In this document: positions 1 to 64,000 of the stretch, piece after piece
Layout of the letters: each line of letters begins with the position of its first letter
Numbering within the stretch: the first letter of the stretch is position 1
Assembly: GCA_017409875.1 (NCBI GenBank)
Contig: JAFQRW010000020.1
Span: forward strand, 22,265-86,264
Source of the DNA: Clostridia bacterium
Lineage (GTDB): Bacteria > Bacillota > Clostridia > RGIG6154
Length of the DNA: 64,000 bases
Direction of reading: 5' to 3'
Made by a program: the position numbers and the translations under genes
Notes under the pieces: generated by a model
Database searches by the model: none
Seen by the model: the letters and a program-made list of their open reading frames with translations, nothing else
Told to the model about the DNA's origin: nothing

Positions 1-167
1 ATAATAACATGATCACCGCAATCAGCATGAGGTGTAAAGGTAGGAAGGTGCTTGCCGCGAAGAATTGCTGCTGCCTGAGCTGCAACACGTCCTAAAGGCT
101 TACCTTCAGCATCTATGATATACCATTTTCTCTCGATATTTTCTGCATTTGCCATAAATGTACGCAT
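1..167 (-). CDS. rplM: 50S ribosomal protein L13, N-terminal ~55 codons (gene leaves the window at position 1)
   Basis: Own translation from reverse-strand ATG 167-165 (GGAGG ~9 nt upstream): [55 protein letters not shown]. This is the conserved L13 N-terminus. Absent from the ORF track because it is truncated. Confidence 0.9.
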
Positions 168-305
168 AGAAAAAATCCTCCTCTTTTAAAATACTATGCC
201 ATTTTAATACAACGAAAATGTTTTGTCAATAACTTTTTTAAAACTTTTTGCACCGCAAGACATTTTCTTTGATTTTCTTTAATTTTTGTCATTTTTCTCT
301 GTTTT

Positions 306-803
306 TTAATCAACAAATTTATTTTTATACGCCTTTGAAGTCATAATTTTTTTAATTCTTGGCCTGTTATAACGCTGTATCATTATAAAAGGAATATTAC
401 CTATTATATATAAAATTGTAAACACAATTCCAACGTTGCTGCTTTTATTTAAAACATAAAAAACAGGCGCGCACAATATTAAAACTCTGTGACAAAACTC
501 TGCTCTTATGGTTTCTAAATAAAACCTGCCCAGATAAGCTTTATCAATTCCCTTTAAAGAGCCTTTTGAAAAGCCTTTATGCACTATCTCAGAAAACTGG
601 GGGAGCTTGTCTTTCCATACGGAAATTTTAAAATACTTATCATAAAATCTTCCGCAGTCTTCAAATTTAAAATCATGATATGTTGAAATTTTGTGCGGAG
701 TAAAAACAGCCGACGGAATTGCTGCTATTAAAAGTCCTGAAATAATACCTATTATTATAATGCAGGCAAAGTTGTATCCTAAAAGCACAAAAAACATTTT
801 CAT
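306..803 (-). CDS. small polytopic membrane protein, CrtO-like (glycosyl-4,4'-diaponeurosporenoate acyltransferase family)
   Basis: 165 aa. The ETIRAEFCHR and IQRYNRPR strings and the length resemble staphylococcal CrtO (recall only). Confidence 0.5.
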   Translation of the reverse strand: MKMFFVLLGYNFACIIIIGIISGLLIAAIPSAVFTPHKISTYHDFKFEDCGRFYDKYFKISVWKDKLPQFSEIVHKGFSKGSLKGIDKAYLGRFYLETIRAEFCHRVLILCAPVFYVLNKSSNVGIVFTILYIIGNIPFIMIQRYNRPRIKKIMTSKAYKNKFVD

Positions 804-916
804 TGCAAATTTTCCCTTTACACTTTAATAAAAATATGGTACAATAAGTATGTTATTATATTTTCAAAAAATTGTCAATATTATTTATATGATAATCCTA
901 TTATCGGGAGGGTATT

Positions 917-1213
917 ATGGCTAAGAAAAAAATCGAAGAACTTATCTACAAAGAAAGACCGCTTACAAGACGTGGAAACGAAATGTTTTACGGCTTTATT
1001 GATGATAAGTTTTTAGTAAAACTAACCGTTAAAGAAAGTCAGTCGATTGACAATCTTGAGGTTGGCACAAAAATTATGGTTCAGCTTATTACAAACAACA
1101 CATACTTGCAAGGCAAAGAAAGAGTTATCAAGCAAAAAGAAGCTACAGGTCTTTATTCTGCTTTAGACTTAGGATTTGTGTGGCTTGATGATGCACTTTC
1201 ATTTGAAGCGTAA
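917..1213 (+). CDS. hypothetical protein (98 aa)
   Basis: ORF with GGGAGG RBS and a downstream terminator. No motif recognised. Confidence 0.6.
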   Translation: MAKKKIEELIYKERPLTRRGNEMFYGFIDDKFLVKLTVKESQSIDNLEVGTKIMVQLITNNTYLQGKERVIKQKEATGLYSALDLGFVWLDDALSFEA

Positions 1214-1245
1214 ATGCTTCAATGCGAAATTAATTGGTAAAAGTT

Positions 1246-1276
1246 AAAAAGATGTGATTTTATCACATCTTTTTTA
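1246..1276 (+). terminator. rho-independent terminator
   Basis: GATGTGAT-ttt-ATCACATC hairpin followed by a T run. Confidence 0.75.
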
Positions 1277-1345
1277 ATTAATAATGAATAATTGTTGTAG
1301 CAAAATCTCAAATCTTTGAGATTTTTCTTTTAATTCAAGGCTTTT

Positions 1346-1558
1346 TTAACTCTCAAGATAATCCAAAAGCTCTTTAATGTTTTCAAGCACGTAGGTAGGT
1401 TTTGCATCACTTGATGCGATATCTTCCCTTGTACCTTCTCCGCTTAAAACAAAAATAGATGTTATTCCTGCATTTACCCCGCAGGCAATATCTGTATAAA
1501 GACGGTCGCCTATTACTGCTGTTTCTTCTTTTGAAGAGCCTGTTTTTGTCCTTGCCAA
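1346..1558 (-). pseudogene. C-terminal remnant of a HAD-IIA (NagD-like) hydrolase
   Basis: The 70-aa ORF carries only the last HAD motif region (VIGDRLYTDIACGVNAGITSIFVLSGEG). No N-terminal DxD catalytic part exists upstream, because the thioesterase stop lies 35 bp away. Confidence 0.65.
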
Positions 1559-1593
1559 ATTTTAGTACCAAACAACTAATTTGTCAATATATT

Positions 1594-2064
1594 TTAGTAA
1601 TTTTCCTGCCTGCGTTTTTTCCTCAAATTATATCTTTTTTCAGCCATTAACCATTCGTATTCCTCCTCATCTGAAATGAGCTTAAGGGGCGGAACCAAGG
1701 TAGGCTTTTCATTTTGGTCTAATGCCACCATTACAATGTACGCCGTGTTTATTAAAGTCTGCTCGCCCGAAAGTGCCTCAATATAGGTCTTTACACAAAC
1801 TTCCATAGACGTTTTTCCTGCATAAGTAATATAGCCTTCCAAAACTACAGTATCGTTAGGATGCGCCGCACCTTTAAACTGCAAAGTATCTACTACCGCA
1901 GTAGTTACATTTTTCCCCGAGTGGCGTCTTGCCACCACTGCAGCGACAACATCAATCCACTCCATAAGCTTTCCACCGAAAAGACGGTTGTATCCGTTAA
2001 TACTCCCTTGTGTCAGCACCTGCACCTGAGTTGCTCTTGAAAAATCAACTGTTTTTGGTTTCAT
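1594..2064 (-). CDS. acyl-CoA thioesterase (hotdog fold)
   Basis: 156 aa. NGYNRLFGGKLMEWIDVVAAVVARRH and TSMEVCV are typical of the acyl-CoA hydrolase family. Confidence 0.75.
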   Translation of the reverse strand: MKPKTVDFSRATQVQVLTQGSINGYNRLFGGKLMEWIDVVAAVVARRHSGKNVTTAVVDTLQFKGAAHPNDTVVLEGYITYAGKTSMEVCVKTYIEALSGEQTLINTAYIVMVALDQNEKPTLVPPLKLISDEEEYEWLMAEKRYNLRKKRRQENY

Positions 2065-2107
2065 AAGCTGTCTCCTTTTTTAAAGGTGAATTTTTAAATA
2101 TTTTTAC

Positions 2108-2136
2108 TTGATTTTTATCTTAATGTGTGTTATACT
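2108..2136 (+). promoter_or_regulatory. sigma-A type promoter upstream of the tRNA-Arg locus
   Basis: TTGATT-17 nt-TATACT with TG upstream. Nearly the same promoter precedes tRNA-Pro at 39070-39098. Confidence 0.6.
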
Positions 2137-2169
2137 ACCAATATTGATTATCAAAAACAAAAAAAATAT

Positions 2170-2227
2170 GCACCCTTAGCTCAGCTGGATAGAGTAACCG
2201 GTAACACAACCGGTAGGTCGGGGGTGC
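2170..2227 (+). pseudogene. tRNA-Arg-like copy lacking a T arm, with an altered anticodon loop
   Basis: Identical to tRNA-Arg (2385-2461) over the first 33 nt and over ACCGGTAGGTCGGGGG. The anticodon loop is TAACACA instead of CTACGAA, and the sequence runs straight into GGGTGC, which can pair with the 5' GCACCC. No TTCGAAT T loop is present. Confidence 0.6.
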
Positions 2228-2384
2228 CCGCGTATCGACCGCCGCCTGTGGCGGATAAAGGGAGAACGCAAGGGCTGTGCCGTAACACAATGAAATGAGC
2301 TGTTCTTCAGCGATATTGAATTGATGTTACAAACGGGTAGAATCCCGTAGTGGTGAGAACCCTAAAAAATTTAAAACAAAATAT

Positions 2385-2461
2385 GCACCCTTAGCTCAGC
2401 TGGATAGAGTAACCGGCTACGAACCGGTAGGTCGGGGGTTCGAATCCCTCAGGGTGTGCCA
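2385..2461 (+). tRNA. tRNA-Arg (anticodon ACG), CCA encoded
   Basis: Manual cloverleaf: acceptor GCACCCT/AGGGTGT, anticodon arm ACCGG-CTACGAA-CCGGT, T arm GGGGG-TTCGAAT-CCCTC, 77 nt. Confidence 0.9.
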
Positions 2462-2500
2462 AACATAAAAAGTACCGCAAGGTGCTTTTTTTGTTTTCTT

Positions 2501-2580
2501 GGAGTTCGATTCTCGCCTTTATCATAAACAAAAAAGCCACTTGTGTGGCTTTTTGTTTATGGTGGAGATGAGGAGAATCG
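2501..2580. repeat. 80-bp direct repeat, copy 1 (orphan copy of the ssrA 3' end plus terminator)
   Basis: Identical base for base to 2701-2780. Contains TGGTGGAGATGAGGAGAATCG, the reverse complement of the last 21 nt of tmRNA. Confidence 0.9.
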
Positions 2581-2700
2581 GGCAGCAAGAATTGCTGCCA
2601 CTGCTCGCCGACCGCAAGCAATGGCTTGCAGTACCCGTCTTCGCACCACTCACTGACAAAACAGTTCACCGAACTGTTTTGTTTTATCGTTCGTGCTTTC

Positions 2701-2780
2701 GGAGTTCGATTCTCGCCTTTATCATAAACAAAAAAGCCACTTGTGTGGCTTTTTGTTTATGGTGGAGATGAGGAGAATCG
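2701..2780. repeat. 80-bp direct repeat, copy 2 (overlaps the true ssrA 3' end)
   Basis: Identical to 2501-2580. Includes the hairpin AAAAAGCCAC-ttgt-GTGGCTTTTT and the ssrA acceptor/T-loop end. Confidence 0.9.
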
Positions 2781-3107
2781 AACTCCTGTCCGAAAATTTG
2801 TCCTTCGATACGTCTACAGGTTTAGTTTACGGATTAAATTTCATTCCCGCAGGGCACCGTAAACGAAGCCCTTTAGGACATAGCTTTTTATACCTGATTT
2901 GCTAAAAGCGTCACAAATTCATGTTCACTGCGTAAATTGACGCCTTGCTCCATGCCGCAGTAACACGGGCGAAGACGGCAGCCTTAATTAGGCAGCGTAA
3001 GCTAAATTTTTGTTAGCGTTTAAAATTTAATTGCACATTTTAAAGATGCTGTGCGCATCTACCTGCAATACCGAGCTCTTAATCCCCGTCGAAACCATTG
3101 CACCCCC
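2760..3107 (-). ncRNA. ssrA: tmRNA (SsrA), ~348 nt
   Basis: Reverse strand starts GGGGGTGCAATGGTTTCGACGGGG and ends GGAGTTCGATTCTCCTCATCTCCACCA. Tag reading frame at 3017-2988: GCT AAC AAA AAT TTA GCT TAC GCT GCC TAA = ANKNLAYAA*. smpB lies immediately upstream. Confidence 0.92.
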
Positions 3108-3197
3108 ATATTTATTAATGAATAATTGTTGTGGCAATCGCAGGTGCGATTGCTTTTATATTTTAATACGCTATTATTCTGTTGTCAATGGGAAATG

Positions 3198-3659
3198 TTA
3201 GAATTTCTGCCTTACTGCTCTTTCCATATCCCTTTTGGCTGATTTTTTTGCCTCAGTTTCACGCTTATCGTAAAGCTTTTTACCCTTTGCAACTGCAACC
3301 TCTACCTTAACATAAGAACCTTTAAGATAAACAGATGTTGGAATTAAAGAATATCCGTCCTGCTTAACAAGCCCATAAAGCTTTGCAATTTCTCTTTTGT
3401 GCAGCAAAAGCTTTCTCACTCTTAGCGGGTCTTTGTTGAAAATATTGCCTTTTTCATAAGGGCTTACGTGCATACCCAAAATAAAAGCCTCGCCGCCCTT
3501 TATGTTAACCCAGCTGTCTTTTAAATTAACGCTTCCCTGCCTTACCGACTTAACCTCGGTGCCAAAAAGCTCAATGCCTGCTTCGTATTTATCTTCTATA
3601 AAATAATCATGGTATGCTTTTTTATTGTTGGCAATAACCTTAATATTATTTTCTGCCAT
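3198..3659 (-). CDS. smpB: SsrA-binding protein SmpB
   Basis: [32 protein letters not shown] is the SmpB signature. Start moved to the ATG at 3659, which has a GGGAGA RBS. Confidence 0.92.
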
Positions 3660-4329
3660 GTTTTTCTCCCTTATTAATAAATCTGTTGTGAACAAAAATT
3701 CCAATCAAGCTTACTGCACCTATTACGGCATAAATAGCGGCAGTTTGCAATAAATCGCCTTGTGCAAAGGTAGCCCCTGCATAAGTCGAGGATAAAATCG
3801 CAGGAATACGCGCAGTGCATGACAAAATCAGAAATCTCTTCATATCAATTTTAGTCAGCGGCACAAAATAGGTAAGAACATCTTTAGGTGTTCCCGGAAT
3901 AAAAAAGAGCAAAAATATTATATATTCAAGCTTCTTTTTATCGTTCAAAAACTTTAATTTTTCAAATTTTTCAGGGATTTTGAAGTTATCGGGATTGCGT
4001 CTGCTTAAAAGTCTGACAAACTTAAACACCAAGAATTCACCAAGTGCCACACCTAAAATGCATATCAACGTCCCCAAAACCGTCTTATATAAAGCTCCTG
4101 CCACAAACTCCACAAGCTCTCCGGGAATGAGCGCAACAACAATCTGAAAAACCTGGATTGCAAGCAACACAAAAGCGCCCCACGTGCCAAAGCTTTCGAT
4201 GTATGCCGTAAGCCTCTCGTGGTCATCGTATGATGCAAAAATAGGGATAAGTGCTACAGTAAGTGCCAGCGCTATTAAGATAACAAGTATTATTGATACA
4301 ATTTTAAGCTTGCTTACTTTTTTCTTCAT
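3646..4329 (-). CDS. TVP38/TMEM64 (DedA-related) family membrane protein
   Basis: Multi-TM protein with [12 protein letters not shown] and [11 protein letters not shown] motifs. ATG at 4329 with RBS preferred over GTG at 4341. Confidence 0.7.
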
Positions 4330-4473
4330 CGATAACTCCACAAACCAATAATCTGTTTTTTAAATGATATCATAAAACTGCTGCATTGTCAAAAATATAT
4401 TACCGGTTTTTGTTGAAAACAACTAACATTTATGATAGAATGTAAAAGTAAATGCTTTTAAAAGGAGGGAATT

Positions 4474-6348
4474 TTGCAAATGAGTGATATACAGCAAGCG
4501 CCTGAAAAAACTTTAAAACCAAAAAGCAAAATAGACTATCTCGGTTTTTTCCTTGCTCCGCTTTTTGTTCTTATAACCATAGAAATTATGCACCTTTCGC
4601 ACTTTACGGGCTATCCGCAGTTTTTCGGAAACCCTTACTTTTTGTTAAAGTGGCTTATTTCGTATGTTTTTCTGCTTTTATTCCAAAGTGTTTTGCTGAT
4701 TATTATCCCAACCTTTTGCGCAGTTCATACAATCCAGACGGTTTTATTTTATATAATGGGATTTATCACCGAAGTTCTTATCAAAGTTACAGGCGATCCA
4801 CTTTTGCCTTCAGACCTGTTTTTGATTGACAATATGGGCGAAATTTCAACCTTTGTTGAAATACCGCTTCTGGTTCAGTGCGTTGTATCTTTAATTTTTG
4901 CGATATTCTCTATCATATTTTTTGTAAGAAGAAGAAAAAAACATAAAACAAAGCTGAATTTAATACCTAAAATAGCACTTTGTGTTGCAGCAGTGTTGGT
5001 TTTCACGGGCTACAGTTATGCAATGTGTTTTAACAGAATAGTTAAATACAGAGTGTTTCCAAAAATAAAAATAGAAGTTGCTGCATTTAATCCACAGGCA
5101 GATTATTTTGCAAATGGCCTTGTTCTCACATTTTTCCCGAGAATAGGCGAGCTTAGAATTGAAAAGCCTGAGGGCTACAGTGCTGAAAAAATAGAAGAGC
5201 TTAAGTCAAAAGACCACACTAATGCTTCTAAAAACAACATCCGTCCCAATATAATTGCAATCCAAAACGAAGCACTTTGGGACGTTACCCTTTTGCCTGA
5301 TACAAGTTTTTCATCTGACCCGATGTCAAACATAAGAAGAATTGGCAAGGAAGATAACGCAAAACTCGGTACGCTTATAAGTCCAGTGTTCGGCGGAGGT
5401 ACCTGTATGCCTGAATTTGAGTTTTTAACAGGTCTTTCCACCAACTTTTTGCCCGCAAGCGTATACCCGTATATCCAGGCTGTGAACAGACCAACATCTT
5501 CTTTGGTATCAAGCTTTAAAAATAACGGCTACCAGACTTATGCACTTCACACATATAAGAAGAATTTTTACGGAAGAAACAAAGCATATCCTTTGTTGGG
5601 ATTTGAAACCTTTTTAGGGGACGAAGACCTTGAAAACCCCGAAATAAAGGGTTGGTATATTTCTGATATGGAAGTAACACGCCAGCTTATAAAAGCCTAT
5701 GAAAATAAGCAAAAAGACAGAATTTTTGCGTTTGCAGTAACCATGCAAAACCACGGCGGATATAATTGGCAAAGATATGCGAGCTATGACATTATAACCG
5801 AAAACGAAAAATTAAACGAAACCGACCTTTTGGGTGTAAAAGAATTTACACAGGGCGTGTTTGACTCAGACGTCGCTTTTTCGGCTTTGGTTGACTATTT
5901 TAGAACCGTTGACGAACCTACAATAATAGTAATGTACGGCGACCACCTGCCGCTTTTAGGCACAGAGGGAAGCACTTATATCGACTCAGGATTTATCAAA
6001 AAACCGAGCGAAAAGTTTTTAGCAGGCGACTATCCTGAGCTTCACCGCACCCCTTATATCGTGTGGGCAAACTATGATATTGATTTAACAGATTTTGAAG
6101 ACCCCATAAGCCCCGCTAATTTGGGACTTTCGGTCTATAATCTTGCAGGTCTTACAAACGTGCCCTGGTACTATTCGTTAATTGATAATTTCTATGACGA
6201 ATACCCTGTATACAGCCCGTATACAATAGAAAATAAAAATCATATAACTATTGCCGAAACAGAAGACGCACTCCACAATATGGCGGTGGAATATAAATAT
6301 ATTCAGTACGACCTTCTTCATGGCAAGAACTATGCAGAAAATGAATAA
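4474..6348 (+). CDS. LTA synthase / sulfatase-family membrane protein
   Basis: N-terminal polytopic domain plus an extracytoplasmic sulfatase-like domain (GGTCMPEFEFLTGLS, MQNHGGY, GDHLP). Start is TTG 4474 or ATG 4480. Confidence 0.75.
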   Translation: MQMSDIQQAPEKTLKPKSKIDYLGFFLAPLFVLITIEIMHLSHFTGYPQFFGNPYFLLKWLISYVFLLLFQSVLLIIIPTFCAVHTIQTVLFYIMGFITEVLIKVTGDPLLPSDLFLIDNMGEISTFVEIPLLVQCVVSLIFAIFSIIFFVRRRKKHKTKLNLIPKIALCVAAVLVFTGYSYAMCFNRIVKYRVFPKIKIEVAAFNPQADYFANGLVLTFFPRIGELRIEKPEGYSAEKIEELKSKDHTNASKNNIRPNIIAIQNEALWDVTLLPDTSFSSDPMSNIRRIGKEDNAKLGTLISPVFGGGTCMPEFEFLTGLSTNFLPASVYPYIQAVNRPTSSLVSSFKNNGYQTYALHTYKKNFYGRNKAYPLLGFETFLGDEDLENPEIKGWYISDMEVTRQLIKAYENKQKDRIFAFAVTMQNHGGYNWQRYASYDIITENEKLNETDLLGVKEFTQGVFDSDVAFSALVDYFRTVDEPTIIVMYGDHLPLLGTEGSTYIDSGFIKKPSEKFLAGDYPELHRTPYIVWANYDIDLTDFEDPISPANLGLSVYNLAGLTNVPWYYSLIDNFYDEYPVYSPYTIENKNHITIAETEDALHNMAVEYKYIQYDLLHGKNYAENE

Positions 6349-7114
6349 AAAAGAAATAGTTGATAAAATCGCAACCGAAAAAGAAGATAAAATTTTAGTT
6401 TCGCATCTTTTAGACCTTGATTTAAAGGCAAGTGCAAGGGGTTTTACGGCGTCAAGCGGATTTTTAGATTTAAACCGCAAATCAATGATAGATGAAGCAA
6501 GAAAGTATTTTAACTGCACTCTTTGCTTTTTTGGCGGCTATGAGGACGCAGAACGTAAAGCCGTATACTTTTTGCCTGATGAAAACTCTTTGCCCGATTA
6601 TTCAGACTTGGCGGTGCTGACGTCAAAAACCCTCTCGCCCGTAAGCCACAGAGATGTCTTAGGCTCTTTAATGTCGCTTGGGATTGACAGAAGCTTAGTC
6701 GGCGATATTTTAATATCTCCCTCGCAAGTTCAGATAATGATAAAAAAAGAAATATCGCAGTTTATTGTGCAGAATTTTCTGCGTGCAGGAAAAGTGCACC
6801 TGTCGTTTGAAATCAGCGATATCAGTAACATACAAGAAAGTGAAAAAAGAACAAAAGAAATTTCAGGCACCATAAAATCACTTCGTTTAGACAGCGTGCT
6901 TTCACTTGCATTTTCCATTTCAAGAACAGCCTCAAAAGACTTTATTTTGGCATCAAAGGTTTTTGTGAACGATAAATGTATTACAAAGTCTGACTTTGCC
7001 TTAAAAGAAGGGGATAAACTGACGCTTCGCGGTAAAGGCAAAGCCTTTTTAAAGGAAATTGGCAGTTTAAGCCGTAAAGAAAGAATTTTTATAACAATAG
7101 AAAAGTACATTTAA
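6332..7114 (+). CDS. ylmH: YlmH-like RNA-binding protein with S4 domain
   Basis: C-terminal S4 motif LRLDSVLSLAFSISRTASKDFILASKVFVN. Start is ATG 6332 or 6341. The track ORF start at 6251 overlaps the previous gene. Confidence 0.65.
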   Translation: MQKMNKKEIVDKIATEKEDKILVSHLLDLDLKASARGFTASSGFLDLNRKSMIDEARKYFNCTLCFFGGYEDAERKAVYFLPDENSLPDYSDLAVLTSKTLSPVSHRDVLGSLMSLGIDRSLVGDILISPSQVQIMIKKEISQFIVQNFLRAGKVHLSFEISDISNIQESEKRTKEISGTIKSLRLDSVLSLAFSISRTASKDFILASKVFVNDKCITKSDFALKEGDKLTLRGKGKAFLKEIGSLSRKERIFITIEKYI

Positions 7115-7126
7115 GGAGAAATAAAA

Positions 7127-7372
7127 ATGAGATATTTTACAAAAGGAGTATGCTCGTCCGCTATCGACTTTGATGTTGACGGCGGCAAGCTTAAAAACGT
7201 AAAGTTCACAGGCGGTTGCTCAGGAAATACACAAGGCGTGGCATCGCTTGTAGAAGGGATGGATGTAGACGAAGTTATAAAACGTTGCGAAAACATAAAA
7301 TGCGGCTTTAAAAACACGTCGTGTCCCGACCAGCTTGCCAAAGCCTTAAAAGAATATAAACAACAAAACTAA
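7127..7372 (+). CDS. TSCPD-domain protein (TIGR03905-type)
   Basis: 81 aa with FTGGCSGNTQGVASLVEG and CGFKNTSCPDQLAKAL. Confidence 0.7.
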   Translation: MRYFTKGVCSSAIDFDVDGGKLKNVKFTGGCSGNTQGVASLVEGMDVDEVIKRCENIKCGFKNTSCPDQLAKALKEYKQQN

Positions 7373-7399
7373 AAAGCAGACCAAAGGTCTGCTTTTTTA
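7371..7399. terminator. bidirectional terminator
   Basis: AGCAGACC-aaa-GGTCTGCT hairpin flanked by A and T runs, between convergent genes. Confidence 0.75.
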
Positions 7400-8071
7400 A
7401 AGCAAAATATTTATAAGCTCAGATACCGATTTTACTGTAATAGTCACAGGCAAATCGGTTGTTTTTCCGTTTGGATTTACCCAAGCCGTGTCAATTCCAT
7501 TATTTATTCCGCCTAAAATGTCAGATGAAAGAGAATCGCCCACAATTAAGATTTTAGATTTGTCCTTTTCGTTGATTTCACGAAACACAACATCAAAAAA
7601 CTCTTTGTTTGGCTTGCTTGCGCCGATTTGGTCAGAATTAAACACTTTTAAAAACAAATCATAAAACCCGCTTCCTTTAAGCCTCGCGGTTGAAACCTTT
7701 AAAAGCGCATTTGTCACAGCATAAACATCATATTTTTCTTTAAGCTTTATGAGTGCATCTTTTGCTCCGTCTATTTCAAAAAAACCCCTTGAGGTATTGC
7801 TTATGAAAATTTCGTTTGCCATACAAGCGTCAAAATCAAAGCCATACCTTTCTGCCAAAAGTTCAAACCTTTTAACAACCAGCCTCTTTTTAGTAATCTC
7901 GCCTTTTTGGTACTTTTCCCAAAGCTTTACATTAATACCGTTGTAGGTTTTAACAATTTCATCTGTGCATATAAGTCCAAGCTGTTTTAAAGTTTCATTA
8001 AGAGCATAATATTCAGTTTTGCCGAAATCCAAAAGAGTATCGTCAACATCAAAAAGTAAGGTGGTATACAT
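7397..8071 (-). CDS. HAD-family hydrolase (YjjG-like nucleotidase type)
   Basis: LLFDVDDTLLDF motif I and VGDSLSSDILGG motif IV. ATG 8071 has a GAGGA RBS. Confidence 0.7.
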   Translation of the reverse strand: MYTTLLFDVDDTLLDFGKTEYYALNETLKQLGLICTDEIVKTYNGINVKLWEKYQKGEITKKRLVVKRFELLAERYGFDFDACMANEIFISNTSRGFFEIDGAKDALIKLKEKYDVYAVTNALLKVSTARLKGSGFYDLFLKVFNSDQIGASKPNKEFFDVVFREINEKDKSKILIVGDSLSSDILGGINNGIDTAWVNPNGKTTDLPVTITVKSVSELINILL

Positions 8072-8122
8072 AGTTATCCTCATATAAAAAGCGGAAGGAA
8101 CACCTTCCGCTTATGTATCAAA

Positions 8123-8557
8123 TTACTTGCTTGTAAGGGTTGCTGTCTGCGAAACTTCATCCCAGCTAACATCAACATCCATAGCATCTGAGATAGCATG
8201 AAGCGGAACTAAAGTTCTCCAGTTCACTTCTCTTGCAGGCACTTCCAATTTAACAGGTATGCCATTTACAAACATAACATCGTTGTCAATCTGCATAACA
8301 ATAATAAGGTTGCCTTTTCTTGAAATAACAGTTTCAGTTGCTTCGTCATAGTCAACAGTTGCACCCAAAGACTCAAAAATCTTTCTAACAGGAACAAGTG
8401 TTCTGCCGTCTTCTACCAATGGCTTTTGGTCAAACTCCAATGTCTTGCCGTCAAGCACTACAGTAACATTCATGCTTTCATCAAAAACAGGCTGTGCAAA
8501 AGCTGCAAAAGATGTGCATAAAACAATCGCTAAAACCAACGCAATAATCTTTTTCAT
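8123..8557 (-). CDS. secreted copper-amine-oxidase N-terminal (stalk) domain protein
   Basis: Signal peptide MKKIIALVLAIVLCTSFAAFA. Also has GRTLVPVRKIFESLGATVDYD and WRTLVPLHAISDAMDVDVSWD repeats. Confidence 0.7.
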   Translation of the reverse strand: MKKIIALVLAIVLCTSFAAFAQPVFDESMNVTVVLDGKTLEFDQKPLVEDGRTLVPVRKIFESLGATVDYDEATETVISRKGNLIIVMQIDNDVMFVNGIPVKLEVPAREVNWRTLVPLHAISDAMDVDVSWDEVSQTATLTSK

Positions 8558-8618
8558 AAGTCACAACTCCTTTTTTTATTCATATATTTATCATAGCTTA
8601 TTTTAAGTGTTTTGTCAA

Positions 8619-9290
8619 TTATTCTACAATATTTTTATTGAGCTTTAAAGCAATTTCTGCAATTTCGTAAGGCGTTGACACAATATAATCAGCACCTGCT
8701 AAAACAAGCTCTTGTCTGTCTCTGAATCCCCACAAAACTCCAATAGATTTTACCCCTGCATTTTTAGCAGTAAAAATATCAATATTTGTGTCGCCTACAT
8801 ATAAAACCTCGTCTTGCTTAACACCCAGATTTTCCATCATTTCAAGAAGCGACTTTGGGTCAGGCTTTAAAGGAACGCCCTCTATATCGCCTTGGCAAGC
8901 GTCAAAAAGCGTACCAAAAATGGTATTATTTATTTTTTGCACCGTACTGTCAGTTTTGTTTGATAAAATACCTATCTTAATGCCGGCACTTTTGAGTGTT
9001 TTAAGCATCTTGATAATTCCGTCATAGCTTTCAGTCAAATGGCACGAATTGTCGTTGTATGCAGCCTTATAGCTTTGAAAAATCTCGTCGAATTTCGACA
9101 TATCTCCGCCGACTTCACTAATTGCGCGTTCAATTAATGTTTTTGCACCGCTACCTATAATCTGTTTGCATTTTTCAACAGTAATGGTTGAATAACCAAA
9201 ATTATTCAGCGTTTGGTTCACATAATATGTTATTGATTTTATGGAGTCAACAGTAGTTCCGTCCATATCAAAAATACAAGCCTTAATCAT
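8619..9290 (-). CDS. HAD-family phosphatase (phosphoglycolate phosphatase-like)
   Basis: CIFDMDGTTVDS, LSNK and YVGDTNIDIFTAKNAG motifs. Confidence 0.7.
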   Translation of the reverse strand: MIKACIFDMDGTTVDSIKSITYYVNQTLNNFGYSTITVEKCKQIIGSGAKTLIERAISEVGGDMSKFDEIFQSYKAAYNDNSCHLTESYDGIIKMLKTLKSAGIKIGILSNKTDSTVQKINNTIFGTLFDACQGDIEGVPLKPDPKSLLEMMENLGVKQDEVLYVGDTNIDIFTAKNAGVKSIGVLWGFRDRQELVLAGADYIVSTPYEIAEIALKLNKNIVE

Positions 9291-9985
9291 TTGTTTTCTC
9301 CTAATACTGCTTTAATTATATTTTTTGACGCAATATTTTCAAAGTTGTCAGAAAGCGAAGCTAAACTTACGTCTCCGCCATACTTTCTTTCAAGTGCTTT
9401 TTTAATTATAAAATCACAAAGTTCAGGATTTTTGGGAAGTAACGGACCGTGAAGGTTGCTTGCAACAACGTTTTTATACATTGCGCCCTCAAACCCCATA
9501 CCATTGTTTCCAAACCCTTCAAGCACATCTCCCAAAGGCTTTAAATCGCCAATGTCTGTAGTATACTCATGGTTTTCAAATCCCGAAACCAAGACTTTTC
9601 CGCTACCAAAATCACATTCGATAATAACATTTCCCGACGCTCTTTGTTTAGCTTTTTTGTATCTTACGTCAATCAACCCGAGCTTTCCTGCCATCTGGAA
9701 ACCACCACAAACTGCAAGGAGTACGCCGCCGCTATCTACATATTCTTTTAAAGCATCTTTTTGGGCGCTCAATTTTTCCAGAACAATTTCCTGTTCGTGT
9801 TGACCTCCACCGCCTAAAAATAAAATGTCACATTCTTCAAGGTTTAACACACCGTCTGTTTTAATTTCGGTTATCTGTACATCAATACCGCGCCAGATAC
9901 ACCTTTTTTCAAGTGCGCTTATGTTTCCCTTGTCGCCATAAAGATTTAAAAGGTCAGGATAAAGATGAACAATTCTAATTTGCAT
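9287..9985 (-). CDS. gatD: lipid II isoglutaminyl synthase, glutamine amidotransferase subunit GatD
   Basis: LYPDLLNLYGDKGNI and LAVCGGFQMAG (CobQ-type GATase). Overlaps murT. Confidence 0.8.
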   Translation of the reverse strand: MQIRIVHLYPDLLNLYGDKGNISALEKRCIWRGIDVQITEIKTDGVLNLEECDILFLGGGGQHEQEIVLEKLSAQKDALKEYVDSGGVLLAVCGGFQMAGKLGLIDVRYKKAKQRASGNVIIECDFGSGKVLVSGFENHEYTTDIGDLKPLGDVLEGFGNNGMGFEGAMYKNVVASNLHGPLLPKNPELCDFIIKKALERKYGGDVSLASLSDNFENIASKNIIKAVLGENK

Positions 9986-11321
9986 TACTATTTCCTCCCA
10001 ACTCTTTTAAAACTGCCTGCGTAGAAAAAAGAGCAGTATAATTGACCAACACATATATCACATCGCCGCTGCCGGATGCTATAAGCTCTTTAAGTCGCGT
10101 TTTTATATCAGGGCAAAGAAAAATTTCACCCTCACTTAAGCCTGAATATTTAAGTCTTAAACCCATATCGGCGTAACGGCTTCCCGACACCGAATAGCTT
10201 GTAGTATTTTCTTGCATCAAATCCTCAAATTCAACATCCCACAGCCATGAAACATCTTTGCCGTCACCAATTCCGTCATTAATTGCGATAACAATGTCTT
10301 TTTTGTCAGGGTCTTCTTTGACAGTTTCAACCGACTGATTAAACCCCGCAGGGTTTTTAGCCAGAAGCAGATAAACATTTTTACCGCCGATTTTGAATTT
10401 TTCCAACCTGCCTGCCTGAGGCTTGTATTCTCTTGCAGTCTTTTTAAGCATCTCAAAGCCTGAATCAATATTTAAAATACTGCTTGCCACCGCCAAAATG
10501 TTGTAAATGTTGTATTTTCCTCTGCCATTTAATTCAATTATGCCAAACCCTTCGATATTAAACGAAAGTGCAGGGAAGAGCTTAACATCTTTTGCGCATA
10601 CATCTAAAGCAGGTCTTTTAAAACCGCACCAGCAAGAATAATCGCCAAGCTGACTGAAATGATGGAAATTATATTTTAAAGGCTTGCCGCAAAAATGACA
10701 GAATTTTCCCTCGCCCGAATCTTTTGCGTTGTCAAATTCTTTGTTTTTAATTCCGTAAAAAATCTTTTCGTTTGAAAAGTCAGCTGCTAAACTTACCGTC
10801 AGCGGGTCGTCGCCGTTTAGCACCAAAACAGCATTTGGTGCTAAGCTTATTGCCCTCTTTAAAAAATTCATTGTAATATCAATCTCGCCGTAGCGGTCAA
10901 GCTGGTCTCTGAAAAGATTGGTAATTACTATCTTGTCGGGCGTTATCATTTTAAAAATATACTCTGCCCAACCCTCGTCTGTTTCAAGGCAGGCGTAATC
11001 AACATCAATTTTACCGAAAATATTGCATTTTTCTATAAACGCAACAACCGCACCCTCGTCCATATTAGCACCAAGACGGTTGCACGCAACAGAATATCCG
11101 GCATTTGAAAGAGTATCAGCTAAAATATTGTTAGTTGTAGTCTTACCGTTAGTTCCCATCACGGCAATAACTTCTTTTTTTACCTTCTTTTGAAATTCCT
11201 TTAAAATATCGGGATAAAGCTTAAATGCAAGCTTCCCGGGAGCGCTTGTGGCTTTCTTTCCCAAAACCCGAAGCACAAAAATAAAAATTTTACATATAAA
11301 AACAGTTAAAAAATATTTCAT
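9975..11321 (-). CDS. murT: lipid II isoglutaminyl synthase, Mur-ligase subunit MurT
   Basis: VMGTNGKTTTNN P-loop, Cys-rich ribbon CHFCGKPL...CWCGFKRP, DUF1727-like C-terminus. Confidence 0.8.
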   Translation of the reverse strand: MKYFLTVFICKIFIFVLRVLGKKATSAPGKLAFKLYPDILKEFQKKVKKEVIAVMGTNGKTTTNNILADTLSNAGYSVACNRLGANMDEGAVVAFIEKCNIFGKIDVDYACLETDEGWAEYIFKMITPDKIVITNLFRDQLDRYGEIDITMNFLKRAISLAPNAVLVLNGDDPLTVSLAADFSNEKIFYGIKNKEFDNAKDSGEGKFCHFCGKPLKYNFHHFSQLGDYSCWCGFKRPALDVCAKDVKLFPALSFNIEGFGIIELNGRGKYNIYNILAVASSILNIDSGFEMLKKTAREYKPQAGRLEKFKIGGKNVYLLLAKNPAGFNQSVETVKEDPDKKDIVIAINDGIGDGKDVSWLWDVEFEDLMQENTTSYSVSGSRYADMGLRLKYSGLSEGEIFLCPDIKTRLKELIASGSGDVIYVLVNYTALFSTQAVLKELGGNSNAN

Positions 11322-11497
11322 AAAAAAATGTCCTTTAAAAATTTTTGTATAAAACCTTTTTACAGGGTAATAATATAAGTGACCTCACAAAACACATACC
11401 CCCTTTTAAAAGCGGATAAGCCGCTTTTTGTAAAAGGCATCCGCATTTTGCGGGTGCTTTTTATAATATAGGAGACATTGTGTGATTAATGCACTTT

Positions 11498-11728
11498 TTA
11501 CATATCCTCTTCAGCATCTTTTACCGAATCTTTATCCCAGTCGCCTCTTTTGATATGCGCCATCTCGTGAAGATATGTGCGTCTTTGCTGCTCTGCCGAC
11601 AGCTTTTCATTTAAATAAATATTATAGTTGCCGTCGTCATCTATTGCAGTATACCCTTTAATTCTCGGCGGCATTTTTATTAGTCTTGTGAAAATTTCTC
11701 CCATTTTATTCTCCTCAAAAGTTATCAT
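11498..11728 (-). CDS. minimal ImmA/IrrE-like zinc-metallopeptidase-motif protein
   Basis: 76 aa with YLHEMAHIKRGD (HExxH). Overlaps the stop of the upstream XRE gene. Confidence 0.5.
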   Translation of the reverse strand: MITFEENKMGEIFTRLIKMPPRIKGYTAIDDDGNYNIYLNEKLSAEQQRRTYLHEMAHIKRGDWDKDSVKDAEEDM

Positions 11729-12074
11729 TAGTAGCCTTCATTGCATTATGTATTGCAATCATCTGCTTAATTTCGGTGGGTGTTGCATTTTTTGCAATAT
11801 CAAAAAGCACACGGAATTCCGGGCTTGATTTAAGCATTTCTTTCATTTCATCCACATCATCACCCAAGGCATACTTTTCAACACCGTACAGGTAATCAGT
11901 AGAAACACCGAAAAATTTAGCAAGCCTTGTAATGGCATCAGGAGTAGGAACCGAAGCCCCTGCCTCATATTTGCACACAGAAGAAACATGCACACCTAAA
12001 AAATCTGCTAAATCTTTTTGCGTCATATTATTTTGTTTTCTCAAAGTTTTAATATTTTCTGATAAAAGCGCCAT
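11715..12074 (-). CDS. XRE-family HTH transcriptional regulator
   Basis: NIKTLRKQNNMTQKDLADFLGVHVSSVCKYEAG. Start set at ATG 12074. Confidence 0.8.
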   Translation of the reverse strand: MALLSENIKTLRKQNNMTQKDLADFLGVHVSSVCKYEAGASVPTPDAITRLAKFFGVSTDYLYGVEKYALGDDVDEMKEMLKSSPEFRVLFDIAKNATPTEIKQMIAIHNAMKATNDNF

Positions 12075-12163
12075 AAAAGTTAACCTTCCCTTTCTTAAAG
12101 TCAAAAAACGCTTAGTTATTCAACTATATTATATGAACTTTATTCAAATTTGTCAATCATTTT

Positions 12164-12248
12164 TTGAATTATTTTCAATTTTTATATTGACTTTTGAATT
12201 AAATTCAATTATAATGGGAGATGTAAAAGAGATTTGAATTAAATTCAA
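12164..12248 (+). promoter_or_regulatory. promoter TTGACT-17-TATAAT overlapped by three palindromic operators
   Basis: TTGAATTAAATTCAA occurs at 12194-12208 and 12234-12248, with a variant TTGAATTATTTTCAA at 12164-12178. The -35 is at 12187-12192 and the -10 at 12210-12215. The region is divergent from the XRE gene. Confidence 0.65.
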
Positions 12249-12261
12249 GTCAGGAGAGCAA

Positions 12262-12423
12262 ATGATAAAATGCAATTCTTGCGAATCAGTTTCGCAAGAT
12301 GCACTTATTTTAAAAGAAGTGCATTACGAGTGCGACGGCAATCCGTATGAGGCAATCCCCGTATGCCCATATTGCTATGACACTGATATTTTTGCGTATG
12401 AAGGGAATGATTTTGATGATTAA
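12262..12423 (+). CDS. small Cys-rich protein (53 aa, CxxC...CxxC)
   Basis: Own translation MIKCNSCESVSQDALILKEVHYECDGNPYEAIPVCPYCYDTDIFAYEGNDFDD, with an AGGAGA RBS. Below the ORF-track size cutoff. Confidence 0.5.
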   Translation: MIKCNSCESVSQDALILKEVHYECDGNPYEAIPVCPYCYDTDIFAYEGNDFDD

Positions 12424-12703
12424 AACTTGCCAAATATGTGGCAAAGAATTTGAGGGAAGGCAGCAGAAATACTGCAGCTTTCAATGTCGCTGGCAGGCAA
12501 AACAAATACAAAGTGCAAGAAAACCCAAAAAAAGAAAGGAAACCCTGTGCTGGACCTGCAAAAACGCCTGCGGCGGGTGTTCGTGGTCTCAAAGCTTTAC
12601 TCCCGTTGAAGGATGGGATGCAAACGAAACTGTGCTTAAGTGTTCAGAAGGAGATGTAAATAGTTTTTTTGTCAATAGCTGCCCTTTATTTACAATAGGA
12701 TAA
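12416..12703 (+). CDS. zinc-ribbon protein (95 aa)
   Basis: CQICGKEF...CSFQCR...CWTCKNACGGCSW. ATGA-type overlap with the preceding small ORF. Confidence 0.5.
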   Translation: MIKTCQICGKEFEGRQQKYCSFQCRWQAKQIQSARKPKKRKETLCWTCKNACGGCSWSQSFTPVEGWDANETVLKCSEGDVNSFFVNSCPLFTIG

Positions 12704-12716
12704 AAAAGGAGAAAAA

Positions 12717-13124
12717 ATGCAAGCAAAAGAGTTACTTAATATGCCTGCTGTGATAAACATGGAAATCGCATGTGCACATATTGAACTCGAGCATTACAAA
12801 AAACTTGCCGTACAAATGAAAAACTGCCTGCTGGAAACTGAGCAGACAAGGCTCCAGCTTAAAGAGGTAAATGAAAAAATAACAGAGTACAAAAGGCTTT
12901 TGGCGGAAAAATATTTAAGTCTTACCGAGGCAGAAAACAAAATATGCTCGGCAGTAAATCTGCTTAGTGATGAACGTGTTAAAACAGCACTTAAATACAG
13001 ATACATATGTCTTATGAAATTTGAAGATATTTCAACCAAAATGCAGTATTGCGTAAGGCAAATACGCAGGTTTTGCGAAAAAGGCATCGCAGAGCTTGAC
13101 ACTATTATAGAAGAAGCAATATAA
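12717..13124 (+). CDS. phage-type sigma-70 region-4-like / DUF1492-like transcription regulator
   Basis: 135 aa. The C-terminal LSDERVKTALKYRYICLMKFEDISTKMQYCVRQIRRFCEKGI resembles ArpU/RinA/DUF1492 late regulators (recall only). Confidence 0.45.
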   Translation: MQAKELLNMPAVINMEIACAHIELEHYKKLAVQMKNCLLETEQTRLQLKEVNEKITEYKRLLAEKYLSLTEAENKICSAVNLLSDERVKTALKYRYICLMKFEDISTKMQYCVRQIRRFCEKGIAELDTIIEEAI

Positions 13125-13136
13125 AATTATAAAAAA

Positions 13137-13161
13137 GTCAGGACATGCGCCTGACTTTTTA
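13137..13161 (+). terminator. rho-independent terminator
   Basis: GTCAGG-acatgcg-CCTGAC hairpin plus a T run. Confidence 0.7.
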
Positions 13162-13245
13162 TTCTTATAAATTTGACATTTTTGATAATTCATCAAAAAT
13201 GGGCGCGAGCGAACAAATTTGCAAATCCAATGTTAAATGATAATT

Positions 13246-14427
13246 TCACATTGAGAACAGTTTTGTTGCTCTTTCTAAAATCCCATTCACCTTTGAAATC
13301 ACCATTCCATAGTTGGTAATGGGGACATTTTCGTCTTTTGCAAACTCAAGTCTTGATTTCATTTCTCTTTGATTGAGCATACAGCCGCCGCAATGAATTA
13401 TTAAATCAAAATCTGTAAGATTTTCAGGAAATTCCATACCCGATGTAAAAGAAAATTCAATATTTTTGCCTGTATACTTTTTAATCCATAAAGGAAGCTT
13501 AACGCTTCCAATATCCCCGCACTGCCTGTGATGGGTACATCCTTCCGAAATCAGAACCTTTGAGCCGTCTTTTAAGTTGTCCAAAGCATCAGCGCCGCCC
13601 AAAAGAATGTCAAGCTCGCCCTTGTATCTTGCAAAAAGAATTGAAAAAGATGTAAGCAAAATGCTTTCAGGCACAATTTTCATCACTTTTCCAAACGCCT
13701 GAGAGTCGGTAATAACAAGCTCAGGTGCGCTTTTAAACCTGTTTAACGTTTCGCTAAGCTCGGTGTCTTTGCAGCAAACCGCTACCGCACCAATGTCCAA
13801 AATCTCACGAAGTACCTGCTGCTGAGGAAGTATTATTCTTCCCTTTGGTGCAGCCTCGTCAACGGGAATAACCAAAACAACAGTATCATCTTTTTTAACT
13901 AATCCTTCAAGAATTTTCTTTTCCTTACCTTTTGGCATAATGCCTGCAAGCATATCTTTTAAATTATCAATGTTTTGCCCTGTTACCGAGCTGACATAAA
14001 CTTCATTTTTTTGTGTCTCGGGCAGTTTTTTCAGTAAATCTGCCTTTGTGTAAGCAATTATATAAGGTATATTTTTATTTTTAAATATCTCGGCAAGCTT
14101 TTTGTCCTCGCAACTTATACCAGTTGTCCCATCAACCACTAAAACAGCAATATCAGTATAATTAATCGCCCTTTTTGCCTTATTTATGCGAAGATTTCCT
14201 ATTTCTGAATCATCTCCAAAGCCCGGAGCATCAATAATTGTAACCGCACCAAGTGGCAAAAGCTCCATATTTTTTTGCACTAAATCAGTAGTTGTACCCT
14301 TTATATCTGATACAACCGACAAATCCTGATTTGTAATTTTATTAACCAAACTCGATTTTCCGGCATTAACACTGCCAAAAAAACCAATGTGTATTCTCTC
14401 GCCCGTTGGCGCCTGATTTAAACTCAT
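13246..14427 (-). CDS. hydF: [FeFe]-hydrogenase maturation GTPase HydF
   Basis: GFFGSVNAGKSSLVN P-loop, DAPGFGD, C-terminal EGCTHHRQC...HCGGC cluster ligands. Confidence 0.85.
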   Translation of the reverse strand: MSLNQAPTGERIHIGFFGSVNAGKSSLVNKITNQDLSVVSDIKGTTTDLVQKNMELLPLGAVTIIDAPGFGDDSEIGNLRINKAKRAINYTDIAVLVVDGTTGISCEDKKLAEIFKNKNIPYIIAYTKADLLKKLPETQKNEVYVSSVTGQNIDNLKDMLAGIMPKGKEKKILEGLVKKDDTVVLVIPVDEAAPKGRIILPQQQVLREILDIGAVAVCCKDTELSETLNRFKSAPELVITDSQAFGKVMKIVPESILLTSFSILFARYKGELDILLGGADALDNLKDGSKVLISEGCTHHRQCGDIGSVKLPLWIKKYTGKNIEFSFTSGMEFPENLTDFDLIIHCGGCMLNQREMKSRLEFAKDENVPITNYGMVISKVNGILERATKLFSM

Positions 14428-14640
14428 TTTCCCACTCCTTCGTATAGATAATTATATAATCATTTTCTATCTTTGTCAAACAGATTTATTATGGTTTTTA
14501 AGCCTTTTTATTTTCACAAAATTCTTTGGAAACGGTAGCGGGGGAAAACGATTTCTTCTCACTTGACGCAAACCTGTAATTAGTATAAAATAAATCTTGT
14601 CCTTGAATGTCACATTACATATATATTATAATCACACCCA

Positions 14641-14654
14641 AAATAACGTTATTT
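14641..14654. promoter_or_regulatory. perfect 14-bp palindrome AAATAACGTTATTT in the toxin gene leader
   Basis: The same palindrome occurs at 57942-57955 upstream of the paralogous toxin. A second conserved 20-nt block CTTGTCCTTGAATGTCACAT occurs at 14596-14615 and 57899-57918. Confidence 0.5.
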
Positions 14655-14683
14655 ACTTTTAAAAAGAAAGGAATTATACTATT

Positions 14684-15214
14684 TTGGGTGATAACAATCT
14701 AAATCCTGTAATAACCAAAAGCGAAAACTGGAAATGTTGGTATGTAAAAATTTCACCTGCCACCTGCGAAAGATGTCTTAAACTTAATTTAAGAATTTTT
14801 GCAGTTTACGATTTATTTGCTCCTCCTTTGCACCCTAATTGTAACTGCACTTTAGCACCTCTTGGTGCTATATATAGCGGTACTGCTACAATAAACGGAC
14901 TTTCAGGAGCAGATGCGTGGCTGAAATTATACGGAGAATTGCCAAAGAATTATGTAAATAAAGACTATGCAAAAAAACACGGTTGGAAAAGGATTAAAGG
15001 CAATTTAAGAGATGTTCTCCCAAATGCAACAATAGGAGGAGGCATATATTACAATGATAAACAATTACTTCCTGACGTACTTGGGCGAATATGGTATGAA
15101 GCAGATATAAATTACACAGGAGGCTACAGAAATCATCATCGTCTTCTTTACTCAAATGACGGACTCTTGTTTGTAACCTATAACCATTATAACACTTTTT
15201 ATGAAATTATTTAG
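14684..15214 (+). CDS. barnase-type ribonuclease toxin with N-terminal MuF-like HPNCxC zinc knuckle
   Basis: WKCWY..ATCERC..PPLHPNCNCTL, then alignment over the full barnase length (LPKNY..GW..KGNL..GRIWYEADINYTGGYRNHHRLLYSNDGLLFVTYNHYNTFYEI). TTG start. Confidence 0.85.
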   Translation: MGDNNLNPVITKSENWKCWYVKISPATCERCLKLNLRIFAVYDLFAPPLHPNCNCTLAPLGAIYSGTATINGLSGADAWLKLYGELPKNYVNKDYAKKHGWKRIKGNLRDVLPNATIGGGIYYNDKQLLPDVLGRIWYEADINYTGGYRNHHRLLYSNDGLLFVTYNHYNTFYEII

Positions 15215-15223
15215 GAGGAAAAT

Positions 15224-15508
15224 ATGAATTATTACACGATTGATTTTACAAATACGACTGATTTATCAGACTTTTATCAGCGTATAATCAAAGGTCTTGG
15301 TTTCCCTGATTGGTGTGGAGAAAATGCTGATGCTATTTGGGATTTAATTACATGCCATTTAAAAACCCCTTGCCACATTACTGTGCTCGGCAATAACACC
15401 TTGCCACGAATTCCTGCATACGAGTATCCTATTATTAAAAACACATTTGACGAAACTGTCAAGTGGTATAAAAATATAGGCGAGCAAGTAATTTTTGTCT
15501 ATAAGTAA
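15224..15508 (+). CDS. barstar-like immunity protein
   Basis: LSDFYQRIIKGLGFPDWCGENADAIWDLI parallels barstar [27 protein letters not shown]. Starts 9 nt after the toxin stop. Confidence 0.85.
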   Translation: MNYYTIDFTNTTDLSDFYQRIIKGLGFPDWCGENADAIWDLITCHLKTPCHITVLGNNTLPRIPAYEYPIIKNTFDETVKWYKNIGEQVIFVYK

Positions 15509-15536
15509 ACTTTACTATCAGTTAACAACCACCTAA

Positions 15537-15561
15537 AGCACTCCTTCTGGAGTGCTTTTTT
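15537..15561 (+). terminator. rho-independent terminator
   Basis: AGCACTCC-ttct-GGAGTGCT hairpin plus a T run. Confidence 0.75.
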
Positions 15562-15606
15562 ACAAAAGGAGTGCGGTGGAAAACGCTTAAAAAAGCTACG
15601 AAGCAC

Positions 15607-15684
15607 CGCAAAAAAATAATGGCAATGGATTAAGTCCATTGCCATTAACTATATAGCGTGTTTCGACGAAGCGGACAAATTTGC
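15607..15684 (+). repeat. REP-like intergenic element, copy A
   Basis: 76/78 identical to the reverse complement of 55286-55363. Contains the 9-bp-stem hairpin GGCAATGGA-ttaag-TCCATTGCC and the tail GAAGCGGACAAATTTGC. Confidence 0.85.
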
Positions 15685-15747
15685 TTTCCCGACAAAAAGC
15701 TGTAGCATTTTTGTCGAGAGGCGCGCTCTGCCGCCGATTATTTGCTT

Positions 15748-15830
15748 GATTCTTCAACAGCAACAGCGCAAGCTACAGTCATACCAACCATTGGGTTGTT
15801 GCCTGCGCCAATGAGGCCCATCATTTCTAC
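15748..15830. repeat. attL: 83-bp perfect direct repeat (orphan 3' tail of the GGGtGRT gene, reading frame 15738-15830)
   Basis: Identical to 30686-30768. The reverse strand reads VEMMGLIGAGNNPMVGMTVACAVAVEESSK*. Confidence 0.9.
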
Positions 15831-16155
15831 TAAAACTGTAATTTCCTCGCCAAAGCCCTGTTTGCTCCGACATTATCCACATCATCTGCGTGTCATTTGC
15901 CCCACATTATAGCGCAGTTTAGGCTCGTTGTCAATATGTTTTTATACTCCGATCTTCTTTGCTTTTAACGTATTTAAAATATATAACCTGTTTACTTTCA
16001 AAAACATTTCTGTTATAATGTAATTATGATATATGTTTTTGTTTGGAAAATAACAGTATAGTCTCATCTATGCTAACAAAACTAAACCAGAACTAGTTGA
16101 ATATAAAACCCGTGATAAAAATATAAAAATCACAAATGATCAAGGATGATTGATA

Positions 16156-17601
16156 ATGGAAAATCTGGAAAAACTAGTAAACAAATTAAGAGAATATGAC
16201 AACGAAGAGAATTGGTTTGAATTTAAGCATAATAATTATGATCCTGAAATAATCGGTCAGGACATAAGTGCTTTAGCAAACGGAGCTGCTTTTGCCGAAA
16301 AAGCTTGTGCTTATATGATTTGGGGTGTTGATGATAAAACTCATGAAATTGTCGGAACTGATTATGATCAATATTCACTTAAAGTAGGCAATCAGGAAAT
16401 CGAGAACTGGTTGCGTACCTTAATATCCAAAAATGCAGAATTTGAATTCAAAACAATTTATATGAATGATAAACGTGTAGTAGTGCTCATAATATATAAA
16501 GCAACCAATCAAACAGTAACATTTAAAAAGGTTGACTATATTAGAGTTGGGAGCTACACAAAAAAATTGAACGATTTTCCGCAAATGCAGGCACAACTGT
16601 GGGATAAGATCAGAAATAGCCGATTCGAAGAACAATATGCCAAGCAGGATTTATCCGCTTCGGAAGCTATACAACTACTGGATTTTTCTGTTTATTTCGA
16701 TCTCAAGAATGAACCAATTCCTGCTGAATTAGAGGGCATTATCCATTATTTAGTTCAGGAAGATATTTTAGCGAAACAAGATAATGGTATGTATGCTATT
16801 ACGAACATGGGTGCGATCTTATTTGCTAAAAGATTATCTGACTTCCCGAGACTCGAAAGAAAAGCTGTCAGAGTTGTACAATATAAAGACAACAGTAGAC
16901 TTGAATTGTTAAAAGAGGATGTAGGAAATAAAGGTTACGCTGTCGGATTTGACGGACTACTAAAATTCATTGAGGCATTATTACCTTCAGAAGAAGTAAT
17001 TGACGGAGCTATACGTTATAAAAAAACAACATACCCATCAATTGCATTAAGAGAAGCAATTGCAAATGCGCTGATTCATCAGGATTTTTCTGTTACTGGC
17101 ACAGGTGTGGTTGTTGAAATCTTCGGCAATAGAATAGAAATAACAAATCCTGGTACTCCGTTAGTTGATGTATACAGGATCATAGATAATCCACCAAAAT
17201 CGCGTAATGAAAAACTTGCTTCTCTAATGCGAAGATTAAAAATGTGCGAAGAACTTGGAACAGGTTGGGATAAAATTGTCATTTCCTGCGAACTCCAACA
17301 ATTGCCAACTCCACACATAAGAATTTACGAGGAAAATACAAAAGTAACTCTATTTTCTAAAGTAGACTTTTTCGACTTGTCTCCACACGATAAAATTTGG
17401 GCTTGTTATATGCACGCTTGCATTAAATATATACAAGGCGAATTTTTAACCAACAGTTCTTTAAGGGAACGATTTGGGGTGTCTGATGCTTCTTCTGCAA
17501 GTGTTTCTAGATTAATTAAAGACACTTGTGAAAAAGGATATATCAGAAAATTAGAAGACACTGCACCAAAGCACACAAAATATATTCCTGCATGGGCATA
17601 A
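16156..17601 (+). CDS. Schlafen/AlbA_2 domain plus HATPase_c_4-like ATP-binding putative DNA-binding protein
   Basis: N-terminal EENWFEFKHNNYD...ISALANGAAF...YMIWGVDD (AlbA_2) and C-terminal LREAIANALIHQDFS...IEITNPG. Confidence 0.65.
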   Translation: MENLEKLVNKLREYDNEENWFEFKHNNYDPEIIGQDISALANGAAFAEKACAYMIWGVDDKTHEIVGTDYDQYSLKVGNQEIENWLRTLISKNAEFEFKTIYMNDKRVVVLIIYKATNQTVTFKKVDYIRVGSYTKKLNDFPQMQAQLWDKIRNSRFEEQYAKQDLSASEAIQLLDFSVYFDLKNEPIPAELEGIIHYLVQEDILAKQDNGMYAITNMGAILFAKRLSDFPRLERKAVRVVQYKDNSRLELLKEDVGNKGYAVGFDGLLKFIEALLPSEEVIDGAIRYKKTTYPSIALREAIANALIHQDFSVTGTGVVVEIFGNRIEITNPGTPLVDVYRIIDNPPKSRNEKLASLMRRLKMCEELGTGWDKIVISCELQQLPTPHIRIYEENTKVTLFSKVDFFDLSPHDKIWACYMHACIKYIQGEFLTNSSLRERFGVSDASSASVSRLIKDTCEKGYIRKLEDTAPKHTKYIPAWA

Positions 17602-17626
17602 TTTAACTTGCTGGTAACTTGCAGAA
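17600..17626. repeat. 27-bp direct repeat, copy 1 (AATTTAACTTGCTGGTAACTTGCAGAA)
   Basis: Exact copy at 17696-17722. Each copy contains TAACTTGC twice. Confidence 0.85.
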
Positions 17627-17695
17627 GGAATAATAGCAAAGGAAATTAACGCAAAATAAAGGATCCCAAGTATCCAAAACACAATATATAGTATA

Positions 17696-17722
17696 AATTT
17701 AACTTGCTGGTAACTTGCAGAA
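17696..17722. repeat. 27-bp direct repeat, copy 2
   Basis: Exact copy of 17600-17626, 96 bp downstream. Confidence 0.85.
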
Positions 17723-17743
17723 CAATATATTTTCCAAAACAAA

Positions 17744-17771
17744 GAGCCTAGTTAATACCAGGCTCTTTTTT
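17744..17771. terminator. bidirectional terminator between convergent genes
   Basis: GAGCCT-n10-AGGCTC hairpin followed by a T run. Confidence 0.65.
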
Positions 17772-17786
17772 AATTATACTAACTCG

Positions 17787-19241
17787 TTAATTCATTGTGC
17801 CGATTTCGTCAAGTTTAACACAACTTGATAAAGGTCGTGCATTCCAAAAACAGCCGTTATACCCCATGCCTCTTTCTGACACGCATTTTTTTATAGAAGA
17901 TTTTAATTCATCTATAGAAGAAACCCCAAATAGCTCAAACATTTTTTCACACTGTTTGCGTGATTTTAATTTCTCCCATTCTTGTATATTTTCTTTTGTA
18001 TAAATATAGCATGTCGGGAACCAATAAGTATCAAAAGGTCGATATTCATCATTAATAGGAACATCCAGTGCATTAAAAATTTGATATAAAAACAAATCTG
18101 CTTGAGCAAGTGCTTCACTGGTATAAATGGGTAACTTTTCTCTTTCATTACACAATATATGTCCCATCAATGTATACTTGTTTTTATATTCGGTTGTTGG
18201 TTTATAGTGTTCTTCGATAATACGACTGTGGTGCCTGAATCTTGAATAATTCGTAGGTAATTTACTTTCATCTAAAGCATTAATTCTCAAAAAATAGGTA
18301 TTGGTTAGTATTTCATTAATTACCTTGTATTCCTTATAATGTCTCAGAAAGGCAATTACACATATAAATAGCTCCCAAATATGACATTTATATATCTCAA
18401 ATTCATATTCACCACATGAGGATACATTTTTCTCGTATGTTTTAGCATATATCAGTGTGTTAAACATATTTTCAAATATTTCAGAAATTACGCTTCCGAC
18501 ATCACACTCCGCACACAATAGAACTTCCAAAAAATCAAGAAAACAATCTCTCACACTTTTCATTCCAATGAATGTATCAAAAACAACTTTAGGATCAGTT
18601 GCATTTTTGTTATAATATTGTTTTAATATCTCGATATACTCTGACATAAACTTATGAATCAAAGCTTCTTGTTTTTTTGTTGAATTAGTGCCTTTTATCT
18701 GTTTTATCAAATCTTGAATAGGAAAAATATTTGCTTTGTCCTCTTCTAACCATTCTGGCTTTGTGCCGAGTTTTGGCTTTTTAACCAAAGGCTTTTCATA
18801 TATGTTCCTCAACAATTTTTCATATTCAGCTTCGTAATTACTATCATCTGACAAATCAATATAAATTCTTGTCTTTATATACGTTGGCACATAAGGGGTA
18901 CCATCTTCATCACACTCAGCGATTATGGGAATAAACTTTTCTTGGTTTACTTTACCATATATCTCCGTTGATATTATAGCCGTTTCATCACCAACTCCGC
19001 CTTCACGTCTGTTTGCTTTTTCTGCATACTTCTTATCACAAATAATTAAAACCTTATCAATATCAGGGTTGTTGACGCACTGCTCCATAAAAACATATTT
19101 ATCTTGTCCCTCTTTTAAGTCCCATTTATCTAAAACAACATCTACACCGTGAGAAACTAATCTTTGTGCTAATGGAACTACTAATGCATCGCTACTCCAT
19201 GAATATGACATAAAAATCTTCGGTATTTTATCTTCTTTCAT
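17787..19241 (-). CDS. TIR-domain protein with ~340-aa uncharacterised C-terminal domain
   Basis: KIFMSYSWSSD..VDVVLDKWDL..VLIICDKKY..GGVGDETAII..FIPII pattern of bacterial TIR/SEFIR-like domains. The rest has no recognisable motif. Confidence 0.7.
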   Translation of the reverse strand: MKEDKIPKIFMSYSWSSDALVVPLAQRLVSHGVDVVLDKWDLKEGQDKYVFMEQCVNNPDIDKVLIICDKKYAEKANRREGGVGDETAIISTEIYGKVNQEKFIPIIAECDEDGTPYVPTYIKTRIYIDLSDDSNYEAEYEKLLRNIYEKPLVKKPKLGTKPEWLEEDKANIFPIQDLIKQIKGTNSTKKQEALIHKFMSEYIEILKQYYNKNATDPKVVFDTFIGMKSVRDCFLDFLEVLLCAECDVGSVISEIFENMFNTLIYAKTYEKNVSSCGEYEFEIYKCHIWELFICVIAFLRHYKEYKVINEILTNTYFLRINALDESKLPTNYSRFRHHSRIIEEHYKPTTEYKNKYTLMGHILCNEREKLPIYTSEALAQADLFLYQIFNALDVPINDEYRPFDTYWFPTCYIYTKENIQEWEKLKSRKQCEKMFELFGVSSIDELKSSIKKCVSERGMGYNGCFWNARPLSSCVKLDEIGTMN

Positions 19242-19282
19242 TTACTTTCTCCTATTCTGTTCACAAAGCTTATATATAAATT

Positions 19283-19311
19283 ATTATACCATATTTCCTG
19301 TATTTTCACAA
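19283..19311 (-). promoter_or_regulatory. promoter of the TIR gene
   Basis: The reverse strand reads TTGTGA-17 nt-TATAAT with a TGg extension. An AGGAGA RBS follows before the ATG at 19241. Confidence 0.6.
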
Positions 19312-19537
19312 CACTAAGTATCAAACTTAAGAACAACCTTTGATGCAAAACAACTTCTCTGTTCACGAAATGTACCACGATGAAGCTCTACACAGGAAGG
19401 GCGCTTTTAGAAAAATGTAAATTAAATAAAAAAATTCAAGAGCCTTAGGTTTATGCCTTAGGCTCTTTTTATATATAAAAAATCAAATTCAAATAACAGG
19501 TTTAGACAATATAGTCTGAAGAAAGCGAGGTGAAACA

Positions 19538-19717
19538 ATGGATACAACAGAAGCAAACACATTAAAAGTCTGTCATCATTGCCTGATGGCAATTGAAAGC
19601 AGAGAGGGACACCAACCAGTATTACGCATTATTGATTTAAGTTTTGTTGATGAAGATGCAGAGTTTAAGTGTGATTGGTGTGGTGAAACTGAAATTGACA
19701 AATTATACGAAATTTAA
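19538..19717 (+). CDS. small zinc-finger-like protein (59 aa)
   Basis: Own translation MDTTEANTLKVCHHCLMAIESREGHQPVLRIIDLSFVDEDAEFKCDWCGETEIDKLYEI, with a GAGGTG RBS. Below the ORF-track cutoff. Confidence 0.5.
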   Translation: MDTTEANTLKVCHHCLMAIESREGHQPVLRIIDLSFVDEDAEFKCDWCGETEIDKLYEI

Positions 19718-19735
19718 AAGTAAGGAGAATAAAAA

Positions 19736-20569
19736 ATGAAAACAAACACTTATGAAAAAGTAACACAGAGGATTTTGGAAGAACTCCAAAAAGGTATAGT
19801 TCCCTGGCAGAAGCCATGGTTTTCAGAAAGGGCAATCAATTATGTAACCCGAAAACCATACAGAGGTATCAATGTATTATTGCTGGATAAACCTGGAGAA
19901 TATCTTACTTTCAAGCAATGTAAGGATGCAGGAGGACATGTTAAAAGAGGTGAAAAAGGTCAAATGATTGTATTCTTCAAGATGATAGAACATGAAGTAT
20001 TAAAAGATGATGGAACAAACGAAACAGAGCAATTCCCTTACCTTACATTCTCAACAGTATTTCACATCAGTCAATGCGAAGGAATTACAAGCAAACAGAA
20101 GCCGCTTCCTGAAAATGAAAATCAGACTATTTATGAAGCCGAAACCATTATCAAAAATTACATCGAAAGAGAACAGATTGACTACTATCAAGTTAAAGGT
20201 AGTGACAGGGCATATTACAGTCCGCTGACCGATTCAATCAATCTACCTGATCTGTCTCAATTCAAAGACAGTCCTGCATTTTATGGCACAGCATTTCACG
20301 AGCTTACACATAGCACAGGACATCAAAAAAGACTTAACAGACCAATCCTGAACTGCTTCTGTGATGAAAAATATTCACAGGAAGAATTAGTTGCAGAGAT
20401 TTCTTCTGCTATGTTGCTATCTTCCCTGAGTATTGAAGGTGTATTTCAAAATTCAGTAAGTTACATAGACAGTTGGTCAAAATTTCTACAAAACAACACA
20501 AAGGCAATTATTAGTGCAAGTAGTCAGGCTCAAAAAGCTGTAGATTATATTTTAAACAAAGGAGAATAA
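19736..20569 (+). CDS. ardC: ArdC-like antirestriction protein (ssDNA-binding N-domain plus zincin metalloprotease)
   Basis: VPWQKPW...KPYRGINVLLL...FKQCKDAGGHVKRGEKG and FHELTHSTGHQKRLNR. Confidence 0.8.
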   Translation: MKTNTYEKVTQRILEELQKGIVPWQKPWFSERAINYVTRKPYRGINVLLLDKPGEYLTFKQCKDAGGHVKRGEKGQMIVFFKMIEHEVLKDDGTNETEQFPYLTFSTVFHISQCEGITSKQKPLPENENQTIYEAETIIKNYIEREQIDYYQVKGSDRAYYSPLTDSINLPDLSQFKDSPAFYGTAFHELTHSTGHQKRLNRPILNCFCDEKYSQEELVAEISSAMLLSSLSIEGVFQNSVSYIDSWSKFLQNNTKAIISASSQAQKAVDYILNKGE

Positions 20570-20571
20570 TT

Positions 20572-21723
20572 ATGGAAAAATATTATACATACCCACTGGC
20601 AACAGAGGTTTTTACATGCACATCATTAAATTCAAACAAAGTATCTGAAGATATGATACATACTGCTGATACTTTAAAAAGAATCTTTCTGAATCAAGGC
20701 ATAAATTGTACTAACACCGATATCACAAATGGATTTACTAACACCATATACCGCTTCGAATTAAGAAGCTTTTCTGTAACACAAGCAAAGATAAAAAGAC
20801 TGGAGCCTTCACTTGACATGTACATAAGATCAAGCGGAGCTTTTATTTCCTTCCCTAAAGGCGAATCTGGCTTTGCGGTGAACGTTCCGAACTCAAACAG
20901 ACCTGATCTTCACTTAGGAACTTTGCTCAACACAGATCAATTTTTTGATTCTCACAATGGTAAAACTGGAAGGTTCAGCCTTCCTTTAGGTGTTGATGAA
21001 AACAACAATATTGTACTTGTTGATTTTAACAGTTTACCACATTTAATCATCGCTGGAAGCACAGGATCTGGAAAAAGCGTATGCCTTAATTCAATTATAA
21101 ATTCTTTGCTTTATCAGGCAATCCCAAACACTTTGCAGTTCCTTATGATTGATCCTAAAAAGGTAGAATTATCGCACTATGAGAAAGCAAAATATTCGCT
21201 GTATTCACCTGTTGTAACCGAGGAATATAATTCCTACACTGCACTTTCAAATATCATCAGAGAGTTAGATTTGCGTTATAAGATTATGCAGTCAGAAGCA
21301 TGTACAAACTTAGATGAATACAACTCTACACATGATACAATCTTTCCAAGAATAGTTGTTGTAATTGACGAGCTTGCAGACTTGTTTATGACATCTAAAA
21401 ACGAAATACAACCGCTTCTGATACGAATTGCACAATTAGGACGAGCTGCAGGAATCCATCTTATACTTGCAACACAATATCCTTCATGCAAGGTAGTAAC
21501 CTCTGAGCTTAAAGCAAACATTCCTGCAAGGATATGCTTTAGTCTTCCTAATGCAAGTAACAGCCGAACAATTATTTCACAGGCAGGAGCTGAAAAACTA
21601 AAAGGCAAAGGAGACGGACTTTTCTGCTCTGGAAAATCTGCTGACATAATCAGATTCCAGTGCCCTATTGTAACAAAAGAAGAAACAAGAAATTTACTAA
21701 AGTACATGGAGGAAAACTTATGA
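20572..21723 (+). CDS. FtsK/SpoIIIE-family DNA translocase (conjugative-element type)
   Basis: Walker A GSTGSGKS and Walker B VVVIDELADL, then GRAAGIHLILATQ. Confidence 0.8.
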   Translation: MEKYYTYPLATEVFTCTSLNSNKVSEDMIHTADTLKRIFLNQGINCTNTDITNGFTNTIYRFELRSFSVTQAKIKRLEPSLDMYIRSSGAFISFPKGESGFAVNVPNSNRPDLHLGTLLNTDQFFDSHNGKTGRFSLPLGVDENNNIVLVDFNSLPHLIIAGSTGSGKSVCLNSIINSLLYQAIPNTLQFLMIDPKKVELSHYEKAKYSLYSPVVTEEYNSYTALSNIIRELDLRYKIMQSEACTNLDEYNSTHDTIFPRIVVVIDELADLFMTSKNEIQPLLIRIAQLGRAAGIHLILATQYPSCKVVTSELKANIPARICFSLPNASNSRTIISQAGAEKLKGKGDGLFCSGKSADIIRFQCPIVTKEETRNLLKYMEENL

Positions 21724-22277
21724 AAATTGGATATATACGTGTTTCAACAGAAGCACAAAACACAGCAAGACAAGAAGTGCTTATGGAGCAATTAGGTGTA
21801 GAAAAACTTTTCATTGATAAATCGAGTGGTAAAAACACCGAGAGAAAACAACTTAATGAGCTTATGGAATTTATACGTGATGGCGATACGGTTATTGTAG
21901 AAAGCATTTCAAGATTTGCAAGAAACACAAGAGATCTGTTAAATCTTGTAGATAAACTCACACAAAAGAAAGTACATTTCATATCACAAAAAGAAAACAT
22001 AGATACCACTACACCCACAGGACAGTTCATGCTTACAATCTTTGCAGCAGTGGCAACACTAGAAAGAGAATCAATTTTACAAAGACAAGCAGAAGGAATT
22101 GCCATAGCAAAAGAGCAAGGTAAATACACTGGCAGAAAGAAAATTGAAAACCCTGAATTTCTGCAGATATATCAAAGATGGCAGAATAAAGAAATTACAG
22201 CTAAAAAAGCCATGCGCATTCTTTCTATGAAACCAAACACATTCTACCGCAGAGCTAAAGAGTTATCTGCAAAATAA
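21720..22277 (+). CDS. serine recombinase (resolvase/invertase family)
   Basis: MKIGYIRVSTEAQNTARQ catalytic motif, with a C-terminal HTH. ATGA overlap with the FtsK-like stop. Confidence 0.85.
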   Translation: MKIGYIRVSTEAQNTARQEVLMEQLGVEKLFIDKSSGKNTERKQLNELMEFIRDGDTVIVESISRFARNTRDLLNLVDKLTQKKVHFISQKENIDTTTPTGQFMLTIFAAVATLERESILQRQAEGIAIAKEQGKYTGRKKIENPEFLQIYQRWQNKEITAKKAMRILSMKPNTFYRRAKELSAK

Positions 22278-22403
22278 TCATATTTCACTGGAGTATACCC
22301 AAATGAAACAAAAAACAGGGAGCCTATTTTGTATCAATAGACTCCCTTTTACTTTTTGAAACATGTGTCAAATTAAATTAGGCTTTTTGAAACACTTGTG
22401 GCA

Positions 22404-22595
22404 TTATTTAAACTTTACATTAAACTCATCCTGCCATGTGCCTTTACCATAGTTAATTCTGATTTGACTTTCAAGTTTTTCAGCAGCATCCCAGCTAATT
22501 TCGTTATTAAATTTTGCCTTTTCAACCGCTTCAATTGACTTTTCCATTTCATTTTGTCTTTGCCAAGCCGCAAATCCTAACAAAAATGCATCCAT
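22404..22595 (-). CDS. hypothetical protein (63 aa), last gene of the helicase operon
   Basis: ORF 38 bp downstream of the previous gene. No motif recognised. Confidence 0.45.
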   Translation of the reverse strand: MDAFLLGFAAWQRQNEMEKSIEAVEKAKFNNEISWDAAEKLESQIRINYGKGTWQDEFNVKFK

Positions 22596-22633
22596 TTTGC
22601 TGTGCTCCTTAACTCTTTTTTAAGTATCCATGA

Positions 22634-23179
22634 TTAATCTGGTCTTCCTTGTGTAGTTCCTGCCAGGCTAAGTGCATTTAACAACCTATTGTATTCATCA
22701 TTTGATGTCACTTTCTTTTCATATATTGTGCCATCACTTAATCTGCTGATAGCCGCTGTAGCAAAATATCTACAATCAGGACATGTAAAAACTCTTTTCA
22801 TATATGCATTTCCTGCTGTTCCTGACATGTTCACCTTTATAGGATATTCTCTTCCAACAGGAAATACTGTTTTGTACATAGGTTTTCCGCAAAACGGACA
22901 TGCGTATGAACTGTCATAAAATACACGTGTAAGCATTGGATTTGGTCTGTTTTCATATGTTGAACCAACATGCCTATTTGTTTTCTGCCACATATTTTTT
23001 CCCTCCTTTATTCTTCTTTCTTCTTCAGCTTTTCTTCGCCTTTCTTCCGTTGCTCTTATTCTTTCTAATTCCGCTTTTCTTTCCTCTTCTTCAGCTTGTT
23101 TTTTAGCTCTATCATCAATTAACATAAATATAGGCATCACCATTAATATAATACAAGATATAATAGTTATCAACTCCAT
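22634..23179 (-). CDS. membrane-anchored coiled-coil / zinc-ribbon protein
   Basis: N-terminal TM helix, a charged EEERKAELERIRATEERRRKAEEERR segment, then CPFCGKPM...CPDCRYF. Confidence 0.55.
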   Translation of the reverse strand: MELITIISCIILMVMPIFMLIDDRAKKQAEEEERKAELERIRATEERRRKAEEERRIKEGKNMWQKTNRHVGSTYENRPNPMLTRVFYDSSYACPFCGKPMYKTVFPVGREYPIKVNMSGTAGNAYMKRVFTCPDCRYFATAAISRLSDGTIYEKKVTSNDEYNRLLNALSLAGTTQGRPD

Positions 23180-23204
23180 ATTAAAACCCTACTTTCTTAT
23201 TTCA

Positions 23205-23675
23205 TTACTCAATAGAAGCGAGAGCTTCTTTGGGTGATAATGTCCCTTCATCTACTGCTCTAATCACAGATTTGTACTTTTTTATGTTTTCACCCAAGGT
23301 ACGAAACATCATACCGAGCACACTCCAAGAAGTATCAGATAAAAGCATTTTTTGTCTAACATCTCCAACCATTCTGCAACATACAAGCTTTTGTTCATAA
23401 AACAATAAAAATTCAGGACTTGCCAGTCTATTATTTATCATCATTATTATTTCACTTACTTTTATTTCACTTCGTTTCTGCAAACTAAAAATAGGTACAA
23501 AGAGAGTAAAATCACTTTTTCCTACCTGTATACCCACTCTCATAGTTTCATCCGTATTTTCACTAATCTTGACATTGGGCACCATTATGATTCCCTTCTT
23601 TTCTATTGTTTCAAACTTATACCCCATTTTTTCAACTGACATTAATGCATAATTATAAATTTCTTTTGAATACAT
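23205..23675 (-). CDS. hypothetical protein, YbjN/T3SS-chaperone-like (tentative)
   Basis: 156 aa. Its layout is similar to the upstream 193-aa paralogue (..NNRLASPEFLLFYEQKLVCCRM..). Family assignment is from recall only. Confidence 0.4.
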   Translation of the reverse strand: MYSKEIYNYALMSVEKMGYKFETIEKKGIIMVPNVKISENTDETMRVGIQVGKSDFTLFVPIFSLQKRSEIKVSEIIMMINNRLASPEFLLFYEQKLVCCRMVGDVRQKMLLSDTSWSVLGMMFRTLGENIKKYKSVIRAVDEGTLSPKEALASIE

Positions 23676-23693
23676 AATAATCTCCTTGTTTTC

Positions 23694-24275
23694 CTAAAAA
23701 TTTCCGTTCAAGTCAACTTCTCCCATCTCAATAAGTTTACTCGTTATACTTAATTGTGCCTGATATGACGGTTCTGCTCCATTTTGCACGGACATAATAG
23801 CATGTCCAAATGACTCTAATTGATCATTAACTTTAAATATGGCTTCTTTAATCTCTTTTTCCGAAATCTCATCGCTAAATGTATAACTATGATGACGGCA
23901 AAATATCATTTTATGCTGATAATCCAAGAACAAACTTGGTGTAAATTGTTCATTTAACCTTAACAAAAGTTCACACATGTTAGCAATTCGATTATCTTGT
24001 ACAACAAAGTTATCGTATACACCCTTTATAATATAGCTCTCTTCATATGCCTTAATCATAATTCGTACATTCTTAATTTCTGAGTTAATTTGATTAAAAA
24101 ATGTTATTACACCATTATTTTCTTGATACGGAATGTTTAAATCTTTTAATACGTTCTTTACACTTTGATAGAAATTATTTTGTGGTTGCGGTTTTAATTC
24201 TTCTTTACGAGAAGAACTTGATCCTTTTAATAGATTTATAATTCTTTGACAAAAACTTTGCTCTTTCATTTTCAT
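23694..24275 (-). CDS. hypothetical protein, YbjN/T3SS-chaperone-like (tentative)
   Basis: 193 aa with ..LLRLNEQFTPSLFLDYQHKMIFCRHH... Confidence 0.4.
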   Translation of the reverse strand: MKMKEQSFCQRIINLLKGSSSSRKEELKPQPQNNFYQSVKNVLKDLNIPYQENNGVITFFNQINSEIKNVRIMIKAYEESYIIKGVYDNFVVQDNRIANMCELLLRLNEQFTPSLFLDYQHKMIFCRHHSYTFSDEISEKEIKEAIFKVNDQLESFGHAIMSVQNGAEPSYQAQLSITSKLIEMGEVDLNGNF

Positions 24276-24314
24276 ATCTCCTTCTTTAAATTCATGTTGT
24301 TATACACACTCCAA

Positions 24315-25067
24315 TCAATCATCTCGCGATTCTGCCCAGCTCTCATAATCCTCATAAGACGGGAATTCAGATGCATAACTGACAAAATTAGATTCAGCAG
24401 CTTTAGCATAATGCTCCATCTCCAATTTTTCCCAATCTTCTAAATCATTATCACTTTCATCAGGTTGTAAAATATTGCTTTCTTGCCCCAAATATGATAT
24501 TTTAGTAGTTGATGGTATAGCGCAAGCTCCAATCTCTGTACCATAAGGTACAGTAATCGATTTCAAAGATGAACACCCCTGAAAAGCAGAATGACCAATG
24601 TATGAAATGTTGTTTGGAACAACTACATTTGTTAAAGATGTACAATCTGTAAAAGTATACAATTCAATACCATTAATGTACTTTGGGAGAACAACTGATT
24701 TTAATGATGTACAATTCTGAAAAGCTGCGTTACCAACATATGTAACACTATCTGGAATGTTGATAGTCATCAATGCTCTGCAAGCTAAAAAAGCGTAATC
24801 CTCAATTCTTTCAACACCACTTGAAATGATAACACTTTTTAATTTCGCACAACCATAAAAAGCACCCTCGCCAATAGTTATAACATTGCCTGGAATTGTA
24901 ACTGTTGTCAAATTAGAAGACATTTTAAAAGCATCTTCTCCAATTTCAGTAATAAAATCAGGTAACGTCACACTTTGCTCATTACCTTTATATGATTTTA
25001 GCACAGTACCTTCAATCACAAACCCTTCTGAATTTCTTTGATTGTTTGCATAATTCTGCATTTTCAT
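24315..25067 (-). CDS. BspA-type leucine-rich-repeat protein, no signal peptide, acidic C-terminal tail
   Basis: Repeats of the type IPxxVTxIGxxAFxxCxxLKSV occur five or more times. The tail is DESDNDLEDWEKLEMEH...EDYESWAESRDD. Confidence 0.75.
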   Translation of the reverse strand: MKMQNYANNQRNSEGFVIEGTVLKSYKGNEQSVTLPDFITEIGEDAFKMSSNLTTVTIPGNVITIGEGAFYGCAKLKSVIISSGVERIEDYAFLACRALMTINIPDSVTYVGNAAFQNCTSLKSVVLPKYINGIELYTFTDCTSLTNVVVPNNISYIGHSAFQGCSSLKSITVPYGTEIGACAIPSTTKISYLGQESNILQPDESDNDLEDWEKLEMEHYAKAAESNFVSYASEFPSYEDYESWAESRDD

Positions 25068-25082
25068 CTCTCCAATTTATTT

Positions 25083-25403
25083 TTATATTTCCTTTATCAA
25101 CAGATTTATCCCATAATGAGAATCATATCCACTTCCGCCTGTTACCGCAGTTACCTCCGCGGTATAGTGTGTACCTCTGTACATCTTAGGCGACATAATA
25201 GCTGCTTTTTCTTTTGGGATAAACCCCAAAGTTGCACCGCTTGGATGCACTACTGCTACTGCATTTGAATCAAAAGGGTTATCAGGTCTTCTTTCTAATA
25301 TTAACTGCTGTCCTACATCAAGCTCGCCATCTTCATATAATTCTTCAACAAGTTCCTCTCTGCCTTCAAATGTTATACCTGCTACCTTTGTGTAGAATTC
25401 CAC
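25083..25403 (-). CDS. stand-alone HIRAN-domain protein
   Basis: KVAGITFEGREE...RRPDNPFDSNAVAVV...LGFIPKEKA matches the HIRAN signature. Confidence 0.7.
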   Translation of the reverse strand: MEFYTKVAGITFEGREELVEELYEDGELDVGQQLILERRPDNPFDSNAVAVVHPSGATLGFIPKEKAAIMSPKMYRGTHYTAEVTAVTGGSGYDSHYGINLLIKEI

Positions 25404-25416
25404 CTCTTATCCCTCC

Positions 25417-27312
25417 TCACATTTTTGAAAGTCCTTTTGATATTTCGGATATAAAACTCCTTTTGATTACTGAATTAGTTGGTGCTACATACAACGGATT
25501 ATCATAACTTGTAATGAATAGAAAATCTATTGCTCTTGTCATAGTAACGTAAAAAAGTCTTCGCTCCTGCTCCAAATCTGCTTTGTTATGTACAAAGAAA
25601 TCATTTGGGAATACGCCTACCTGAACACCTGGAATAAACACAACAGGGAACTCCAGTCCTTTAGCTTTATGGCAAGTCATAATATTGACTTTTCCATTGC
25701 TTAAGCTTGGTTCATCTTCGTTTTGCAATGTCAGTTGAAGAAAATCTATAAACTCCTGAATGTTTGCAGTAGCCTGAAAATCTTCTTCATACTTTTCAGC
25801 AATAGCAAGAATCTGTTCTACTTGTTCAATATGTTTATTTCGTTCTGTACTTTTTTTTGCATCTTCAAAAGTATAGTAATCAAGTAATTTTTTGATTATT
25901 TCAACTGACGATAAATCACTTTTTTCTTCGGATAATGATTTAAGCAATTCATATCTTGCTTTAAACAAATTTCTGTTCTTAAAATCAATATCAGATAAAT
26001 ACAACTTTCTGAAGACATCCGAATTGTTGCTACCTTTCCATCCATTTTCATCTACAAGTTTTTTATAGGCTATATTTCCAATAATTCTGTTCGGAAAATT
26101 GATGGCGGAATAAATGTTTTTAGAACTCCTAAAATTGTTTACAGTAAGTATAACTTTTATAAACTCAATAAAACCATTATCTCCCTGTGTGTACTCAATA
26201 TATGGGATTTTATTTTTTTCAAATATTTCTGTAATAGCTGCGACCTGCTTATTTGTCCTTACCAAAATAGCAATATCTCCAAAATCGTATGCATTCTCTT
26301 TGTTGAGTTTGATAATAGCATTTGTTATTGCCCTGGCTTCTTCCGCATCAGAAGGATAATTACCATATTTAATTTTGTCTTTCATTAATGCTTTGTCGCT
26401 GTTTTTCTTCTTAGATGTAACAGCTTTTATGATACGTTGAAAGTTATTTTTAATAAGCACATCCGAAAGCTCAACAATTTCCTTTTCCGATCTGAAATTA
26501 TCTTCAAGCCTTATAACTTCCACATCTTCACCTTTGACAAACTCACGCAGGAGGGAAGGGGATGATCCTCTCCACTCATATATGCATTGATCGTCATCAC
26601 CAACAACAAAGATTTCCGCTTCGTTGCCACAAATCAAATCAATAAACTCTTTTTGTAAAAAATTTATATCCTGATATTCATCAACTAATATGTATTTAAA
26701 TTTATCATGATACTGTTGTTGAATTAGCGGTCTTTCTTTTAAAAGCGGTACAGATCTCCATATAAAATCATCAAGATCAAACATACCTTTTCGTTCAAGT
26801 TCCTGGTTATATTTTTCAAAAACTTCACTAGTTTCCCGATCTGACACATCTAATCCATTTTTTATATAGCTAATCTTTTGTGCAAGCTCTACGATCCTGT
26901 TTTTCGGTATATTTTCATCATTCAAAATTTCACGAATTATATTGTTTTTTGTGCTTGGATCAGCAATTTCAAACTCAGATTCATAGTTGATTAATTCACA
27001 GTAGTTTCTAAGTAATTCTAAGCCAAGCTTGTGAAAGGTTTTAATTCCTACGAAATTGCATTCTGCACCAAGCCTGTCAAGTACTCTTTTTCTCATTTCG
27101 TTTGCTGCTTTATTTGTGAATGTTAATGCAAGTATCTGACTTGGATTAACTCCTTTTTCGGAAATGAGATAACATATTCTTTCTGTTAAAACTCTTGTTT
27201 TTCCTGAACCTGGTCCTGCAACTACTGCTGTTTTTTTGCTCTCGGTTACTACTGCTTTACATTGCTTTTCGGTAAGTAATCTCAAAGCATTATCCATTGA
27301 ACTGTTTTGCAT
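25417..27312 (-). CDS. UvrD/PcrA-type SF1 DNA helicase
   Basis: AGPGSGKT, LTFTNKAANEM, VDEYQD, GLEFPVVF and VTMTRA motifs. Start set at ATG 27312, because the track start (TTG 27375) lies inside the promoter -35. Confidence 0.85.
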   Translation of the reverse strand: MQNSSMDNALRLLTEKQCKAVVTESKKTAVVAGPGSGKTRVLTERICYLISEKGVNPSQILALTFTNKAANEMRKRVLDRLGAECNFVGIKTFHKLGLELLRNYCELINYESEFEIADPSTKNNIIREILNDENIPKNRIVELAQKISYIKNGLDVSDRETSEVFEKYNQELERKGMFDLDDFIWRSVPLLKERPLIQQQYHDKFKYILVDEYQDINFLQKEFIDLICGNEAEIFVVGDDDQCIYEWRGSSPSLLREFVKGEDVEVIRLEDNFRSEKEIVELSDVLIKNNFQRIIKAVTSKKKNSDKALMKDKIKYGNYPSDAEEARAITNAIIKLNKENAYDFGDIAILVRTNKQVAAITEIFEKNKIPYIEYTQGDNGFIEFIKVILTVNNFRSSKNIYSAINFPNRIIGNIAYKKLVDENGWKGSNNSDVFRKLYLSDIDFKNRNLFKARYELLKSLSEEKSDLSSVEIIKKLLDYYTFEDAKKSTERNKHIEQVEQILAIAEKYEEDFQATANIQEFIDFLQLTLQNEDEPSLSNGKVNIMTCHKAKGLEFPVVFIPGVQVGVFPNDFFVHNKADLEQERRLFYVTMTRAIDFLFITSYDNPLYVAPTNSVIKRSFISEISKGLSKM

Positions 27313-27346
27313 TTTAATACACCACTGATCTTTCTCTATGTACAAA

Positions 27347-27375
27347 ATAATAGCATATATTCCACTATTTGTCAA
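27347..27375 (-). promoter_or_regulatory. promoter of the helicase operon
   Basis: The reverse strand reads TTGACA-17 nt-TATTAT, about 35 nt upstream of the ATG at 27312. Confidence 0.6.
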
Positions 27376-27438
27376 CTAATTTCCACATAAAGTAATTGAT
27401 TTTGGTGTAAAATGTTTACATATAGTGGAGGCGATTGT

Positions 27439-27744
27439 ATGATTAAAGAATTTTCCGAAAACCTTAAAAATCTTCGCAACAAAAAAGGACTTACCCAAAC
27501 ACAGCTTGCAGAAAAGCTATGGCTGAATAAATCCATTATTTCAGCATACGAAAATCAACAACGTATGCCTTCGCTTGATGTTCTGATAAAATTGTCTTAT
27601 GAGTTTAACGTATCAATGGAATATCTGCTTGGAATAGGGAAGGGAAATACTATTGATATTACAGGTCTTAATGACGAACAGGTATCTTTGGTGGCTCAAC
27701 TAATTGCAGAATTTAAAAGAAGCAATACAACCAATAATTTTTAA
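27439..27744 (+). CDS. XRE-family HTH regulator, divergent from the helicase operon
   Basis: LKNLRNKKGLTQTQLAEKLWLNKSIISAYENQQRMPS, with a GGAGG RBS before ATG 27439. Confidence 0.8.
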   Translation: MIKEFSENLKNLRNKKGLTQTQLAEKLWLNKSIISAYENQQRMPSLDVLIKLSYEFNVSMEYLLGIGKGNTIDITGLNDEQVSLVAQLIAEFKRSNTTNNF

Positions 27745-27850
27745 AAATATCTCCGCCTTCCGAAGTATTGCTCACTTGATAGGATAGAAATATTGACATT
27801 CCATAAGTTTTTTCAAAAATTAAATACTAATACCACTTTTATAAAAAATA

Positions 27851-27908
27851 AGCCTGATTTTACAAGCACTTTTCAAAAATTATACTTTTAGTGCTTATAA
27901 ATCAGGCT
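27851..27908. other. long imperfect hairpin (~18 bp stem, 19-nt loop)
   Basis: AGCCTGATTT(t)ACAAGCACT ... AGTGCTTAT AAATCAGGCT, inside a 520-bp ORF-free region. Confidence 0.6.
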
Positions 27909-28265
27909 ATTTAATTTTCATTCAACTTTTTTTAAATCTGCCCCATATGTTTTTTCATTTAATCTGGGGAAGTTTTTCTATGTGCGGCTGATATATATAA
28001 TTTTATATTTGCGTTTCCTGCGAAAACGCTTTTTCTTTTCTTACTCCCGCAAACTTTTTGACAAAAGTTCTTGTGACTGAAAAAATCTTTCAAAGTGGCT
28101 TTATCAAGCCATTTAAAAGCATTTTTCCAGTTGAAAAACTCCTTTTGGTTATATAATATATAAATAATTATTTATATTATAACACGAAACAGACTTTTTT
28201 AATTTGAAAATCTTAAAATTTCTTTGATATCCCACTGTTTTTTTACTTTATTTAAGAACAACAAT

Positions 28266-29336
28266 TTACGCAACTTTAGTCATTATGAACTTGCCACTAA
28301 AGTCTAAAATATCTTCCGCAGTAATTGTATTCTTTAAAATTTCTTTGAAATTTGGAAGATCACTGACATTTTTGTATATTACATCTCCATCTTCATAGAC
28401 ACAGTATTCATCAAGCAAATCGAAACATTCTTGCTTTTGTTGAACACTCATATATGTTTCTGATTTTTCACCAAGAACATGTCTATTTTGTTTTGTTGGC
28501 AAGTCATGAATTTTTTGCTTTATACTCTCCCTAATTGTTTCAATATATAAAGTCATAATTTCTCTTTCGTAATTAACATTTTGCAACTTAACATAAGCGC
28601 TTGTTGCTAACATTTTTTTCGAAACAATTTTAATTTCTTTACCTCTTTCTTGACTAAAATATTCATCTCTTTTTGCATTGAATTCAGTAATCTTATGATT
28701 ATTTTTTCTTCTATACTTTGAGTATAACTCATATTCTTCAATGTTCATCTCTGATAAGGCTTTTTCCTTTGCACTATCTAACTCTTCGGCATCATACTCA
28801 TTATTACAATCATCTACATAGTATTCTTTATATTTTATTATGCGATCATTCTTCAATTTTTTTATCGCTGATCTAATCTTGGAGAATACAATCCTGTCAA
28901 TTGCACCTTCAACATATTCGAGACAGAATTCATTTCCTTCATATGTTTCTTCTAATGTTTCCCAATCCTGCATAAATTTTAAATGTTCGAATATTTTCTT
29001 GGTAAGCTTATACCTCGAATCAAAATCACATATATGATACAAAACCAATTCCTCAAAATTAGTTACGTAGTATTTCTTTCTTACATCTTTATCGGTAACA
29101 ATAATGTAATGATCTTTCATTATGTATTTTGTATCCTGTTTGATAATAGAAGTCTTTGAATTAATCCTGCTAGCAAAATACCAATTATCCCATTTCCTCA
29201 GGAAATAACATTTTTTAATTGCTGCTTTTTTACCATTCAAGTCCAGCGAATCCGACCCCAACTCATTTTTATAATTTAATTCTTTATAAAGTGCTGTTAT
29301 TGACCGAGCTTTCGTTGTACCTGTTTTCATAGGCAT
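28266..29336 (-). CDS. hypothetical protein (356 aa) downstream of the integrase
   Basis: Long ORF with a GGAGGA RBS. Lys/Glu/Tyr-rich, no motif recognised. Confidence 0.6.
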   Translation of the reverse strand: MPMKTGTTKARSITALYKELNYKNELGSDSLDLNGKKAAIKKCYFLRKWDNWYFASRINSKTSIIKQDTKYIMKDHYIIVTDKDVRKKYYVTNFEELVLYHICDFDSRYKLTKKIFEHLKFMQDWETLEETYEGNEFCLEYVEGAIDRIVFSKIRSAIKKLKNDRIIKYKEYYVDDCNNEYDAEELDSAKEKALSEMNIEEYELYSKYRRKNNHKITEFNAKRDEYFSQERGKEIKIVSKKMLATSAYVKLQNVNYEREIMTLYIETIRESIKQKIHDLPTKQNRHVLGEKSETYMSVQQKQECFDLLDEYCVYEDGDVIYKNVSDLPNFKEILKNTITAEDILDFSGKFIMTKVA

Positions 29337-29628
29337 TCCTCCTTTTTTAATTTATTTTTTGAATTGAATTGTTTTATCATTTTTATTTCCTCCATTATTT
29401 TTTAATATCTATATAAACATGCATTTCGCATGGAATTTTAAAAAAAGGTGCAAAAAACCCCAACGCATTATAGCATTGAGGTTTACATTTATATTTCTCA
29501 AGTATTTCTGCATCGTTTATAAACTATTTAATTTTCACCATAGGCAAGTTATCTCCTCAAAGATAGTTTACATAATAAATTATTTAACTACATATTACCA
29601 TAAAATTCCAGGTTTGTCAATAGGATAA

Positions 29629-30573
29629 CTATTTTGTTGAAAAATTTATTTGCTTTCTGCCCTGAAACTTATTTAAAAGGTTTATTTCTTCCACCTGTTT
29701 TGACAAATCACTGACCAATAAATTGATATAATTCTGTGTGATGCTTAAACTACTGTGTCCCAAAAGCCTGGAAAGATGAACAACATTACCTCCACTTAAT
29801 ACCCATTGCTTGGCAAACGTATGCCTGTATCTGTGAATTCCTGTTGTTTCCACACCTCGTTTCTTATTATATGTATAAAGCATATGATAGCAAGTGCTTT
29901 TTACAAGTTGTTGACCATATACATTACAAAAAAGATAATCCGCTAAGGTTTTATGCTGCCTGTATTTTAAATATTCTTTTAATATGCCTGCAAGTGTCTG
30001 ATTCATTGGCACAATAAGTGGTTTTCTGTTTTTAGTAACATTTACATACACAACATTATTGTCAAAATCCACATCTTTAATTTGTATATTTATAAGACTT
30101 CTCTGTCTCACTCCTGTGCAAAAAAGGAAATTTGTCATTACCCAACTCTGATATTCAATAAACTTACATTTTCTTATATCAGGCTTTTTCAAAAGTAATG
30201 TAAGTTCCGCTTCGGTGTAGGTTTCTACATTAGTTTTATCAACCTTTATTGCCTGCATCTTGAATGGCTGAATATAACCTTCATCCATCAGAAAATGAAG
30301 TGTAGTTATAAGATCTCTTAAGTAGGAATTTATGCTGACATCGTTATTCATCCTTTCTTTCAAATAGAGAACATAGTTATTATAAGCAGACTGTGTAATT
30401 TCAGTAACAGGCATTTCGTGATCAAAGTACTTGTAAAATTGAGTATAGCTCTGTTTGTAGTGATTGATAGTTCCTTCTCTTAAATTTCTCTGCCTGCAGT
30501 AGTCAAGATATTTGTTGCAGCCCTCCTCAAAAGTAATAGTGTGCTTGTTTAACATTTGCAGTTTTTTCATCAT
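29629..30573 (-). CDS. int: tyrosine-type site-specific integrase
   Basis: CTGVRQRSL (Arg I), HRYRHTFAKQW and LLGHSSLSITQNY (HxxR..Y). Start at ATG 30573 with a GGAGG RBS. Confidence 0.88.
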   Translation of the reverse strand: MMKKLQMLNKHTITFEEGCNKYLDYCRQRNLREGTINHYKQSYTQFYKYFDHEMPVTEITQSAYNNYVLYLKERMNNDVSINSYLRDLITTLHFLMDEGYIQPFKMQAIKVDKTNVETYTEAELTLLLKKPDIRKCKFIEYQSWVMTNFLFCTGVRQRSLINIQIKDVDFDNNVVYVNVTKNRKPLIVPMNQTLAGILKEYLKYRQHKTLADYLFCNVYGQQLVKSTCYHMLYTYNKKRGVETTGIHRYRHTFAKQWVLSGGNVVHLSRLLGHSSLSITQNYINLLVSDLSKQVEEINLLNKFQGRKQINFSTK

Positions 30574-30675
30574 AAAACCTCCATAAAAAATCAGACACAT
30601 CACAAGGGAAATCCCAAAATGATGTGTCTAACTTTTAATTTTCAGTTTTTAAAAATGATGCCTTTAAAAAAGCTC

Positions 30676-31674
30676 TTATTTATTAGATTCTTCAACAGCA
30701 ACAGCGCAAGCTACAGTCATACCAACCATTGGGTTGTTGCCTGCGCCAATGAGGCCCATCATTTCTACGTGAGCAGGAACTGAAGAAGATCCTGCAAACT
30801 GAGCGTCGCCGTGCATTCTGCCCATTGTGTCAGTTAAGCCATAAGAAGCAGGGCCTGCAGCCATGTTGTCAGGATGAAGTGTTCTTCCTGTACCGCCGCC
30901 TGATGCAACTGAGAAATATTTTTTACCATTTTCCCAAGACCATTTTTTGTATGAACCTGCAACAGGGTGCTGGAATCTTGTAGGATTGGTTGAGTTACCT
31001 GTAATAGAAACGTCAACGTCCTCCTTAATCATAATTGCAACGCCTTCTAAAACGTCGTTAGCACCATAGCATTTAACTTTTGATCTTTCGCCGTCAGAGA
31101 AAGCAACTTCTCTTACAACTTTAAGCTCGCTTGTGTAGAAATCATAATCTGTTTCAACATAAGTAAAGCCATTAATTCTTGAAATAATATAAGCTGCGTC
31201 TTTACCAAGACCGTTTAAGATAACGCGAAGAGGCTCTTTTCTAACTTTGTTAGCGCTTCTTGCGATACCGATAGCACCTTCTGCAGCAGCAAAAGACTCA
31301 TGACCCGCTAAAAAGCAGAAGCATTTTGTTTCTTCTCTTAAAAGCATTGCAGCAAGGTTGCCGTGGCCTAAACCTACTTTTCTTGTTTCAGCAACAGAAC
31401 CCGGAATACAAAATGCCTGTAAACCTTCGCCGATTGCTTCAGCAGCGTCTGCAGCATTAGTTACGCCTTTTTTAAGTGCGATTGCGCAGCCAAGAGTGTA
31501 TGCCCAAACTGCATTTTCAAATGCGATAGGCTGAACACCTTTAACAATTTTATCAACTTCAATACCTTTAGATTCGCAAAGCTCTTTTGCTTCCTCTAAG
31601 GTAGCCATACCATATTCTTTAAGACAAACGTCAATTTTCGCCTGACGTCTTTCTTTACCTTCAAACTGTGCCAT
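30676..31674 (-). CDS. GGGtGRT-family protein
   Basis: Contains the name-giving SGGGTGRTLHPDN motif. 332 aa. Confidence 0.8.
   Translation of the reverse strand: MAQFEGKERRQAKIDVCLKEYGMATLEEAKELCESKGIEVDKIVKGVQPIAFENAVWAYTLGCAIALKKGVTNAADAAEAIGEGLQAFCIPGSVAETRKVGLGHGNLAAMLLREETKCFCFLAGHESFAAAEGAIGIARSANKVRKEPLRVILNGLGKDAAYIISRINGFTYVETDYDFYTSELKVVREVAFSDGERSKVKCYGANDVLEGVAIMIKEDVDVSITGNSTNPTRFQHPVAGSYKKWSWENGKKYFSVASGGGTGRTLHPDNMAAGPASYGLTDTMGRMHGDAQFAGSSSVPAHVEMMGLIGAGNNPMVGMTVACAVAVEESNK
30686..30768. repeat. attR: 83-bp perfect direct repeat inside the 3' end of the intact GGGtGRT gene
   Basis: Identical to 15748-15830. Confidence 0.9.
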
Positions 31675-31691
31675 TTATGTTTCCTCCTTTC

Positions 31692-32384
31692 TTATTCTTC
31701 TCTCGGGTCGATGTATTTAACAGCATCGTCATATCTTCCATAAGTTCCGATGTTCTTTTCGTAAGCTTCTTTAGGGTCAACGCCGTGTCTGATATCTTCT
31801 AACATTTTTCCTGTTTTTACGAATTTGTAGCCGATAGCTTCGTTGTTTTTATCAAGACCAACGCTTAAAATATAACCTTCAGCCATCTGCATATATCTTA
31901 CGCCTTTTTTATTGGTAGCAAACATAGTACCAACCTGTGAGCAAAGACCTTTACCAAGGTCTTCTAAAGATGCACCAATCGGAAGACCGTCTTCAGAAAA
32001 AGCAGTCTGAGTTCTTCCGTAAACGAGCTGCTTGAAGATTTCTCTCATAGCAACGTTGATAGCATCACAAACAAGGTCTGTATTTAATGCTTCTAAGATT
32101 GTTTTGCCCTGTAAGATTTCAGCAGCCATAGCAGCTGAGTGAGTCATACCTGAGCAACCTAAGGTTTCAACCAAAGCCTCTTCAATAATACCTTCTTTAA
32201 CATTTAAGGTAATTTTACAAGCACCCTGCTGAGGTGCACACCAGCCAACACCGTGTGACAGACCTGAAATGTCTGAAATCTGTGTTGCTTTTACCCATTT
32301 TCCCTCTTCCGGAATGGGTGCGGGACCGTGATGAGGGCCCTTTGCAACCGGGCACATATTTTCTACTTCATGTGTGTAGTTCAT
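31692..32384 (-). CDS. NifU-N-like iron-sulfur scaffold-family protein (usual partner of GGGtGRT)
   Basis: GCSGMTHSAAMAAE and Cys-containing NifU-like segments. Adjacent and co-directional with the GGGtGRT gene. Confidence 0.6.
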   Translation of the reverse strand: MNYTHEVENMCPVAKGPHHGPAPIPEEGKWVKATQISDISGLSHGVGWCAPQQGACKITLNVKEGIIEEALVETLGCSGMTHSAAMAAEILQGKTILEALNTDLVCDAINVAMREIFKQLVYGRTQTAFSEDGLPIGASLEDLGKGLCSQVGTMFATNKKGVRYMQMAEGYILSVGLDKNNEAIGYKFVKTGKMLEDIRHGVDPKEAYEKNIGTYGRYDDAVKYIDPREE

Positions 32385-32453
32385 TTGTCATACCTCCTGA
32401 AAATTTTATATCATTAGAAAATCTAATATATACTTTTGTTTCGCTTTGATCAA

Positions 32454-32479
32454 ATGCAAAATGCCAAGGCATTTTGCAT
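32454..32479 (-). terminator. terminator after serS
   Basis: 12-bp perfect stem ATGCAAAATGCC-aa-GGCATTTTGCAT. Confidence 0.65.
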
Positions 32480-32514
32480 CAAAAATTGTACCATATTTCA
32501 TGGTTTATGTCAAC

Positions 32515-33792
32515 TTAATCTTCTTTAACAATTACTTCCTTGCGCATATAAGGACGTAGAACCTCAGGAATAACAACTGAGCCGTCTTTTTGCTGGAAGT
32601 TTTCTAAAATTGCCGCAACAGTTCTACCGATAGCAACACCAGAGCCGTTCAAAGTGTGAACGTACTTAGCTTTGTCTTTAGGTGAATCTTTGTATTTGAT
32701 GTTAGCACGGCGAGCCTGGAACTCCTCAAAGTTAGAGCAAGAAGAAATTTCAACATATCTGCCATAGCTCGGCATCCACACTTCGATATCATATTTCATT
32801 GCAGCAGTAAAACCAAGGTCACCAGCACAGATTTTAACAACTCTGTAAGGGATTTTAAGTAGCTGCAAAACTTTTTCAGCATCATTTGTAAGCTTTTCAA
32901 GCTCCTCGTAAGACTGTTCAGGCTTTGTGAATTTAACAAGCTCAACCTTATTGAACTGATGCTGACGAACCAAGCCTCTTGTGTCTCTGCCTGCAGAACC
33001 GGCTTCTGCTCTGAAGCAAGCTGAATATGCAACGTGCTTGATAGGAAGTTTGGTTCCGTCTAAAATTTCATCTCTGTACATATTTGTAACAGGCACTTCT
33101 GCTGTAGGAATTAAGAAATAATCTGTTCCTGAAACTTTAAATGCATCTTCTTCAAATTTTGGCAGCTGACCGGTTCCTACCATTGAATTTCTGTGAACCA
33201 TATATGGCGGGAACACTTCTTTATAGCCGCTTTCAAATGTGTGAGTGTCTAAAAAGAAGTTTATAATTGCTCTTTCAAGTTGTGAACCTGTGCCCTTGTA
33301 GAAAGTAAATCTTGTACCGGTTACTTTTCCTGCACGCTCTGCATCTAAAATGTTAAGATCTTTACCGATATCCCAGTGTGCTTTAGGCTCAAAATCAAAC
33401 TGTGTAGGCTCACCCCATTTTCTGATTTCAATGTTGTCCTCGTCAGTTTCGCCCTCTGGAACAGTTTCGTTTGGAATGTTTGGGATAGTAAGCATAATTT
33501 TTTCAATCTGCTCATCCAAATCACGAACAACTGCATCCAATTCTTTTATCTCATCAGAAATCTTTTTCATTTCTTCAAAAATGGGAGCTACATCCTTGCC
33601 CTCTTTTTTAAGCTGAGGGATTTGCTTTGAAACAGTGTTTTGCTTGTTTTTAAGCTGTTCTGCCTTGTAAATGGTTTCTTTTCTTTTATCATCAAGCTCT
33701 AAAACGCCTTCAACATCAAACTTTTCACGTCTTTTTAAGAAAGCTCTCTGTACCTTTTCAGGCTCATTTCTTAAAACCTTAATATCAATCAT
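32515..33792 (-). CDS. serS: seryl-tRNA synthetase
   Basis: [14 protein letters not shown] start, class II motifs ([24 protein letters not shown]). AAGGAGA RBS before ATG 33792. Confidence 0.92.
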
Positions 33793-34192
33793 TTTTAACA
33801 TTCTCCTTTGCAATTTCTAATAGTTTTTCATAATTTTGGGTAGCAAAACTGCCTTCTACATACTTTTTGTCAATTTTTTCAAGACAGATTAAAGCATCTT
33901 CATAATATCCGCTTTCTATCATTTTTTCTGCCTCAAAAATTGAATTTAAAGCACTAAATCTTTCTGCAGTTTCGGAAAGATTTCTGTTTTCTTCTTTTAA
34001 AGCTTCCATTTCCTGCTTGAGTTTAACATTTTCATCGCTTAAAACCTCAATTCTGCTTTTTGCGGATGCGCTTGCCTTATCAGTTCTTTCAGAGCTCCTT
34101 GTAAGACTGACCGCCCCAATGCTTATAAAAAGCACCGACACCACAAAAAGTGTTACTGAGTACTTAATAAATTTTGCGTCGAACTTTTTCAA
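33785..34192 (-). CDS. membrane-anchored coiled-coil protein (hypothetical)
   Basis: One N-terminal TM helix and a heptad-like [15 protein letters not shown] segment. Confidence 0.55.
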
Positions 34193-34203
34193 TTAAATGC
34201 CTC

Positions 34204-35076
34204 CTATTCCTGCTCCATACCAAGCTTTTCTAAAAGCTGTGTCATCTGAGCATAGTTTTTAAAGCCAAGTTCAACTTTTCCTTTAAATTTTTCAGAATAG
34301 TTAAGCTTTACCTTAACTCCATACTTTTGTTCGAGTATTTTCTGTGACTTGTCAAGCTGATTTTTTATATCTTTATCTAAAACAATGTGTTTTTTCTCTT
34401 TTGGCGCAGAAACTTTTGCCAGAGCTTCAAGCTGTCTTACACTTAAATCCTCGTTTTTTATACGGTCAGCCAAAGCTTCCATTTTGTTAAGGTCGCCGAT
34501 AGACATTAAAACCTTGGCATGTCCCTGGCTTATATCGCCCTCTGCCAGCATATTTTTTAATTTTTGCGGCATCATTAAAAATCTTAACGAGTTAGCAATG
34601 CCTGAACGGCTTTTGCCCACTTTTTCTGCAACCTGCTCCTGAGTTAACCCGTAATTATCCATAAGTCTTCTGTAGCCGCTAGCTTCTTCAATAGGATTTA
34701 AGTTTTCTCTCTGCAGATTTTCTACCAGAGCAATTTCCTCTGCCTGTAAAACACTGTACTCTTTGACAATCACCGGCACAGTTTTAAGTCCAATGCTTTT
34801 TGCTGCCCTCCATCTTCTTTCGCCTGCAACAATTCGGTAGTAGTCGTTTTCTTTAACCGCAACGATTGGCTGAACCATACCATGCTCTTTAATTGAGTCA
34901 GCCAAAACTGCAAGTTTTTCGGCGTCAAAATCTTTTCTCGGCTGGTCTTTGTTAGGCTCGACCAGATTTATGTCAATTTCCTGAGCTAAAGATGCGCTTT
35001 GCTCAGCCTCTTGGCGGATTGTTTCGGGAATTAAAGCTCCGATACCAAAACCTCTCCCAAGTCCTCTTTTTTTCAT
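34204..35076 (-). CDS. parB: chromosome partitioning protein ParB/Spo0J
   Basis: IVAGERRWRAAK box and the HTH LTQEQVAEKVGKSRSGIANSLR. Confidence 0.9.
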   Translation of the reverse strand: MKKRGLGRGFGIGALIPETIRQEAEQSASLAQEIDINLVEPNKDQPRKDFDAEKLAVLADSIKEHGMVQPIVAVKENDYYRIVAGERRWRAAKSIGLKTVPVIVKEYSVLQAEEIALVENLQRENLNPIEEASGYRRLMDNYGLTQEQVAEKVGKSRSGIANSLRFLMMPQKLKNMLAEGDISQGHAKVLMSIGDLNKMEALADRIKNEDLSVRQLEALAKVSAPKEKKHIVLDKDIKNQLDKSQKILEQKYGVKVKLNYSEKFKGKVELGFKNYAQMTQLLEKLGMEQE

Positions 35077-35100
35077 ATAATTTCCTCACTTCAACCGAAA

Positions 35101-35116
35101 TGTTCCATGTAGAACA
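35101..35116. promoter_or_regulatory. parS-like site TGTTCCATGTAGAACA
   Basis: 13/16 match to the B. subtilis-type parS TGTTNCACGTGAAACA. Lies between parB and parA. One nt different from the reverse complement of the site at 43415-43430. Confidence 0.4.
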
Positions 35117-35123
35117 TTCCATT

Positions 35124-35888
35124 TTATTCGTTATTTTTTATTACCTCTTTTGCAAGCATCGTGTATGCTGCAGCACCTGTGGCAGTGCGGTCAAATACAT
35201 TTATAGGTTCGCCGAAAGACGGCGCCTCGGAAAGTCTGACATTTCTCGGTATAACCGCGCGGTACACCTTTTTGCCAAAACACTTTTTAACTTCATCAAC
35301 AACCTGAATTGAAAGGTTTGTTCTGCCGTCGAACATTGTCATAACAACACCCTCAATATCAAGCTCAGGGTTTAGCGCCTTTTTCACAAGATTTATTGTG
35401 TTTGTGAGCTGCATAACGCCTTCTAACGCATAATACTCACACTGAATAGGTATTAAAACGGTGTCAGTTGCAGTAAAAGCGTTGATAGTAACAAGCCCAA
35501 GCGACGGGGGACAGTCAATTATAATAAAATCGTACTTGTCCCTTATCTGGCAAAGTGCTTCTTTTAACTTAAATTCTCTTTTTGAAAGCCCTACAAGCTC
35601 AATTTCCGCTCCCGACAAGCTTATGTCAGATGCAATGATATCCATATCAAAATATTTAGTTTTAGTAATCACTTCGTCAGGTGAGGCTTCGTTTACCAAA
35701 ATATCATAAACCGTACCCGGAAGATCTTCTTTTTCTATCCCAAGCCCTGTGGTGGCATTGCCCTGAGGGTCTGCGTCTATAATCAGAACTTTTTTGCCCT
35801 GCTCTGCAATGCAAGACGCAAGGTTTACAGCCGTGGTTGTTTTTCCCACTCCGCCTTTCTGATTTGCAACCGAAATTATCTTTGCCAT
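35124..35888 (-). CDS. parA: chromosome partitioning ATPase ParA/Soj
   Basis: MAKIISVANQKGGVGKTTT deviant Walker A. ATG 35888 with a GGAGGA RBS. Confidence 0.9.
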   Translation of the reverse strand: MAKIISVANQKGGVGKTTTAVNLASCIAEQGKKVLIIDADPQGNATTGLGIEKEDLPGTVYDILVNEASPDEVITKTKYFDMDIIASDISLSGAEIELVGLSKREFKLKEALCQIRDKYDFIIIDCPPSLGLVTINAFTATDTVLIPIQCEYYALEGVMQLTNTINLVKKALNPELDIEGVVMTMFDGRTNLSIQVVDEVKKCFGKKVYRAVIPRNVRLSEAPSFGEPINVFDRTATGAAAYTMLAKEVIKNNE

Positions 35889-36176
35889 ATTTCCTCCGTA
35901 AAACTTCTTTTTTACTCCTTCAAGTATACCACTTTTTATGAAAAAAAACAATACAAATACATATTTTTATGGAATTTTTCAAATTTTTTCCAGATTTTTT
36001 CTTTTTTTTCATTATATATAGCTTAAATAATAGTTTTCATCTTACAAAATCAATCCAAAATTCCCATATATTTTGCATTGAAAACAAGAATAAAACCAAG
36101 TATTATTGTAACTGTGGTTGACATAATCATCGTTATGGTAAACCGCAACAAAAATTTTATAGGAGGAAGTTTTAGT

Positions 36177-38789
36177 ATGTCAGGATTTAAAAAAATCTTA
36201 TCGGTTGTATTAACACTAATAATGGCAATCGGTATCGTAACTCCTGCAATGGCTTATGAAATATCAGACGACGTTGCAGGCACAGTTTACGAAGAAGCAG
36301 CAACAGTTTTAGGTGCCCTTGGCATCATGATTGGTGACGAAGGCGGCTTCAGACCAAACGACACTGTAACAAGAGCAGAATTTGCAAAAATCGCAGTACA
36401 CGCACTCGGTCTTAAAGATGTTGCTGAGTCTTCAAAAGGAGTAACAAAGTTCCCGGACGTTGGCGTAAACCACTGGGCAAACGGCTACATTAATGTAGCA
36501 ACAGCTCAAAAAATCGTAATCGGCCACGACACAGGACTGTTTGCTCCGGAAGATGTTATCACATATCAGGAGGCCGTAACAATTCTTATCAGAGTTTTAG
36601 GTCATGAGCCTGCAGCTCTTGCTAAAGGCGGATATCCTACAGGCTACCTTGTAACAGGTAACAATATCGGTCTTACAAAGAAAGCTTCTATTGAAGCAGG
36701 CAAAGGTGCATCAAGAGGAATTACAGCTCAGCTTACCTACAATGCTCTTACAATCAACCTTATGGAGCAGGTGGGCTTTGGTGATGACGGAAGATATGAA
36801 GAAGTAAACAAAACACTTTTAAAAGATAAGCTTGGAATTATAAAAGGCACAGGAATAGTTACAGGCAACTCTGTAACAAAGCTTACCGGCACAAGCTCAC
36901 TTAAAAACACAGAAGTTGAAATTGGCGGCGAAGTGTTCTTTACCGGCAATTCAAAAGCAGACCACATGCTTGGTCAGTATGTAACTTACTATGTTGAAGA
37001 ACAAGACAACGGCGATAAGGTAGTTTTACTTGCAATGCCGGACGCAAACAGAAACAAAGTGATTACAATTAACGCATCAGACCTTGCACAGGAAATTTTA
37101 GAAAATTCAACAAGCATCTTCTACTATCCGGACGAAGATTCAGATGCAGAAGAGCTTTTACTTGCAGATAATGTTAACGTAATTTACAACGACAAAGCAG
37201 GCGCACTTAAAAATCCTTTAACAGGAACAATTACGCTTTTAGAAACCACAAGAGATGACAAGTACGACACAATTTTCATTAATGAATATGTAAACTATGT
37301 TGTAGACTCAGTATCAACTGCAGGCAAAAAGATTTACGACAAAAATGGTCTGCCGGCACTTGACTTGAATACTGATAACAACAAAAACTTAAAAGTAGTT
37401 TTAGAAGACAAAAACGGAAATGCTGTTAAACTTGAAGACATAAAAGAATGGAATGTCCTTTCAGTTTACAAAAACACAAACTACGTTAAAGCAATAGTTT
37501 CAACAGAAGTTGTGTCAGGAATGATTACAGAAAAATCAGCAAGCGATGAAACCGTTGTAATAGGCGGAAAAGAATACAAAATCGCAGAAAATATGAACTA
37601 TGGCGACTTCACTTTAAAATTAGAAGGAAGATTCTATCTTGATGCATCAGGCAAAATTGCGGCATACGATGCACAAAGCAGACTTGGTACAAATTACGCA
37701 TACTTGATTAACGCAGGTTTAACTTCAGGTCTTGACCAGTCACTTCAGATAAAACTCTTTACTGCAAATGGTGAAGTTAAAACATTAACTGCAGCAGATA
37801 AAATCAAAGTAGATGGAGCTTCAGGATTAAATAACGAACAAGCATTAGCAGCTCTTAAAACAGAGGGCGCAATAGTAAAACAGATGGTAACATTTGAAAC
37901 AAATGCAAACGGCGAGCTTTCAGCAATCGAAAGAGCAACAGACAAAACTGCATCTTTCCCGAATAGCTTTGAAAAAGATATGTTTGCATTAAACTTTAAA
38001 GGCGACGGTTTAGTATTTAAAGCATCAGGTAACAGACTTAACATTGTAGACGAAAACGGCGCTACCACAGGTTCAATCAAATTAACAGATGAAACAATCA
38101 TCTTTAACATCGCAGAAGGCGAAACAGACACAACCAAGATGGAAATGGGTTCACTCAAATCATTTGTAGATTCAAGTGCCTACAACGTGGAAGTATTTGA
38201 TATCAAAGAAGACCACACAGCAGGTATGATAAGAGTAACAAACACAATTTCAAATGGTAAAATTGAAGCGCCTATCGCAGTTGTTGAAAAAATCACATCA
38301 ATGCAAAACTCAGAAGACTTATTGGTAGATAAACTCTACGCTGCAGTAGATGGCGAAAAGATTGAACTTTTAACAGAAGAAACAGGCATCTTAGTTAAAA
38401 ACGGCAGTGAAAAATTAGAGGCTGGTGACATAATTCAGTACACCTTAAACTCTAAAGGCGAGATAAACAGAATTACAGTACTGTTTGACATCGATGCAAA
38501 AGACACAGAATTTTATAGCAGCTACGGCACAGCCGATGAAATGGCCATCGTTTACGGTAAGGTAACAAAGAAATTCTCAAATTCAATTAACGTATCAGTA
38601 AATGGTGCAAGCGCAATCAACTACAACATTTCAAATGCAACAGTTTATAAGTTTGATTCAAGCAAGAACAACAAGCTTACAATCACAGATGCAGGCGAAA
38701 TCGCAAAGTGGGAAGATAACGCTAATGAACAGAGAGTATTCATCAGAATTTACAAAGATGAAGTTAAAGAAATAGTTATCGTACAGTAA
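36177..38789 (+). CDS. SLH-domain cell-wall-anchored surface protein
   Basis: Signal peptide, then three SLH repeats (TRAEFAKIAVHALGL, FPDVGVNHWANGYINVA, ITYQEAVTILIRVLG). AGGAGG RBS before ATG 36177. Confidence 0.8.
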   Translation: MSGFKKILSVVLTLIMAIGIVTPAMAYEISDDVAGTVYEEAATVLGALGIMIGDEGGFRPNDTVTRAEFAKIAVHALGLKDVAESSKGVTKFPDVGVNHWANGYINVATAQKIVIGHDTGLFAPEDVITYQEAVTILIRVLGHEPAALAKGGYPTGYLVTGNNIGLTKKASIEAGKGASRGITAQLTYNALTINLMEQVGFGDDGRYEEVNKTLLKDKLGIIKGTGIVTGNSVTKLTGTSSLKNTEVEIGGEVFFTGNSKADHMLGQYVTYYVEEQDNGDKVVLLAMPDANRNKVITINASDLAQEILENSTSIFYYPDEDSDAEELLLADNVNVIYNDKAGALKNPLTGTITLLETTRDDKYDTIFINEYVNYVVDSVSTAGKKIYDKNGLPALDLNTDNNKNLKVVLEDKNGNAVKLEDIKEWNVLSVYKNTNYVKAIVSTEVVSGMITEKSASDETVVIGGKEYKIAENMNYGDFTLKLEGRFYLDASGKIAAYDAQSRLGTNYAYLINAGLTSGLDQSLQIKLFTANGEVKTLTAADKIKVDGASGLNNEQALAALKTEGAIVKQMVTFETNANGELSAIERATDKTASFPNSFEKDMFALNFKGDGLVFKASGNRLNIVDENGATTGSIKLTDETIIFNIAEGETDTTKMEMGSLKSFVDSSAYNVEVFDIKEDHTAGMIRVTNTISNGKIEAPIAVVEKITSMQNSEDLLVDKLYAAVDGEKIELLTEETGILVKNGSEKLEAGDIIQYTLNSKGEINRITVLFDIDAKDTEFYSSYGTADEMAIVYGKVTKKFSNSINVSVNGASAINYNISNATVYKFDSSKNNKLTITDAGEIAKWEDNANEQRVFIRIYKDEVKEIVIVQ

Positions 38790-38801
38790 AATAAGTAAAA
38801 A

Positions 38802-38831
38802 AGAGCACTTGAGCTTAAGTGCTCTTTTTTT
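38802..38831 (+). terminator. rho-independent terminator
   Basis: AGAGCACTT-n6-AAGTGCTCT hairpin plus a T run. Confidence 0.75.
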
Positions 38832-38897
38832 ATTCATAACGTTAATGCCCTCCTTTGAAAGCAAAAAAACAACACACCTTTTTGGTGTGTTGTTTTT

Positions 38898-38984
38898 TGG
38901 TGCAGGTGGTGGGAATCGAACCCACACGGTATCACTACCACAGGATTTTGAGTCCAGCGCGTCTGCCAGTTCCACCACACCTGC
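38898..38984 (-). tRNA. tRNA-Leu (anticodon CAA), long variable arm, CCA encoded
   Basis: The reverse strand reads GCAGGTGTGGTGGAACTGGCAGAC...CTCAAAA...GGGTTCGATTCCCACCACCTGCACCA, 87 nt. Confidence 0.85.
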
Positions 38985-39069
38985 ATTTCCAAGCAAGTGG
39001 TATTATACCATAGCTTTAAGGCCCTGTCAATCAATTTTTAAAAAATTTAATAAATTTGCATAATAGGTC

Positions 39070-39098
39070 TTGATTTTTTTAAAAAGTTGTGTTATACT
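39070..39098 (+). promoter_or_regulatory. promoter of tRNA-Pro
   Basis: TTGATT-17 nt-TATACT with TG upstream. Confidence 0.6.
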
Positions 39099-39111
39099 AC
39101 TTATTGCATTT

Positions 39112-39188
39112 CGAGGCGTAGCTCAGTTTGGTAGAGTGCTTGGTTTGGGACCAAGATGCCGCAGGTTCAAGTCCTGTCGCCTCGACCA
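39112..39188 (+). tRNA. tRNA-Pro (anticodon TGG), CCA encoded
   Basis: Acceptor CGAGGCG/CGCCTCG, anticodon arm CTTGG-TTTGGGA-CCAAG, T arm GCAGG-TTCAAGT-CCTGT, 77 nt. A terminator hairpin follows. Confidence 0.9.
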
Positions 39189-39294
39189 AAAAACACATAC
39201 CCAACTGGGTGTGTTTTTTTTTGTCTTTTATACTGCCTTTACAAATCTACTTTAGTGTGATAAACTATAATGGGTAAAGAATGGAGTTGTTAAA

Positions 39295-40140
39295 ATGAAA
39301 ATTTCTGATATTTATAAACAAAAAAAGCAACCTAAATCGTTTGAAATATTCCCGCCAAAAGGGGATTTGTCTGTTGAAACGGTAAAAGATACGGTAAATC
39401 AGCTTCAAAGCTTAAATCCTGCTTTTATCAGCGTCACATATTCTGCAGGTGGCTCAGGCAACAGTTTAAAAACCTCCGAGCTTTGTTCTATGATAAAAAA
39501 CGACTATAAAATTGAGTCAGTTGCGCATCTTACTTGCATAAACTCAACAAAGCAAGATGTTTTAAATATGCTTAAAACCTTAAAATCAGAAAATATCGAA
39601 AATATTTTAGCATTAAGAGGAGATGTTATAGAAGGCTGTACTGCTCACGATTTCAAACATGCTACTGACCTCATTCCTGTTTTAAAAAACGAAGGCTTTT
39701 GCGTAGGAGGTGCGTGTTATCCTGAGGGGCACGTCACCTGTGAAAGTATAGAAAATGACATTGAACACCTTTATGAAAAAGAGTCTTTAGGAGCAGACTT
39801 TTTCCTTTCTCAGTTGTTTTTTGACAACGATGCTTTTTTCAAGTTCCTTGAAAAGGCAAGAAAAAGAGGAGTTACAAAGCCTATTGAGGCAGGAGTAATG
39901 CCAATCTTAAGTAAATCACAGATTACAAGAATGATTTTTATGTGCGGAGCAAGCTTACCTTCACATATCATAAGACTTCTTAACAAATACGAATCAAATC
40001 CCGAAGATTTGGAAAAAGTGGGCATTTACACCGCATTAGAACAAATTAAAGGACTACTAGAAGGTGGAGTAGACGGCGTTCACATTTACACAATGAACAA
40101 GCCTCATATCGCAAAAACAATAATTGACGGGTTGAAATAA
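39295..40140 (+). CDS. metF: methylenetetrahydrofolate reductase
   Basis: FEIFPPKGD...ISVTYSAGGS...HLTC...ALRGD, typical MetF. Confidence 0.85.
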   Translation: MKISDIYKQKKQPKSFEIFPPKGDLSVETVKDTVNQLQSLNPAFISVTYSAGGSGNSLKTSELCSMIKNDYKIESVAHLTCINSTKQDVLNMLKTLKSENIENILALRGDVIEGCTAHDFKHATDLIPVLKNEGFCVGGACYPEGHVTCESIENDIEHLYEKESLGADFFLSQLFFDNDAFFKFLEKARKRGVTKPIEAGVMPILSKSQITRMIFMCGASLPSHIIRLLNKYESNPEDLEKVGIYTALEQIKGLLEGGVDGVHIYTMNKPHIAKTIIDGLK

Positions 40141-40141
40141 T

Positions 40142-40798
40142 ATGAAAATTGATAAAAATGAAGTTTTAAGGTATTTGGGATATAAAAATCAGCAAATTTC
40201 TGATGACCTTCACCAAAAAATTGACTTTTTAATACAAAATGCAGCTGAAACTTTAAAGCCAAAAGCTGTGTGGGATATTTTCCAGCCCGAATTTTCTGAA
40301 AAAGTGATATTAAAAAACACTTGTTTGCAATTTGAAGGTCAAGATATATTTAATCACCTTAAAGGCGCAAAAAAAGTTGCTGTAATGGCGGTAACATTGG
40401 GTATCGGTGCAGAGCGTGCAATTTTAAAGTATCAGCATACAGATATGGTAAGTACAGTTATTTCAGACGCAGTGTTTGACGCATTTATAGAATGTGTTGC
40501 AGACGAAACTGAGCAACAAATCAAAGAACTTGCACAAAAAGAGGGACTTTATATAAACTCAAGGTACAGTCCCGGTTACGGTGATTTCCCATTAAATACC
40601 CAAAAAATGATAATTTCTGCACTTAACTGCGAAAAAAAGATTGGTCTTACCGTAACTGAATCAGATATATTAGTCCCAAGAAAAAGCGTTACTGCGGTAA
40701 TAGGCTTTTTCAGTGAAATTCAGAATAAGCCATTTTATAAGTGTTTAAACTGCAATATGAAAGATAAATGCAAAATGGAGTGTGATAAAAATGTTTAG
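40142..40798 (+). CDS. stand-alone methionine synthase activation (reactivation) domain protein
   Basis: RYSPGYGDFPL...IGLTVTESDILVPRKSVTAVIGF matches the MetH activation-domain core. Confidence 0.7.
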   Translation: MKIDKNEVLRYLGYKNQQISDDLHQKIDFLIQNAAETLKPKAVWDIFQPEFSEKVILKNTCLQFEGQDIFNHLKGAKKVAVMAVTLGIGAERAILKYQHTDMVSTVISDAVFDAFIECVADETEQQIKELAQKEGLYINSRYSPGYGDFPLNTQKMIISALNCEKKIGLTVTESDILVPRKSVTAVIGFFSEIQNKPFYKCLNCNMKDKCKMECDKNV

Positions 40799-43121
40799 AG
40801 ATAACTTTGTAATTTTTGACGGTGCTATGGGCACAAGTCTGCAGAAATACGGGTTGGCAGCAGGGGAGCTTCCGGAACTTTTAAACTTTTCACACCCTGA
40901 AATTGTTGAAAAAATCCACAAAGAATATTTAGATGCCGGCGCACAAATTATAACCGCAAATACATTTGGTGCAAATCGGCTAAAATTAGGCGAAAAAGCA
41001 ACTGTTGAAAGCGTAATAAGTAAAGCAATTAACATAGCTCGTAATTCAGGCGCAAAATATGTCGCCTTAGACCTTGGCCCTACAGGTCAGGTTTTAGAGC
41101 CGATAGGCACACTTTCATTTGAAGAAGCCTACGACTTGTATAAACAACAGGTAATAGCAGGTGTAAGTGCAGGAGCAGACCTTGTTTTAATAGAAACCAT
41201 GTCCGACCTGTTAGAAACCAAAGCCGCTGTTCTTGCAGTAAAAGAAAACTGCAATCTTCCGCTTGTATGCACTATGACATTCGGAGAAGATAAAAGAACT
41301 TTTATGGGAACAAGTCCCAAAAATGCTGCCATAACTCTTTGTTCGCTTGGGGTAGATGCAGTCGGTGTAAACTGCTCTTTAGGACCAAACGAGCTTTTGG
41401 ACGTAGTAGAAGAAATTTGTAAATTTTCCACAAAGCCTGTAATTGTTCAGCCAAACGCAGGACTTCCAAAGGTTGAAAACGGAAAAACAATTTTCACCGT
41501 AACCCCAAATGATTACAAAAATGCAATAGAAAAAATGATATCAATGGGTGTTTCAATTATCGGCGGATGCTGCGGAACTACGCCTGAACATATAAAAGCA
41601 GTAAGTAATTTGGTTGCAGGCAGAAAGCCTGTTAAAAGAGCGATTAATTACGTAAGTGCGATAACAAGCGGTCAAACTGAAGTTATTTTAACAAACAATA
41701 CCGCAATAATAGGTGAAAGAATTAATCCTACAGGCAAACCAAAATTAAAAGAGGCATTAAAAAACAAAGATTACGACTATATTATATCCGAAGCAGTAGC
41801 TCAGCAAAATGCGGGTGCCGATGTTTTGGATGTAAACGCAGGACTTCCCGATATAAATGAGGGTGAAGTTTTAAAAGAAATTATAAAAAAACTTCAAGCA
41901 GTAACGCCTCTTCCTCTTCAGATTGACTCTTCTGATGAAAAAGCGATAGAACAAGCCGTTAGAGTATATTCAGGAAAACCAATTATAAACTCTGTAAACG
42001 GCAAAAAAGAAAGCATGGAAAAAATACTGCCGTTAGTTAAAAAATATGGTGCAGCGGTTGTTGCTCTTACTCTTGATGAAAACGGAATTCCCGAAACAGC
42101 AGAAGGTCGGCTTAAAATAGCACAAAAAATTGTTTCCAAGGCTGAAGAATATGGTATTCCGAAAACAGATATATTTGTAGACTGTTTGGTGCTTACTGCC
42201 TCAACGAACCAGCAGATGGTAATGGAAACATTAAGGGCAATAGGGCTTGTTAAACAAAATCTTGGTGTTAAAACTGTTCTTGGTGTAAGTAATGTTTCTT
42301 TCGGTCTACCGTCAAGAGAAATTTTAAATTCTGCTTATCTTGCTGCCGCTTTTGGCGCAGGACTTGATATGCCAATATTAAACCCGTTGTCGGAAGAATA
42401 CAAAAAGGTTGTTTTGGCATTTAAGGTTTTAAACAACGAGGATATAAATGCTAAAAAGTTTATTTCTGAATTTTCCTGTTTAAATGAAAAGAGCGTTGCT
42501 GTGCAAGCAGAGATGGATATGAAACAAATAATAATAAACGGATTAAAATCAAAAGCCAAAGAAAAAACCCTGACCTTGCTTGAGTCAAAAACGCCTATTG
42601 AAATAATAGATACAGAATTTATCCCTGCGCTTGATATAGTAGGAGAAAAATTTGAAAAAGGCGAAATGTTTTTGCCTCAGCTTATGGCGTCTGCCGAAGC
42701 TGTTAAAGCAGGTTTTGAGCTTCTTAAAGGTAAAAATACAAGCACCTCTAAGGGCAAAGTAGTATTAGCCACAGTAAAAGGGGATATTCACGACATCGGC
42801 AAAAATATTGTAAAAATGCTTATGCAGAATTATGGATATGACGTAATAGATCTCGGAAAAGACGTTGAACCTTTAAAAGTGGTACAAACTGTAAAAGAAA
42901 CAGGTGCTAACCTTGTGGGATTAAGCGCACTTATGACTACCACAGTTAAAAGCATGGAAGAAACAGTAAAAGAATTAAAAAATGCAGGTCTTAATTGCAA
43001 AATAATGGTTGGCGGTGCAGTATTAAGTCCTGAGTATGCCAAAATGGTAGGCGCTGATTACTATGCAAAAGATGCTCAGGAGGGTGTGAAAATTGCATCT
43101 GAAGTTTATAATCAGAGGTAA
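40782..43121 (+). CDS. metH: methionine synthase (Hcy-binding, pterin-binding and B12-binding modules, no activation domain)
   Basis: Contains GGCCGTTPEHI. B12 motif GDIHDIGKNIV and SALMTTT. Confidence 0.85.
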   Translation: MIKMFRDNFVIFDGAMGTSLQKYGLAAGELPELLNFSHPEIVEKIHKEYLDAGAQIITANTFGANRLKLGEKATVESVISKAINIARNSGAKYVALDLGPTGQVLEPIGTLSFEEAYDLYKQQVIAGVSAGADLVLIETMSDLLETKAAVLAVKENCNLPLVCTMTFGEDKRTFMGTSPKNAAITLCSLGVDAVGVNCSLGPNELLDVVEEICKFSTKPVIVQPNAGLPKVENGKTIFTVTPNDYKNAIEKMISMGVSIIGGCCGTTPEHIKAVSNLVAGRKPVKRAINYVSAITSGQTEVILTNNTAIIGERINPTGKPKLKEALKNKDYDYIISEAVAQQNAGADVLDVNAGLPDINEGEVLKEIIKKLQAVTPLPLQIDSSDEKAIEQAVRVYSGKPIINSVNGKKESMEKILPLVKKYGAAVVALTLDENGIPETAEGRLKIAQKIVSKAEEYGIPKTDIFVDCLVLTASTNQQMVMETLRAIGLVKQNLGVKTVLGVSNVSFGLPSREILNSAYLAAAFGAGLDMPILNPLSEEYKKVVLAFKVLNNEDINAKKFISEFSCLNEKSVAVQAEMDMKQIIINGLKSKAKEKTLTLLESKTPIEIIDTEFIPALDIVGEKFEKGEMFLPQLMASAEAVKAGFELLKGKNTSTSKGKVVLATVKGDIHDIGKNIVKMLMQNYGYDVIDLGKDVEPLKVVQTVKETGANLVGLSALMTTTVKSMEETVKELKNAGLNCKIMVGGAVLSPEYAKMVGADYYAKDAQEGVKIASEVYNQR

Positions 43122-43367
43122 CCAAATTTTCAGCTTTTCATATAATAAAGTAAGGGTAACCCCCTTTAATATATATTTTGGCACTCACACAGCTTTCAAA
43201 TAGCTTTAATATAAGGGATGCTTCAAGCATCCCTTTTTTTATTGCAAATCCTTCATTTATAAAACAGAGCGGTATACGTCTTTCATTTTTACGGGTTTCT
43301 AATGACACCAGCCCTACATTTAATAAATATTATTAATTTGGAAAAGACAAAATCGCGTAAAAATCTT

Positions 43368-43412
43368 GCAATGGCAGGCGTGCCATTGCGAGTAATAAGA
43401 AGCGAATTTTGC
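43368..43412 (+). repeat. possible diverged member of the REP-like family
   Basis: Hairpin GCAATGGCA-ggcg-TGCCATTGC followed by GAAGCGAATTTTGC (compare GAAGCGAACAAATTTGC in the full copies). Confidence 0.35.
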
Positions 43413-43414
43413 CG

Positions 43415-43430
43415 TGTTCTACGTGGAACA
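43415..43430. promoter_or_regulatory. parS-like site TGTTCTACGTGGAACA
   Basis: 14/16 match to TGTTNCACGTGAAACA. Intergenic. Confidence 0.45.
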
Positions 43431-43465
43431 ATTTAAAATCCCCGCTAATAAACGGGGATTTTTTA

Positions 43466-44428
43466 TTAAATATCTTGCTTTTGCTCTGAATCAACAACCT
43501 CTTGGCTCTGTCGTTGCAAAGTGGCTGCATACTCACTGTCTAAAATAAATATGTCGGTATCTTCCTGAATCTTTTCTACCATAGTGTCAAACACAGTTTT
43601 ATAAATAGGATCCTTGAACAAATATTGTGTCAATAAAAGATTATTTTCGGCAATATATGTGCCTTTTTTAACCTTAAACATCTCGCTGTACTGCGCTCCT
43701 GTACCAAAGTTTTCTATAATATTTACATTGACAAACTCTGTGCTTTCGTCAACTCGTGATGTAATTGCTGTTGGGAATGCTCGCTTTTCTCCGTATGTAA
43801 TATCAATTCTTGCTACTTCAACTTCCCTGTTTTCTTCAATTCGCTTGTATTTGCATCTTTTAATTATATAGTCCTTGTCTAATTCGTACTCCACCAGAAC
43901 TCTGTCGCCAGCCTCAAGTCCTAAACCATCAAGCTCTTGCAAAATATCATTATTTACAATAAACTTGTATTGCGCTATGTATCCGTCTTCTTCATCTTCC
44001 ATACAGTTACTTTCAATTATAAATACATAGCTCAATGTGTCACTTCTGGCAAGAAGTGATGCCATTACTTTTTCATAGCTCTCACGATAAGGCAGTACAG
44101 TTCTGATTTCACCATCACCATATTCTGTAAATATCTCATTGTTATAATAATAACACTTATATTCTACAGAATAATCCAGTATTGCATTTGTGCTTTCGCC
44201 TTCTTTTTCAAAGTACAATGTCCAATAGTTATAATCGTCGCCTCGCTCAGCACGTGAGGCTGTTCTTTCTGAAACATAGCCAAATTTTTCCAAAAGCTTT
44301 TGCCTGTTGTTACACGCGGCAACCTTTTGAAAAGGAATGTCGATTGTTTCAGTTAGTACCTGATTTCCATTTGAACAAGCGCTCAAAAACAACACCATAC
44401 AAACAACTAAAGACAGTATTTTTTTCAT
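43466..44428 (-). CDS. lipoprotein (hypothetical)
   Basis: Lipobox MKKILSLVVCMVLFLSAC. Confidence 0.65.
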   Translation of the reverse strand: MKKILSLVVCMVLFLSACSNGNQVLTETIDIPFQKVAACNNRQKLLEKFGYVSERTASRAERGDDYNYWTLYFEKEGESTNAILDYSVEYKCYYYNNEIFTEYGDGEIRTVLPYRESYEKVMASLLARSDTLSYVFIIESNCMEDEEDGYIAQYKFIVNNDILQELDGLGLEAGDRVLVEYELDKDYIIKRCKYKRIEENREVEVARIDITYGEKRAFPTAITSRVDESTEFVNVNIIENFGTGAQYSEMFKVKKGTYIAENNLLLTQYLFKDPIYKTVFDTMVEKIQEDTDIFILDSEYAATLQRQSQEVVDSEQKQDI

Positions 44429-44438
44429 AAAATACCTC

Positions 44439-45059
44439 CTATTTTATGATTTGCTTGACCAACTCGATGTGATTTTTATATATTTCATCTTTCAATCTTG
44501 TAGTAGCTTCAGTCCTTACGGTAAGATAAAGCGGCTCTATGTTTTTAGGGTCCAGTTTAGTTTCAGAAAGCGGAATTTTGATATATCCTTCCCCCGAAAT
44601 CCCATACTTTTCAAGGTTTTCGTATTTTTCAATCATTTCTTCTTTTAAAAGGAACTGATAAATTTCTTCATCAACCAGCTGAATGGTGCAGAGTGACCCC
44701 TCTAAAATTGCCGTAAGCTTCATGCCTGCAACCCTATCCTGTTCAACAGTTTTATAATCAGTACCCATTGCAGACATAATAGCCTCAGAAATTATAAGCT
44801 TTTCGCTGCCGTTTTGATTAAAGTCAATATCATAATTTTCAATTATTGCATTTTCAATAATCCTCGTGTGGCTGATATCAAGGTCTGTTCCTGCAGCTGC
44901 AATCATAATATTTATATCTTCTTTTTCCCTGAAAACAGTTGCTTTTACTACACTTATAACCATCAGCAAAACAATTACCAGTACGATGGTAGGCCCTAAG
45001 TAATAATCCTTATAGTATTTTAATCTTTTCCCTTTTTCAACATTTTCAAATCCAAGCAT
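44439..45059 (-). CDS. single-pass membrane protein (hypothetical)
   Basis: One TM helix (GPTIVLVIVLLMVISVV). No motif recognised. Confidence 0.55.
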   Translation of the reverse strand: MLGFENVEKGKRLKYYKDYYLGPTIVLVIVLLMVISVVKATVFREKEDINIMIAAAGTDLDISHTRIIENAIIENYDIDFNQNGSEKLIISEAIMSAMGTDYKTVEQDRVAGMKLTAILEGSLCTIQLVDEEIYQFLLKEEMIEKYENLEKYGISGEGYIKIPLSETKLDPKNIEPLYLTVRTEATTRLKDEIYKNHIELVKQIIK

Positions 45060-47578
45060 TATTCTTCACCTTGTGTTTCGTTGTCAGTTTCATTGATTAA
45101 AACTTCTTCATCCAATTCTTCATCTTCGTGTGCAGAAATTGCAATAGAGACAACTTTTTCGCCATTTGTAGCACGCATAAGCATAACACCCTGAGTTGCT
45201 CTGCCCATAACGCTTATTCCCGAAACGGCAATTCTTATTACAATACCTTTTGAAGTTATAAGCATAACATCGTCATCATTTGTAATAGCCTTAACGCCTG
45301 CAACCAAGCCGGATTTTTCGGTAATTCTGTAGGTTTTCACACCTTTACCGCCACGTGACTGCACTTTGTATTCTGCACTTTCGGTAACTTTACCCAAGCC
45401 ATTTTCTGTAACAACCAACAGATTTTTACCGTCAGCCATTACAGCAGAGCCAACAACATAATCGTCTGCCGATAAGTTAATAGCCCTTACGCCGTGTGCA
45501 AGTCTTCCCATAGGACGCACATCTGTTTCTTTAAATCTTATTGACTTTCCGCCACGGGTTACAATAAATACCTCATTATTACCATCAGTTAAGCTTACGT
45601 TAATAAGCTCGTCATCTTCATTAAGAGAAATCGCATAAACACCGCCTTTTCTGTTGGTGTTATACTCTTGTAATGCAGTTTTCTTTATAAGTCCTTTTTT
45701 GGTAATCATTGTAAGGAAATTATCACCCTCAAATGATGAAATCGGAATTGCAGTTGTAACTTTTTCGCCCTCCATTAAAGGCAGAAGATTTACAATAGCA
45801 GTACCTTTGGCGGTTCTTCCTGCCTCCGGAATCTGATAAGCTTTTAATTTGTAAAGTCGGCCTAATGTAGTAAAGAATAAAATATAATCGTGAGTTCTGC
45901 AAATAAATAAGTTTTCCACAAAATCTTCTTCTCTTGTAGAAAGTCCTGACACACCACGTCCGCCACGTCTTTGGCTTCTGTATGTATCAGTTGTAAGACG
46001 TTTAACGTAGCCCACATGAGTAAGAGTAATTACAACCTCTTCATCTTCAATCAAATCTTCAAAATCAACATCGTCTATAGCAGCTTCAATGCCTGTACGG
46101 CGTTCATCGCCGTATTTATCTGCAATGGCTGAAAGCTCAACCTTAATAGTTTCCATAAGCTTGCTTTCATCAGATAAAATTGCTTTAAATTCTTCAGTTT
46201 TAGCTTTCAAATCATTGTATTCTTCATCGATTTTCTCGCCGTTTAAGCGCTGGAGCTGGATAAGACGCATATCCAAAACGCTTTGCGCCTGAATTTCAGA
46301 GAACATAAAGCGTTTCATAAGTCTTTCTTTAGCGTCATCATAAGAACTTCTGATAATTTCAATAACTTCGTCAATATTATCAATAGCAGTTTTAAGGCCC
46401 TCTAAAATGTGCATTCTTGCAAGTGCTTTTTCGAGGTCAAAAGCAGTTCTTCTTTTAACAATATCCTGCTGAAATCTTATATAATTATCAAGATATTCTT
46501 TTAATGTTAAAACCTTCGGCTTACCGTCTTCAATAGCAAGCATATTAATTGAAAAGCTATCCTGAAGGCGTGTAAATTTATAAAGATGGTTTAAAACAAC
46601 CTGCGGATTTGCATCACGCTTTAAGTCAATAACAATTTTAAGACCCACACGGTCAGACGATAAGTCTCTTATATCAGAAATTCCCTCAACACGCTTATCT
46701 TTCACAAGGTCAGCTATTGATTTTACTAACACAGATTTATTAACCTGGTAAGGAATTTCAGAAATTACGATAGAATATCTGTCATCCCTGCCTGATTCAA
46801 CAATCTCACATTTTGCACGGATAACAATTTTTCCTCTTCCTGTTTCATAAGCACTTCTTATACCGTTTCTTCCCATAATTGTAGCACGAGTCGGGAAATC
46901 AGGACCTTTAACATATTCCATAAGCTCGTCAACTGTAATTTCAGGATTGTCAATTTGTGCAATGGCAGCAGAAATTACTTCTCTTAAATTATGAGATGGA
47001 ATATTTGTTGCCATACCAACAGCAATACCAGAACAGCCGTTTACCAATAAAACAGGTATTCTTGTAGGAAGTACTACAGGCTCTTTTCTTTTTTCGTCAA
47101 AGTTTGGAACAAAGTCGACAGTATTTTTATCAATATCTGCCAAAAGCTCGTTTGCAATTTTGCTCATTCTTGCTTCTGTGTAACGGTAAGCAGCAGGTGG
47201 GTCACCGTCTACAGAACCAAAGTTACCGTGACCGTCAATTAACGGATATCTTAACGAAAAGTCCTGAGCCATTCTAACGAGTGCATCATAAACAGAGGCA
47301 TCGCCGTGCGGATGGTATCTGCCGATAACATTACCAACAGTTGTTGCCGATTTAAAAAATGGTTTGTCTGCTGTTAAGTGTTCTTCATACATTGAATATA
47401 AAATTCTTCTGTGAACAGGCTTTAAACCGTCTCTTACGTCAGGAAGAGCACGGCTTATAATTACCGACATAGAATAGTCGATAAAAGCCTCTTTCATTCT
47501 TTTTTCTATATTCACATCAACGATTGTCTGATTGGCAAGATGCTCAACAAAATTTGTATCGTTGTTTTGATTTTTCAT
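45059..47578 (-). CDS. gyrA: DNA gyrase subunit A
   Basis: [17 protein letters not shown] and [10 protein letters not shown] (catalytic Tyr). Acidic tail. Start at ATG 47578 with RBS. Confidence 0.95.
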
Positions 47579-47601
47579 TTTATTGCTCCTTTCAAAAGGC
47601 A

Positions 47602-50627
<3,026 letters not shown>

Positions 50628-50628
50628 T

Positions 50629-50892
50629 TTATAAATATTCTCCGCCCTGATTTTTTCGTAAAGTCGAAACACTTATTGATGATAAATAATATTTTTCATT
50701 TTTAAATTCATCAATACATAAAATTACAGACTGAGGAATTTTTTCAGGCTCTGCAATTTCCAGCATTTTATTTTTTTCAAGATTTCTGAAAAAATCTCTT
50801 CCTTCAACAGAAGAAGTAAATTCTTCAAAATCAAAAATTCCCAATATGTCTTTTTTAAAAAGATAAATGTTACCGCCTATATTTATCAGCAT
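50629..50892 (-). CDS. remB: DUF370 / RemB-like protein
   Basis: MLINIGGNIYLFKKDILGIFDFE parallels B. subtilis RemB (YaaB) MYIHLGDDFVVSTRDIVGIFDF. Confidence 0.6.
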   Translation of the reverse strand: MLINIGGNIYLFKKDILGIFDFEEFTSSVEGRDFFRNLEKNKMLEIAEPEKIPQSVILCIDEFKNEKYYLSSISVSTLRKNQGGEYL

Positions 50893-50900
50893 AAGCTCTC

Positions 50901-52007
50901 CTATTTTTTAAGTCTTATAGGAAGAATAATGTAGAAAAATCTGTCACCTTCCAACGGAGTAACCACCATCGGAGATAAAGGAGTTGAAAATTCAACAAAA
51001 ACTTCTTCTGTATCGCATGAATTAAATACATCTAAAAGGAACTGATTTGTAAAACCTATTTCTAAATTTTCTCCGTATAATTTTTCTATTGCGGTTTCAT
51101 CATGAACTTTTCCTGCAAGCGTTTCGCAGTCAATTACAATATTATCATCACTAATATTTATTTTAACGGGACTTTTTACTTTCTGACCACTTATAATAGG
51201 AGAAACTCTTTCAAAAGTATCTTTAAGCTTACGAACAGAGCCTTTGCATTTAACAGGGCTTTGAGTCTGGATAAACTTTTTATAATTAATATATTCGCCT
51301 TCAAGCATTCTTGAAATTAATCTGCAGTTGTCAAATTCAAACATAACAAATCTGTCAGCAGGATAAATTTCAACATTTCCGTTTTCGCCCAAAACCTTCA
51401 AAAGTTCGTTTAAAGTCTTAAAAGGAACAACAAAATCTTCAATAGCAATAGCCTCTATAACAGGTTCTTTTCTTATTGCAAGACGAAAACCGTCTAAAGC
51501 AACTATGTTCAAAATACCTTCCTGAACAGAAAAAAGCTCACCTGTTAAAATAGGTTTGGTTTCAGATTTTGCGACAGCAAAGAGAGTTTGTCTTACCATT
51601 GCTTTTAGTTTAGCACATTCAATTACAATTTTTTTATCAACATCAACATCAAAAGATGAAGGGTATTCTTCTGCATTAAGACCTGAAATCTGGAAAACAG
51701 ACTGACCTGATAAAATAGTAGTAATAAACTTTTCATCAGATTCAAAAACAATAAATTCTCCGCCTGCACGTCTTATAATATCGCCGAACATTCTTGCATT
51801 TAAAACAATTTTTCCGGTTTCTGTGATTTCAGCTTCAAATGAAGCCTCAATAGCAATTTCTAAATCATTACCTGTAATGCAGACAGTGTTTCCCACAGTT
51901 TCAAGCAGCAAGCCCTCCATAACAGGAAGAGTAGAATTAACAGCAACTGCTTTTTCTGCTTTTTGAATAGCTGATAAAATATCCTCTCTTAAGCATTTGA
52001 ATTTCAT
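50901..52007 (-). CDS. dnaN: DNA polymerase III beta sliding clamp
   Basis: 368 aa, three-domain clamp (MKFKCLREDILSAIQKAEKAV..., C-terminal ILPIRL). Sits between dnaA and recF. Confidence 0.9.
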   Translation of the reverse strand: MKFKCLREDILSAIQKAEKAVAVNSTLPVMEGLLLETVGNTVCITGNDLEIAIEASFEAEITETGKIVLNARMFGDIIRRAGGEFIVFESDEKFITTILSGQSVFQISGLNAEEYPSSFDVDVDKKIVIECAKLKAMVRQTLFAVAKSETKPILTGELFSVQEGILNIVALDGFRLAIRKEPVIEAIAIEDFVVPFKTLNELLKVLGENGNVEIYPADRFVMFEFDNCRLISRMLEGEYINYKKFIQTQSPVKCKGSVRKLKDTFERVSPIISGQKVKSPVKINISDDNIVIDCETLAGKVHDETAIEKLYGENLEIGFTNQFLLDVFNSCDTEEVFVEFSTPLSPMVVTPLEGDRFFYIILPIRLKK

Positions 52008-52262
52008 AATTTTAAGCTCCTTTGTAAGATTTTAAAATTTAAGGGCATCTGCCACGAAAAAATGTAAATCTATATTTTAATTATAGTATATAACAGTAGT
52101 ATATCTTGTCGAAAATGTATAAAAGTCAAAAATATCCTTATATAGCAACATTTATTTATTTCATAACTTTAAAGAAAACCTGAATATAAAATTTTAAGCA
52201 ATAAAGTTATAAACATCATTAAAAAGAAATTATTTACATATCTACAATAAATGTCTAAAACT

Positions 52263-53597
52263 TTATCCGTAAATAAGATTTTTAATGTCATTTACTGCAG
52301 TTTTAATTTCTTCATCTTTTTTAATGTCGTCCGAAACCTTGTTAATTGCATAAAGTGTGGTGGAATGCTTTCTTTCAAAAGCTCTTCCTATTGATGTTGA
52401 AGTAATTTTTTTAACAGTTATCGAGCACAAATACATTGCAATTTGTCTTGCAGTTGCAATTTCTTTTTTCTTACTTTCGCCCATTATATCGTCTATAGAA
52501 ATATTAAAATATTTACAAACTGCTTTTTTTACCATATCAACAGTAACATCAACATCTGATTCATAAACTAAATCTTTTAAAATTTCAGATGCAACATCTT
52601 CAGTTATTTCAACATTTATATTAACATCTTTGTAAGCAATAATTTTATTTAAAGCACCCTCAAGCTCACGGATGTTTGATTTGATGTTGTCAGCTATGTA
52701 AACATAAACATCATCTGAAAAATGAGCGCCTTCTCTTTGAGCCTTATTTTTTAAGATAGCAATTCTTGTTTCAAAATCAGGAGGGGTAATGTCAGATGTC
52801 AAACCCCAGGCAAATCTTGAACGAAGTCTTTCTTCAATAGGCTGAATTTCGTTTGGCGGGCGGTCAGATGTTAAAACAATCTGTTTTGAATTTTCGTAAA
52901 GCTCATTAAAAGTGTGGAAAAATTCTTCAACAGTAGATTCCTTTCCCGCAATGAATTGAATATCGTCAACAATTAAAATATCGGCATTTCTGTATTTTTC
53001 TCTGAAAAGATCAGTAGTTTTGTTTGCAAGTGAATTAATAAATTCGTTTGTGTACTTTTCAGAAGAAACATAAATAACTTTAGCATCAGGACGTGATGCT
53101 TTAAAAAAGTTTCCTATAGCCTGGCAAAGATGTGTTTTTCCAAGACCTGCTCCGCCGTACAAAAATAACGGATTATACTTTCCTCCCGGTGCTTCTGCAA
53201 CAGAGAGTGCGTAAGCATGAGCATACCTGTTGGAGTTACCTACAACAAAAGTATCAAAAGTATATTTAGGATTAAGAAGCGTTTCATCTTTTTTAATTCC
53301 GAGCTTTTTATATTCGTCAGCCTCAGATTCTAAAGGTTCTTCCTCACCGTGAAGTAAAACTTTTAATTTGTAAACTTTTTTAGTTACTTTAAAAACTGCG
53401 TCTTTAATAATTTCGGCATATCTGTCCTCAATAGAAGCTTTAGCAACAGAATTAGGCGCCCATAAAAACATAAATTCAGTGCCGAACTTAGCTTTTTCAA
53501 TGGGAGCAATCCATGTGTTGTACTGAACATCCATAATAAGACCGGAATTTTTAATTCTAAGGCAGGTTTCCTGCCATATATTTTCGTGAATACTCAT
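52263..53597 (-). CDS. dnaA: chromosomal replication initiator DnaA
   Basis: FLYGGAGLGKTHL, LIVDDIQF, and domain IV ARQIAMYL...GRAFERKHSTTLYA. Start at ATG 53597. Confidence 0.95.
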   Translation of the reverse strand: MSIHENIWQETCLRIKNSGLIMDVQYNTWIAPIEKAKFGTEFMFLWAPNSVAKASIEDRYAEIIKDAVFKVTKKVYKLKVLLHGEEEPLESEADEYKKLGIKKDETLLNPKYTFDTFVVGNSNRYAHAYALSVAEAPGGKYNPLFLYGGAGLGKTHLCQAIGNFFKASRPDAKVIYVSSEKYTNEFINSLANKTTDLFREKYRNADILIVDDIQFIAGKESTVEEFFHTFNELYENSKQIVLTSDRPPNEIQPIEERLRSRFAWGLTSDITPPDFETRIAILKNKAQREGAHFSDDVYVYIADNIKSNIRELEGALNKIIAYKDVNINVEITEDVASEILKDLVYESDVDVTVDMVKKAVCKYFNISIDDIMGESKKKEIATARQIAMYLCSITVKKITSTSIGRAFERKHSTTLYAINKVSDDIKKDEEIKTAVNDIKNLIYG

Positions 53598-53703
53598 AAA
53601 ATCACCATACAAAAACAGAATAAATTTATACGAAATAATTATAACATAAAAATTATAAAATATCAAGAAAAAATTTTCATTATTTGAGTTTTAAAACAAA
53701 AAA

Positions 53704-53735
53704 ACACCCCTATTTTAAAAAAAGGGGTTGTTTTT
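53704..53735 (-). terminator. terminator after the YycI-like gene
   Basis: ACCCC-n13-GGGGT hairpin with flanking A/T runs. Confidence 0.5.
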
Positions 53736-53776
53736 GATTAGGGTAACGCAAAATTTAAAATAATGTAAAATAGAGG

Positions 53777-54598
53777 CTATTTAACCATTTTAGCCGAAAT
53801 AGCGTCAAAATAAAGACGACTACCGTCAGTCAAAACAATTTCATAACAAGGAAGCGCAGAAATAGATTTATAATCATTTGGATTATTTTCAGTGTAGTAA
53901 CCAGTGTTTATTTGGGAAATTTCTATTTTTTCATTGCTTTGTCTTTCAGCAGAATATCTTAAAAGAACATTTATCGGATTATTTGTGTATTTTTTAGACT
54001 CTGACAAAGAATCAAGAGCAAAAATACTTCCTTCAATGCGATAAACACCGCCTCCGCTGACATAAACATAAGTTTTAACATTAAAAAGAGGCTTATCAAA
54101 AAAAGAATGCCTTAAAGTAACCTTAAAATTGCCGTTTTCGTTTACAACATCAAAAACTTTCAAATCAGAAACATCAATTTCGTGTTCTTTTAAAAAATTG
54201 ACAGCATATTTTGCAACAGTTTTTTCATTAAATTCCTTAAAAGTGTGATTGTCTTTTGTATTAAGTACAAATTCGCCGTTTGTAATTGCAAGGTCTCCGC
54301 TGTCACTGATATATTTTGAATTTTTAATAATAAAAGGCCCTAAAAGCTTTGATGCAATCACCTTTTCGTCGCTAGTTATTCCTTTAAGATTTAAGTAACT
54401 AATGTTTTCAGAGTAAGAAAGCTTAACATTATCTTTTAAGAATACATTTCTTTTATTTAAAATGGTGGTAGTGTTTGAAATTGTCTTACTGTCTGGCGTT
54501 AAAATATCATTTGATGTAACAAAAATGTAGCCGGCTAAAAATATATTAACTATTGCAAATAAAATAATTAAAATAGTTTTTGCACGTCCGAAATTCAT
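53777..54598 (-). CDS. YycI/YycH-like membrane-anchored regulatory protein
   Basis: N-terminal MNFGRAKTILIILFAIVNIFLAGYIF resembles YycI. 273 aa. Confidence 0.5.
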   Translation of the reverse strand: MNFGRAKTILIILFAIVNIFLAGYIFVTSNDILTPDSKTISNTTTILNKRNVFLKDNVKLSYSENISYLNLKGITSDEKVIASKLLGPFIIKNSKYISDSGDLAITNGEFVLNTKDNHTFKEFNEKTVAKYAVNFLKEHEIDVSDLKVFDVVNENGNFKVTLRHSFFDKPLFNVKTYVYVSGGGVYRIEGSIFALDSLSESKKYTNNPINVLLRYSAERQSNEKIEISQINTGYYTENNPNDYKSISALPCYEIVLTDGSRLYFDAISAKMVK

Positions 54599-54710
54599 AT
54601 AATCACCGCCTTTAATTAAAGTTTACAATAATATTGACAAAAAATCAATAAAAAAGGAAAAAATCATTTACAACAATAATAAAGTGTGATAATATTAAGA
54701 GAAAAGTGGG

Positions 54711-55262
54711 GTGGTAAAAATTAATGTTAAAGCAATAGTGTTTGATGAAAACGACATAAAAAAATGTCTGGCAAGAATATCCCATCAGATTATAGAAAAA
54801 AATGAAGATTTAAATAACGTACTTGTTTTAGGAATAAAAACAAGAGGAATACATATAGCAAACAGACTTTGTGAAAACATAAAAAATTTTGCGTGCCAGA
54901 ATATCGGATGCGAAACACTTGATGTAACAAATTACCGTGATGATTTAGGCGAAATAGTAATAAATCCTGATGTTATAAAAGCCGATGTAGAGGGAAAAAC
55001 TGTTATAATCGCAGACGATGTTTTGTATACAGGCAGAACAGCCCGTGCAGCAATGGAAGCTGTTATAAGAAAAGGAAGACCTGCATCAATTCAGCTTGCA
55101 GTTTTGGTAGACCGAGGACACCGCGAGCTTCCCATCAGGGCAGATTATGTGGGAAAAAACATCCCCACCTCAAAAACTGAGACAATAAAAGTAAACCTAA
55201 AAGAAACAGACGGAAAAGAAAATATAGAGATATATGAGAGAGACTTACGTCTCTCAATGTGA
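54711..55262 (+). CDS. pyrR: bifunctional pyr operon regulator / uracil phosphoribosyltransferase PyrR
   Basis: LVLGIKTRGIHIANRL and VIIADDVLYTGRTARAAMEA (PRPP motif). GTG start. Confidence 0.9.
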   Translation: MVKINVKAIVFDENDIKKCLARISHQIIEKNEDLNNVLVLGIKTRGIHIANRLCENIKNFACQNIGCETLDVTNYRDDLGEIVINPDVIKADVEGKTVIIADDVLYTGRTARAAMEAVIRKGRPASIQLAVLVDRGHRELPIRADYVGKNIPTSKTETIKVNLKETDGKENIEIYERDLRLSM

Positions 55263-55285
55263 AATTACCATTTCACATTGGCTTT

Positions 55286-55363
55286 GCAAATTTGTTCGCT
55301 TCGTCGAAACACGCTATATAGTTAATGGCAATGGACTTAATCCATTGCCATTATTTTTTCGCG
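55286..55363 (-). repeat. REP-like intergenic element, copy B (inverted relative to copy A)
   Basis: The reverse complement is 76/78 identical to 15607-15684. Confidence 0.85.
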
Positions 55364-55549
55364 GTTTCTCCTCTCAAAATGAAAACACCTGTTTTCATTT
55401 TGCAACGGCCGAAAAAGAAATTTTTCGACCGAAAAGGAAGAGTCGTGCAAAATTGTAGGGCACAGCGTTTACGATGTGCCGAAATAAAAGCACGAACTCT
55501 GACGCGGCACATGTCCTGACTTTTTATGATTTAAGTTATTTTTTTAATG

Positions 55550-55990
55550 TTATTCATTTTCAATATCAATAATCATCTGAACACGTTTTTCGTGCCTTTC
55601 GCCCTCGTATGATGCACCAAAGAAAGCATCAACAATGGTTTCAGCAGTAGCAGGGCCAATTACTCTTGCTCCAAAAGAAACAATGTTTGCATTATTGTGT
55701 CTTACTGCCATTTCAGCGCTGTACGGTTCAGAGCAAACAACAGCACGAATACCTTTAACCTTGTTTGCAGCGATAGAAATTCCAACTCCTGTTCCGCAAA
55801 CTAAAACGCCTTTTTCAGCCTCGCCGGAAGCAACGCACTTTGCAACCTTTTCGCCAAATTCAGGGTAGTTACAGCTGCTTGATGTATATGTACCGCAGTC
55901 TGTTATTTCAAATCCCTTTTTTTCAAGATATTCCTTAATATAGTTTTTAAGTTCAAGACCTGCATGGTCAGAGCCCATTGCAATTTTCAT
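55550..55990 (-). CDS. rpiB: ribose-5-phosphate isomerase B
   Basis: MKIAMGSDHAGLELKNYI and CGTGVGISIAANK. ATG 55990 with a GGAGA RBS. Confidence 0.9.
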   Translation of the reverse strand: MKIAMGSDHAGLELKNYIKEYLEKKGFEITDCGTYTSSSCNYPEFGEKVAKCVASGEAEKGVLVCGTGVGISIAANKVKGIRAVVCSEPYSAEMAVRHNNANIVSFGARVIGPATAETIVDAFFGASYEGERHEKRVQMIIDIENE

Positions 55991-56130
55991 AAAAAATCTC
56001 CTTTTGCTTACAATATATAATAAGTATACCATTTTTCTTGGTATTTTTCAACATATTTTCAATATTTCTTGTTGACAAAACAAAAAGATGCGAGTATCAT
56101 AAAATTAAATTTTGAAGAAAGGAAAAAAAT

Positions 56131-57018
56131 ATGAGAAAAGCGTTTGTAATAGTAAATCCCAAAGCGGGAAAAACACGTTCAAAAACAATGCTTTTTGATA
56201 TTGTAGAGGAGCTTTGCAAAAATAGTTACACAGTAAATTGTGCAATTTCGCTTTATCCGGGCCATGCAAAAGAACTTGCGCAAAATGCTGCAAATGAGGG
56301 CTATGACCTTATTGTTGTATCAGGCGGAGACGGTACTTTAAATGAAGTAACCGAGGGCGTTTTTAAATCAGGCAAAAAAACGCCTATAGGATATATTCCG
56401 TCAGGAAGCACAAACGATTTTGCACTTTCGGCAGGTATTTCTTCAAATCCAAAAACCGCAATTAACGATATTGTAAGCGGAAATGACTATTTAATGGATA
56501 TCGGAAAATTCGGAGACAGATATTTTAATTATATTGCCTCTTTCGGAGCATTTACATCGGTTTCATATAAAACACCGCAGGCAAGCAAAAATGCCTTAGG
56601 ACACTTAGCATATATAATAGAAGGAATAAAAGATATCGGCTCAATTACACCGTGCCATATTAAAATGGAAGCAGATGGCAAGGTGTATGAGGGAGACTAT
56701 TCATTCGGGGCGATAGGAAATTCCACCTCAATAGGCGGACTTATTAAGTTAAAAGAAGAATTGGTCAGCTTGTGCGACGGTGTTTTTGAGGTTATATTGA
56801 TAAAACAGCCTCAGAATCCCGTAGAACTGAGTACAATAATCCACGGACTTACATTTTCTGACTTTCAAGACCCAATGTTTGAATTTTTCAAGGCGTCAAA
56901 AATAAAGATAACAACCGATGCAAGCTTTGACTGGACTTTAGACGGCGAATTTGAAAAAGGCAAAAAAGAAATTGAAGTTTCAAATATAAATAAAGCGTAT
57001 ATATTAAGGAAAAGGTAG
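56131..57018 (+). CDS. diacylglycerol/lipid kinase family protein (YegS/BmrU type)
   Basis: Contains the VVSGGDGTLNEV motif. Confidence 0.8.
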   Translation: MRKAFVIVNPKAGKTRSKTMLFDIVEELCKNSYTVNCAISLYPGHAKELAQNAANEGYDLIVVSGGDGTLNEVTEGVFKSGKKTPIGYIPSGSTNDFALSAGISSNPKTAINDIVSGNDYLMDIGKFGDRYFNYIASFGAFTSVSYKTPQASKNALGHLAYIIEGIKDIGSITPCHIKMEADGKVYEGDYSFGAIGNSTSIGGLIKLKEELVSLCDGVFEVILIKQPQNPVELSTIIHGLTFSDFQDPMFEFFKASKIKITTDASFDWTLDGEFEKGKKEIEVSNINKAYILRKR

Positions 57019-57022
57019 TAAA

Positions 57023-57721
57023 ATGAAAACAGCAATAGTAACAGGAGCATCGGGCGGAATTGGCAGAGAGATTGCAAGACAGCTTTTTAAAAGCGGATAT
57101 ACAGTTTTTGGAACGTATTTTAAAAATCAATTTTTTGAAGACGGCATAATCTCTGTAAAATGCGATGTTACAAACCCAAAAGACGTAGAAAATCTTGTAA
57201 AAACAGTAATAAATCAAACGGGAAGAATTGATGTTTTGGTCAATAACGCAGGCGTGTGCAAAACAGGAGTTTTCCAAAGCTTTTCGGAAGCGGATTTTGA
57301 CAATATTATAAATGTGAATTTAAAAGGCACGTTTTTAATGTCAAAAGCAGTTGCAGATACAATGATAAACCAAAAGTCAGGCAGAATTATAAATATAAGC
57401 TCAATCTGGGGAGTAGAAGGCGCATCTTGCGAGTCGGTATATTCTGCATCAAAAGCAGGTATAATCGGCTTTACAAAAGCACTGGCGGGAGAACTTGCCC
57501 CAAGTAAAATCACAGTAAACTCGGTATCGCCCGGCGTAATTTTAACCGATATGTTAAAAGAATACGGGGAAGAGGAATTAGAAGACCTGAAAAACCAGAC
57601 ACCAATAGGAAGACTCGGCACACCAAAAGATGTTGCAAACGCAGTAATGTTTTTCGCAAAGCAAGAATCAGACTTTATAACAGGTCAGAATTTAGTAGTA
57701 GACGGCTTGTTTTTAAACTGA
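57023..57721 (+). CDS. SDR-family oxidoreductase (FabG-like)
   Basis: TGASGGIGREIA, NNAG and YSASKAGIIGFTKAL. Confidence 0.8.
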   Translation: MKTAIVTGASGGIGREIARQLFKSGYTVFGTYFKNQFFEDGIISVKCDVTNPKDVENLVKTVINQTGRIDVLVNNAGVCKTGVFQSFSEADFDNIINVNLKGTFLMSKAVADTMINQKSGRIINISSIWGVEGASCESVYSASKAGIIGFTKALAGELAPSKITVNSVSPGVILTDMLKEYGEEELEDLKNQTPIGRLGTPKDVANAVMFFAKQESDFITGQNLVVDGLFLN

Positions 57722-57753
57722 TATGTAAAAGGAAGGGATTTCCCTTCCTTTTT

Positions 57754-57810
57754 TTAATAAAACTTCTTCTTATTTTTAAGTTCGTTTAGCTGGTTCATAA
57801 TCTCGCCGAA
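57754..57810 (-). pseudogene. orphan 3' tail of a cotJC allele (19 codons including stop)
   Basis: The reverse strand reads FGEIMNQLNELKNKKKFY*, the same peptide as the end of the live cotJC (58860-58916), but with 6 nucleotide differences that are all synonymous. Confidence 0.8.
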
Positions 57811-57941
57811 CTTAGTAATTTAAGGAACACAATTTCAGCCCTACAGCCATAAGGGTTTGAGGTGTTTGCAAAAATTTATATTTTAGTGTATAATGAAACT
57901 TGTCCTTGAATGTCACATAACGTTTGTGGTACAATCGCCCA

Positions 57942-57955
57942 AAATAACGTTATTT
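57942..57955. promoter_or_regulatory. 14-bp palindrome AAATAACGTTATTT in the toxin leader (second copy)
   Basis: Same element as 14641-14654. TATAAT at 57889-57894 lies upstream. Confidence 0.5.
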
Positions 57956-57972
57956 ACATTTTAAGGAAAGGA

Positions 57973-58515
57973 ATGATTATTGTTTTTGGTAATAGCAATT
58001 TAAACCCGATGGTAACCCAAAGTATCAATTGGAAATGTTGGTATGCAAAGCTGTCACTTGCAACCTGTAAAGACTGTCGTGACCTTAATTTGAGAATTTT
58101 TGATATGTATGAACCATTGAGACATCCAATGCATCCTAATTGTCGGTGTTCTTTAGTACCACTCGGCGCCATATACAATGGTACTGCCACATCAGATGGG
58201 CTTTCAGGAGCAGATGTATGGCTGAAAATGTATGGGGAATTACCGGGAAACTATGTAGATAAGGATTATGCAAAAGAACATGGGTGGAAAAGTATCAAAG
58301 GAAATTTAAGAGAGGTTCTTCCGGGTGCAACGATGGGAGGGAATATCTATTATAACAACGAGCATATTCTCCCCGAAAAACCGGGAAGAATATGGCATGA
58401 AGCAGATATAAATTATGATGGTGGTTTCAGAAACACCCATCGTCTCTTGTACTCCAATGATGGACTTGTATTTGTTACTTATGACCATTATCAAACATTT
58501 TATGAAATAATTTAG
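57973..58515 (+). CDS. barnase-type ribonuclease toxin with MuF-like HPNCxC knuckle (paralogue 2)
   Basis: WKCWYAKLSLATCKDC...HPMHPNCRCSL then GRIWHEADINYDGGFRNTHRLLYSNDGLVFVTYDHYQTFYEI. ATG 57973 with an AAGGAAAGGA RBS. Confidence 0.85.
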   Translation: MIIVFGNSNLNPMVTQSINWKCWYAKLSLATCKDCRDLNLRIFDMYEPLRHPMHPNCRCSLVPLGAIYNGTATSDGLSGADVWLKMYGELPGNYVDKDYAKEHGWKSIKGNLREVLPGATMGGNIYYNNEHILPEKPGRIWHEADINYDGGFRNTHRLLYSNDGLVFVTYDHYQTFYEII

Positions 58516-58524
58516 GAGGTAAAT

Positions 58525-58809
58525 ATGAAATATTACACAATAGATTTTACCGGTGTTGTCGATTTGTCGGATTTTTATCAAAGGATAATAAAAGGCCTTG
58601 AATTTCCCGACTGGTGCGGGGAAAGCTTAGATGCTATATGGGATATGCTTACGGAATATATAGAAACTCCTGCTCATATTACTGTAATTGATGGGATTTC
58701 TCTGACAAGTATTATGACGGATAAATATAAGGTGTTAAAGGAAATCTTTGACAGAGCAGTTAAATGGTATGCCAAATATGATGAGAAATTGATTTTTATT
58801 TATAAGTGA
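58525..58809 (+). CDS. barstar-like immunity protein (paralogue 2)
   Basis: LSDFYQRIIKGLEFPDWCGESLDAIWDML. Confidence 0.85.
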   Translation: MKYYTIDFTGVVDLSDFYQRIIKGLEFPDWCGESLDAIWDMLTEYIETPAHITVIDGISLTSIMTDKYKVLKEIFDRAVKWYAKYDEKLIFIYK

Positions 58810-58859
58810 GATAAATATGGGAAATCCCCTATGACAAATTATTTGTCATAGGGGATTTT

Positions 58860-59429
58860 TTAATAAAACTTCTTCTTATTTTTAAGCTCATTTAACTGGT
58901 TCATTATTTCGCCAAAGCGTTGGAAGTGCACGATTTCTCTTTCACGTAAGAACTTAATCGGGTCAATAACATCAGGGTCGTCAGCCATATCTAAGATATA
59001 TTCATAAGTTGAGCGAGCTTTTTGCTCGGCGCCCATATCTTCTGCGATATCGGTAATCGGGTCGCCTTTAACCTGTAAAGCTGCAGCAGTAAAAGGCTCG
59101 CCTGTAGAAGATGCAGGATAAACGCCAAGTCCGTGGTTAACATAAATCGGGCTGTACTCGTCTGCAATCTGCTCTTTTCCGCTTCCCTTTAAAAGCTGCC
59201 TAACAATGGTTGCCACAATTTCCATGTGAGCAAGCTCTTCGGTACCGATATCAGTGAGCAGGCCTTTAGCCTCTTTGGTAGGCATTGCGTAGCGCTGAGA
59301 AAGATAACGAAGCGACGCACCAAGCTCACCGTCAGGTCCACCGTACTGTGATAAAATAAGCTGAGCCATTTTAGGGTCCGGTCTTTTGATATTAACCGGA
59401 TATTCAAGATTTTTTTGATAAATCCACAT
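58860..59429 (-). CDS. cotJC: spore coat protein CotJC (manganese catalase family)
   Basis: GGPDGELGASLRYLSQRY and EELAHMEIV di-metal motifs. Confidence 0.88.
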   Translation of the reverse strand: MWIYQKNLEYPVNIKRPDPKMAQLILSQYGGPDGELGASLRYLSQRYAMPTKEAKGLLTDIGTEELAHMEIVATIVRQLLKGSGKEQIADEYSPIYVNHGLGVYPASSTGEPFTAAALQVKGDPITDIAEDMGAEQKARSTYEYILDMADDPDVIDPIKFLREREIVHFQRFGEIMNQLNELKNKKKFY

Positions 59430-59446
59430 TTTTTAAAAAATCCTCC

Positions 59447-59698
59447 TTAATTAAACATTTTTTCCCATGGCCAAGGATCTTGTATCCATGTCCATTCGTT
59501 TTTGCTTATTGTACCCGGAGTAAGTGTGCCGTAGATTTGTTCATATTCTTTTTTCAAATCTTCATACTCTTTTTGAAGCTCACAAAATGTCTTTATTGTG
59601 TTAGCATCCTGAGGATGAGTATCAAGATAAAGGTTTAAATCAATCATAGAAAAATGGAGCGCCATAAGCTGGCAGAGCATATCTTTACCGTTCATCAT
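59447..59698 (-). CDS. cotJB: spore coat protein CotJB
   Basis: LHFSMIDLNLYLDTHP...YGTLT...WTWIQDPWPWE. Confidence 0.85.
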   Translation of the reverse strand: MMNGKDMLCQLMALHFSMIDLNLYLDTHPQDANTIKTFCELQKEYEDLKKEYEQIYGTLTPGTISKNEWTWIQDPWPWEKMFN

Positions 59699-59879
59699 TT
59701 TTAAACCTCCAAAACTTATATGGCATAAAAAGCGCCGGATAAATTGTGCCGCTCATTAAAGCTTCCATAGGCTCAAACATATCTTCGCCCTCTCTTTGGG
59801 TTACAACCCATGCCTGAGCATAAGGAAGGGTTTTAGAAGCGCCGATACCTTCGCCATACGGCATACATTTATTATTCAT
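59685..59879 (-). CDS. cotJA: spore coat-associated protein CotJA
   Basis: LPYAQAWVVTQ...EALMSGTIYPALFMPY. Confidence 0.8.
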   Translation of the reverse strand: MNNKCMPYGEGIGASKTLPYAQAWVVTQREGEDMFEPMEALMSGTIYPALFMPYKFWRFKNDER

Positions 59880-59983
59880 AAAAAAGTTCCTTTCATATAA
59901 ACTGAAGAATGCATCTTCAATTTATTTTATGACGGAGTTATATTTTTGTGAAAGATAGCATATCATCTTTAAAAGGTGAAAAT

Positions 59984-60634
59984 ATGAAAGCATTGGTCAT
60001 AAGGAAAATTCGGGGAAAAATCTTTGGTAAAAATAAAACACAGAGTGAGATTGAAAAAGACGATATAAAAATAACAATTTTATATGCAAGGTCTGCAAAA
60101 AAAGCAAAAAAGATAATAAAAACTTTTGAATATGACTGCATTTTTTCGTGTGATTTCAAAGAGCTTAACACAAAAACAGACAGCCTTATGAGTGTTTTAC
60201 CTGCAAAAACGCTTGAAAAGATTGCATCCCGTCATGGAGTGAGTCTGGAAGAAACTCCCATCGGAGTAAATGTAGAAAATTTAAATCAAAAAAATAAGGA
60301 AATACTGTCAAGTCTTGCGCTTTGTGTAAGATTTATGACTGTTTATACTTCTCTTAAGGACGAGGAGTTTGAATTTTTAATGGAAGATGCAGGAATTTCT
60401 CCGGTTATTATCAATTCAAATGACTTTAAGGAAGAAATTACAGTTATTTTAGGAGAAGAATTTTTAATAAAAAGTAGTGCAAGCGGAAAAACATATTATG
60501 ATATAAAAACTGAGCTTTCAAAAGATTTTGATGAATATTTTCTGCCTGAGGAGAATATGATTTTTTCGGAATATATAAAGCAAAGCCTTAACGAGCAGAA
60601 AAATGTCAAAATAAGAGAGTTAATGTCAAAATAA
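59984..60634 (+). CDS. hypothetical protein (216 aa)
   Basis: ORF with an AAAGGTGA RBS before ATG 59984. No motif recognised. Confidence 0.55.
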   Translation: MKALVIRKIRGKIFGKNKTQSEIEKDDIKITILYARSAKKAKKIIKTFEYDCIFSCDFKELNTKTDSLMSVLPAKTLEKIASRHGVSLEETPIGVNVENLNQKNKEILSSLALCVRFMTVYTSLKDEEFEFLMEDAGISPVIINSNDFKEEITVILGEEFLIKSSASGKTYYDIKTELSKDFDEYFLPEENMIFSEYIKQSLNEQKNVKIRELMSK

Positions 60635-60639
60635 TGATA

Positions 60640-60668
60640 TTGACAAACCCCTAAAACACGTGTATAAT
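60640..60668 (+). promoter_or_regulatory. consensus sigma-A promoter of greA
   Basis: TTGACA-17 nt-TATAAT with TG immediately upstream of the -10. Confidence 0.7.
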
Positions 60669-60710
60669 GGGGGAATGTTAGGTGATAACATAAGAAATGG
60701 AGATAGTGTA

Positions 60711-61181
60711 ATGAGTATAAAACAGATAACAATAACCAGAGAGGGTTATGACAGACTGGTTGCCGAGCTTGAGCATTTAAAAACTGTAACAAGAGGCGAA
60801 GTTGCAGAGAGATTAAAGCTTGCACGTTCATACGGCGACCTTTCGGAAAATTCTGAATACGATGAAGCTAAAGACGAACAGGCAAGAGTGGAAAACAAGA
60901 TTTTAGAGCTTGAAAATACAATTAAAAATGCAAAAATTATGGAAGCGGCAACAGATAAATCACAAGTATCTTTCGGTTCAACAGTCAGAATTTTTGATAT
61001 GGAATTTGAAGAAGAAGAAACATATATAATAGTAGGCTCAAAAGAGGTTGACCCAGCAAATAACAAAATTTCTTCTGAGTGCCCGCTTGGAAAAGCATTA
61101 ATAGGAGCAAAAGCAGAAGATATTGTTACGGTAAAAACACAAGAGAGCGAATATCAGGTAAAAGTTTTAGAAATTTTATAA
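60711..61181 (+). CDS. greA: transcription elongation factor GreA
   Basis: ITREGYDRLVAELEHLK...YGDLSENSEYDEAKDEQ. Confidence 0.92.
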   Translation: MSIKQITITREGYDRLVAELEHLKTVTRGEVAERLKLARSYGDLSENSEYDEAKDEQARVENKILELENTIKNAKIMEAATDKSQVSFGSTVRIFDMEFEEEETYIIVGSKEVDPANNKISSECPLGKALIGAKAEDIVTVKTQESEYQVKVLEIL

Positions 61182-61187
61182 AATTAA

Positions 61188-61215
61188 AAGCAGTTTTAAA
61201 CTGCTTTTGTTTTTT
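61188..61215 (+). terminator. rho-independent terminator
   Basis: AAGCAGTT-tta-AACTGCTT hairpin plus a T run. Confidence 0.75.
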
Positions 61216-61225
61216 AAGGAGAAAA

Positions 61226-61912
61226 ATGGAAAGATTTTCACGAACAGAAAAGTTAATAGGAAAACAAGCAGTTAAGATTTTACAAAAATCCAAAGTGTGC
61301 ATTTTTGGTGTTGGCGGAGTTGGCGGTTACGCAGCCGAGGCGCTTTGCCGTGCAGGCGTAGGCAGGATTGATGTTGTTGATGCCGATACTGTATCACAAA
61401 GCAATATAAACCGACAGATTATTGCACTTTCAAGCACTGTGGGGATGCCAAAAGTGGATGTAATCAAAAACAGGCTTGAAGATATTAATCCTGATATTAT
61501 GGTTAATGCTTTTAAAATGTTTTATCTTCCTGAAAACAGTCATTTGATTGACTTTAAGGAGTACGATTATATCATAGATGCAGTGGACACCGTGTCTGCC
61601 AAAATAGAAATAATAGTAAAAGCAAAAGAGGCAGGAGTTAAGGCAGTAAGCGCCATGGGAGCAGGAAACAAATTGGACGCCACACAATTTGAAATTACCG
61701 ATTTATACAAAACCTCAGGCTGTCCACTCGCAAGAGTTATGAGAAAAGAGCTCCGCGCAAGAGGAATAGATAGACTTAACGTGGTTTATTCAAAAGAAGA
61801 ACCTAAAAAATCGGCTGAAGGTGATAAAACCCCGTCAAGCATATCGTATGTGCCGCCTGTCTGTGGCCTTTTACTGGCACAAAAAGTAATAACCGATTTA
61901 ATAAATAAATAG
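61226..61912 (+). CDS. tcdA: tRNA threonylcarbamoyladenosine dehydratase (ThiF/E1-like)
   Basis: RFSRTEKLIG...VCIFGVGGVGGYAAEALCRAGVGRIDVVDADTVSQSNINRQ. Confidence 0.8.
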   Translation: MERFSRTEKLIGKQAVKILQKSKVCIFGVGGVGGYAAEALCRAGVGRIDVVDADTVSQSNINRQIIALSSTVGMPKVDVIKNRLEDINPDIMVNAFKMFYLPENSHLIDFKEYDYIIDAVDTVSAKIEIIVKAKEAGVKAVSAMGAGNKLDATQFEITDLYKTSGCPLARVMRKELRARGIDRLNVVYSKEEPKKSAEGDKTPSSISYVPPVCGLLLAQKVITDLINK

Positions 61913-62237
61913 AAAAAGGGATGTAAAAATTCGAAGAATTTTTACATCCCTTTTTAGTTTTGATGGAACATTTAAAGAATTGGCAGACACTTAAGAATCT
62001 CAAATAAATTAATAAAAAAACGGTCGTAAAATGTCAAAAAAGCTTTATGCAAAGCCATTTGTTACAAAAAATTAAAAAATCGGGCAAAATTGAAGTTGTA
62101 AACAATTTTTTTGAGTTATCAACCGGTTTTTGAACAAAACAAGCCCTATAAATGCGTGTTTTAGCATAGTTATCTACAATTTTAGAGCTTGAGCGGTGTA
62201 GATAACTCGAATAAAATTTCAAATTTTTCCAATTATG

Positions 62238-64000
62238 TTACGAATTTTTTAAGTTTTCGTTCTGGTTGTAATCGTCTATCATTTTTTGAAGTTTTTTGTC
62301 GGCATCCTCCAAATCTTTTATAAAGCTTGATGCAGGTATTCTTAAAGCTCCTGTACCGAAAATTATAAGCTGTTCTAATGCGTCGCTTGTGGCAACAGAA
62401 ACCTTGTGTTTTTTTTCTAACTTATGAACGCATTTTTCAATGTAGCTATCTGCAGTTTCTGCCTCTTTTGTGTAAACAACAGAAATATTTCCGCATTTTT
62501 CAACCTCACCACGATTTCCTTTTACCTTATAAGCATCAAAAACAACAATTATTTCTTTTGAAGTTGTTATTTTGTAACGCATAAGACGGTCAATTAAAAC
62601 GTCTCTTGCGTGCTCTAAGCTGTCTTTTGCAAGCTCTGTTAACTTTTGGTCTGCAAAAATAATGTTATAGCCGTCAACTAAAAGGTAATGGTCTTTTGGC
62701 TCAGGAACTGAAACTTTTTTGGTTTTTTCAGGCTGATTAACGTTTTTCGGAGTGTTAAGCACATTTAAGTCTTTGTGCTGGATTTTGCCGTAGGTAAGCT
62801 CAAAAATTCTCATAAGCTCGTCGTCGCTTGCACGCACAAAAGACTGCCTTTTTACAGGGGTTAAAACAATTTCTTCCTGTTTGTTTAAAAGCACGCTTTC
62901 TAAATGCATATTTTGGGTTACTTCGTTCCAGGCAACGGTGTATACTGCTCCGTGCGCACAAAAGACTGAGCCACACGGATTTTCAAGGTCTGAGTCGGGA
63001 TTGTACCCAATTCTATCAATTACCTCCTGCTGATTTGTGCAAGGCAGATATCCCTTTAAACAGCAGTTTAACCTTCCCTCGCCTTTTGTGTAGTTTACAA
63101 CAGTTTTCTGGTAGCCTTGCATCTTGCTAACAGGCACCGAGCCTGAAATAACAGAAAAATCGCCTTTTATATCAGGAAGTGAAACTGTCGCACCCATTTG
63201 ATTAAGGTCTGTTAAAGCACGTCCTGCTGACTTTTGCGGAACTTCTAACGTAAATTCATACCAAGGCTCTAACAGCACACTTTCTGCGCATCTTAACCCA
63301 TGACGTACAGCACGGTAAGTAGCCTGCCTGAAATCTCCGCCTTCGGTGTGCTTTAAGTGTGCTTTGCCTGATTTTAATGTGATTTTAATATCTGTAATTG
63401 CAGAGCCTGTTAAAACGCCGATATGAGTTTTTTCAGACAAATGCGACATAATAAGCCGCTGCCAGTTTCTGTCAAGCATATCCTCGCTGCAATTTGATGC
63501 ATAAACTACGCCGCTTCCGGGCTTTAAAGGTTCAAGCAAAAGATGCACTTCTGCATAGTGGCGAAGCGGCTCGTAATGGCCTACGCCCTCGGTTTTTGAT
63601 TTTATTGTTTCTTTATAGATAATTGAGCCTTGCTCAAATTTTAAGTCAAGTTCAAATCTTTCAAGTAAAATGCGTTTTATAATCTCAAGCTGAACATCTC
63701 CCATAAGATGAACGGTAATTTCTCCGTTTCCCGAGTTATATGAGCATTTTAACATATTTTCTTCTTCAAGTTTTTTAAGGTGCCTTAGAGCAGTTATTTT
63801 GTCATATCCTTCAGGCAGGATAACCGAATAGTTAAAAACAGGCTCAGATATTATCCCGATACTGTCTTTTTGAACGCCTATTCCTTGCCCCATACGGCTT
63901 TCGCTTAAGCCCGTAACAGCAACAACATCTCCCGGAAGAGCTTTTTGCAAGCACTCATACTTAGCGCCCGAATAAACTCTTATTTCGTTTACTTTTTCGT
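62238..64000 (-). CDS. EF-G/TetM-like translational GTPase (domains II-V seen; N-terminus outside the window) fused to a C-terminal Rae1/YacP-type NYN domain
   Basis: The frame stays open to position 64000 (..EKVNEIRVYSGAKYECLQKALPGDVVAVTGL). It contains GHYEPLRHYAEVHLLLEP and LLEPWYEF, which are EF-G/TetM-like. The last ~170 aa (HYLLVDGYNIIF...VVFDAYKVKG...VVYTKEAETADSYIE...VATSDALEQ) are YacP/Rae1-like. Confidence 0.8.
   Translation of the reverse strand, partial: EKVNEIRVYSGAKYECLQKALPGDVVAVTGLSESRMGQGIGVQKDSIGIISEPVFNYSVILPEGYDKITALRHLKKLEEENMLKCSYNSGNGEITVHLMGDVQLEIIKRILLERFELDLKFEQGSIIYKETIKSKTEGVGHYEPLRHYAEVHLLLEPLKPGSGVVYASNCSEDMLDRNWQRLIMSHLSEKTHIGVLTGSAITDIKITLKSGKAHLKHTEGGDFRQATYRAVRHGLRCAESVLLEPWYEFTLEVPQKSAGRALTDLNQMGATVSLPDIKGDFSVISGSVPVSKMQGYQKTVVNYTKGEGRLNCCLKGYLPCTNQQEVIDRIGYNPDSDLENPCGSVFCAHGAVYTVAWNEVTQNMHLESVLLNKQEEIVLTPVKRQSFVRASDDELMRIFELTYGKIQHKDLNVLNTPKNVNQPEKTKKVSVPEPKDHYLLVDGYNIIFADQKLTELAKDSLEHARDVLIDRLMRYKITTSKEIIVVFDAYKVKGNRGEVEKCGNISVVYTKEAETADSYIEKCVHKLEKKHKVSVATSDALEQLIIFGTGALRIPASSFIKDLEDADKKLQKMIDDYNQNENLKNS

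Follow-up and report, generated by a model that had tools for sequence, protein, structure and literature searches.

The open reading frame at positions 17787..19241 on the minus strand of the window (the whole 64,000-nt stretch of DNA that was analyzed) very probably encodes a member of the SEFIR (bSEFIR) family of single-protein anti-phage defense systems, carried as cargo of a ~15-kb integrative element in a low-GC, Clostridia-type gut bacterium. The gene comprises 484 codons and a stop codon, and all peptide strings quoted in the first-pass annotation, which had described a TIR-domain protein fused to a second domain, are present in its translation. SEFIR is a published single-protein defense system with a prototype from Bacillus sp. 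NIO-1130 (Millman et al. 2022), and a family member protected as a single gene once it was moved into B. subtilis (10.1101/2022.05.11.491447). The architecture of the present protein is that of this already published system and not a novel fusion; by analogy with the family, this particular protein would be expected to be active. PADLOC or DefenseFinder would label the gene SEFIR automatically, so that little is added by it as a defense gene, and the effector chemistry, the phage escape route and the phage counter-defense of SEFIR are already published. What is documented here is a large Clostridia/gut-microbiome SEFIR clade, with 1888 homologues and the exact protein on 8 metagenomic contigs.

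Family assignment and the N-terminal SEFIR domain

The assignment rests on the full-length sequence, C-terminal domain included. The PADLOC bSEFIR model matches residues 1-481 (E=2.6e-96), and PHROG 11745 (phrog_11745) aligns over residues 1-473 with positions 1-477 of 482 (E=6.7e-112). The best 120 of the 1888 homologues are all full length; full-length homologues sharing 35-89% identity are found in Clostridia, Bacilli (Bacillus, Fictibacillus), Treponema, Akkermansia, Bacteroidota and CPR bacteria, and identity to the retrieved Bacillus-group homologues is about 35-37%. The intact full-length ORF retains all family-invariant residues. With the SEFIR/bSEFIR system (Millman et al. 2022; PADLOC PDLC03957) the protein shares its layout over ~480 aa, in which a linker connects the N-terminal SEFIR domain to ~320 aa of helical C-terminal domain, as well as single-gene status without a conserved partner and homologues in defense islands, mobile elements and prophages; D38 and E86 are conserved among its relatives. 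It differs from the prototype in belonging to a Clostridia (Lachnospiraceae/Oscillospiraceae) clade and in residing on a 15-kb tyrosine-integrase element.

The N-terminal domain (residues 7-148; 18798..19223, minus strand) belongs to the SEFIR/TIR clan according to Pfam, PDB 5Y8E and Foldseek, and is the predicted NADase effector. Profile and structure searches bear out the TIR/SEFIR-like pattern first seen at the N-terminus, and the domain is more precisely a SEFIR than a generic TIR. By sequence, the SEFIR domain of Bacillus cereus (PDB 5Y8E) matches residues 7-157 with E=1.5e-32. A deep profile against PDB sequences recovers 5Y8E at 1e-55, the SEFIR domain of Act1 at 6e-5 and TIRs only at 1e-4 or weaker, the alignments with TIR NADases reaching only the first ~50 residues. 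Foldseek of the full-length model against the PDB likewise places 5Y8E first (2e-7) and the Act1 SEFIR (9OT1) next (1.3e-3), so that the bacterial SEFIR and the human Act1 SEFIR outrank all TIRs; TIR NADases are weak yet detectable relatives by both structure and sequence. The discovery paper admitted proteins in which the SEFIR match is stronger than the TIR match against PDB and Pfam (10.1101/2022.05.11.491447). In the PDB comparison, made here with HMMER and Foldseek where the paper used HHsearch, SEFIR is the stronger match. In Pfam the two are near-equal and slightly reversed by hmmscan (again HHsearch in the paper), with TIR_2 at 63.0 bits (4.7e-17, residues 9-144) and SEFIR at 57.1 bits (3.2e-15, residues 7-124); the TIR_2 profile matches nearly all TIR-clan domains (PMC13142454), and across 67 diverse family members SEFIR was detected in 66 and TIR_2 in all 67. 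Both Pfam (residues 7-124) and 5Y8E (residues 7-157) place the SEFIR domain at the N-terminus.

The closest structures, 5Y8E/5Y8F from Bacillus cereus F65185 (Yang et al. 2018), are 44% identical to the present protein over about 150 residues and share with its N-terminal domain the motifs FISYSW, LD+W, GGVGxET and QEKFIP; they cover the isolated domain only, whereas the C-terminal domain lies outside any structure. The domain has two putative key residues, D38 in the LDKW motif (codon 19130-19128, minus strand) and E86 in the GGVGDET motif (codon 18986-18984, minus strand). Across 81 deep representatives, whose identity to the query ranges over 26-48%, D38 is conserved in 98%, G82 in 100% and E86 in 95%, and the GGVGxE motif that includes E86 is conserved at 95-100%. 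D38 aligns with the Asp of LDRW in 5Y8E and is presumably the equivalent of D40 in the prototype, where the D40A mutant lost defense, an effect read as loss of SEFIR-SEFIR interaction (10.1101/2022.05.11.491447). E86 is predicted to be catalytic; residues 83-99 around it have a pLDDT below 50 in the AlphaFold2 model, which is therefore a poor guide to the geometry of a putative active site there. The same fold is found in the animal SEFIRs of IL-17 receptors and Act1/TRAF3IP2 (PDB 9OT1), which differ in being signaling adaptors, located in receptors or adaptor proteins and not fused to the C-terminal domain found here. We know of no report of NADase activity for animal SEFIRs.

The C-terminal helical domain and the proposed mechanism

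A linker (residues 149-168; 18738..18797, minus strand) joins the two domains. It is predicted to be flexible, residues 150-168 having a pLDDT below 50 in the AlphaFold2 model, and carries conserved Pro, Gly and Lys residues, of which P151, K155, P156, G159 and P162 are each conserved in at least 85% of the 81 deep representatives. The C-terminal domain that follows (residues 169-484, ~320 aa; 17790..18737, minus strand) is the predicted phage sensor. The remaining ~340 aa had been described as helical-looking and rich in Cys and aromatic residues, which agrees with our results: AlphaFold2 models residues 150-484 as helical (pLDDT 90.2, pTM 0.89), the protein contains 15 Cys, and Phe, Trp and Tyr together account for 46 of the 335 residues of the C-terminal part. 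[quoted passage not shown] With the C-terminal model alone, Foldseek returned no credible relative from the PDB (best E=0.076, TM about 0.2, to helical-repeat proteins such as MO25) and none from BFVD (best E=0.24); with the full-length model, its PDB matches were SEFIRs and TIRs only, none of them for the C-terminal part. Two profile searches of PDB sequences gave no match on this part, a literature search for a full-length bacterial SEFIR structure found none, and the search of the protein against NCBIfam gave no meaningful match. No Pfam family recurs on the C-terminal part among 67 members; DUF5766, a single weak match (E=0.067), was rejected as it did not recur among them.

Two motif-based readings were considered for the protein. 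As had been noted at first reading, it has no P-loop and is not a STAND/NLR: a Walker A motif of the [AG]x4GK[ST] type is absent and Pfam reports no NTPase family, which removes an Avs-like protein from consideration. A minimal HEPN-like R-x4-H pattern (SRIIEEHY), already discounted when it was first pointed out, is not conserved: of the 81 deep relatives, 27% have R340 and 4% have H345, and even close relatives do not agree on a majority residue at position 345; the HEPN idea was therefore dropped.

Used alone as a query, the C-terminal domain retrieves 454 representatives, nearly all of which are ~480 aa long and carry it at ~150-480. In a few relatives the same domain is kept and the N-terminus is replaced by a TIR_2-only or a protein-kinase domain. 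A constant C-terminal domain with swapped N-terminal heads is what one would expect if a sensor is combined with interchangeable effectors, and the C-terminal domain is thus probably the sensor. The domain also contains a conserved polar set, R231, E257, E290, R367, D382 and W407, in the 81 deep representatives. Catalysis would account for these residues just as well as sensing, and one may ask whether the effector function resides in the C-terminal helical domain, which would then be an enzyme or toxin, with the SEFIR domain serving only for oligomerization or as an adaptor, as in animal IL-17 signaling. Such an arrangement would fit the strong conservation of the polar set across 26-48% identity, the missing fold relative, the reading of the prototype D40A phenotype as lost interaction, and the proposal of Yang et al. 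2018, in the form in which it is quoted by the discovery paper (10.1101/2022.05.11.491447), that bacterial SEFIRs are general interaction modules. We nevertheless consider it unlikely: later literature assigns NAD+ depletion in the tested SEFIR members to the N-terminal SEFIR domain, SEFIR defense is overcome by the phage NARP1 pathway, in which ADPR and nicotinamide are turned back into NAD+, conservation of the GGVGxE motif, E86 included, reaches 95-100%, and the occurrence of the same C-terminal domain behind TIR_2 and protein-kinase heads fits a sensor better.

An N-terminal effector governed by a C-terminal sensor is also the way in which the literature describes the SEFIR family, in line with the initial suggestion of a single-polypeptide TIR sensor-effector. 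[quoted passage not shown] Phages escape SEFIR through mutations in the capsid protein, and the capsid protein co-expressed alone does not activate SEFIR (10.1101/2022.08.27.505566); in S. thermophilus, an active SEFIR system shows narrow specificity (PMC12322248). We propose that the protein would be produced constitutively from its own promoter and held inactive until late infection, when the C-terminal helical domain may sense a phage cue tied to the capsid protein or its assembly. Sensing would lead to SEFIR-SEFIR self-association of the N-terminal domains through an interface including D38, and self-association would build an NAD+ glycohydrolase site in which E86 of GGVGDET takes part. 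Conversion of NAD+ to ADP-ribose and nicotinamide would then deplete the cell of NAD+, halting phage replication and arresting or killing the cell (abortive infection).

A more specific proposal, to which we give somewhat less than an even chance, is that the C-terminal ~320 aa constitute a structurally orphan, modular phage-sensing module common to SEFIR, plain TIR and kinase heads, in which the polar cluster and the Pro/Gly-rich linker may bind a cue linked to capsid assembly, and that the Clostridia clade may recognize gut-phage triggers unlike those of the Bacillus prototype. If true, the orphan module would represent a new sensor domain family, not a new defense system.

Gene organization and homologue neighborhoods

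The SEFIR gene carries its own expression signals. A sigma-70-type promoter with an extended -10 element (19283..19311, minus strand), proposed at the outset, was confirmed as TTGTGA-17-TG-n-TATAAT, with the -35 hexamer TTGTGA at 19311-19306, a 17-nt spacer, the TG at 19291-19290 and the -10 hexamer TATAAT at 19288-19283. It is the best-scoring promoter-like site of the region in a consensus scan (10/12, TG present); such sites are not more frequent than in shuffled sequences (10 observed, 12.2 expected), so the promoter is plausible and not statistically proven. A ribosome-binding site, AGGAG, is read from the sequence at 19249..19253 (minus strand), 7 nt 5' of the ATG. The gene had also been credited with its own terminator, and folding reveals one 3' of the stop codon (17736..17768, minus strand), a 12-bp stem at 17741-17768 followed by UUUGUUUU as the U-run, with a dG of -18 kcal/mol, z=-4.77 and none of 200 shuffles equally stable; a consensus scan for terminators did not call it. 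A second hairpin with a U-run is located 5' of the promoter (19428..19467, minus strand; hairpin 19438-19467, dG -16.1 kcal/mol, z=-3.31 by folding) and likely insulates the gene against read-through. With terminators on both sides, the gene is monocistronic. An Rfam search around it yielded one sub-threshold chance match and nothing else.

Across 78 homologue loci we looked for a conserved partner gene, and no neighbor family is present in more than 6. The protein appears to work as a single gene, as judged from a genomic proxy only, namely the 78 loci together with the gene's own promoter and flanking terminators. The domain shares with Thoeris (ThsB TIR plus ThsA) a TIR-clan domain employed in anti-phage defense, whereas Thoeris is a two-gene signaling system; a Thoeris or other two-gene system was rejected here, no ThsA-like match being present among the window neighbors and no partner being conserved in the 78 homologue loci, and the earlier remark that a SIR2/SLOG ThsA-type partner is lacking nearby is borne out. 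It might still be argued that the SEFIR domain acts like ThsB of Thoeris as a generator of an ADP-ribose-derived messenger for an effector encoded elsewhere in the genome, as the domain is in the STIR clan and scores as TIR_2 and many bacterial TIRs produce signals according to the TIR-signaling literature. This is very unlikely, given that no partner is conserved beside the gene in the 78 loci, that no ThsA, SLOG or SIR2 effector is found among the window neighbors, that a family member functioned as a single gene in B. subtilis and that the SEFIR family is reported to deplete NAD+ directly.

The homologue loci further reveal an association with defense islands, qualitative in nature and drawn from neighbor counts in the 78 loci. 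BrxC and PglX flank a SEFIR homologue in 4 loci, and an AbiLi-like ATPase, a type I REase and a type II (C5) methyltransferase are neighbors in 4 loci each. Serine recombinases and a relaxase-like protein are further recurrent neighbors, and prophage copies of homologues exist, e.g. in Clostridium phage D-1873. The survey of homologue neighborhoods called for at first reading thus places the homologues within islands of BREX and restriction-modification genes, on mobile elements and in prophages.

The integrative element

The first-pass annotation had placed the gene on an integrative element next to defense-like cargo, and the boundaries of this element can be drawn precisely. Two 93-nt direct repeats, 97% identical and spaced 14,938 nt apart, delimit it: the left, att-like copy (15738..15830; repeat family D1) duplicates the 3' end of the target gene, and the right copy (30676..30768) is the 3' end of a GGGtGRT-family gene (30676..31674, minus strand; Pfam GGGtGRT 2.3e-195). 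A tyrosine integrase (29629..30603, minus strand; Pfam Phage_integrase 4.6e-30) adjoins the right repeat. The ~14.9-kb body between the repeats (15831..30675), delineated by Pfam/PADLOC annotation, GC content and the repeats, has a GC content of 0.28-0.35, against 0.37-0.40 in the flanks. Besides the SEFIR gene, Pfam and PADLOC identify as its cargo an SLFN AlbA_2/HATPase_c_4 protein (16150-17601), an ArdC-like protein (19736-20569), an FtsK/SpoIIIE ATPase (20572-21723), a small serine resolvase (21660-22277), a BspA-type LRR protein (24315-25067), a HIRAN protein (25083-25403), a UvrD/GajB-like helicase (25417-27375) and an HTH regulator (27412-27744). Gabija was considered for the UvrD/GajB-like helicase and is not supported, as no GajA model match was obtained among the ten element proteins scanned. 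A megablast of 14600-27400 against the PLSDB plasmids gave no match.

As the immediate neighbors of the gene in the window are mostly mobility genes, it could be a non-defense gene, or a decayed and inactive copy riding passively on the mobile element. We regard this as extremely improbable: the reading frame is uninterrupted over its full length and keeps its family-invariant residues, a plausible promoter, a ribosome-binding site and terminators accompany it, homologues occur inside BREX and restriction-modification islands, and 8 independent metagenomic contigs carry the same element with an identical SEFIR protein. The locus presents the SEFIR gene as mobile cargo, on a 15-kb integrative element whose ends are precisely defined.

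Assignment to the SEFIR family

The intact ORF at 17787..19241 (-) encodes a protein of 484 aa that contains every peptide string quoted in the first-pass annotation, and the TIR/SEFIR-like N-terminus described there is borne out by Pfam matches to TIR_2 (4.7e-17, residues 9-144) and SEFIR (3.2e-15, residues 7-124). The decisive result for its predicted identity is the match to the PADLOC bSEFIR model, with E=2.6e-96 over the whole protein (residues 1-481); the runner-up PADLOC models are at least twenty orders of magnitude weaker and span only the TIR-like head. The PHROGs family phrog_11745 is also collinear over the full length (1-473 against 1-477 of 482, E=6.7e-112). The finding is real, and the protein belongs to an already described defence family, SEFIR, which standard defence-finder tools would label automatically. 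By analogy with that family, the earlier guess of a single-polypeptide TIR sensor-effector appears to be right.

The closest solved relative of the head is a Bacillus cereus SEFIR domain known from crystal structures (5Y8E/5Y8F; 44% identity, E=1.5e-32), whose score is raised by family profiles to 8e-43 and then to 1e-55. The human Act1 SEFIR domain comes second by family profile (6e-5), whereas TIR NADases such as PdTIR, BtTir and AbTir are more distant, scoring 1e-4 to 2e-3 with only about 50 residues aligned. Foldseek ranks the hits to the AlphaFold2 model in this order too, with bacterial SEFIR ahead of Act1 SEFIR (in its complex with IL-17RA/RB) and TIR domains last. On these rankings the head belongs to the TIR clan as a domain of SEFIR type.

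In an alignment of 81 representatives (26-48% identity to the query), the conserved head residues include D38 (98%), G82 (100%), G84 (96%) and E86 of the GGVGxE motif (95%). The Asp of the SEFIR-SEFIR interface is D40 in the prototype (10.1101/2022.05.11.491447), and by its position D38 may be the counterpart. The position of E86 would fit the TIR-type catalytic Glu, in a segment (residues 83-99) that is poorly modelled. The absence of a P-loop holds, as a sequence scan of the protein found no Walker A motif. The R-x4-H string, which had been judged no evidence of HEPN by itself, is poorly conserved in the same 81 representatives (R340 27%, H345 4%), and HEPN is ruled out on that account.

The C-terminal domain and its linker

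In the AlphaFold2 model, residues 150-168 form a low-confidence linker and residues ~169-484 a compact, mainly helical domain with one small beta-hairpin, which agrees with the helical character read from the sequence at first. Modelled alone, the C-terminal part reaches a pLDDT of 90.2 and a pTM of 0.89. The Foldseek check proposed for it returned no significant relative: the best PDB matches were generic helical-repeat proteins (E=0.076, TM about 0.2), and BFVD gave nothing better than E=0.24. Two profile searches of PDB sequences gave no match to this part, and no Pfam family recurs on it among 67 diverse members. The C-terminal part is all the same a real, conserved domain. Searched exhaustively with HMMER, residues 150-484 retrieved 454 cluster representatives, nearly all of them proteins of ~470-490 aa with the domain at ~150-480 and the same architecture as the SEFIR protein. 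Its residues R231, E257, E290, Y316, R367, D382, W407 and P409 are each at least 85% conserved in the 81 representatives.

A few relatives keep the domain (residues 170-484 here) under a different head: TIR_2 only in P0149 and P0155, a protein kinase in the 576-aa P0164, and a ~240-aa region without family assignment in P0163. Sensor modules are typically recognised by such a pattern, in which the tail stays constant and the enzymatic heads change. Since the constant tail is joined to kinase, TIR_2-only and unassigned heads, the C-terminal domain is suggested to be a modular sensor with swappable effectors, the sensor role being our inference; alongside these exchanged heads, the opposite division of labour, with the C-terminal domain as the effector and SEFIR as a scaffold, seems unlikely. 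The linker (residues 149-168; 18738-18797, -) is predicted to be disordered, with pLDDT below 50, and P151, K155, P156, G159 and P162 are nevertheless conserved at least 85% in the 81 representatives; the linker may act in docking or autoinhibition. Our literature search found no description of a full-length SEFIR structure or of the C-terminal domain, and the residual interest of this protein lies in that structurally orphan, modular putative sensor and its conserved linker.

Relatives, their neighbourhoods and a proposed mechanism

Scanning one genome for each species yielded 191 relatives. The best 80 are full length, with 35-89% identity, and are spread over Clostridia, Bacilli, Treponema, Akkermansia, Bacteroidota and CPR. 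The proposed survey of homologue neighbourhoods covered all ORFs within 4 kb at 78 loci. Recurrent neighbours are serine recombinases (6 loci), BrxC and PglX (4 loci), an AbiLi-like ATPase, a type I restriction enzyme, a C5 methyltransferase and a relaxase-like protein. The four loci with brxC and pglX belong to Lachnospiraceae/Oscillospiraceae genomes; in three (L014, L018 and L024) the SEFIR homologue lies between the two genes, inside the BREX locus, and in L026 both are upstream of it. The 89%-identical homologue has an entirely different neighbourhood. Prophages carry the gene too, and the copy in Clostridium phage D-1873 is annotated "SEFIR domain protein". This distribution matches the pattern of defence islands and mobile elements reported for the family, and beside it an inactive passenger gene is an unlikely reading. 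Each neighbour family is confined to 6 or fewer of the 78 loci, so that the gene appears to have no obligatory partner; Thoeris-like signalling to an unlinked effector is likewise improbable.

SEFIR was published as a single-protein defence system (Millman et al. 2022), and later work assigns its depletion of NAD+ to the N-terminal domain. Phages escape SEFIR through capsid-protein mutations, while the capsid protein alone triggers no SEFIR toxicity (Stokar-Avihail et al., 10.1101/2022.08.27.505566). The phage NARP1 pathway cancels the defence (10.1101/2024.02.11.579819), and in Streptococcus thermophilus a SEFIR system is active with narrow specificity (PMC12322248). Onto the observed architecture, membership, conservation and context we would map activities taken from these and other published relatives. 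The protein would be made constitutively and held autoinhibited; its C-terminal domain would sense a late cue linked to capsid assembly, upon which the SEFIR heads would self-associate via the interface at D38, creating an NADase site that relies on E86, and depletion of NAD+ would abort the infection. The roles of these residues, like the sensor assignment, are inferred.

The gene and its integrative element

The promoter claimed for the gene (TTGTGA, 17-nt spacer, TGgTATAAT; 19311-19283, -) ranks first among promoter-like sites in a local scan (10/12, TG extension present); shuffles of this AT-rich stretch contain at least as many such sites, so the promoter is plausible, statistically not established. 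A ribosome-binding site, AGGAG, lies 7 nt upstream of the ATG (-). The claimed terminator was not called by a consensus scan downstream of the gene; when the 52 nt past the stop codon are folded, they form a 12-bp hairpin (17741-17768, -; dG -18 kcal/mol, z=-4.8) with UUUGUUUU after it, and 0/200 shuffles are as stable. Immediately upstream of the promoter is a second hairpin with a U-run (19438-19467, -; dG -16.1, z=-3.3). Of the flanking genes, one (16150-17601, +) converges on the gene and the other (19538 onward, +) diverges from it; with the promoter, ribosome-binding site and bracketing hairpins, this makes the gene a self-contained monocistronic unit. The stem ends, AAAAAGAGCCT...AGGCTCTT, are the same in both hairpins, which gives the gene the look of a cassette set between similar terminators; this could be coincidence. 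A perfect 27-nt direct repeat, AATTTAACTTGCTGGTAACTTGCAGAA (family D3), occurs at 17600-17626 and 17696-17722, 96 nt apart, in the space separating the SEFIR gene from its convergent neighbour.

The integrative element with defence-like cargo noted in the first-pass annotation now has boundaries. Direct repeats of 93 nt, 97% identical, lie at 15738-15830 and 30676-30768; the right one makes up the 3' end of a gene of the GGGtGRT family (30676-31674, -; Pfam 2.3e-195), whose last 93 nt were duplicated with 3 mismatches near the stop codon. A tyrosine integrase identified by Pfam (29629-30603, -) lies 73 nt from the right repeat, and the 14.9 kb that the repeats enclose has a lower GC (0.28-0.35) than the flanks (0.37-0.40). 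The region is an integrative element inserted in the 3' end of the GGGtGRT gene, and is probably mobilisable. The identical protein and element occur on 8 metagenomic contigs, and PLSDB plasmids include no near match to the element.

Besides the SEFIR gene, the cargo comprises an AlbA_2/HATPase_c_4 (Schlafen-like) protein of 483 aa (16150-17601, +), an ArdC-like protein, an FtsK/SpoIIIE ATPase, a small serine resolvase, a BspA-type LRR protein, an HTH regulator and a UvrD/GajB-like helicase with a HIRAN protein directly downstream (25083-27375, -). The AlbA_2/HATPase_c_4 protein, with weak PADLOC matches to PDC-S50 and to PNTD regions of Argonaute-associated proteins, is predicted to be another defence-like cargo product. 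The UvrD-type helicase is strong on GajB models (3e-87), the 106-aa HIRAN-domain protein matches the PADLOC candidate PDC-M03B, and GajA models found no match among the ten element proteins scanned; together they may form an additional two-gene defence candidate carried by this element.

A pair at 14684-15508 (+), made up of a barnase-like ribonuclease (176 aa) and a barstar inhibitor (94 aa), lies between HydF and the element, immediately beyond the left repeat. Between MurT/GatD and HydF, a small phage-like regulatory cluster (11715-13124) comprises an HTH_3 repressor-like gene, a Zn-ribbon/HNH-like ORF and a phrog_36 transcriptional-regulator-like ORF. GC is reduced here too, and the cluster may be what is left of another mobile element.

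Follow-up and report, generated by a model that had tools for sequence, protein, structure and literature searches.

A helicase–HIRAN core with exchangeable accessory genes on an integrated element of a Clostridia bacterium: probably an undescribed defence-type module

The window analysed here is a stretch of 64,000 nt from Clostridia bacterium, an uncultured Firmicute of gut type (GCA_017409875.1, contig JAFQRW010000020.1), and all coordinates are positions in this window. Seven open reading frames were located on its minus strand, with intergenic gaps of 13, 15, 39, 18, 25 and 38 bp (Table 1). Clear Shine-Dalgarno motifs lie upstream of five of the seven genes, with GAGGAGG preceding the GTG start of the HIRAN gene and AAGGAG preceding those of Ybj1, Ybj2 and p63. 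The promoter-like site ahead of the helicase gene is the top-scoring one between 21.5 and 28.4 kb, the number of such sites in this region being not above shuffle expectation, and as it overlaps an alternative TTG start, the ATG at 27312 is the likelier start of the helicase. It is supported that the seven genes form a single transcription unit on a mobile element. A preliminary description of this DNA had reported seven minus-strand genes spaced 13–39 bp apart, a near-consensus promoter (TTGACA-17-TATTAT, 27375–27347) and a divergent XRE gene. All of these were found as described, and its reading of the individual gene products also held: a complete SF1 UvrD/PcrA-type helicase, whose quoted motifs are present in the translation, a stand-alone HIRAN domain, a leucine-rich repeat (LRR) protein with an acidic tail and no signal peptide, two distantly related YbjN-like proteins, and a protein combining a transmembrane (TM) helix, a charged coil and two CxxC motifs.

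Table 1. Operon genes, signals and carrier-element features in the window.
Feature	Position	Strand	Basis or remark
att repeat, left end	15738–15830		93-nt direct repeat, 97% identical to 30676–30768
Intrinsic terminator, 3' of last gene	22317–22347	−	12-bp stem, 5 GC pairs, T-run
63-aa protein (p63), final operon gene	22404–22595	−	ORF with AAGGAG ribosome-binding site
Exchangeable accessory cassette Ybj1-Ybj2-TM/Zn	22596–24311	−	Replaced in sister element L001
Membrane-anchored charged-helix and 2xCxxC zinc-ribbon protein (TM/Zn), 181 aa, lineage-specific	22634–23179	−	TM at residues 1–19
YbjN-superfamily protein 2 (Ybj2), 156 aa	23205–23675	−	Alignment to Ybj1, jackhmmer cross-hits, profile search
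YbjN-superfamily protein 1 (Ybj1), 193 aa, opens swappable cassette	23694–24275	−	Weak Pfam YbjN match and family-level assignment
Cytoplasmic BspA-type LRR_5 protein, acidic tail, 250 aa	24315–25067	−	LRR_5 8.2e-57
Stand-alone HIRAN, 106 aa	25083–25403	−	Pfam HIRAN 4.1e-12, 46 bits (cut-off 24.7)
SF1A PcrA/UvrD-type helicase, 631 aa	25417–27312	−	Pfam UvrD-helicase 6.9e-70, UvrD_C 1.5e-45
Promoter-like TTGACA-17-TGcTATTAT	27347–27375	−	11/12 match and TG extension
XRE/HTH_3 regulator	27412–27744	+	HTH_3 1.8e-16; divergent from operon; gene callers give 101-aa form
Tyrosine integrase	29629–30603		Beside right att repeat
att repeat, right end	30676–30768		3' end of GGGtGRT gene; adjoins tyrosine integrase

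The closest solved relative of the helicase is PcrA (1pjr, residues 7–620), the PcrA C-terminal domain being missing, and the protein scores 403 bits against TIGR01073, under the 911-bit cut-off. It groups with a distinct PcrA-like clade (P0122–P0147) at 409–683 bits, housekeeping PcrA proteins, which carry PF21196, reaching 322 bits or less. The residues of the ATPase and helicase motifs are invariant throughout this clade, no member of which was found in a search of 2.9 M viral contigs. The HIRAN protein can be aligned to HLTF HIRAN structures, NPFDSNA in the window corresponding to NPYDKNA there. This pocket motif, NP(F/Y)DxNA, is conserved, with N42, D45 and N47 unchanged among 11 HIRANs of the clade, and the divergence of HIRAN and helicase co-varies (r = 0.85, n = 9).

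The LRR protein lacks a hydrophobic N-terminus, and the final 60 residues of its tail contain 18 D/E and 3 K/R. LRR_5 proteins are extremely common across Clostridia. Ybj1 matches Pfam YbjN weakly (0.0046, 17.6 bits, under the 22-bit cut-off) and a Pfam search with Ybj2 gave no match; the two are about 16% identical in alignment and are true distant paralogues, belonging to a family of 643 proteins; among its top 50 members, 32 have a Pfam YbjN match. In the AlphaFold2 model of the 181-aa protein (mean pLDDT 66) a helix spans residues 2–69, comprising the N-terminal TM segment and a charged portion, and is followed by a beta-rich domain bearing the CxxC...CxxC arrangement. This protein had no Pfam match and returned nothing from a Foldseek search, and at related loci only its charged coil was matched, with no true homolog. 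No homologs of p63 were found, either in Pfam or at related loci.

Comparison with the sister element L001 showed that part of the operon is exchangeable. The flanks of the two elements are 95–97% identical, while the 1.7-kb cassette of the window is replaced in L001 by approximately 540 bp encoding a 141-aa protein of a different accessory family, one which is fused to HIRAN at locus L092; the first 29 nt of the p63 gene are kept despite this swap. The TM/zinc-ribbon protein had earlier been put forward as an effector, a role that is not upheld given that it has no homolog at related loci and is lost from L001 along with the two YbjN-like genes. We propose that this protein and p63 are lineage-specific add-ons.

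The operon is carried on a 14.9-kb integrated element with the 93-nt repeats at both ends. The same element also encodes a TIR/SEFIR protein, Schlafen, an FtsK/TcpA-type coupling ATPase, ArdC and a resolvase. The operon had been placed next to the TIR gene; the two do share the element but are not adjacent, lying about 3 kb apart with the resolvase, FtsK-like and ArdC genes between them.

Conservation was assessed using 14 other loci of the helicase clade, with 155 housekeeping PcrA loci (2.18 Mb) as controls. A HIRAN gene occurs in the cluster of the helicase, on either side of it, at 14/14 of the clade loci and at 0/155 of the controls, and among 80 viral HIRAN loci only two have any SF1 helicase nearby. 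LRR_5 genes are present at seven of the 14 clade loci (1/155 controls) and YbjN-like genes at four (0/155), so that the co-occurrence of helicase, HIRAN and LRR in other genomes, on which the preliminary description had hinged, is seen. The XRE regulator also belongs to this neighborhood, as orthologs of 50–65% identity adjoin the helicase–HIRAN pair in L240, L176, L015 and L013; the integrases of these loci are unrelated, at only about 23% identity, and the regulator accompanies the pair regardless. The unit that is conserved comprises XRE, helicase and HIRAN, to which some loci add LRR_5 and YbjN-like partners. Accessory gene content varies locus by locus, with MORN, Sel1/TPR, DUF6273 and others at related loci, and no conserved effector (nuclease, TIR or pore-former) was found in the core. 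The fixed seven-gene system originally envisaged is not borne out, the conserved core being smaller and the accessory genes varying or, in L001, being swapped.

Fusion proteins join HIRAN to members of five accessory families, namely LRR_5 (in L012), a YbjN-like domain (in L095 and in six of 10 long members of that family tested among public proteins), an "X190" domain (L011 and L177), a 122-aa domain (in L092) and DUF6273 with Sel1 (in L179). There is also a long-form branch of relatives (L011, L012, L177, L179, L239) in which an N-terminal domain of about 100 aa is common to helicases, LRR proteins and a BrxL; the short-form helicase of the window does not have it. These long-form relatives lie interspersed among vWA-PP2C-kinase triads and BrxL/PglZ. 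TerY-P adjoins five loci, two of which also adjoin BREX, and in addition type I R-M lies beside L012, PDC-S01 beside L092 and a viperin-like radical-SAM gene within the L240 operon. Five loci have a small serine recombinase flanking the module; such recombinases have been reported as markers of defence loci in Bacillota (PMC13552941). The suggested placement in defence islands holds for several loci; seven of the 14 had no recognised defence neighbor in the tests run, and PADLOC families among the neighbors (139 at clade loci against 124 at control loci) gave no separation of the two sets.

The helicase–HIRAN core with its swappable accessory genes is probably an undescribed defence-type module, and the earlier proposal of such a system is retained in so far as there is a conserved neighborhood without a named match, but not as a set of seven genes. 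We infer from genomic context that it is a conflict module under repressor control which mobile elements carry as cargo, with anti-phage or anti-plasmid defence as its most likely function (probability of about 0.5). The divergent, overlapping promoters suggest that the XRE protein would hold the operon off or low. The invariant core consists of a 3'->5' helicase of PcrA/UvrD type and a separate HIRAN protein that would read free 3'-OH ends of ssDNA, surrounded by a periphery of rapidly exchanged protein-binding modules, represented in the window by LRR_5 and YbjN/T3SS-chaperone-like proteins. Given its conserved pocket motif, HIRAN may capture 3' ends of foreign replication intermediates, candidate targets being rolling-circle or recombination-primed 3' ends, the ends of linear genomes and transferred ssDNA, and it would then position the helicase at the 3' end, a role that HIRAN has for the motor of HLTF. 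The helicase might strip the primer or nascent strand along with bound recombinases, or burn NTPs in the manner of GajB; either action would be expected to stop replication with no need for a nuclease of its own. Specificity, or the gating of activity, may come from the LRR and YbjN-like proteins through contacts with proteins of the invader or the host, and the gene fusions with HIRAN support their physical coupling to the core.

The module might instead help the element to replicate or transfer itself, with HIRAN at the 3'-OH of a nick loading the element's own PcrA-like helicase after excision and nicking, for rolling-circle replication or mobilisation, and with the downstream genes as cargo. 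Rolling-circle plasmids and ICEBs1 use the host helicase PcrA, and an integrase and divergent XRE gene followed by a helicase-led operon resembles the regulatory/replication end of ICEs such as ICEBs1, an arrangement in which the module directly follows integrase and XRE in the window, L015 and L240. The coupling ATPase and ArdC on the same element are compatible with this, as are the PolA and DUF2800 genes beside L180, and older literature linked prokaryotic HIRAN with the machinery by which phages and selfish elements replicate (PMC6222260, PMC3417536). Such a role is nevertheless doubtful. Neither a relaxase nor a Rep could be detected on the element, its 356-aa orphan having no match in Pfam, NCBIfam, PHROG or PDB, and at other loci the module has no integrase and sits between BREX and TerY-P genes or beside ribosomal genes. 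The integrases of its carriers are unrelated, the helicase clade is absent from the viral contigs, and fusion to HIRAN, or an adaptor domain in common with the helicase, shows that the supposed cargo is not independent. That same coupling, together with the enrichment of LRR_5 and YbjN-like genes over the controls and the tight packing of the operon between one promoter and one terminator, makes it quite improbable that there is no single system at all, but only a two-gene helicase–HIRAN accessory to DNA repair lying upstream of unrelated co-transcribed cargo (LRR, YbjN-like, TM/Zn and p63), even though TM/Zn and p63 lack homologs at related loci, accessory content is different at every locus and LRR_5 proteins are widespread in Clostridia.

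Anti-defence or establishment in a new host is considered unlikely. In that case helicase and HIRAN would shield or process the 3' end of incoming ssDNA, or remove host proteins such as RecA, while the variable LRR, YbjN, MORN and Sel1 proteins would inhibit immune proteins of the host by binding to them. ArdC does neighbor the module in the window, as do DUF2958 and amidoligase-like genes of leading-region type in L092 and L176, and many such domains are combined in ArdC-type polyvalent proteins (PMC5512222); hypervariable accessory genes and the cassette swap would suit a repertoire of inhibitors as well as one of sensors. However, the operon is repressor-controlled and is transcribed away from ArdC-FtsK-resolvase rather than within that operon, and known anti-defence families gave no match. 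At five loci the module lies in chromosomal islands among BREX and TerY-P genes, and this interleaving together with the N-terminal domain shared with BrxL points to the side of host immunity.

Judged by its composition, the operon fits no named system, as had been noted previously; GajA, HamA and HipA are all absent. Like Gabija, it has a UvrD/PcrA-family SF1A helicase as a component, and Gabija's helicase component is described as sensing DNA termini (PMC10681800). The window helicase matches GajB HMMs (2.9e-87), a result expected of any UvrD-like helicase, and is closer to PcrA; neither the operon nor the related loci have GajA/OLD or another nuclease, the partner being a HIRAN protein instead. 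With the PADLOC candidate PDC-M03 only the HIRAN domain is shared, the window protein matching the C-terminal part of PDC-M03B (6.9e-09), whereas PDC-M03A is a HipA kinase (PMC13245101), which is absent here. A PcrA-type helicase near the integrase and XRE-repressor switch of an integrative element recalls PcrA and HelP of ICEBs1, but no relaxase, Rep or HelP was detected, the helicase falls short of the equivalog cut-off for PcrA and is missing the C-terminal domain, and the helicase–HIRAN module is also found away from such elements. TerY-P and BREX systems resemble the long-form relatives, which are interleaved with their genes and share the adaptor domain of about 100 aa, while the window helicase is without this domain and its element is without TerY-P or BREX. 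In eukaryotic HLTF and Rad5, a HIRAN reader of 3' ends is likewise paired with a DNA motor driven by ATP, and HIRAN positions this motor at a 3' end (Chavez 2018, as cited in PMC11090510). There HIRAN is fused to SWI2/SNF2 and the context is fork reversal, whereas in the window the motor is of SF1A type, HIRAN is encoded by its own gene, a RING domain is absent, and the surroundings are those of a mobile element or defence island.

Translation of the window confirmed all seven minus-strand ORFs (22404-27312) that the preliminary description had placed there, encoding a helicase, a HIRAN protein, an LRR_5 protein, two proteins of 193 and 156 aa (Ybj1 and Ybj2), a TM/zinc-ribbon protein of 181 aa and a protein of 63 aa (p63). 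Gaps of 13, 15, 39, 18, 25 and 38 bp separate the genes, and a clear Shine-Dalgarno sequence was found for five of the seven. As the total count of promoter-like sites was not above shuffle expectation, the promoter call rests on the quality and position of the site (see table). On the basis of the short gaps, the Shine-Dalgarno sequences, one promoter and one terminator, the genes are read as a single operon with a divergent XRE regulator gene, which upholds the layout originally proposed. An Rfam search of 13-32 kb gave no match. As to the domains expected in these proteins, UvrD, HIRAN and LRR_5 were recovered by profile search, whereas the YbjN match of the 193-aa protein was below threshold (17.6 bits against a Pfam cut-off of 22) and the 156-, 181- and 63-aa proteins had no Pfam match.

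The helicase is of the complete UvrD/PcrA type (Pfam UvrD-helicase, 6.9e-70; UvrD_C, 1.5e-45), and these two domains, in which the Walker A/B and motif III-VI residues are intact, assign it to superfamily SF1A. K38, D211/E212, Q242 and R584 are among the residues invariant in 27 members of its clade, and the closest solved structure is that of PcrA (1pjr, residues 7-620). Identity with housekeeping PcrA was nevertheless ruled out, both by score (403 bits against the PcrA equivalog TIGR01073, cut-off 911, with model positions 4-635 of 725 covered) and by the absent C-terminal domain. The helicase lacks the PcrA C-terminal region, and PF21196 is missing in all clade members while being present in the great majority of housekeeping PcrA matches. 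A search of 5.8 billion proteins gave 26 clade clusters with 37-54% identity and 409-683 bits, compared with 322 bits or less for housekeeping PcrA; by sequence, the group is a distinct clade sharply separated from the housekeeping enzyme. No clade members were identified in 2.9 million viral contigs, and a metagenome scan with the helicase alignment returned housekeeping PcrA only, these matches being reused as controls.

Fourteen further clade loci were compared. Nine come from metagenomes and five from genomes, among the latter those of Oscillibacter sp. MSJ-31 and O. ruminantium GH1; L177 resembles L011 and L239 resembles L179, leaving approximately 12 distinct architectures. The clade helicase of L012, a MAG locus, is spread over two ORFs (9605-10729 and 10805-11884), possibly through a frameshift, pseudogene formation or an assembly error. 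The co-occurrence anticipated for the operon was found for its core, as a HIRAN gene is present in the helicase gene cluster of all 14 loci, and to a lesser extent for LRR_5 genes, which occur in 7/14 as opposed to 1/155 housekeeping PcrA control loci. HIRAN lies upstream of the helicase in some loci and downstream in others, with at most one gene between them, and it is stand-alone in some and within a larger protein in others. It is absent from all 155 control loci (2.18 Mb). Of 80 viral HIRAN loci, only two have any SF1 helicase at a distance of up to 6 kb, a weak match in each case, and none has a YbjN-like gene. The identities of helicase and HIRAN to those of the window also co-vary (r = 0.85, n = 9). 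Together with the lack of viral clade members, these results indicate that the pairing is specific in both directions and inherited as a unit.

The HIRAN protein of the window is a stand-alone domain (PF08797, 4.1e-12; 46.2 bits against a gathering score of 24.7). Its NPFDSNA aligns to NPYDKNA of HLTF, with N42, D45 and N47 invariant; the 3'-end pocket motif is conserved, and binding of 3'-OH ssDNA ends is predicted. The XRE regulator also belongs to the module. Its orthologues (50-65% identical) are divergent from and adjoin the HIRAN-helicase pair in four loci (L240, L176, L015 and L013), on elements whose integrases are only ~23% identical to that of the window.

The remaining genes vary considerably. 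The LRR_5 protein is of the BspA type (LRR_5, 8.2e-57, two stretches), and a homologue search gave more than 1,100 generic BspA-type proteins with one close relative only, which made it of no use in following the system across genomes. YbjN-family genes occur in 4/14 further clade loci and 0/155 controls. The two YbjN-like paralogues of the window fall within a family of 643 proteins, recovered by an exhaustive profile search that was used after a word-indexed search with the same profile gave just three; 32 of the 50 top members match Pfam YbjN (best E-value 4e-11). A genome scan with the 193-aa protein found no relatives, and its AF2 model, from a three-sequence alignment, had a mean pLDDT of 46 and was too poor for a fold test. 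Members of this family are also fused to a DnaA-like AAA+ ATPase (cluster P0319), and four of the top 50 (alignment A6) carry fused zinc-ribbon domains, echoing the order of YbjN then zinc-ribbon genes in the window.

A number of fusions connect HIRAN with these accessory families. It is joined to LRR_5 in a 756-aa protein of L012, to a YbjN-like domain in L095, to a domain of ~190 aa (X190) in L011 and L177, to a 122-aa domain in L092, and to three DUF6273 domains with Sel1 repeats in L179. X190 is stand-alone in L091 and L095, as is the 122-aa domain in L091. An N-terminal HIRAN domain was also found in 6/10 long YbjN-like family members tested, which independently supports the HIRAN-YbjN link. 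Profile-profile comparison of X190 with the YbjN-like family gave no relation, and with a TY-Chap1-like trio only 11.5% probability; the sole match of PDB profile searches was marginal (diffocin TRI-1, E = 0.007) and was disregarded. A further domain of ~100 aa, without a Pfam match, recurs in BREX/TerY-P islands, where it occurs in two stand-alone proteins and at the N-termini of a BrxL ATPase, of long-form helicases and of several LRR_5 proteins, and it looks like a homotypic adaptor tying together components of different defence systems.

Exchange of accessory genes was observed directly in L001, a sister element 95% identical to the window across helicase, HIRAN and LRR. There, the 1.7 kb of the window encoding Ybj1, Ybj2 and the TM/zinc-ribbon protein (22596-24311) is exchanged for ~540 bp whose 141-aa product belongs to the family seen as a HIRAN fusion in L092, and homology resumes at the start of p63. 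The TM/zinc-ribbon protein had been proposed as the effector. In related loci it has no real homologue, its charged coil being the sole match (an apparent homology to L179 proteins was limited to this coil and rejected as compositional), and AF2 modelling with Foldseek gave no significant structural match; it is thus not a conserved effector. No significant relatives of p63 were found. Small terminal ORFs of L015 (9780-10025) and L240 (7785-7955) are homologous to each other (E ~1e-40), and their homology to p63 (22404-22595) was rejected, as the common N-terminal LGF...Q.E motif is not significant (HMM E = 4.6).

In five related loci, genes of a TerY-P-type set (165-aa protein, kinase, vWA and PP2C) are interspersed with those of the module, and two of the five have BrxL or PglZ alongside as well. 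L012 adjoins a type I R-M specificity subunit and L092 a PDC-S01 candidate (1e-176), and in L240 a viperin-like radical-SAM gene (5227-6270; pVip model, 2.4e-18, N-terminal half) directly follows the helicase. This gene is followed by one for a 413-aa protein without an assigned family. A small serine recombinase is located at the end of five loci, that of the window included; such recombinases mark antiphage loci in Bacillota according to a 2026 study (PMC13552941). On the other hand, no recognised defence neighbour was seen in seven related loci. The number of PADLOC families among neighbours, 139 for the clade loci and 124 for the controls, gave no separation between the two, the control figure being inflated by a second UvrD paralogue.

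The operon is carried by a 14.9-kb integrated element bounded by a 93-nt repeat, with the gene order Schlafen/AlbA2, TIR/SEFIR, ArdC-N with MPTase, FtsK/TcpA-like ATPase, small serine recombinase, operon, XRE, 356-aa orphan and tyrosine integrase. The Schlafen/AlbA2 and TIR/SEFIR proteins are likely defence cargo; Schlafen proteins were validated as defences in the 2026 study referred to (PMC13552941). The orphan matched nothing in Pfam, NCBIfam, PHROGs, PADLOC or PDB and has no homologue in related loci. Look-ups of the exact proteins led only to this element at this site, which is present in roughly a dozen contigs from metagenomes, and for this reason its copies give no independent evidence; the four compared directly (L002-L004 and L009) show 100% identity with the window. 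With blastn, the operon sequence had no match among plasmids and phages. The tRNAs and tmRNA of the window are ordinary chromosomal genes, none being the integration site of the element.

Features located in the window and, for the ~100-aa domain, in related loci
Feature	Position	Strand	Remarks
Promoter-like site, TTGACA-17-TGcTATTAT	27375-27347	minus	Top-quality site of the region, 5' of helicase
Terminator	22347-22317	minus	12-bp stem, 3' of last operon gene
Direct repeat, 93 nt (att sites)	15738-15830 and 30676-30768		97% identical, 14,938 nt apart; copies 3' end of GGGtGRT gene
Schlafen/AlbA2 + HATPase_c_4 protein	16150-17601	plus	
TIR/SEFIR protein	17787-19241	minus	484 aa
Direct repeat, 27 nt	17600-17626 and 17696-17722		Perfect; between Schlafen and TIR/SEFIR genes
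Orphan ORF, 356 aa	28266-29336	minus	Between XRE and integrase; lowest-GC stretch of island, 27.9%
Barnase/barstar pair	14684-15508		Just beyond element end
tRNA-Arg(ACG)	2385-2461		
tmRNA	2760-3107		Tag ANKNLAYAA
tRNA-Leu(CAA)	38898-38984		
tRNA-Pro(UGG)	39112-39188		
~100-aa N-terminal domain	L179:5999-6547; L012:3461-4153		
~100-aa N-terminal domain	L011:9632-11899; L177:10001-12268; L012:8160-9422; L012:14240-15316; L179:14495-15589; L177:2373-4148		N-termini of these

What is conserved is therefore narrower than the fixed set of seven genes first proposed: the module consists of XRE, helicase and HIRAN with swappable partners. The conserved pairing, the gene fusions, the swapped cassette and the genomic settings are observations; the substrate, the action of the helicase and the part played by each accessory protein are inferred. 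The reading that we favour, with a probability of roughly one half, is that of a repressor-controlled defence-type conflict module. HIRAN would recognise free 3' ends on replication intermediates of foreign DNA and position the dedicated 3'->5' helicase, which would dismantle the intermediate or deplete NTPs, while the exchangeable LRR and YbjN-like proteins would supply protein recognition or gating. A more specific proposal is put forward tentatively, namely that these loci represent an unnamed family of bacterial immune modules in which a stand-alone HIRAN protein reads free 3' ends on foreign DNA that is invading or being replicated and recruits a dedicated PcrA-like helicase, which takes the intermediate apart with no nuclease, specificity coming from rapidly swapped LRR, YbjN-chaperone-like, MORN and Sel1 cassettes.

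Earlier work ascribes prokaryotic HIRAN to phage or selfish-element replication, and the module could accordingly assist its element in rolling-circle replication or in transfer. We consider this unlikely, as the 14.9-kb element gave no match to a relaxase or Rep family and the module also occurs in non-element contexts, although the 356-aa orphan may represent a new kind of relaxase or Rep, or a further defence gene. A role in anti-defence or establishment appears rather improbable. That the helicase and HIRAN form a two-gene core accompanied by unrelated cargo is very doubtful, given that HIRAN is fused to the accessory families themselves. Either the replication-helper or the anti-defence role, if true, would also be new for small integrative elements. 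If the immune module reading is true, it would provide the first function for prokaryotic HIRAN, which has been termed uncharacterised (PMC11090510). The obligate, co-diverging helicase and a fusion network naming likely interactors make bacterial HIRAN function a testable two-protein problem. The module is found in gut Clostridia, which are poorly sampled by E. coli- or Bacillus-based defence screens.

The module matches no named system, in agreement with the preliminary description, and full-text literature searches did not turn up a UvrD-HIRAN(-LRR/YbjN) module. With PADLOC, the helicase matches only GajB and RT-associated helicase models. The match to the GajB models of Gabija is full length (2.9e-87) and is not specific, as they also pick up a UvrD paralogue of housekeeping type in the control loci. 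Gabija was excluded by the absence of GajA, with no GajA, OLD or TOPRIM match (Pfam, PADLOC) among operon or flanking proteins and none in related loci. Hachiman was likewise rejected, with no HamA (DUF1837) or HamB match in PADLOC or Pfam and with an SF1A helicase where HamB is SF2. PDC-M03 combines HipA with HIRAN (PMC13245101); the HIRAN of the operon matches the C-terminus of PDC-M03B only, and the kinase partner PDC-M03A is lacking (Pfam, PADLOC). If defensive, the module would be a helicase-centred system without a nuclease that diversifies by cassette exchange, and under the immune module reading it would represent a bacterial forerunner, acting in trans, of the coupling between HIRAN and motor in eukaryotic HLTF/Rad5.
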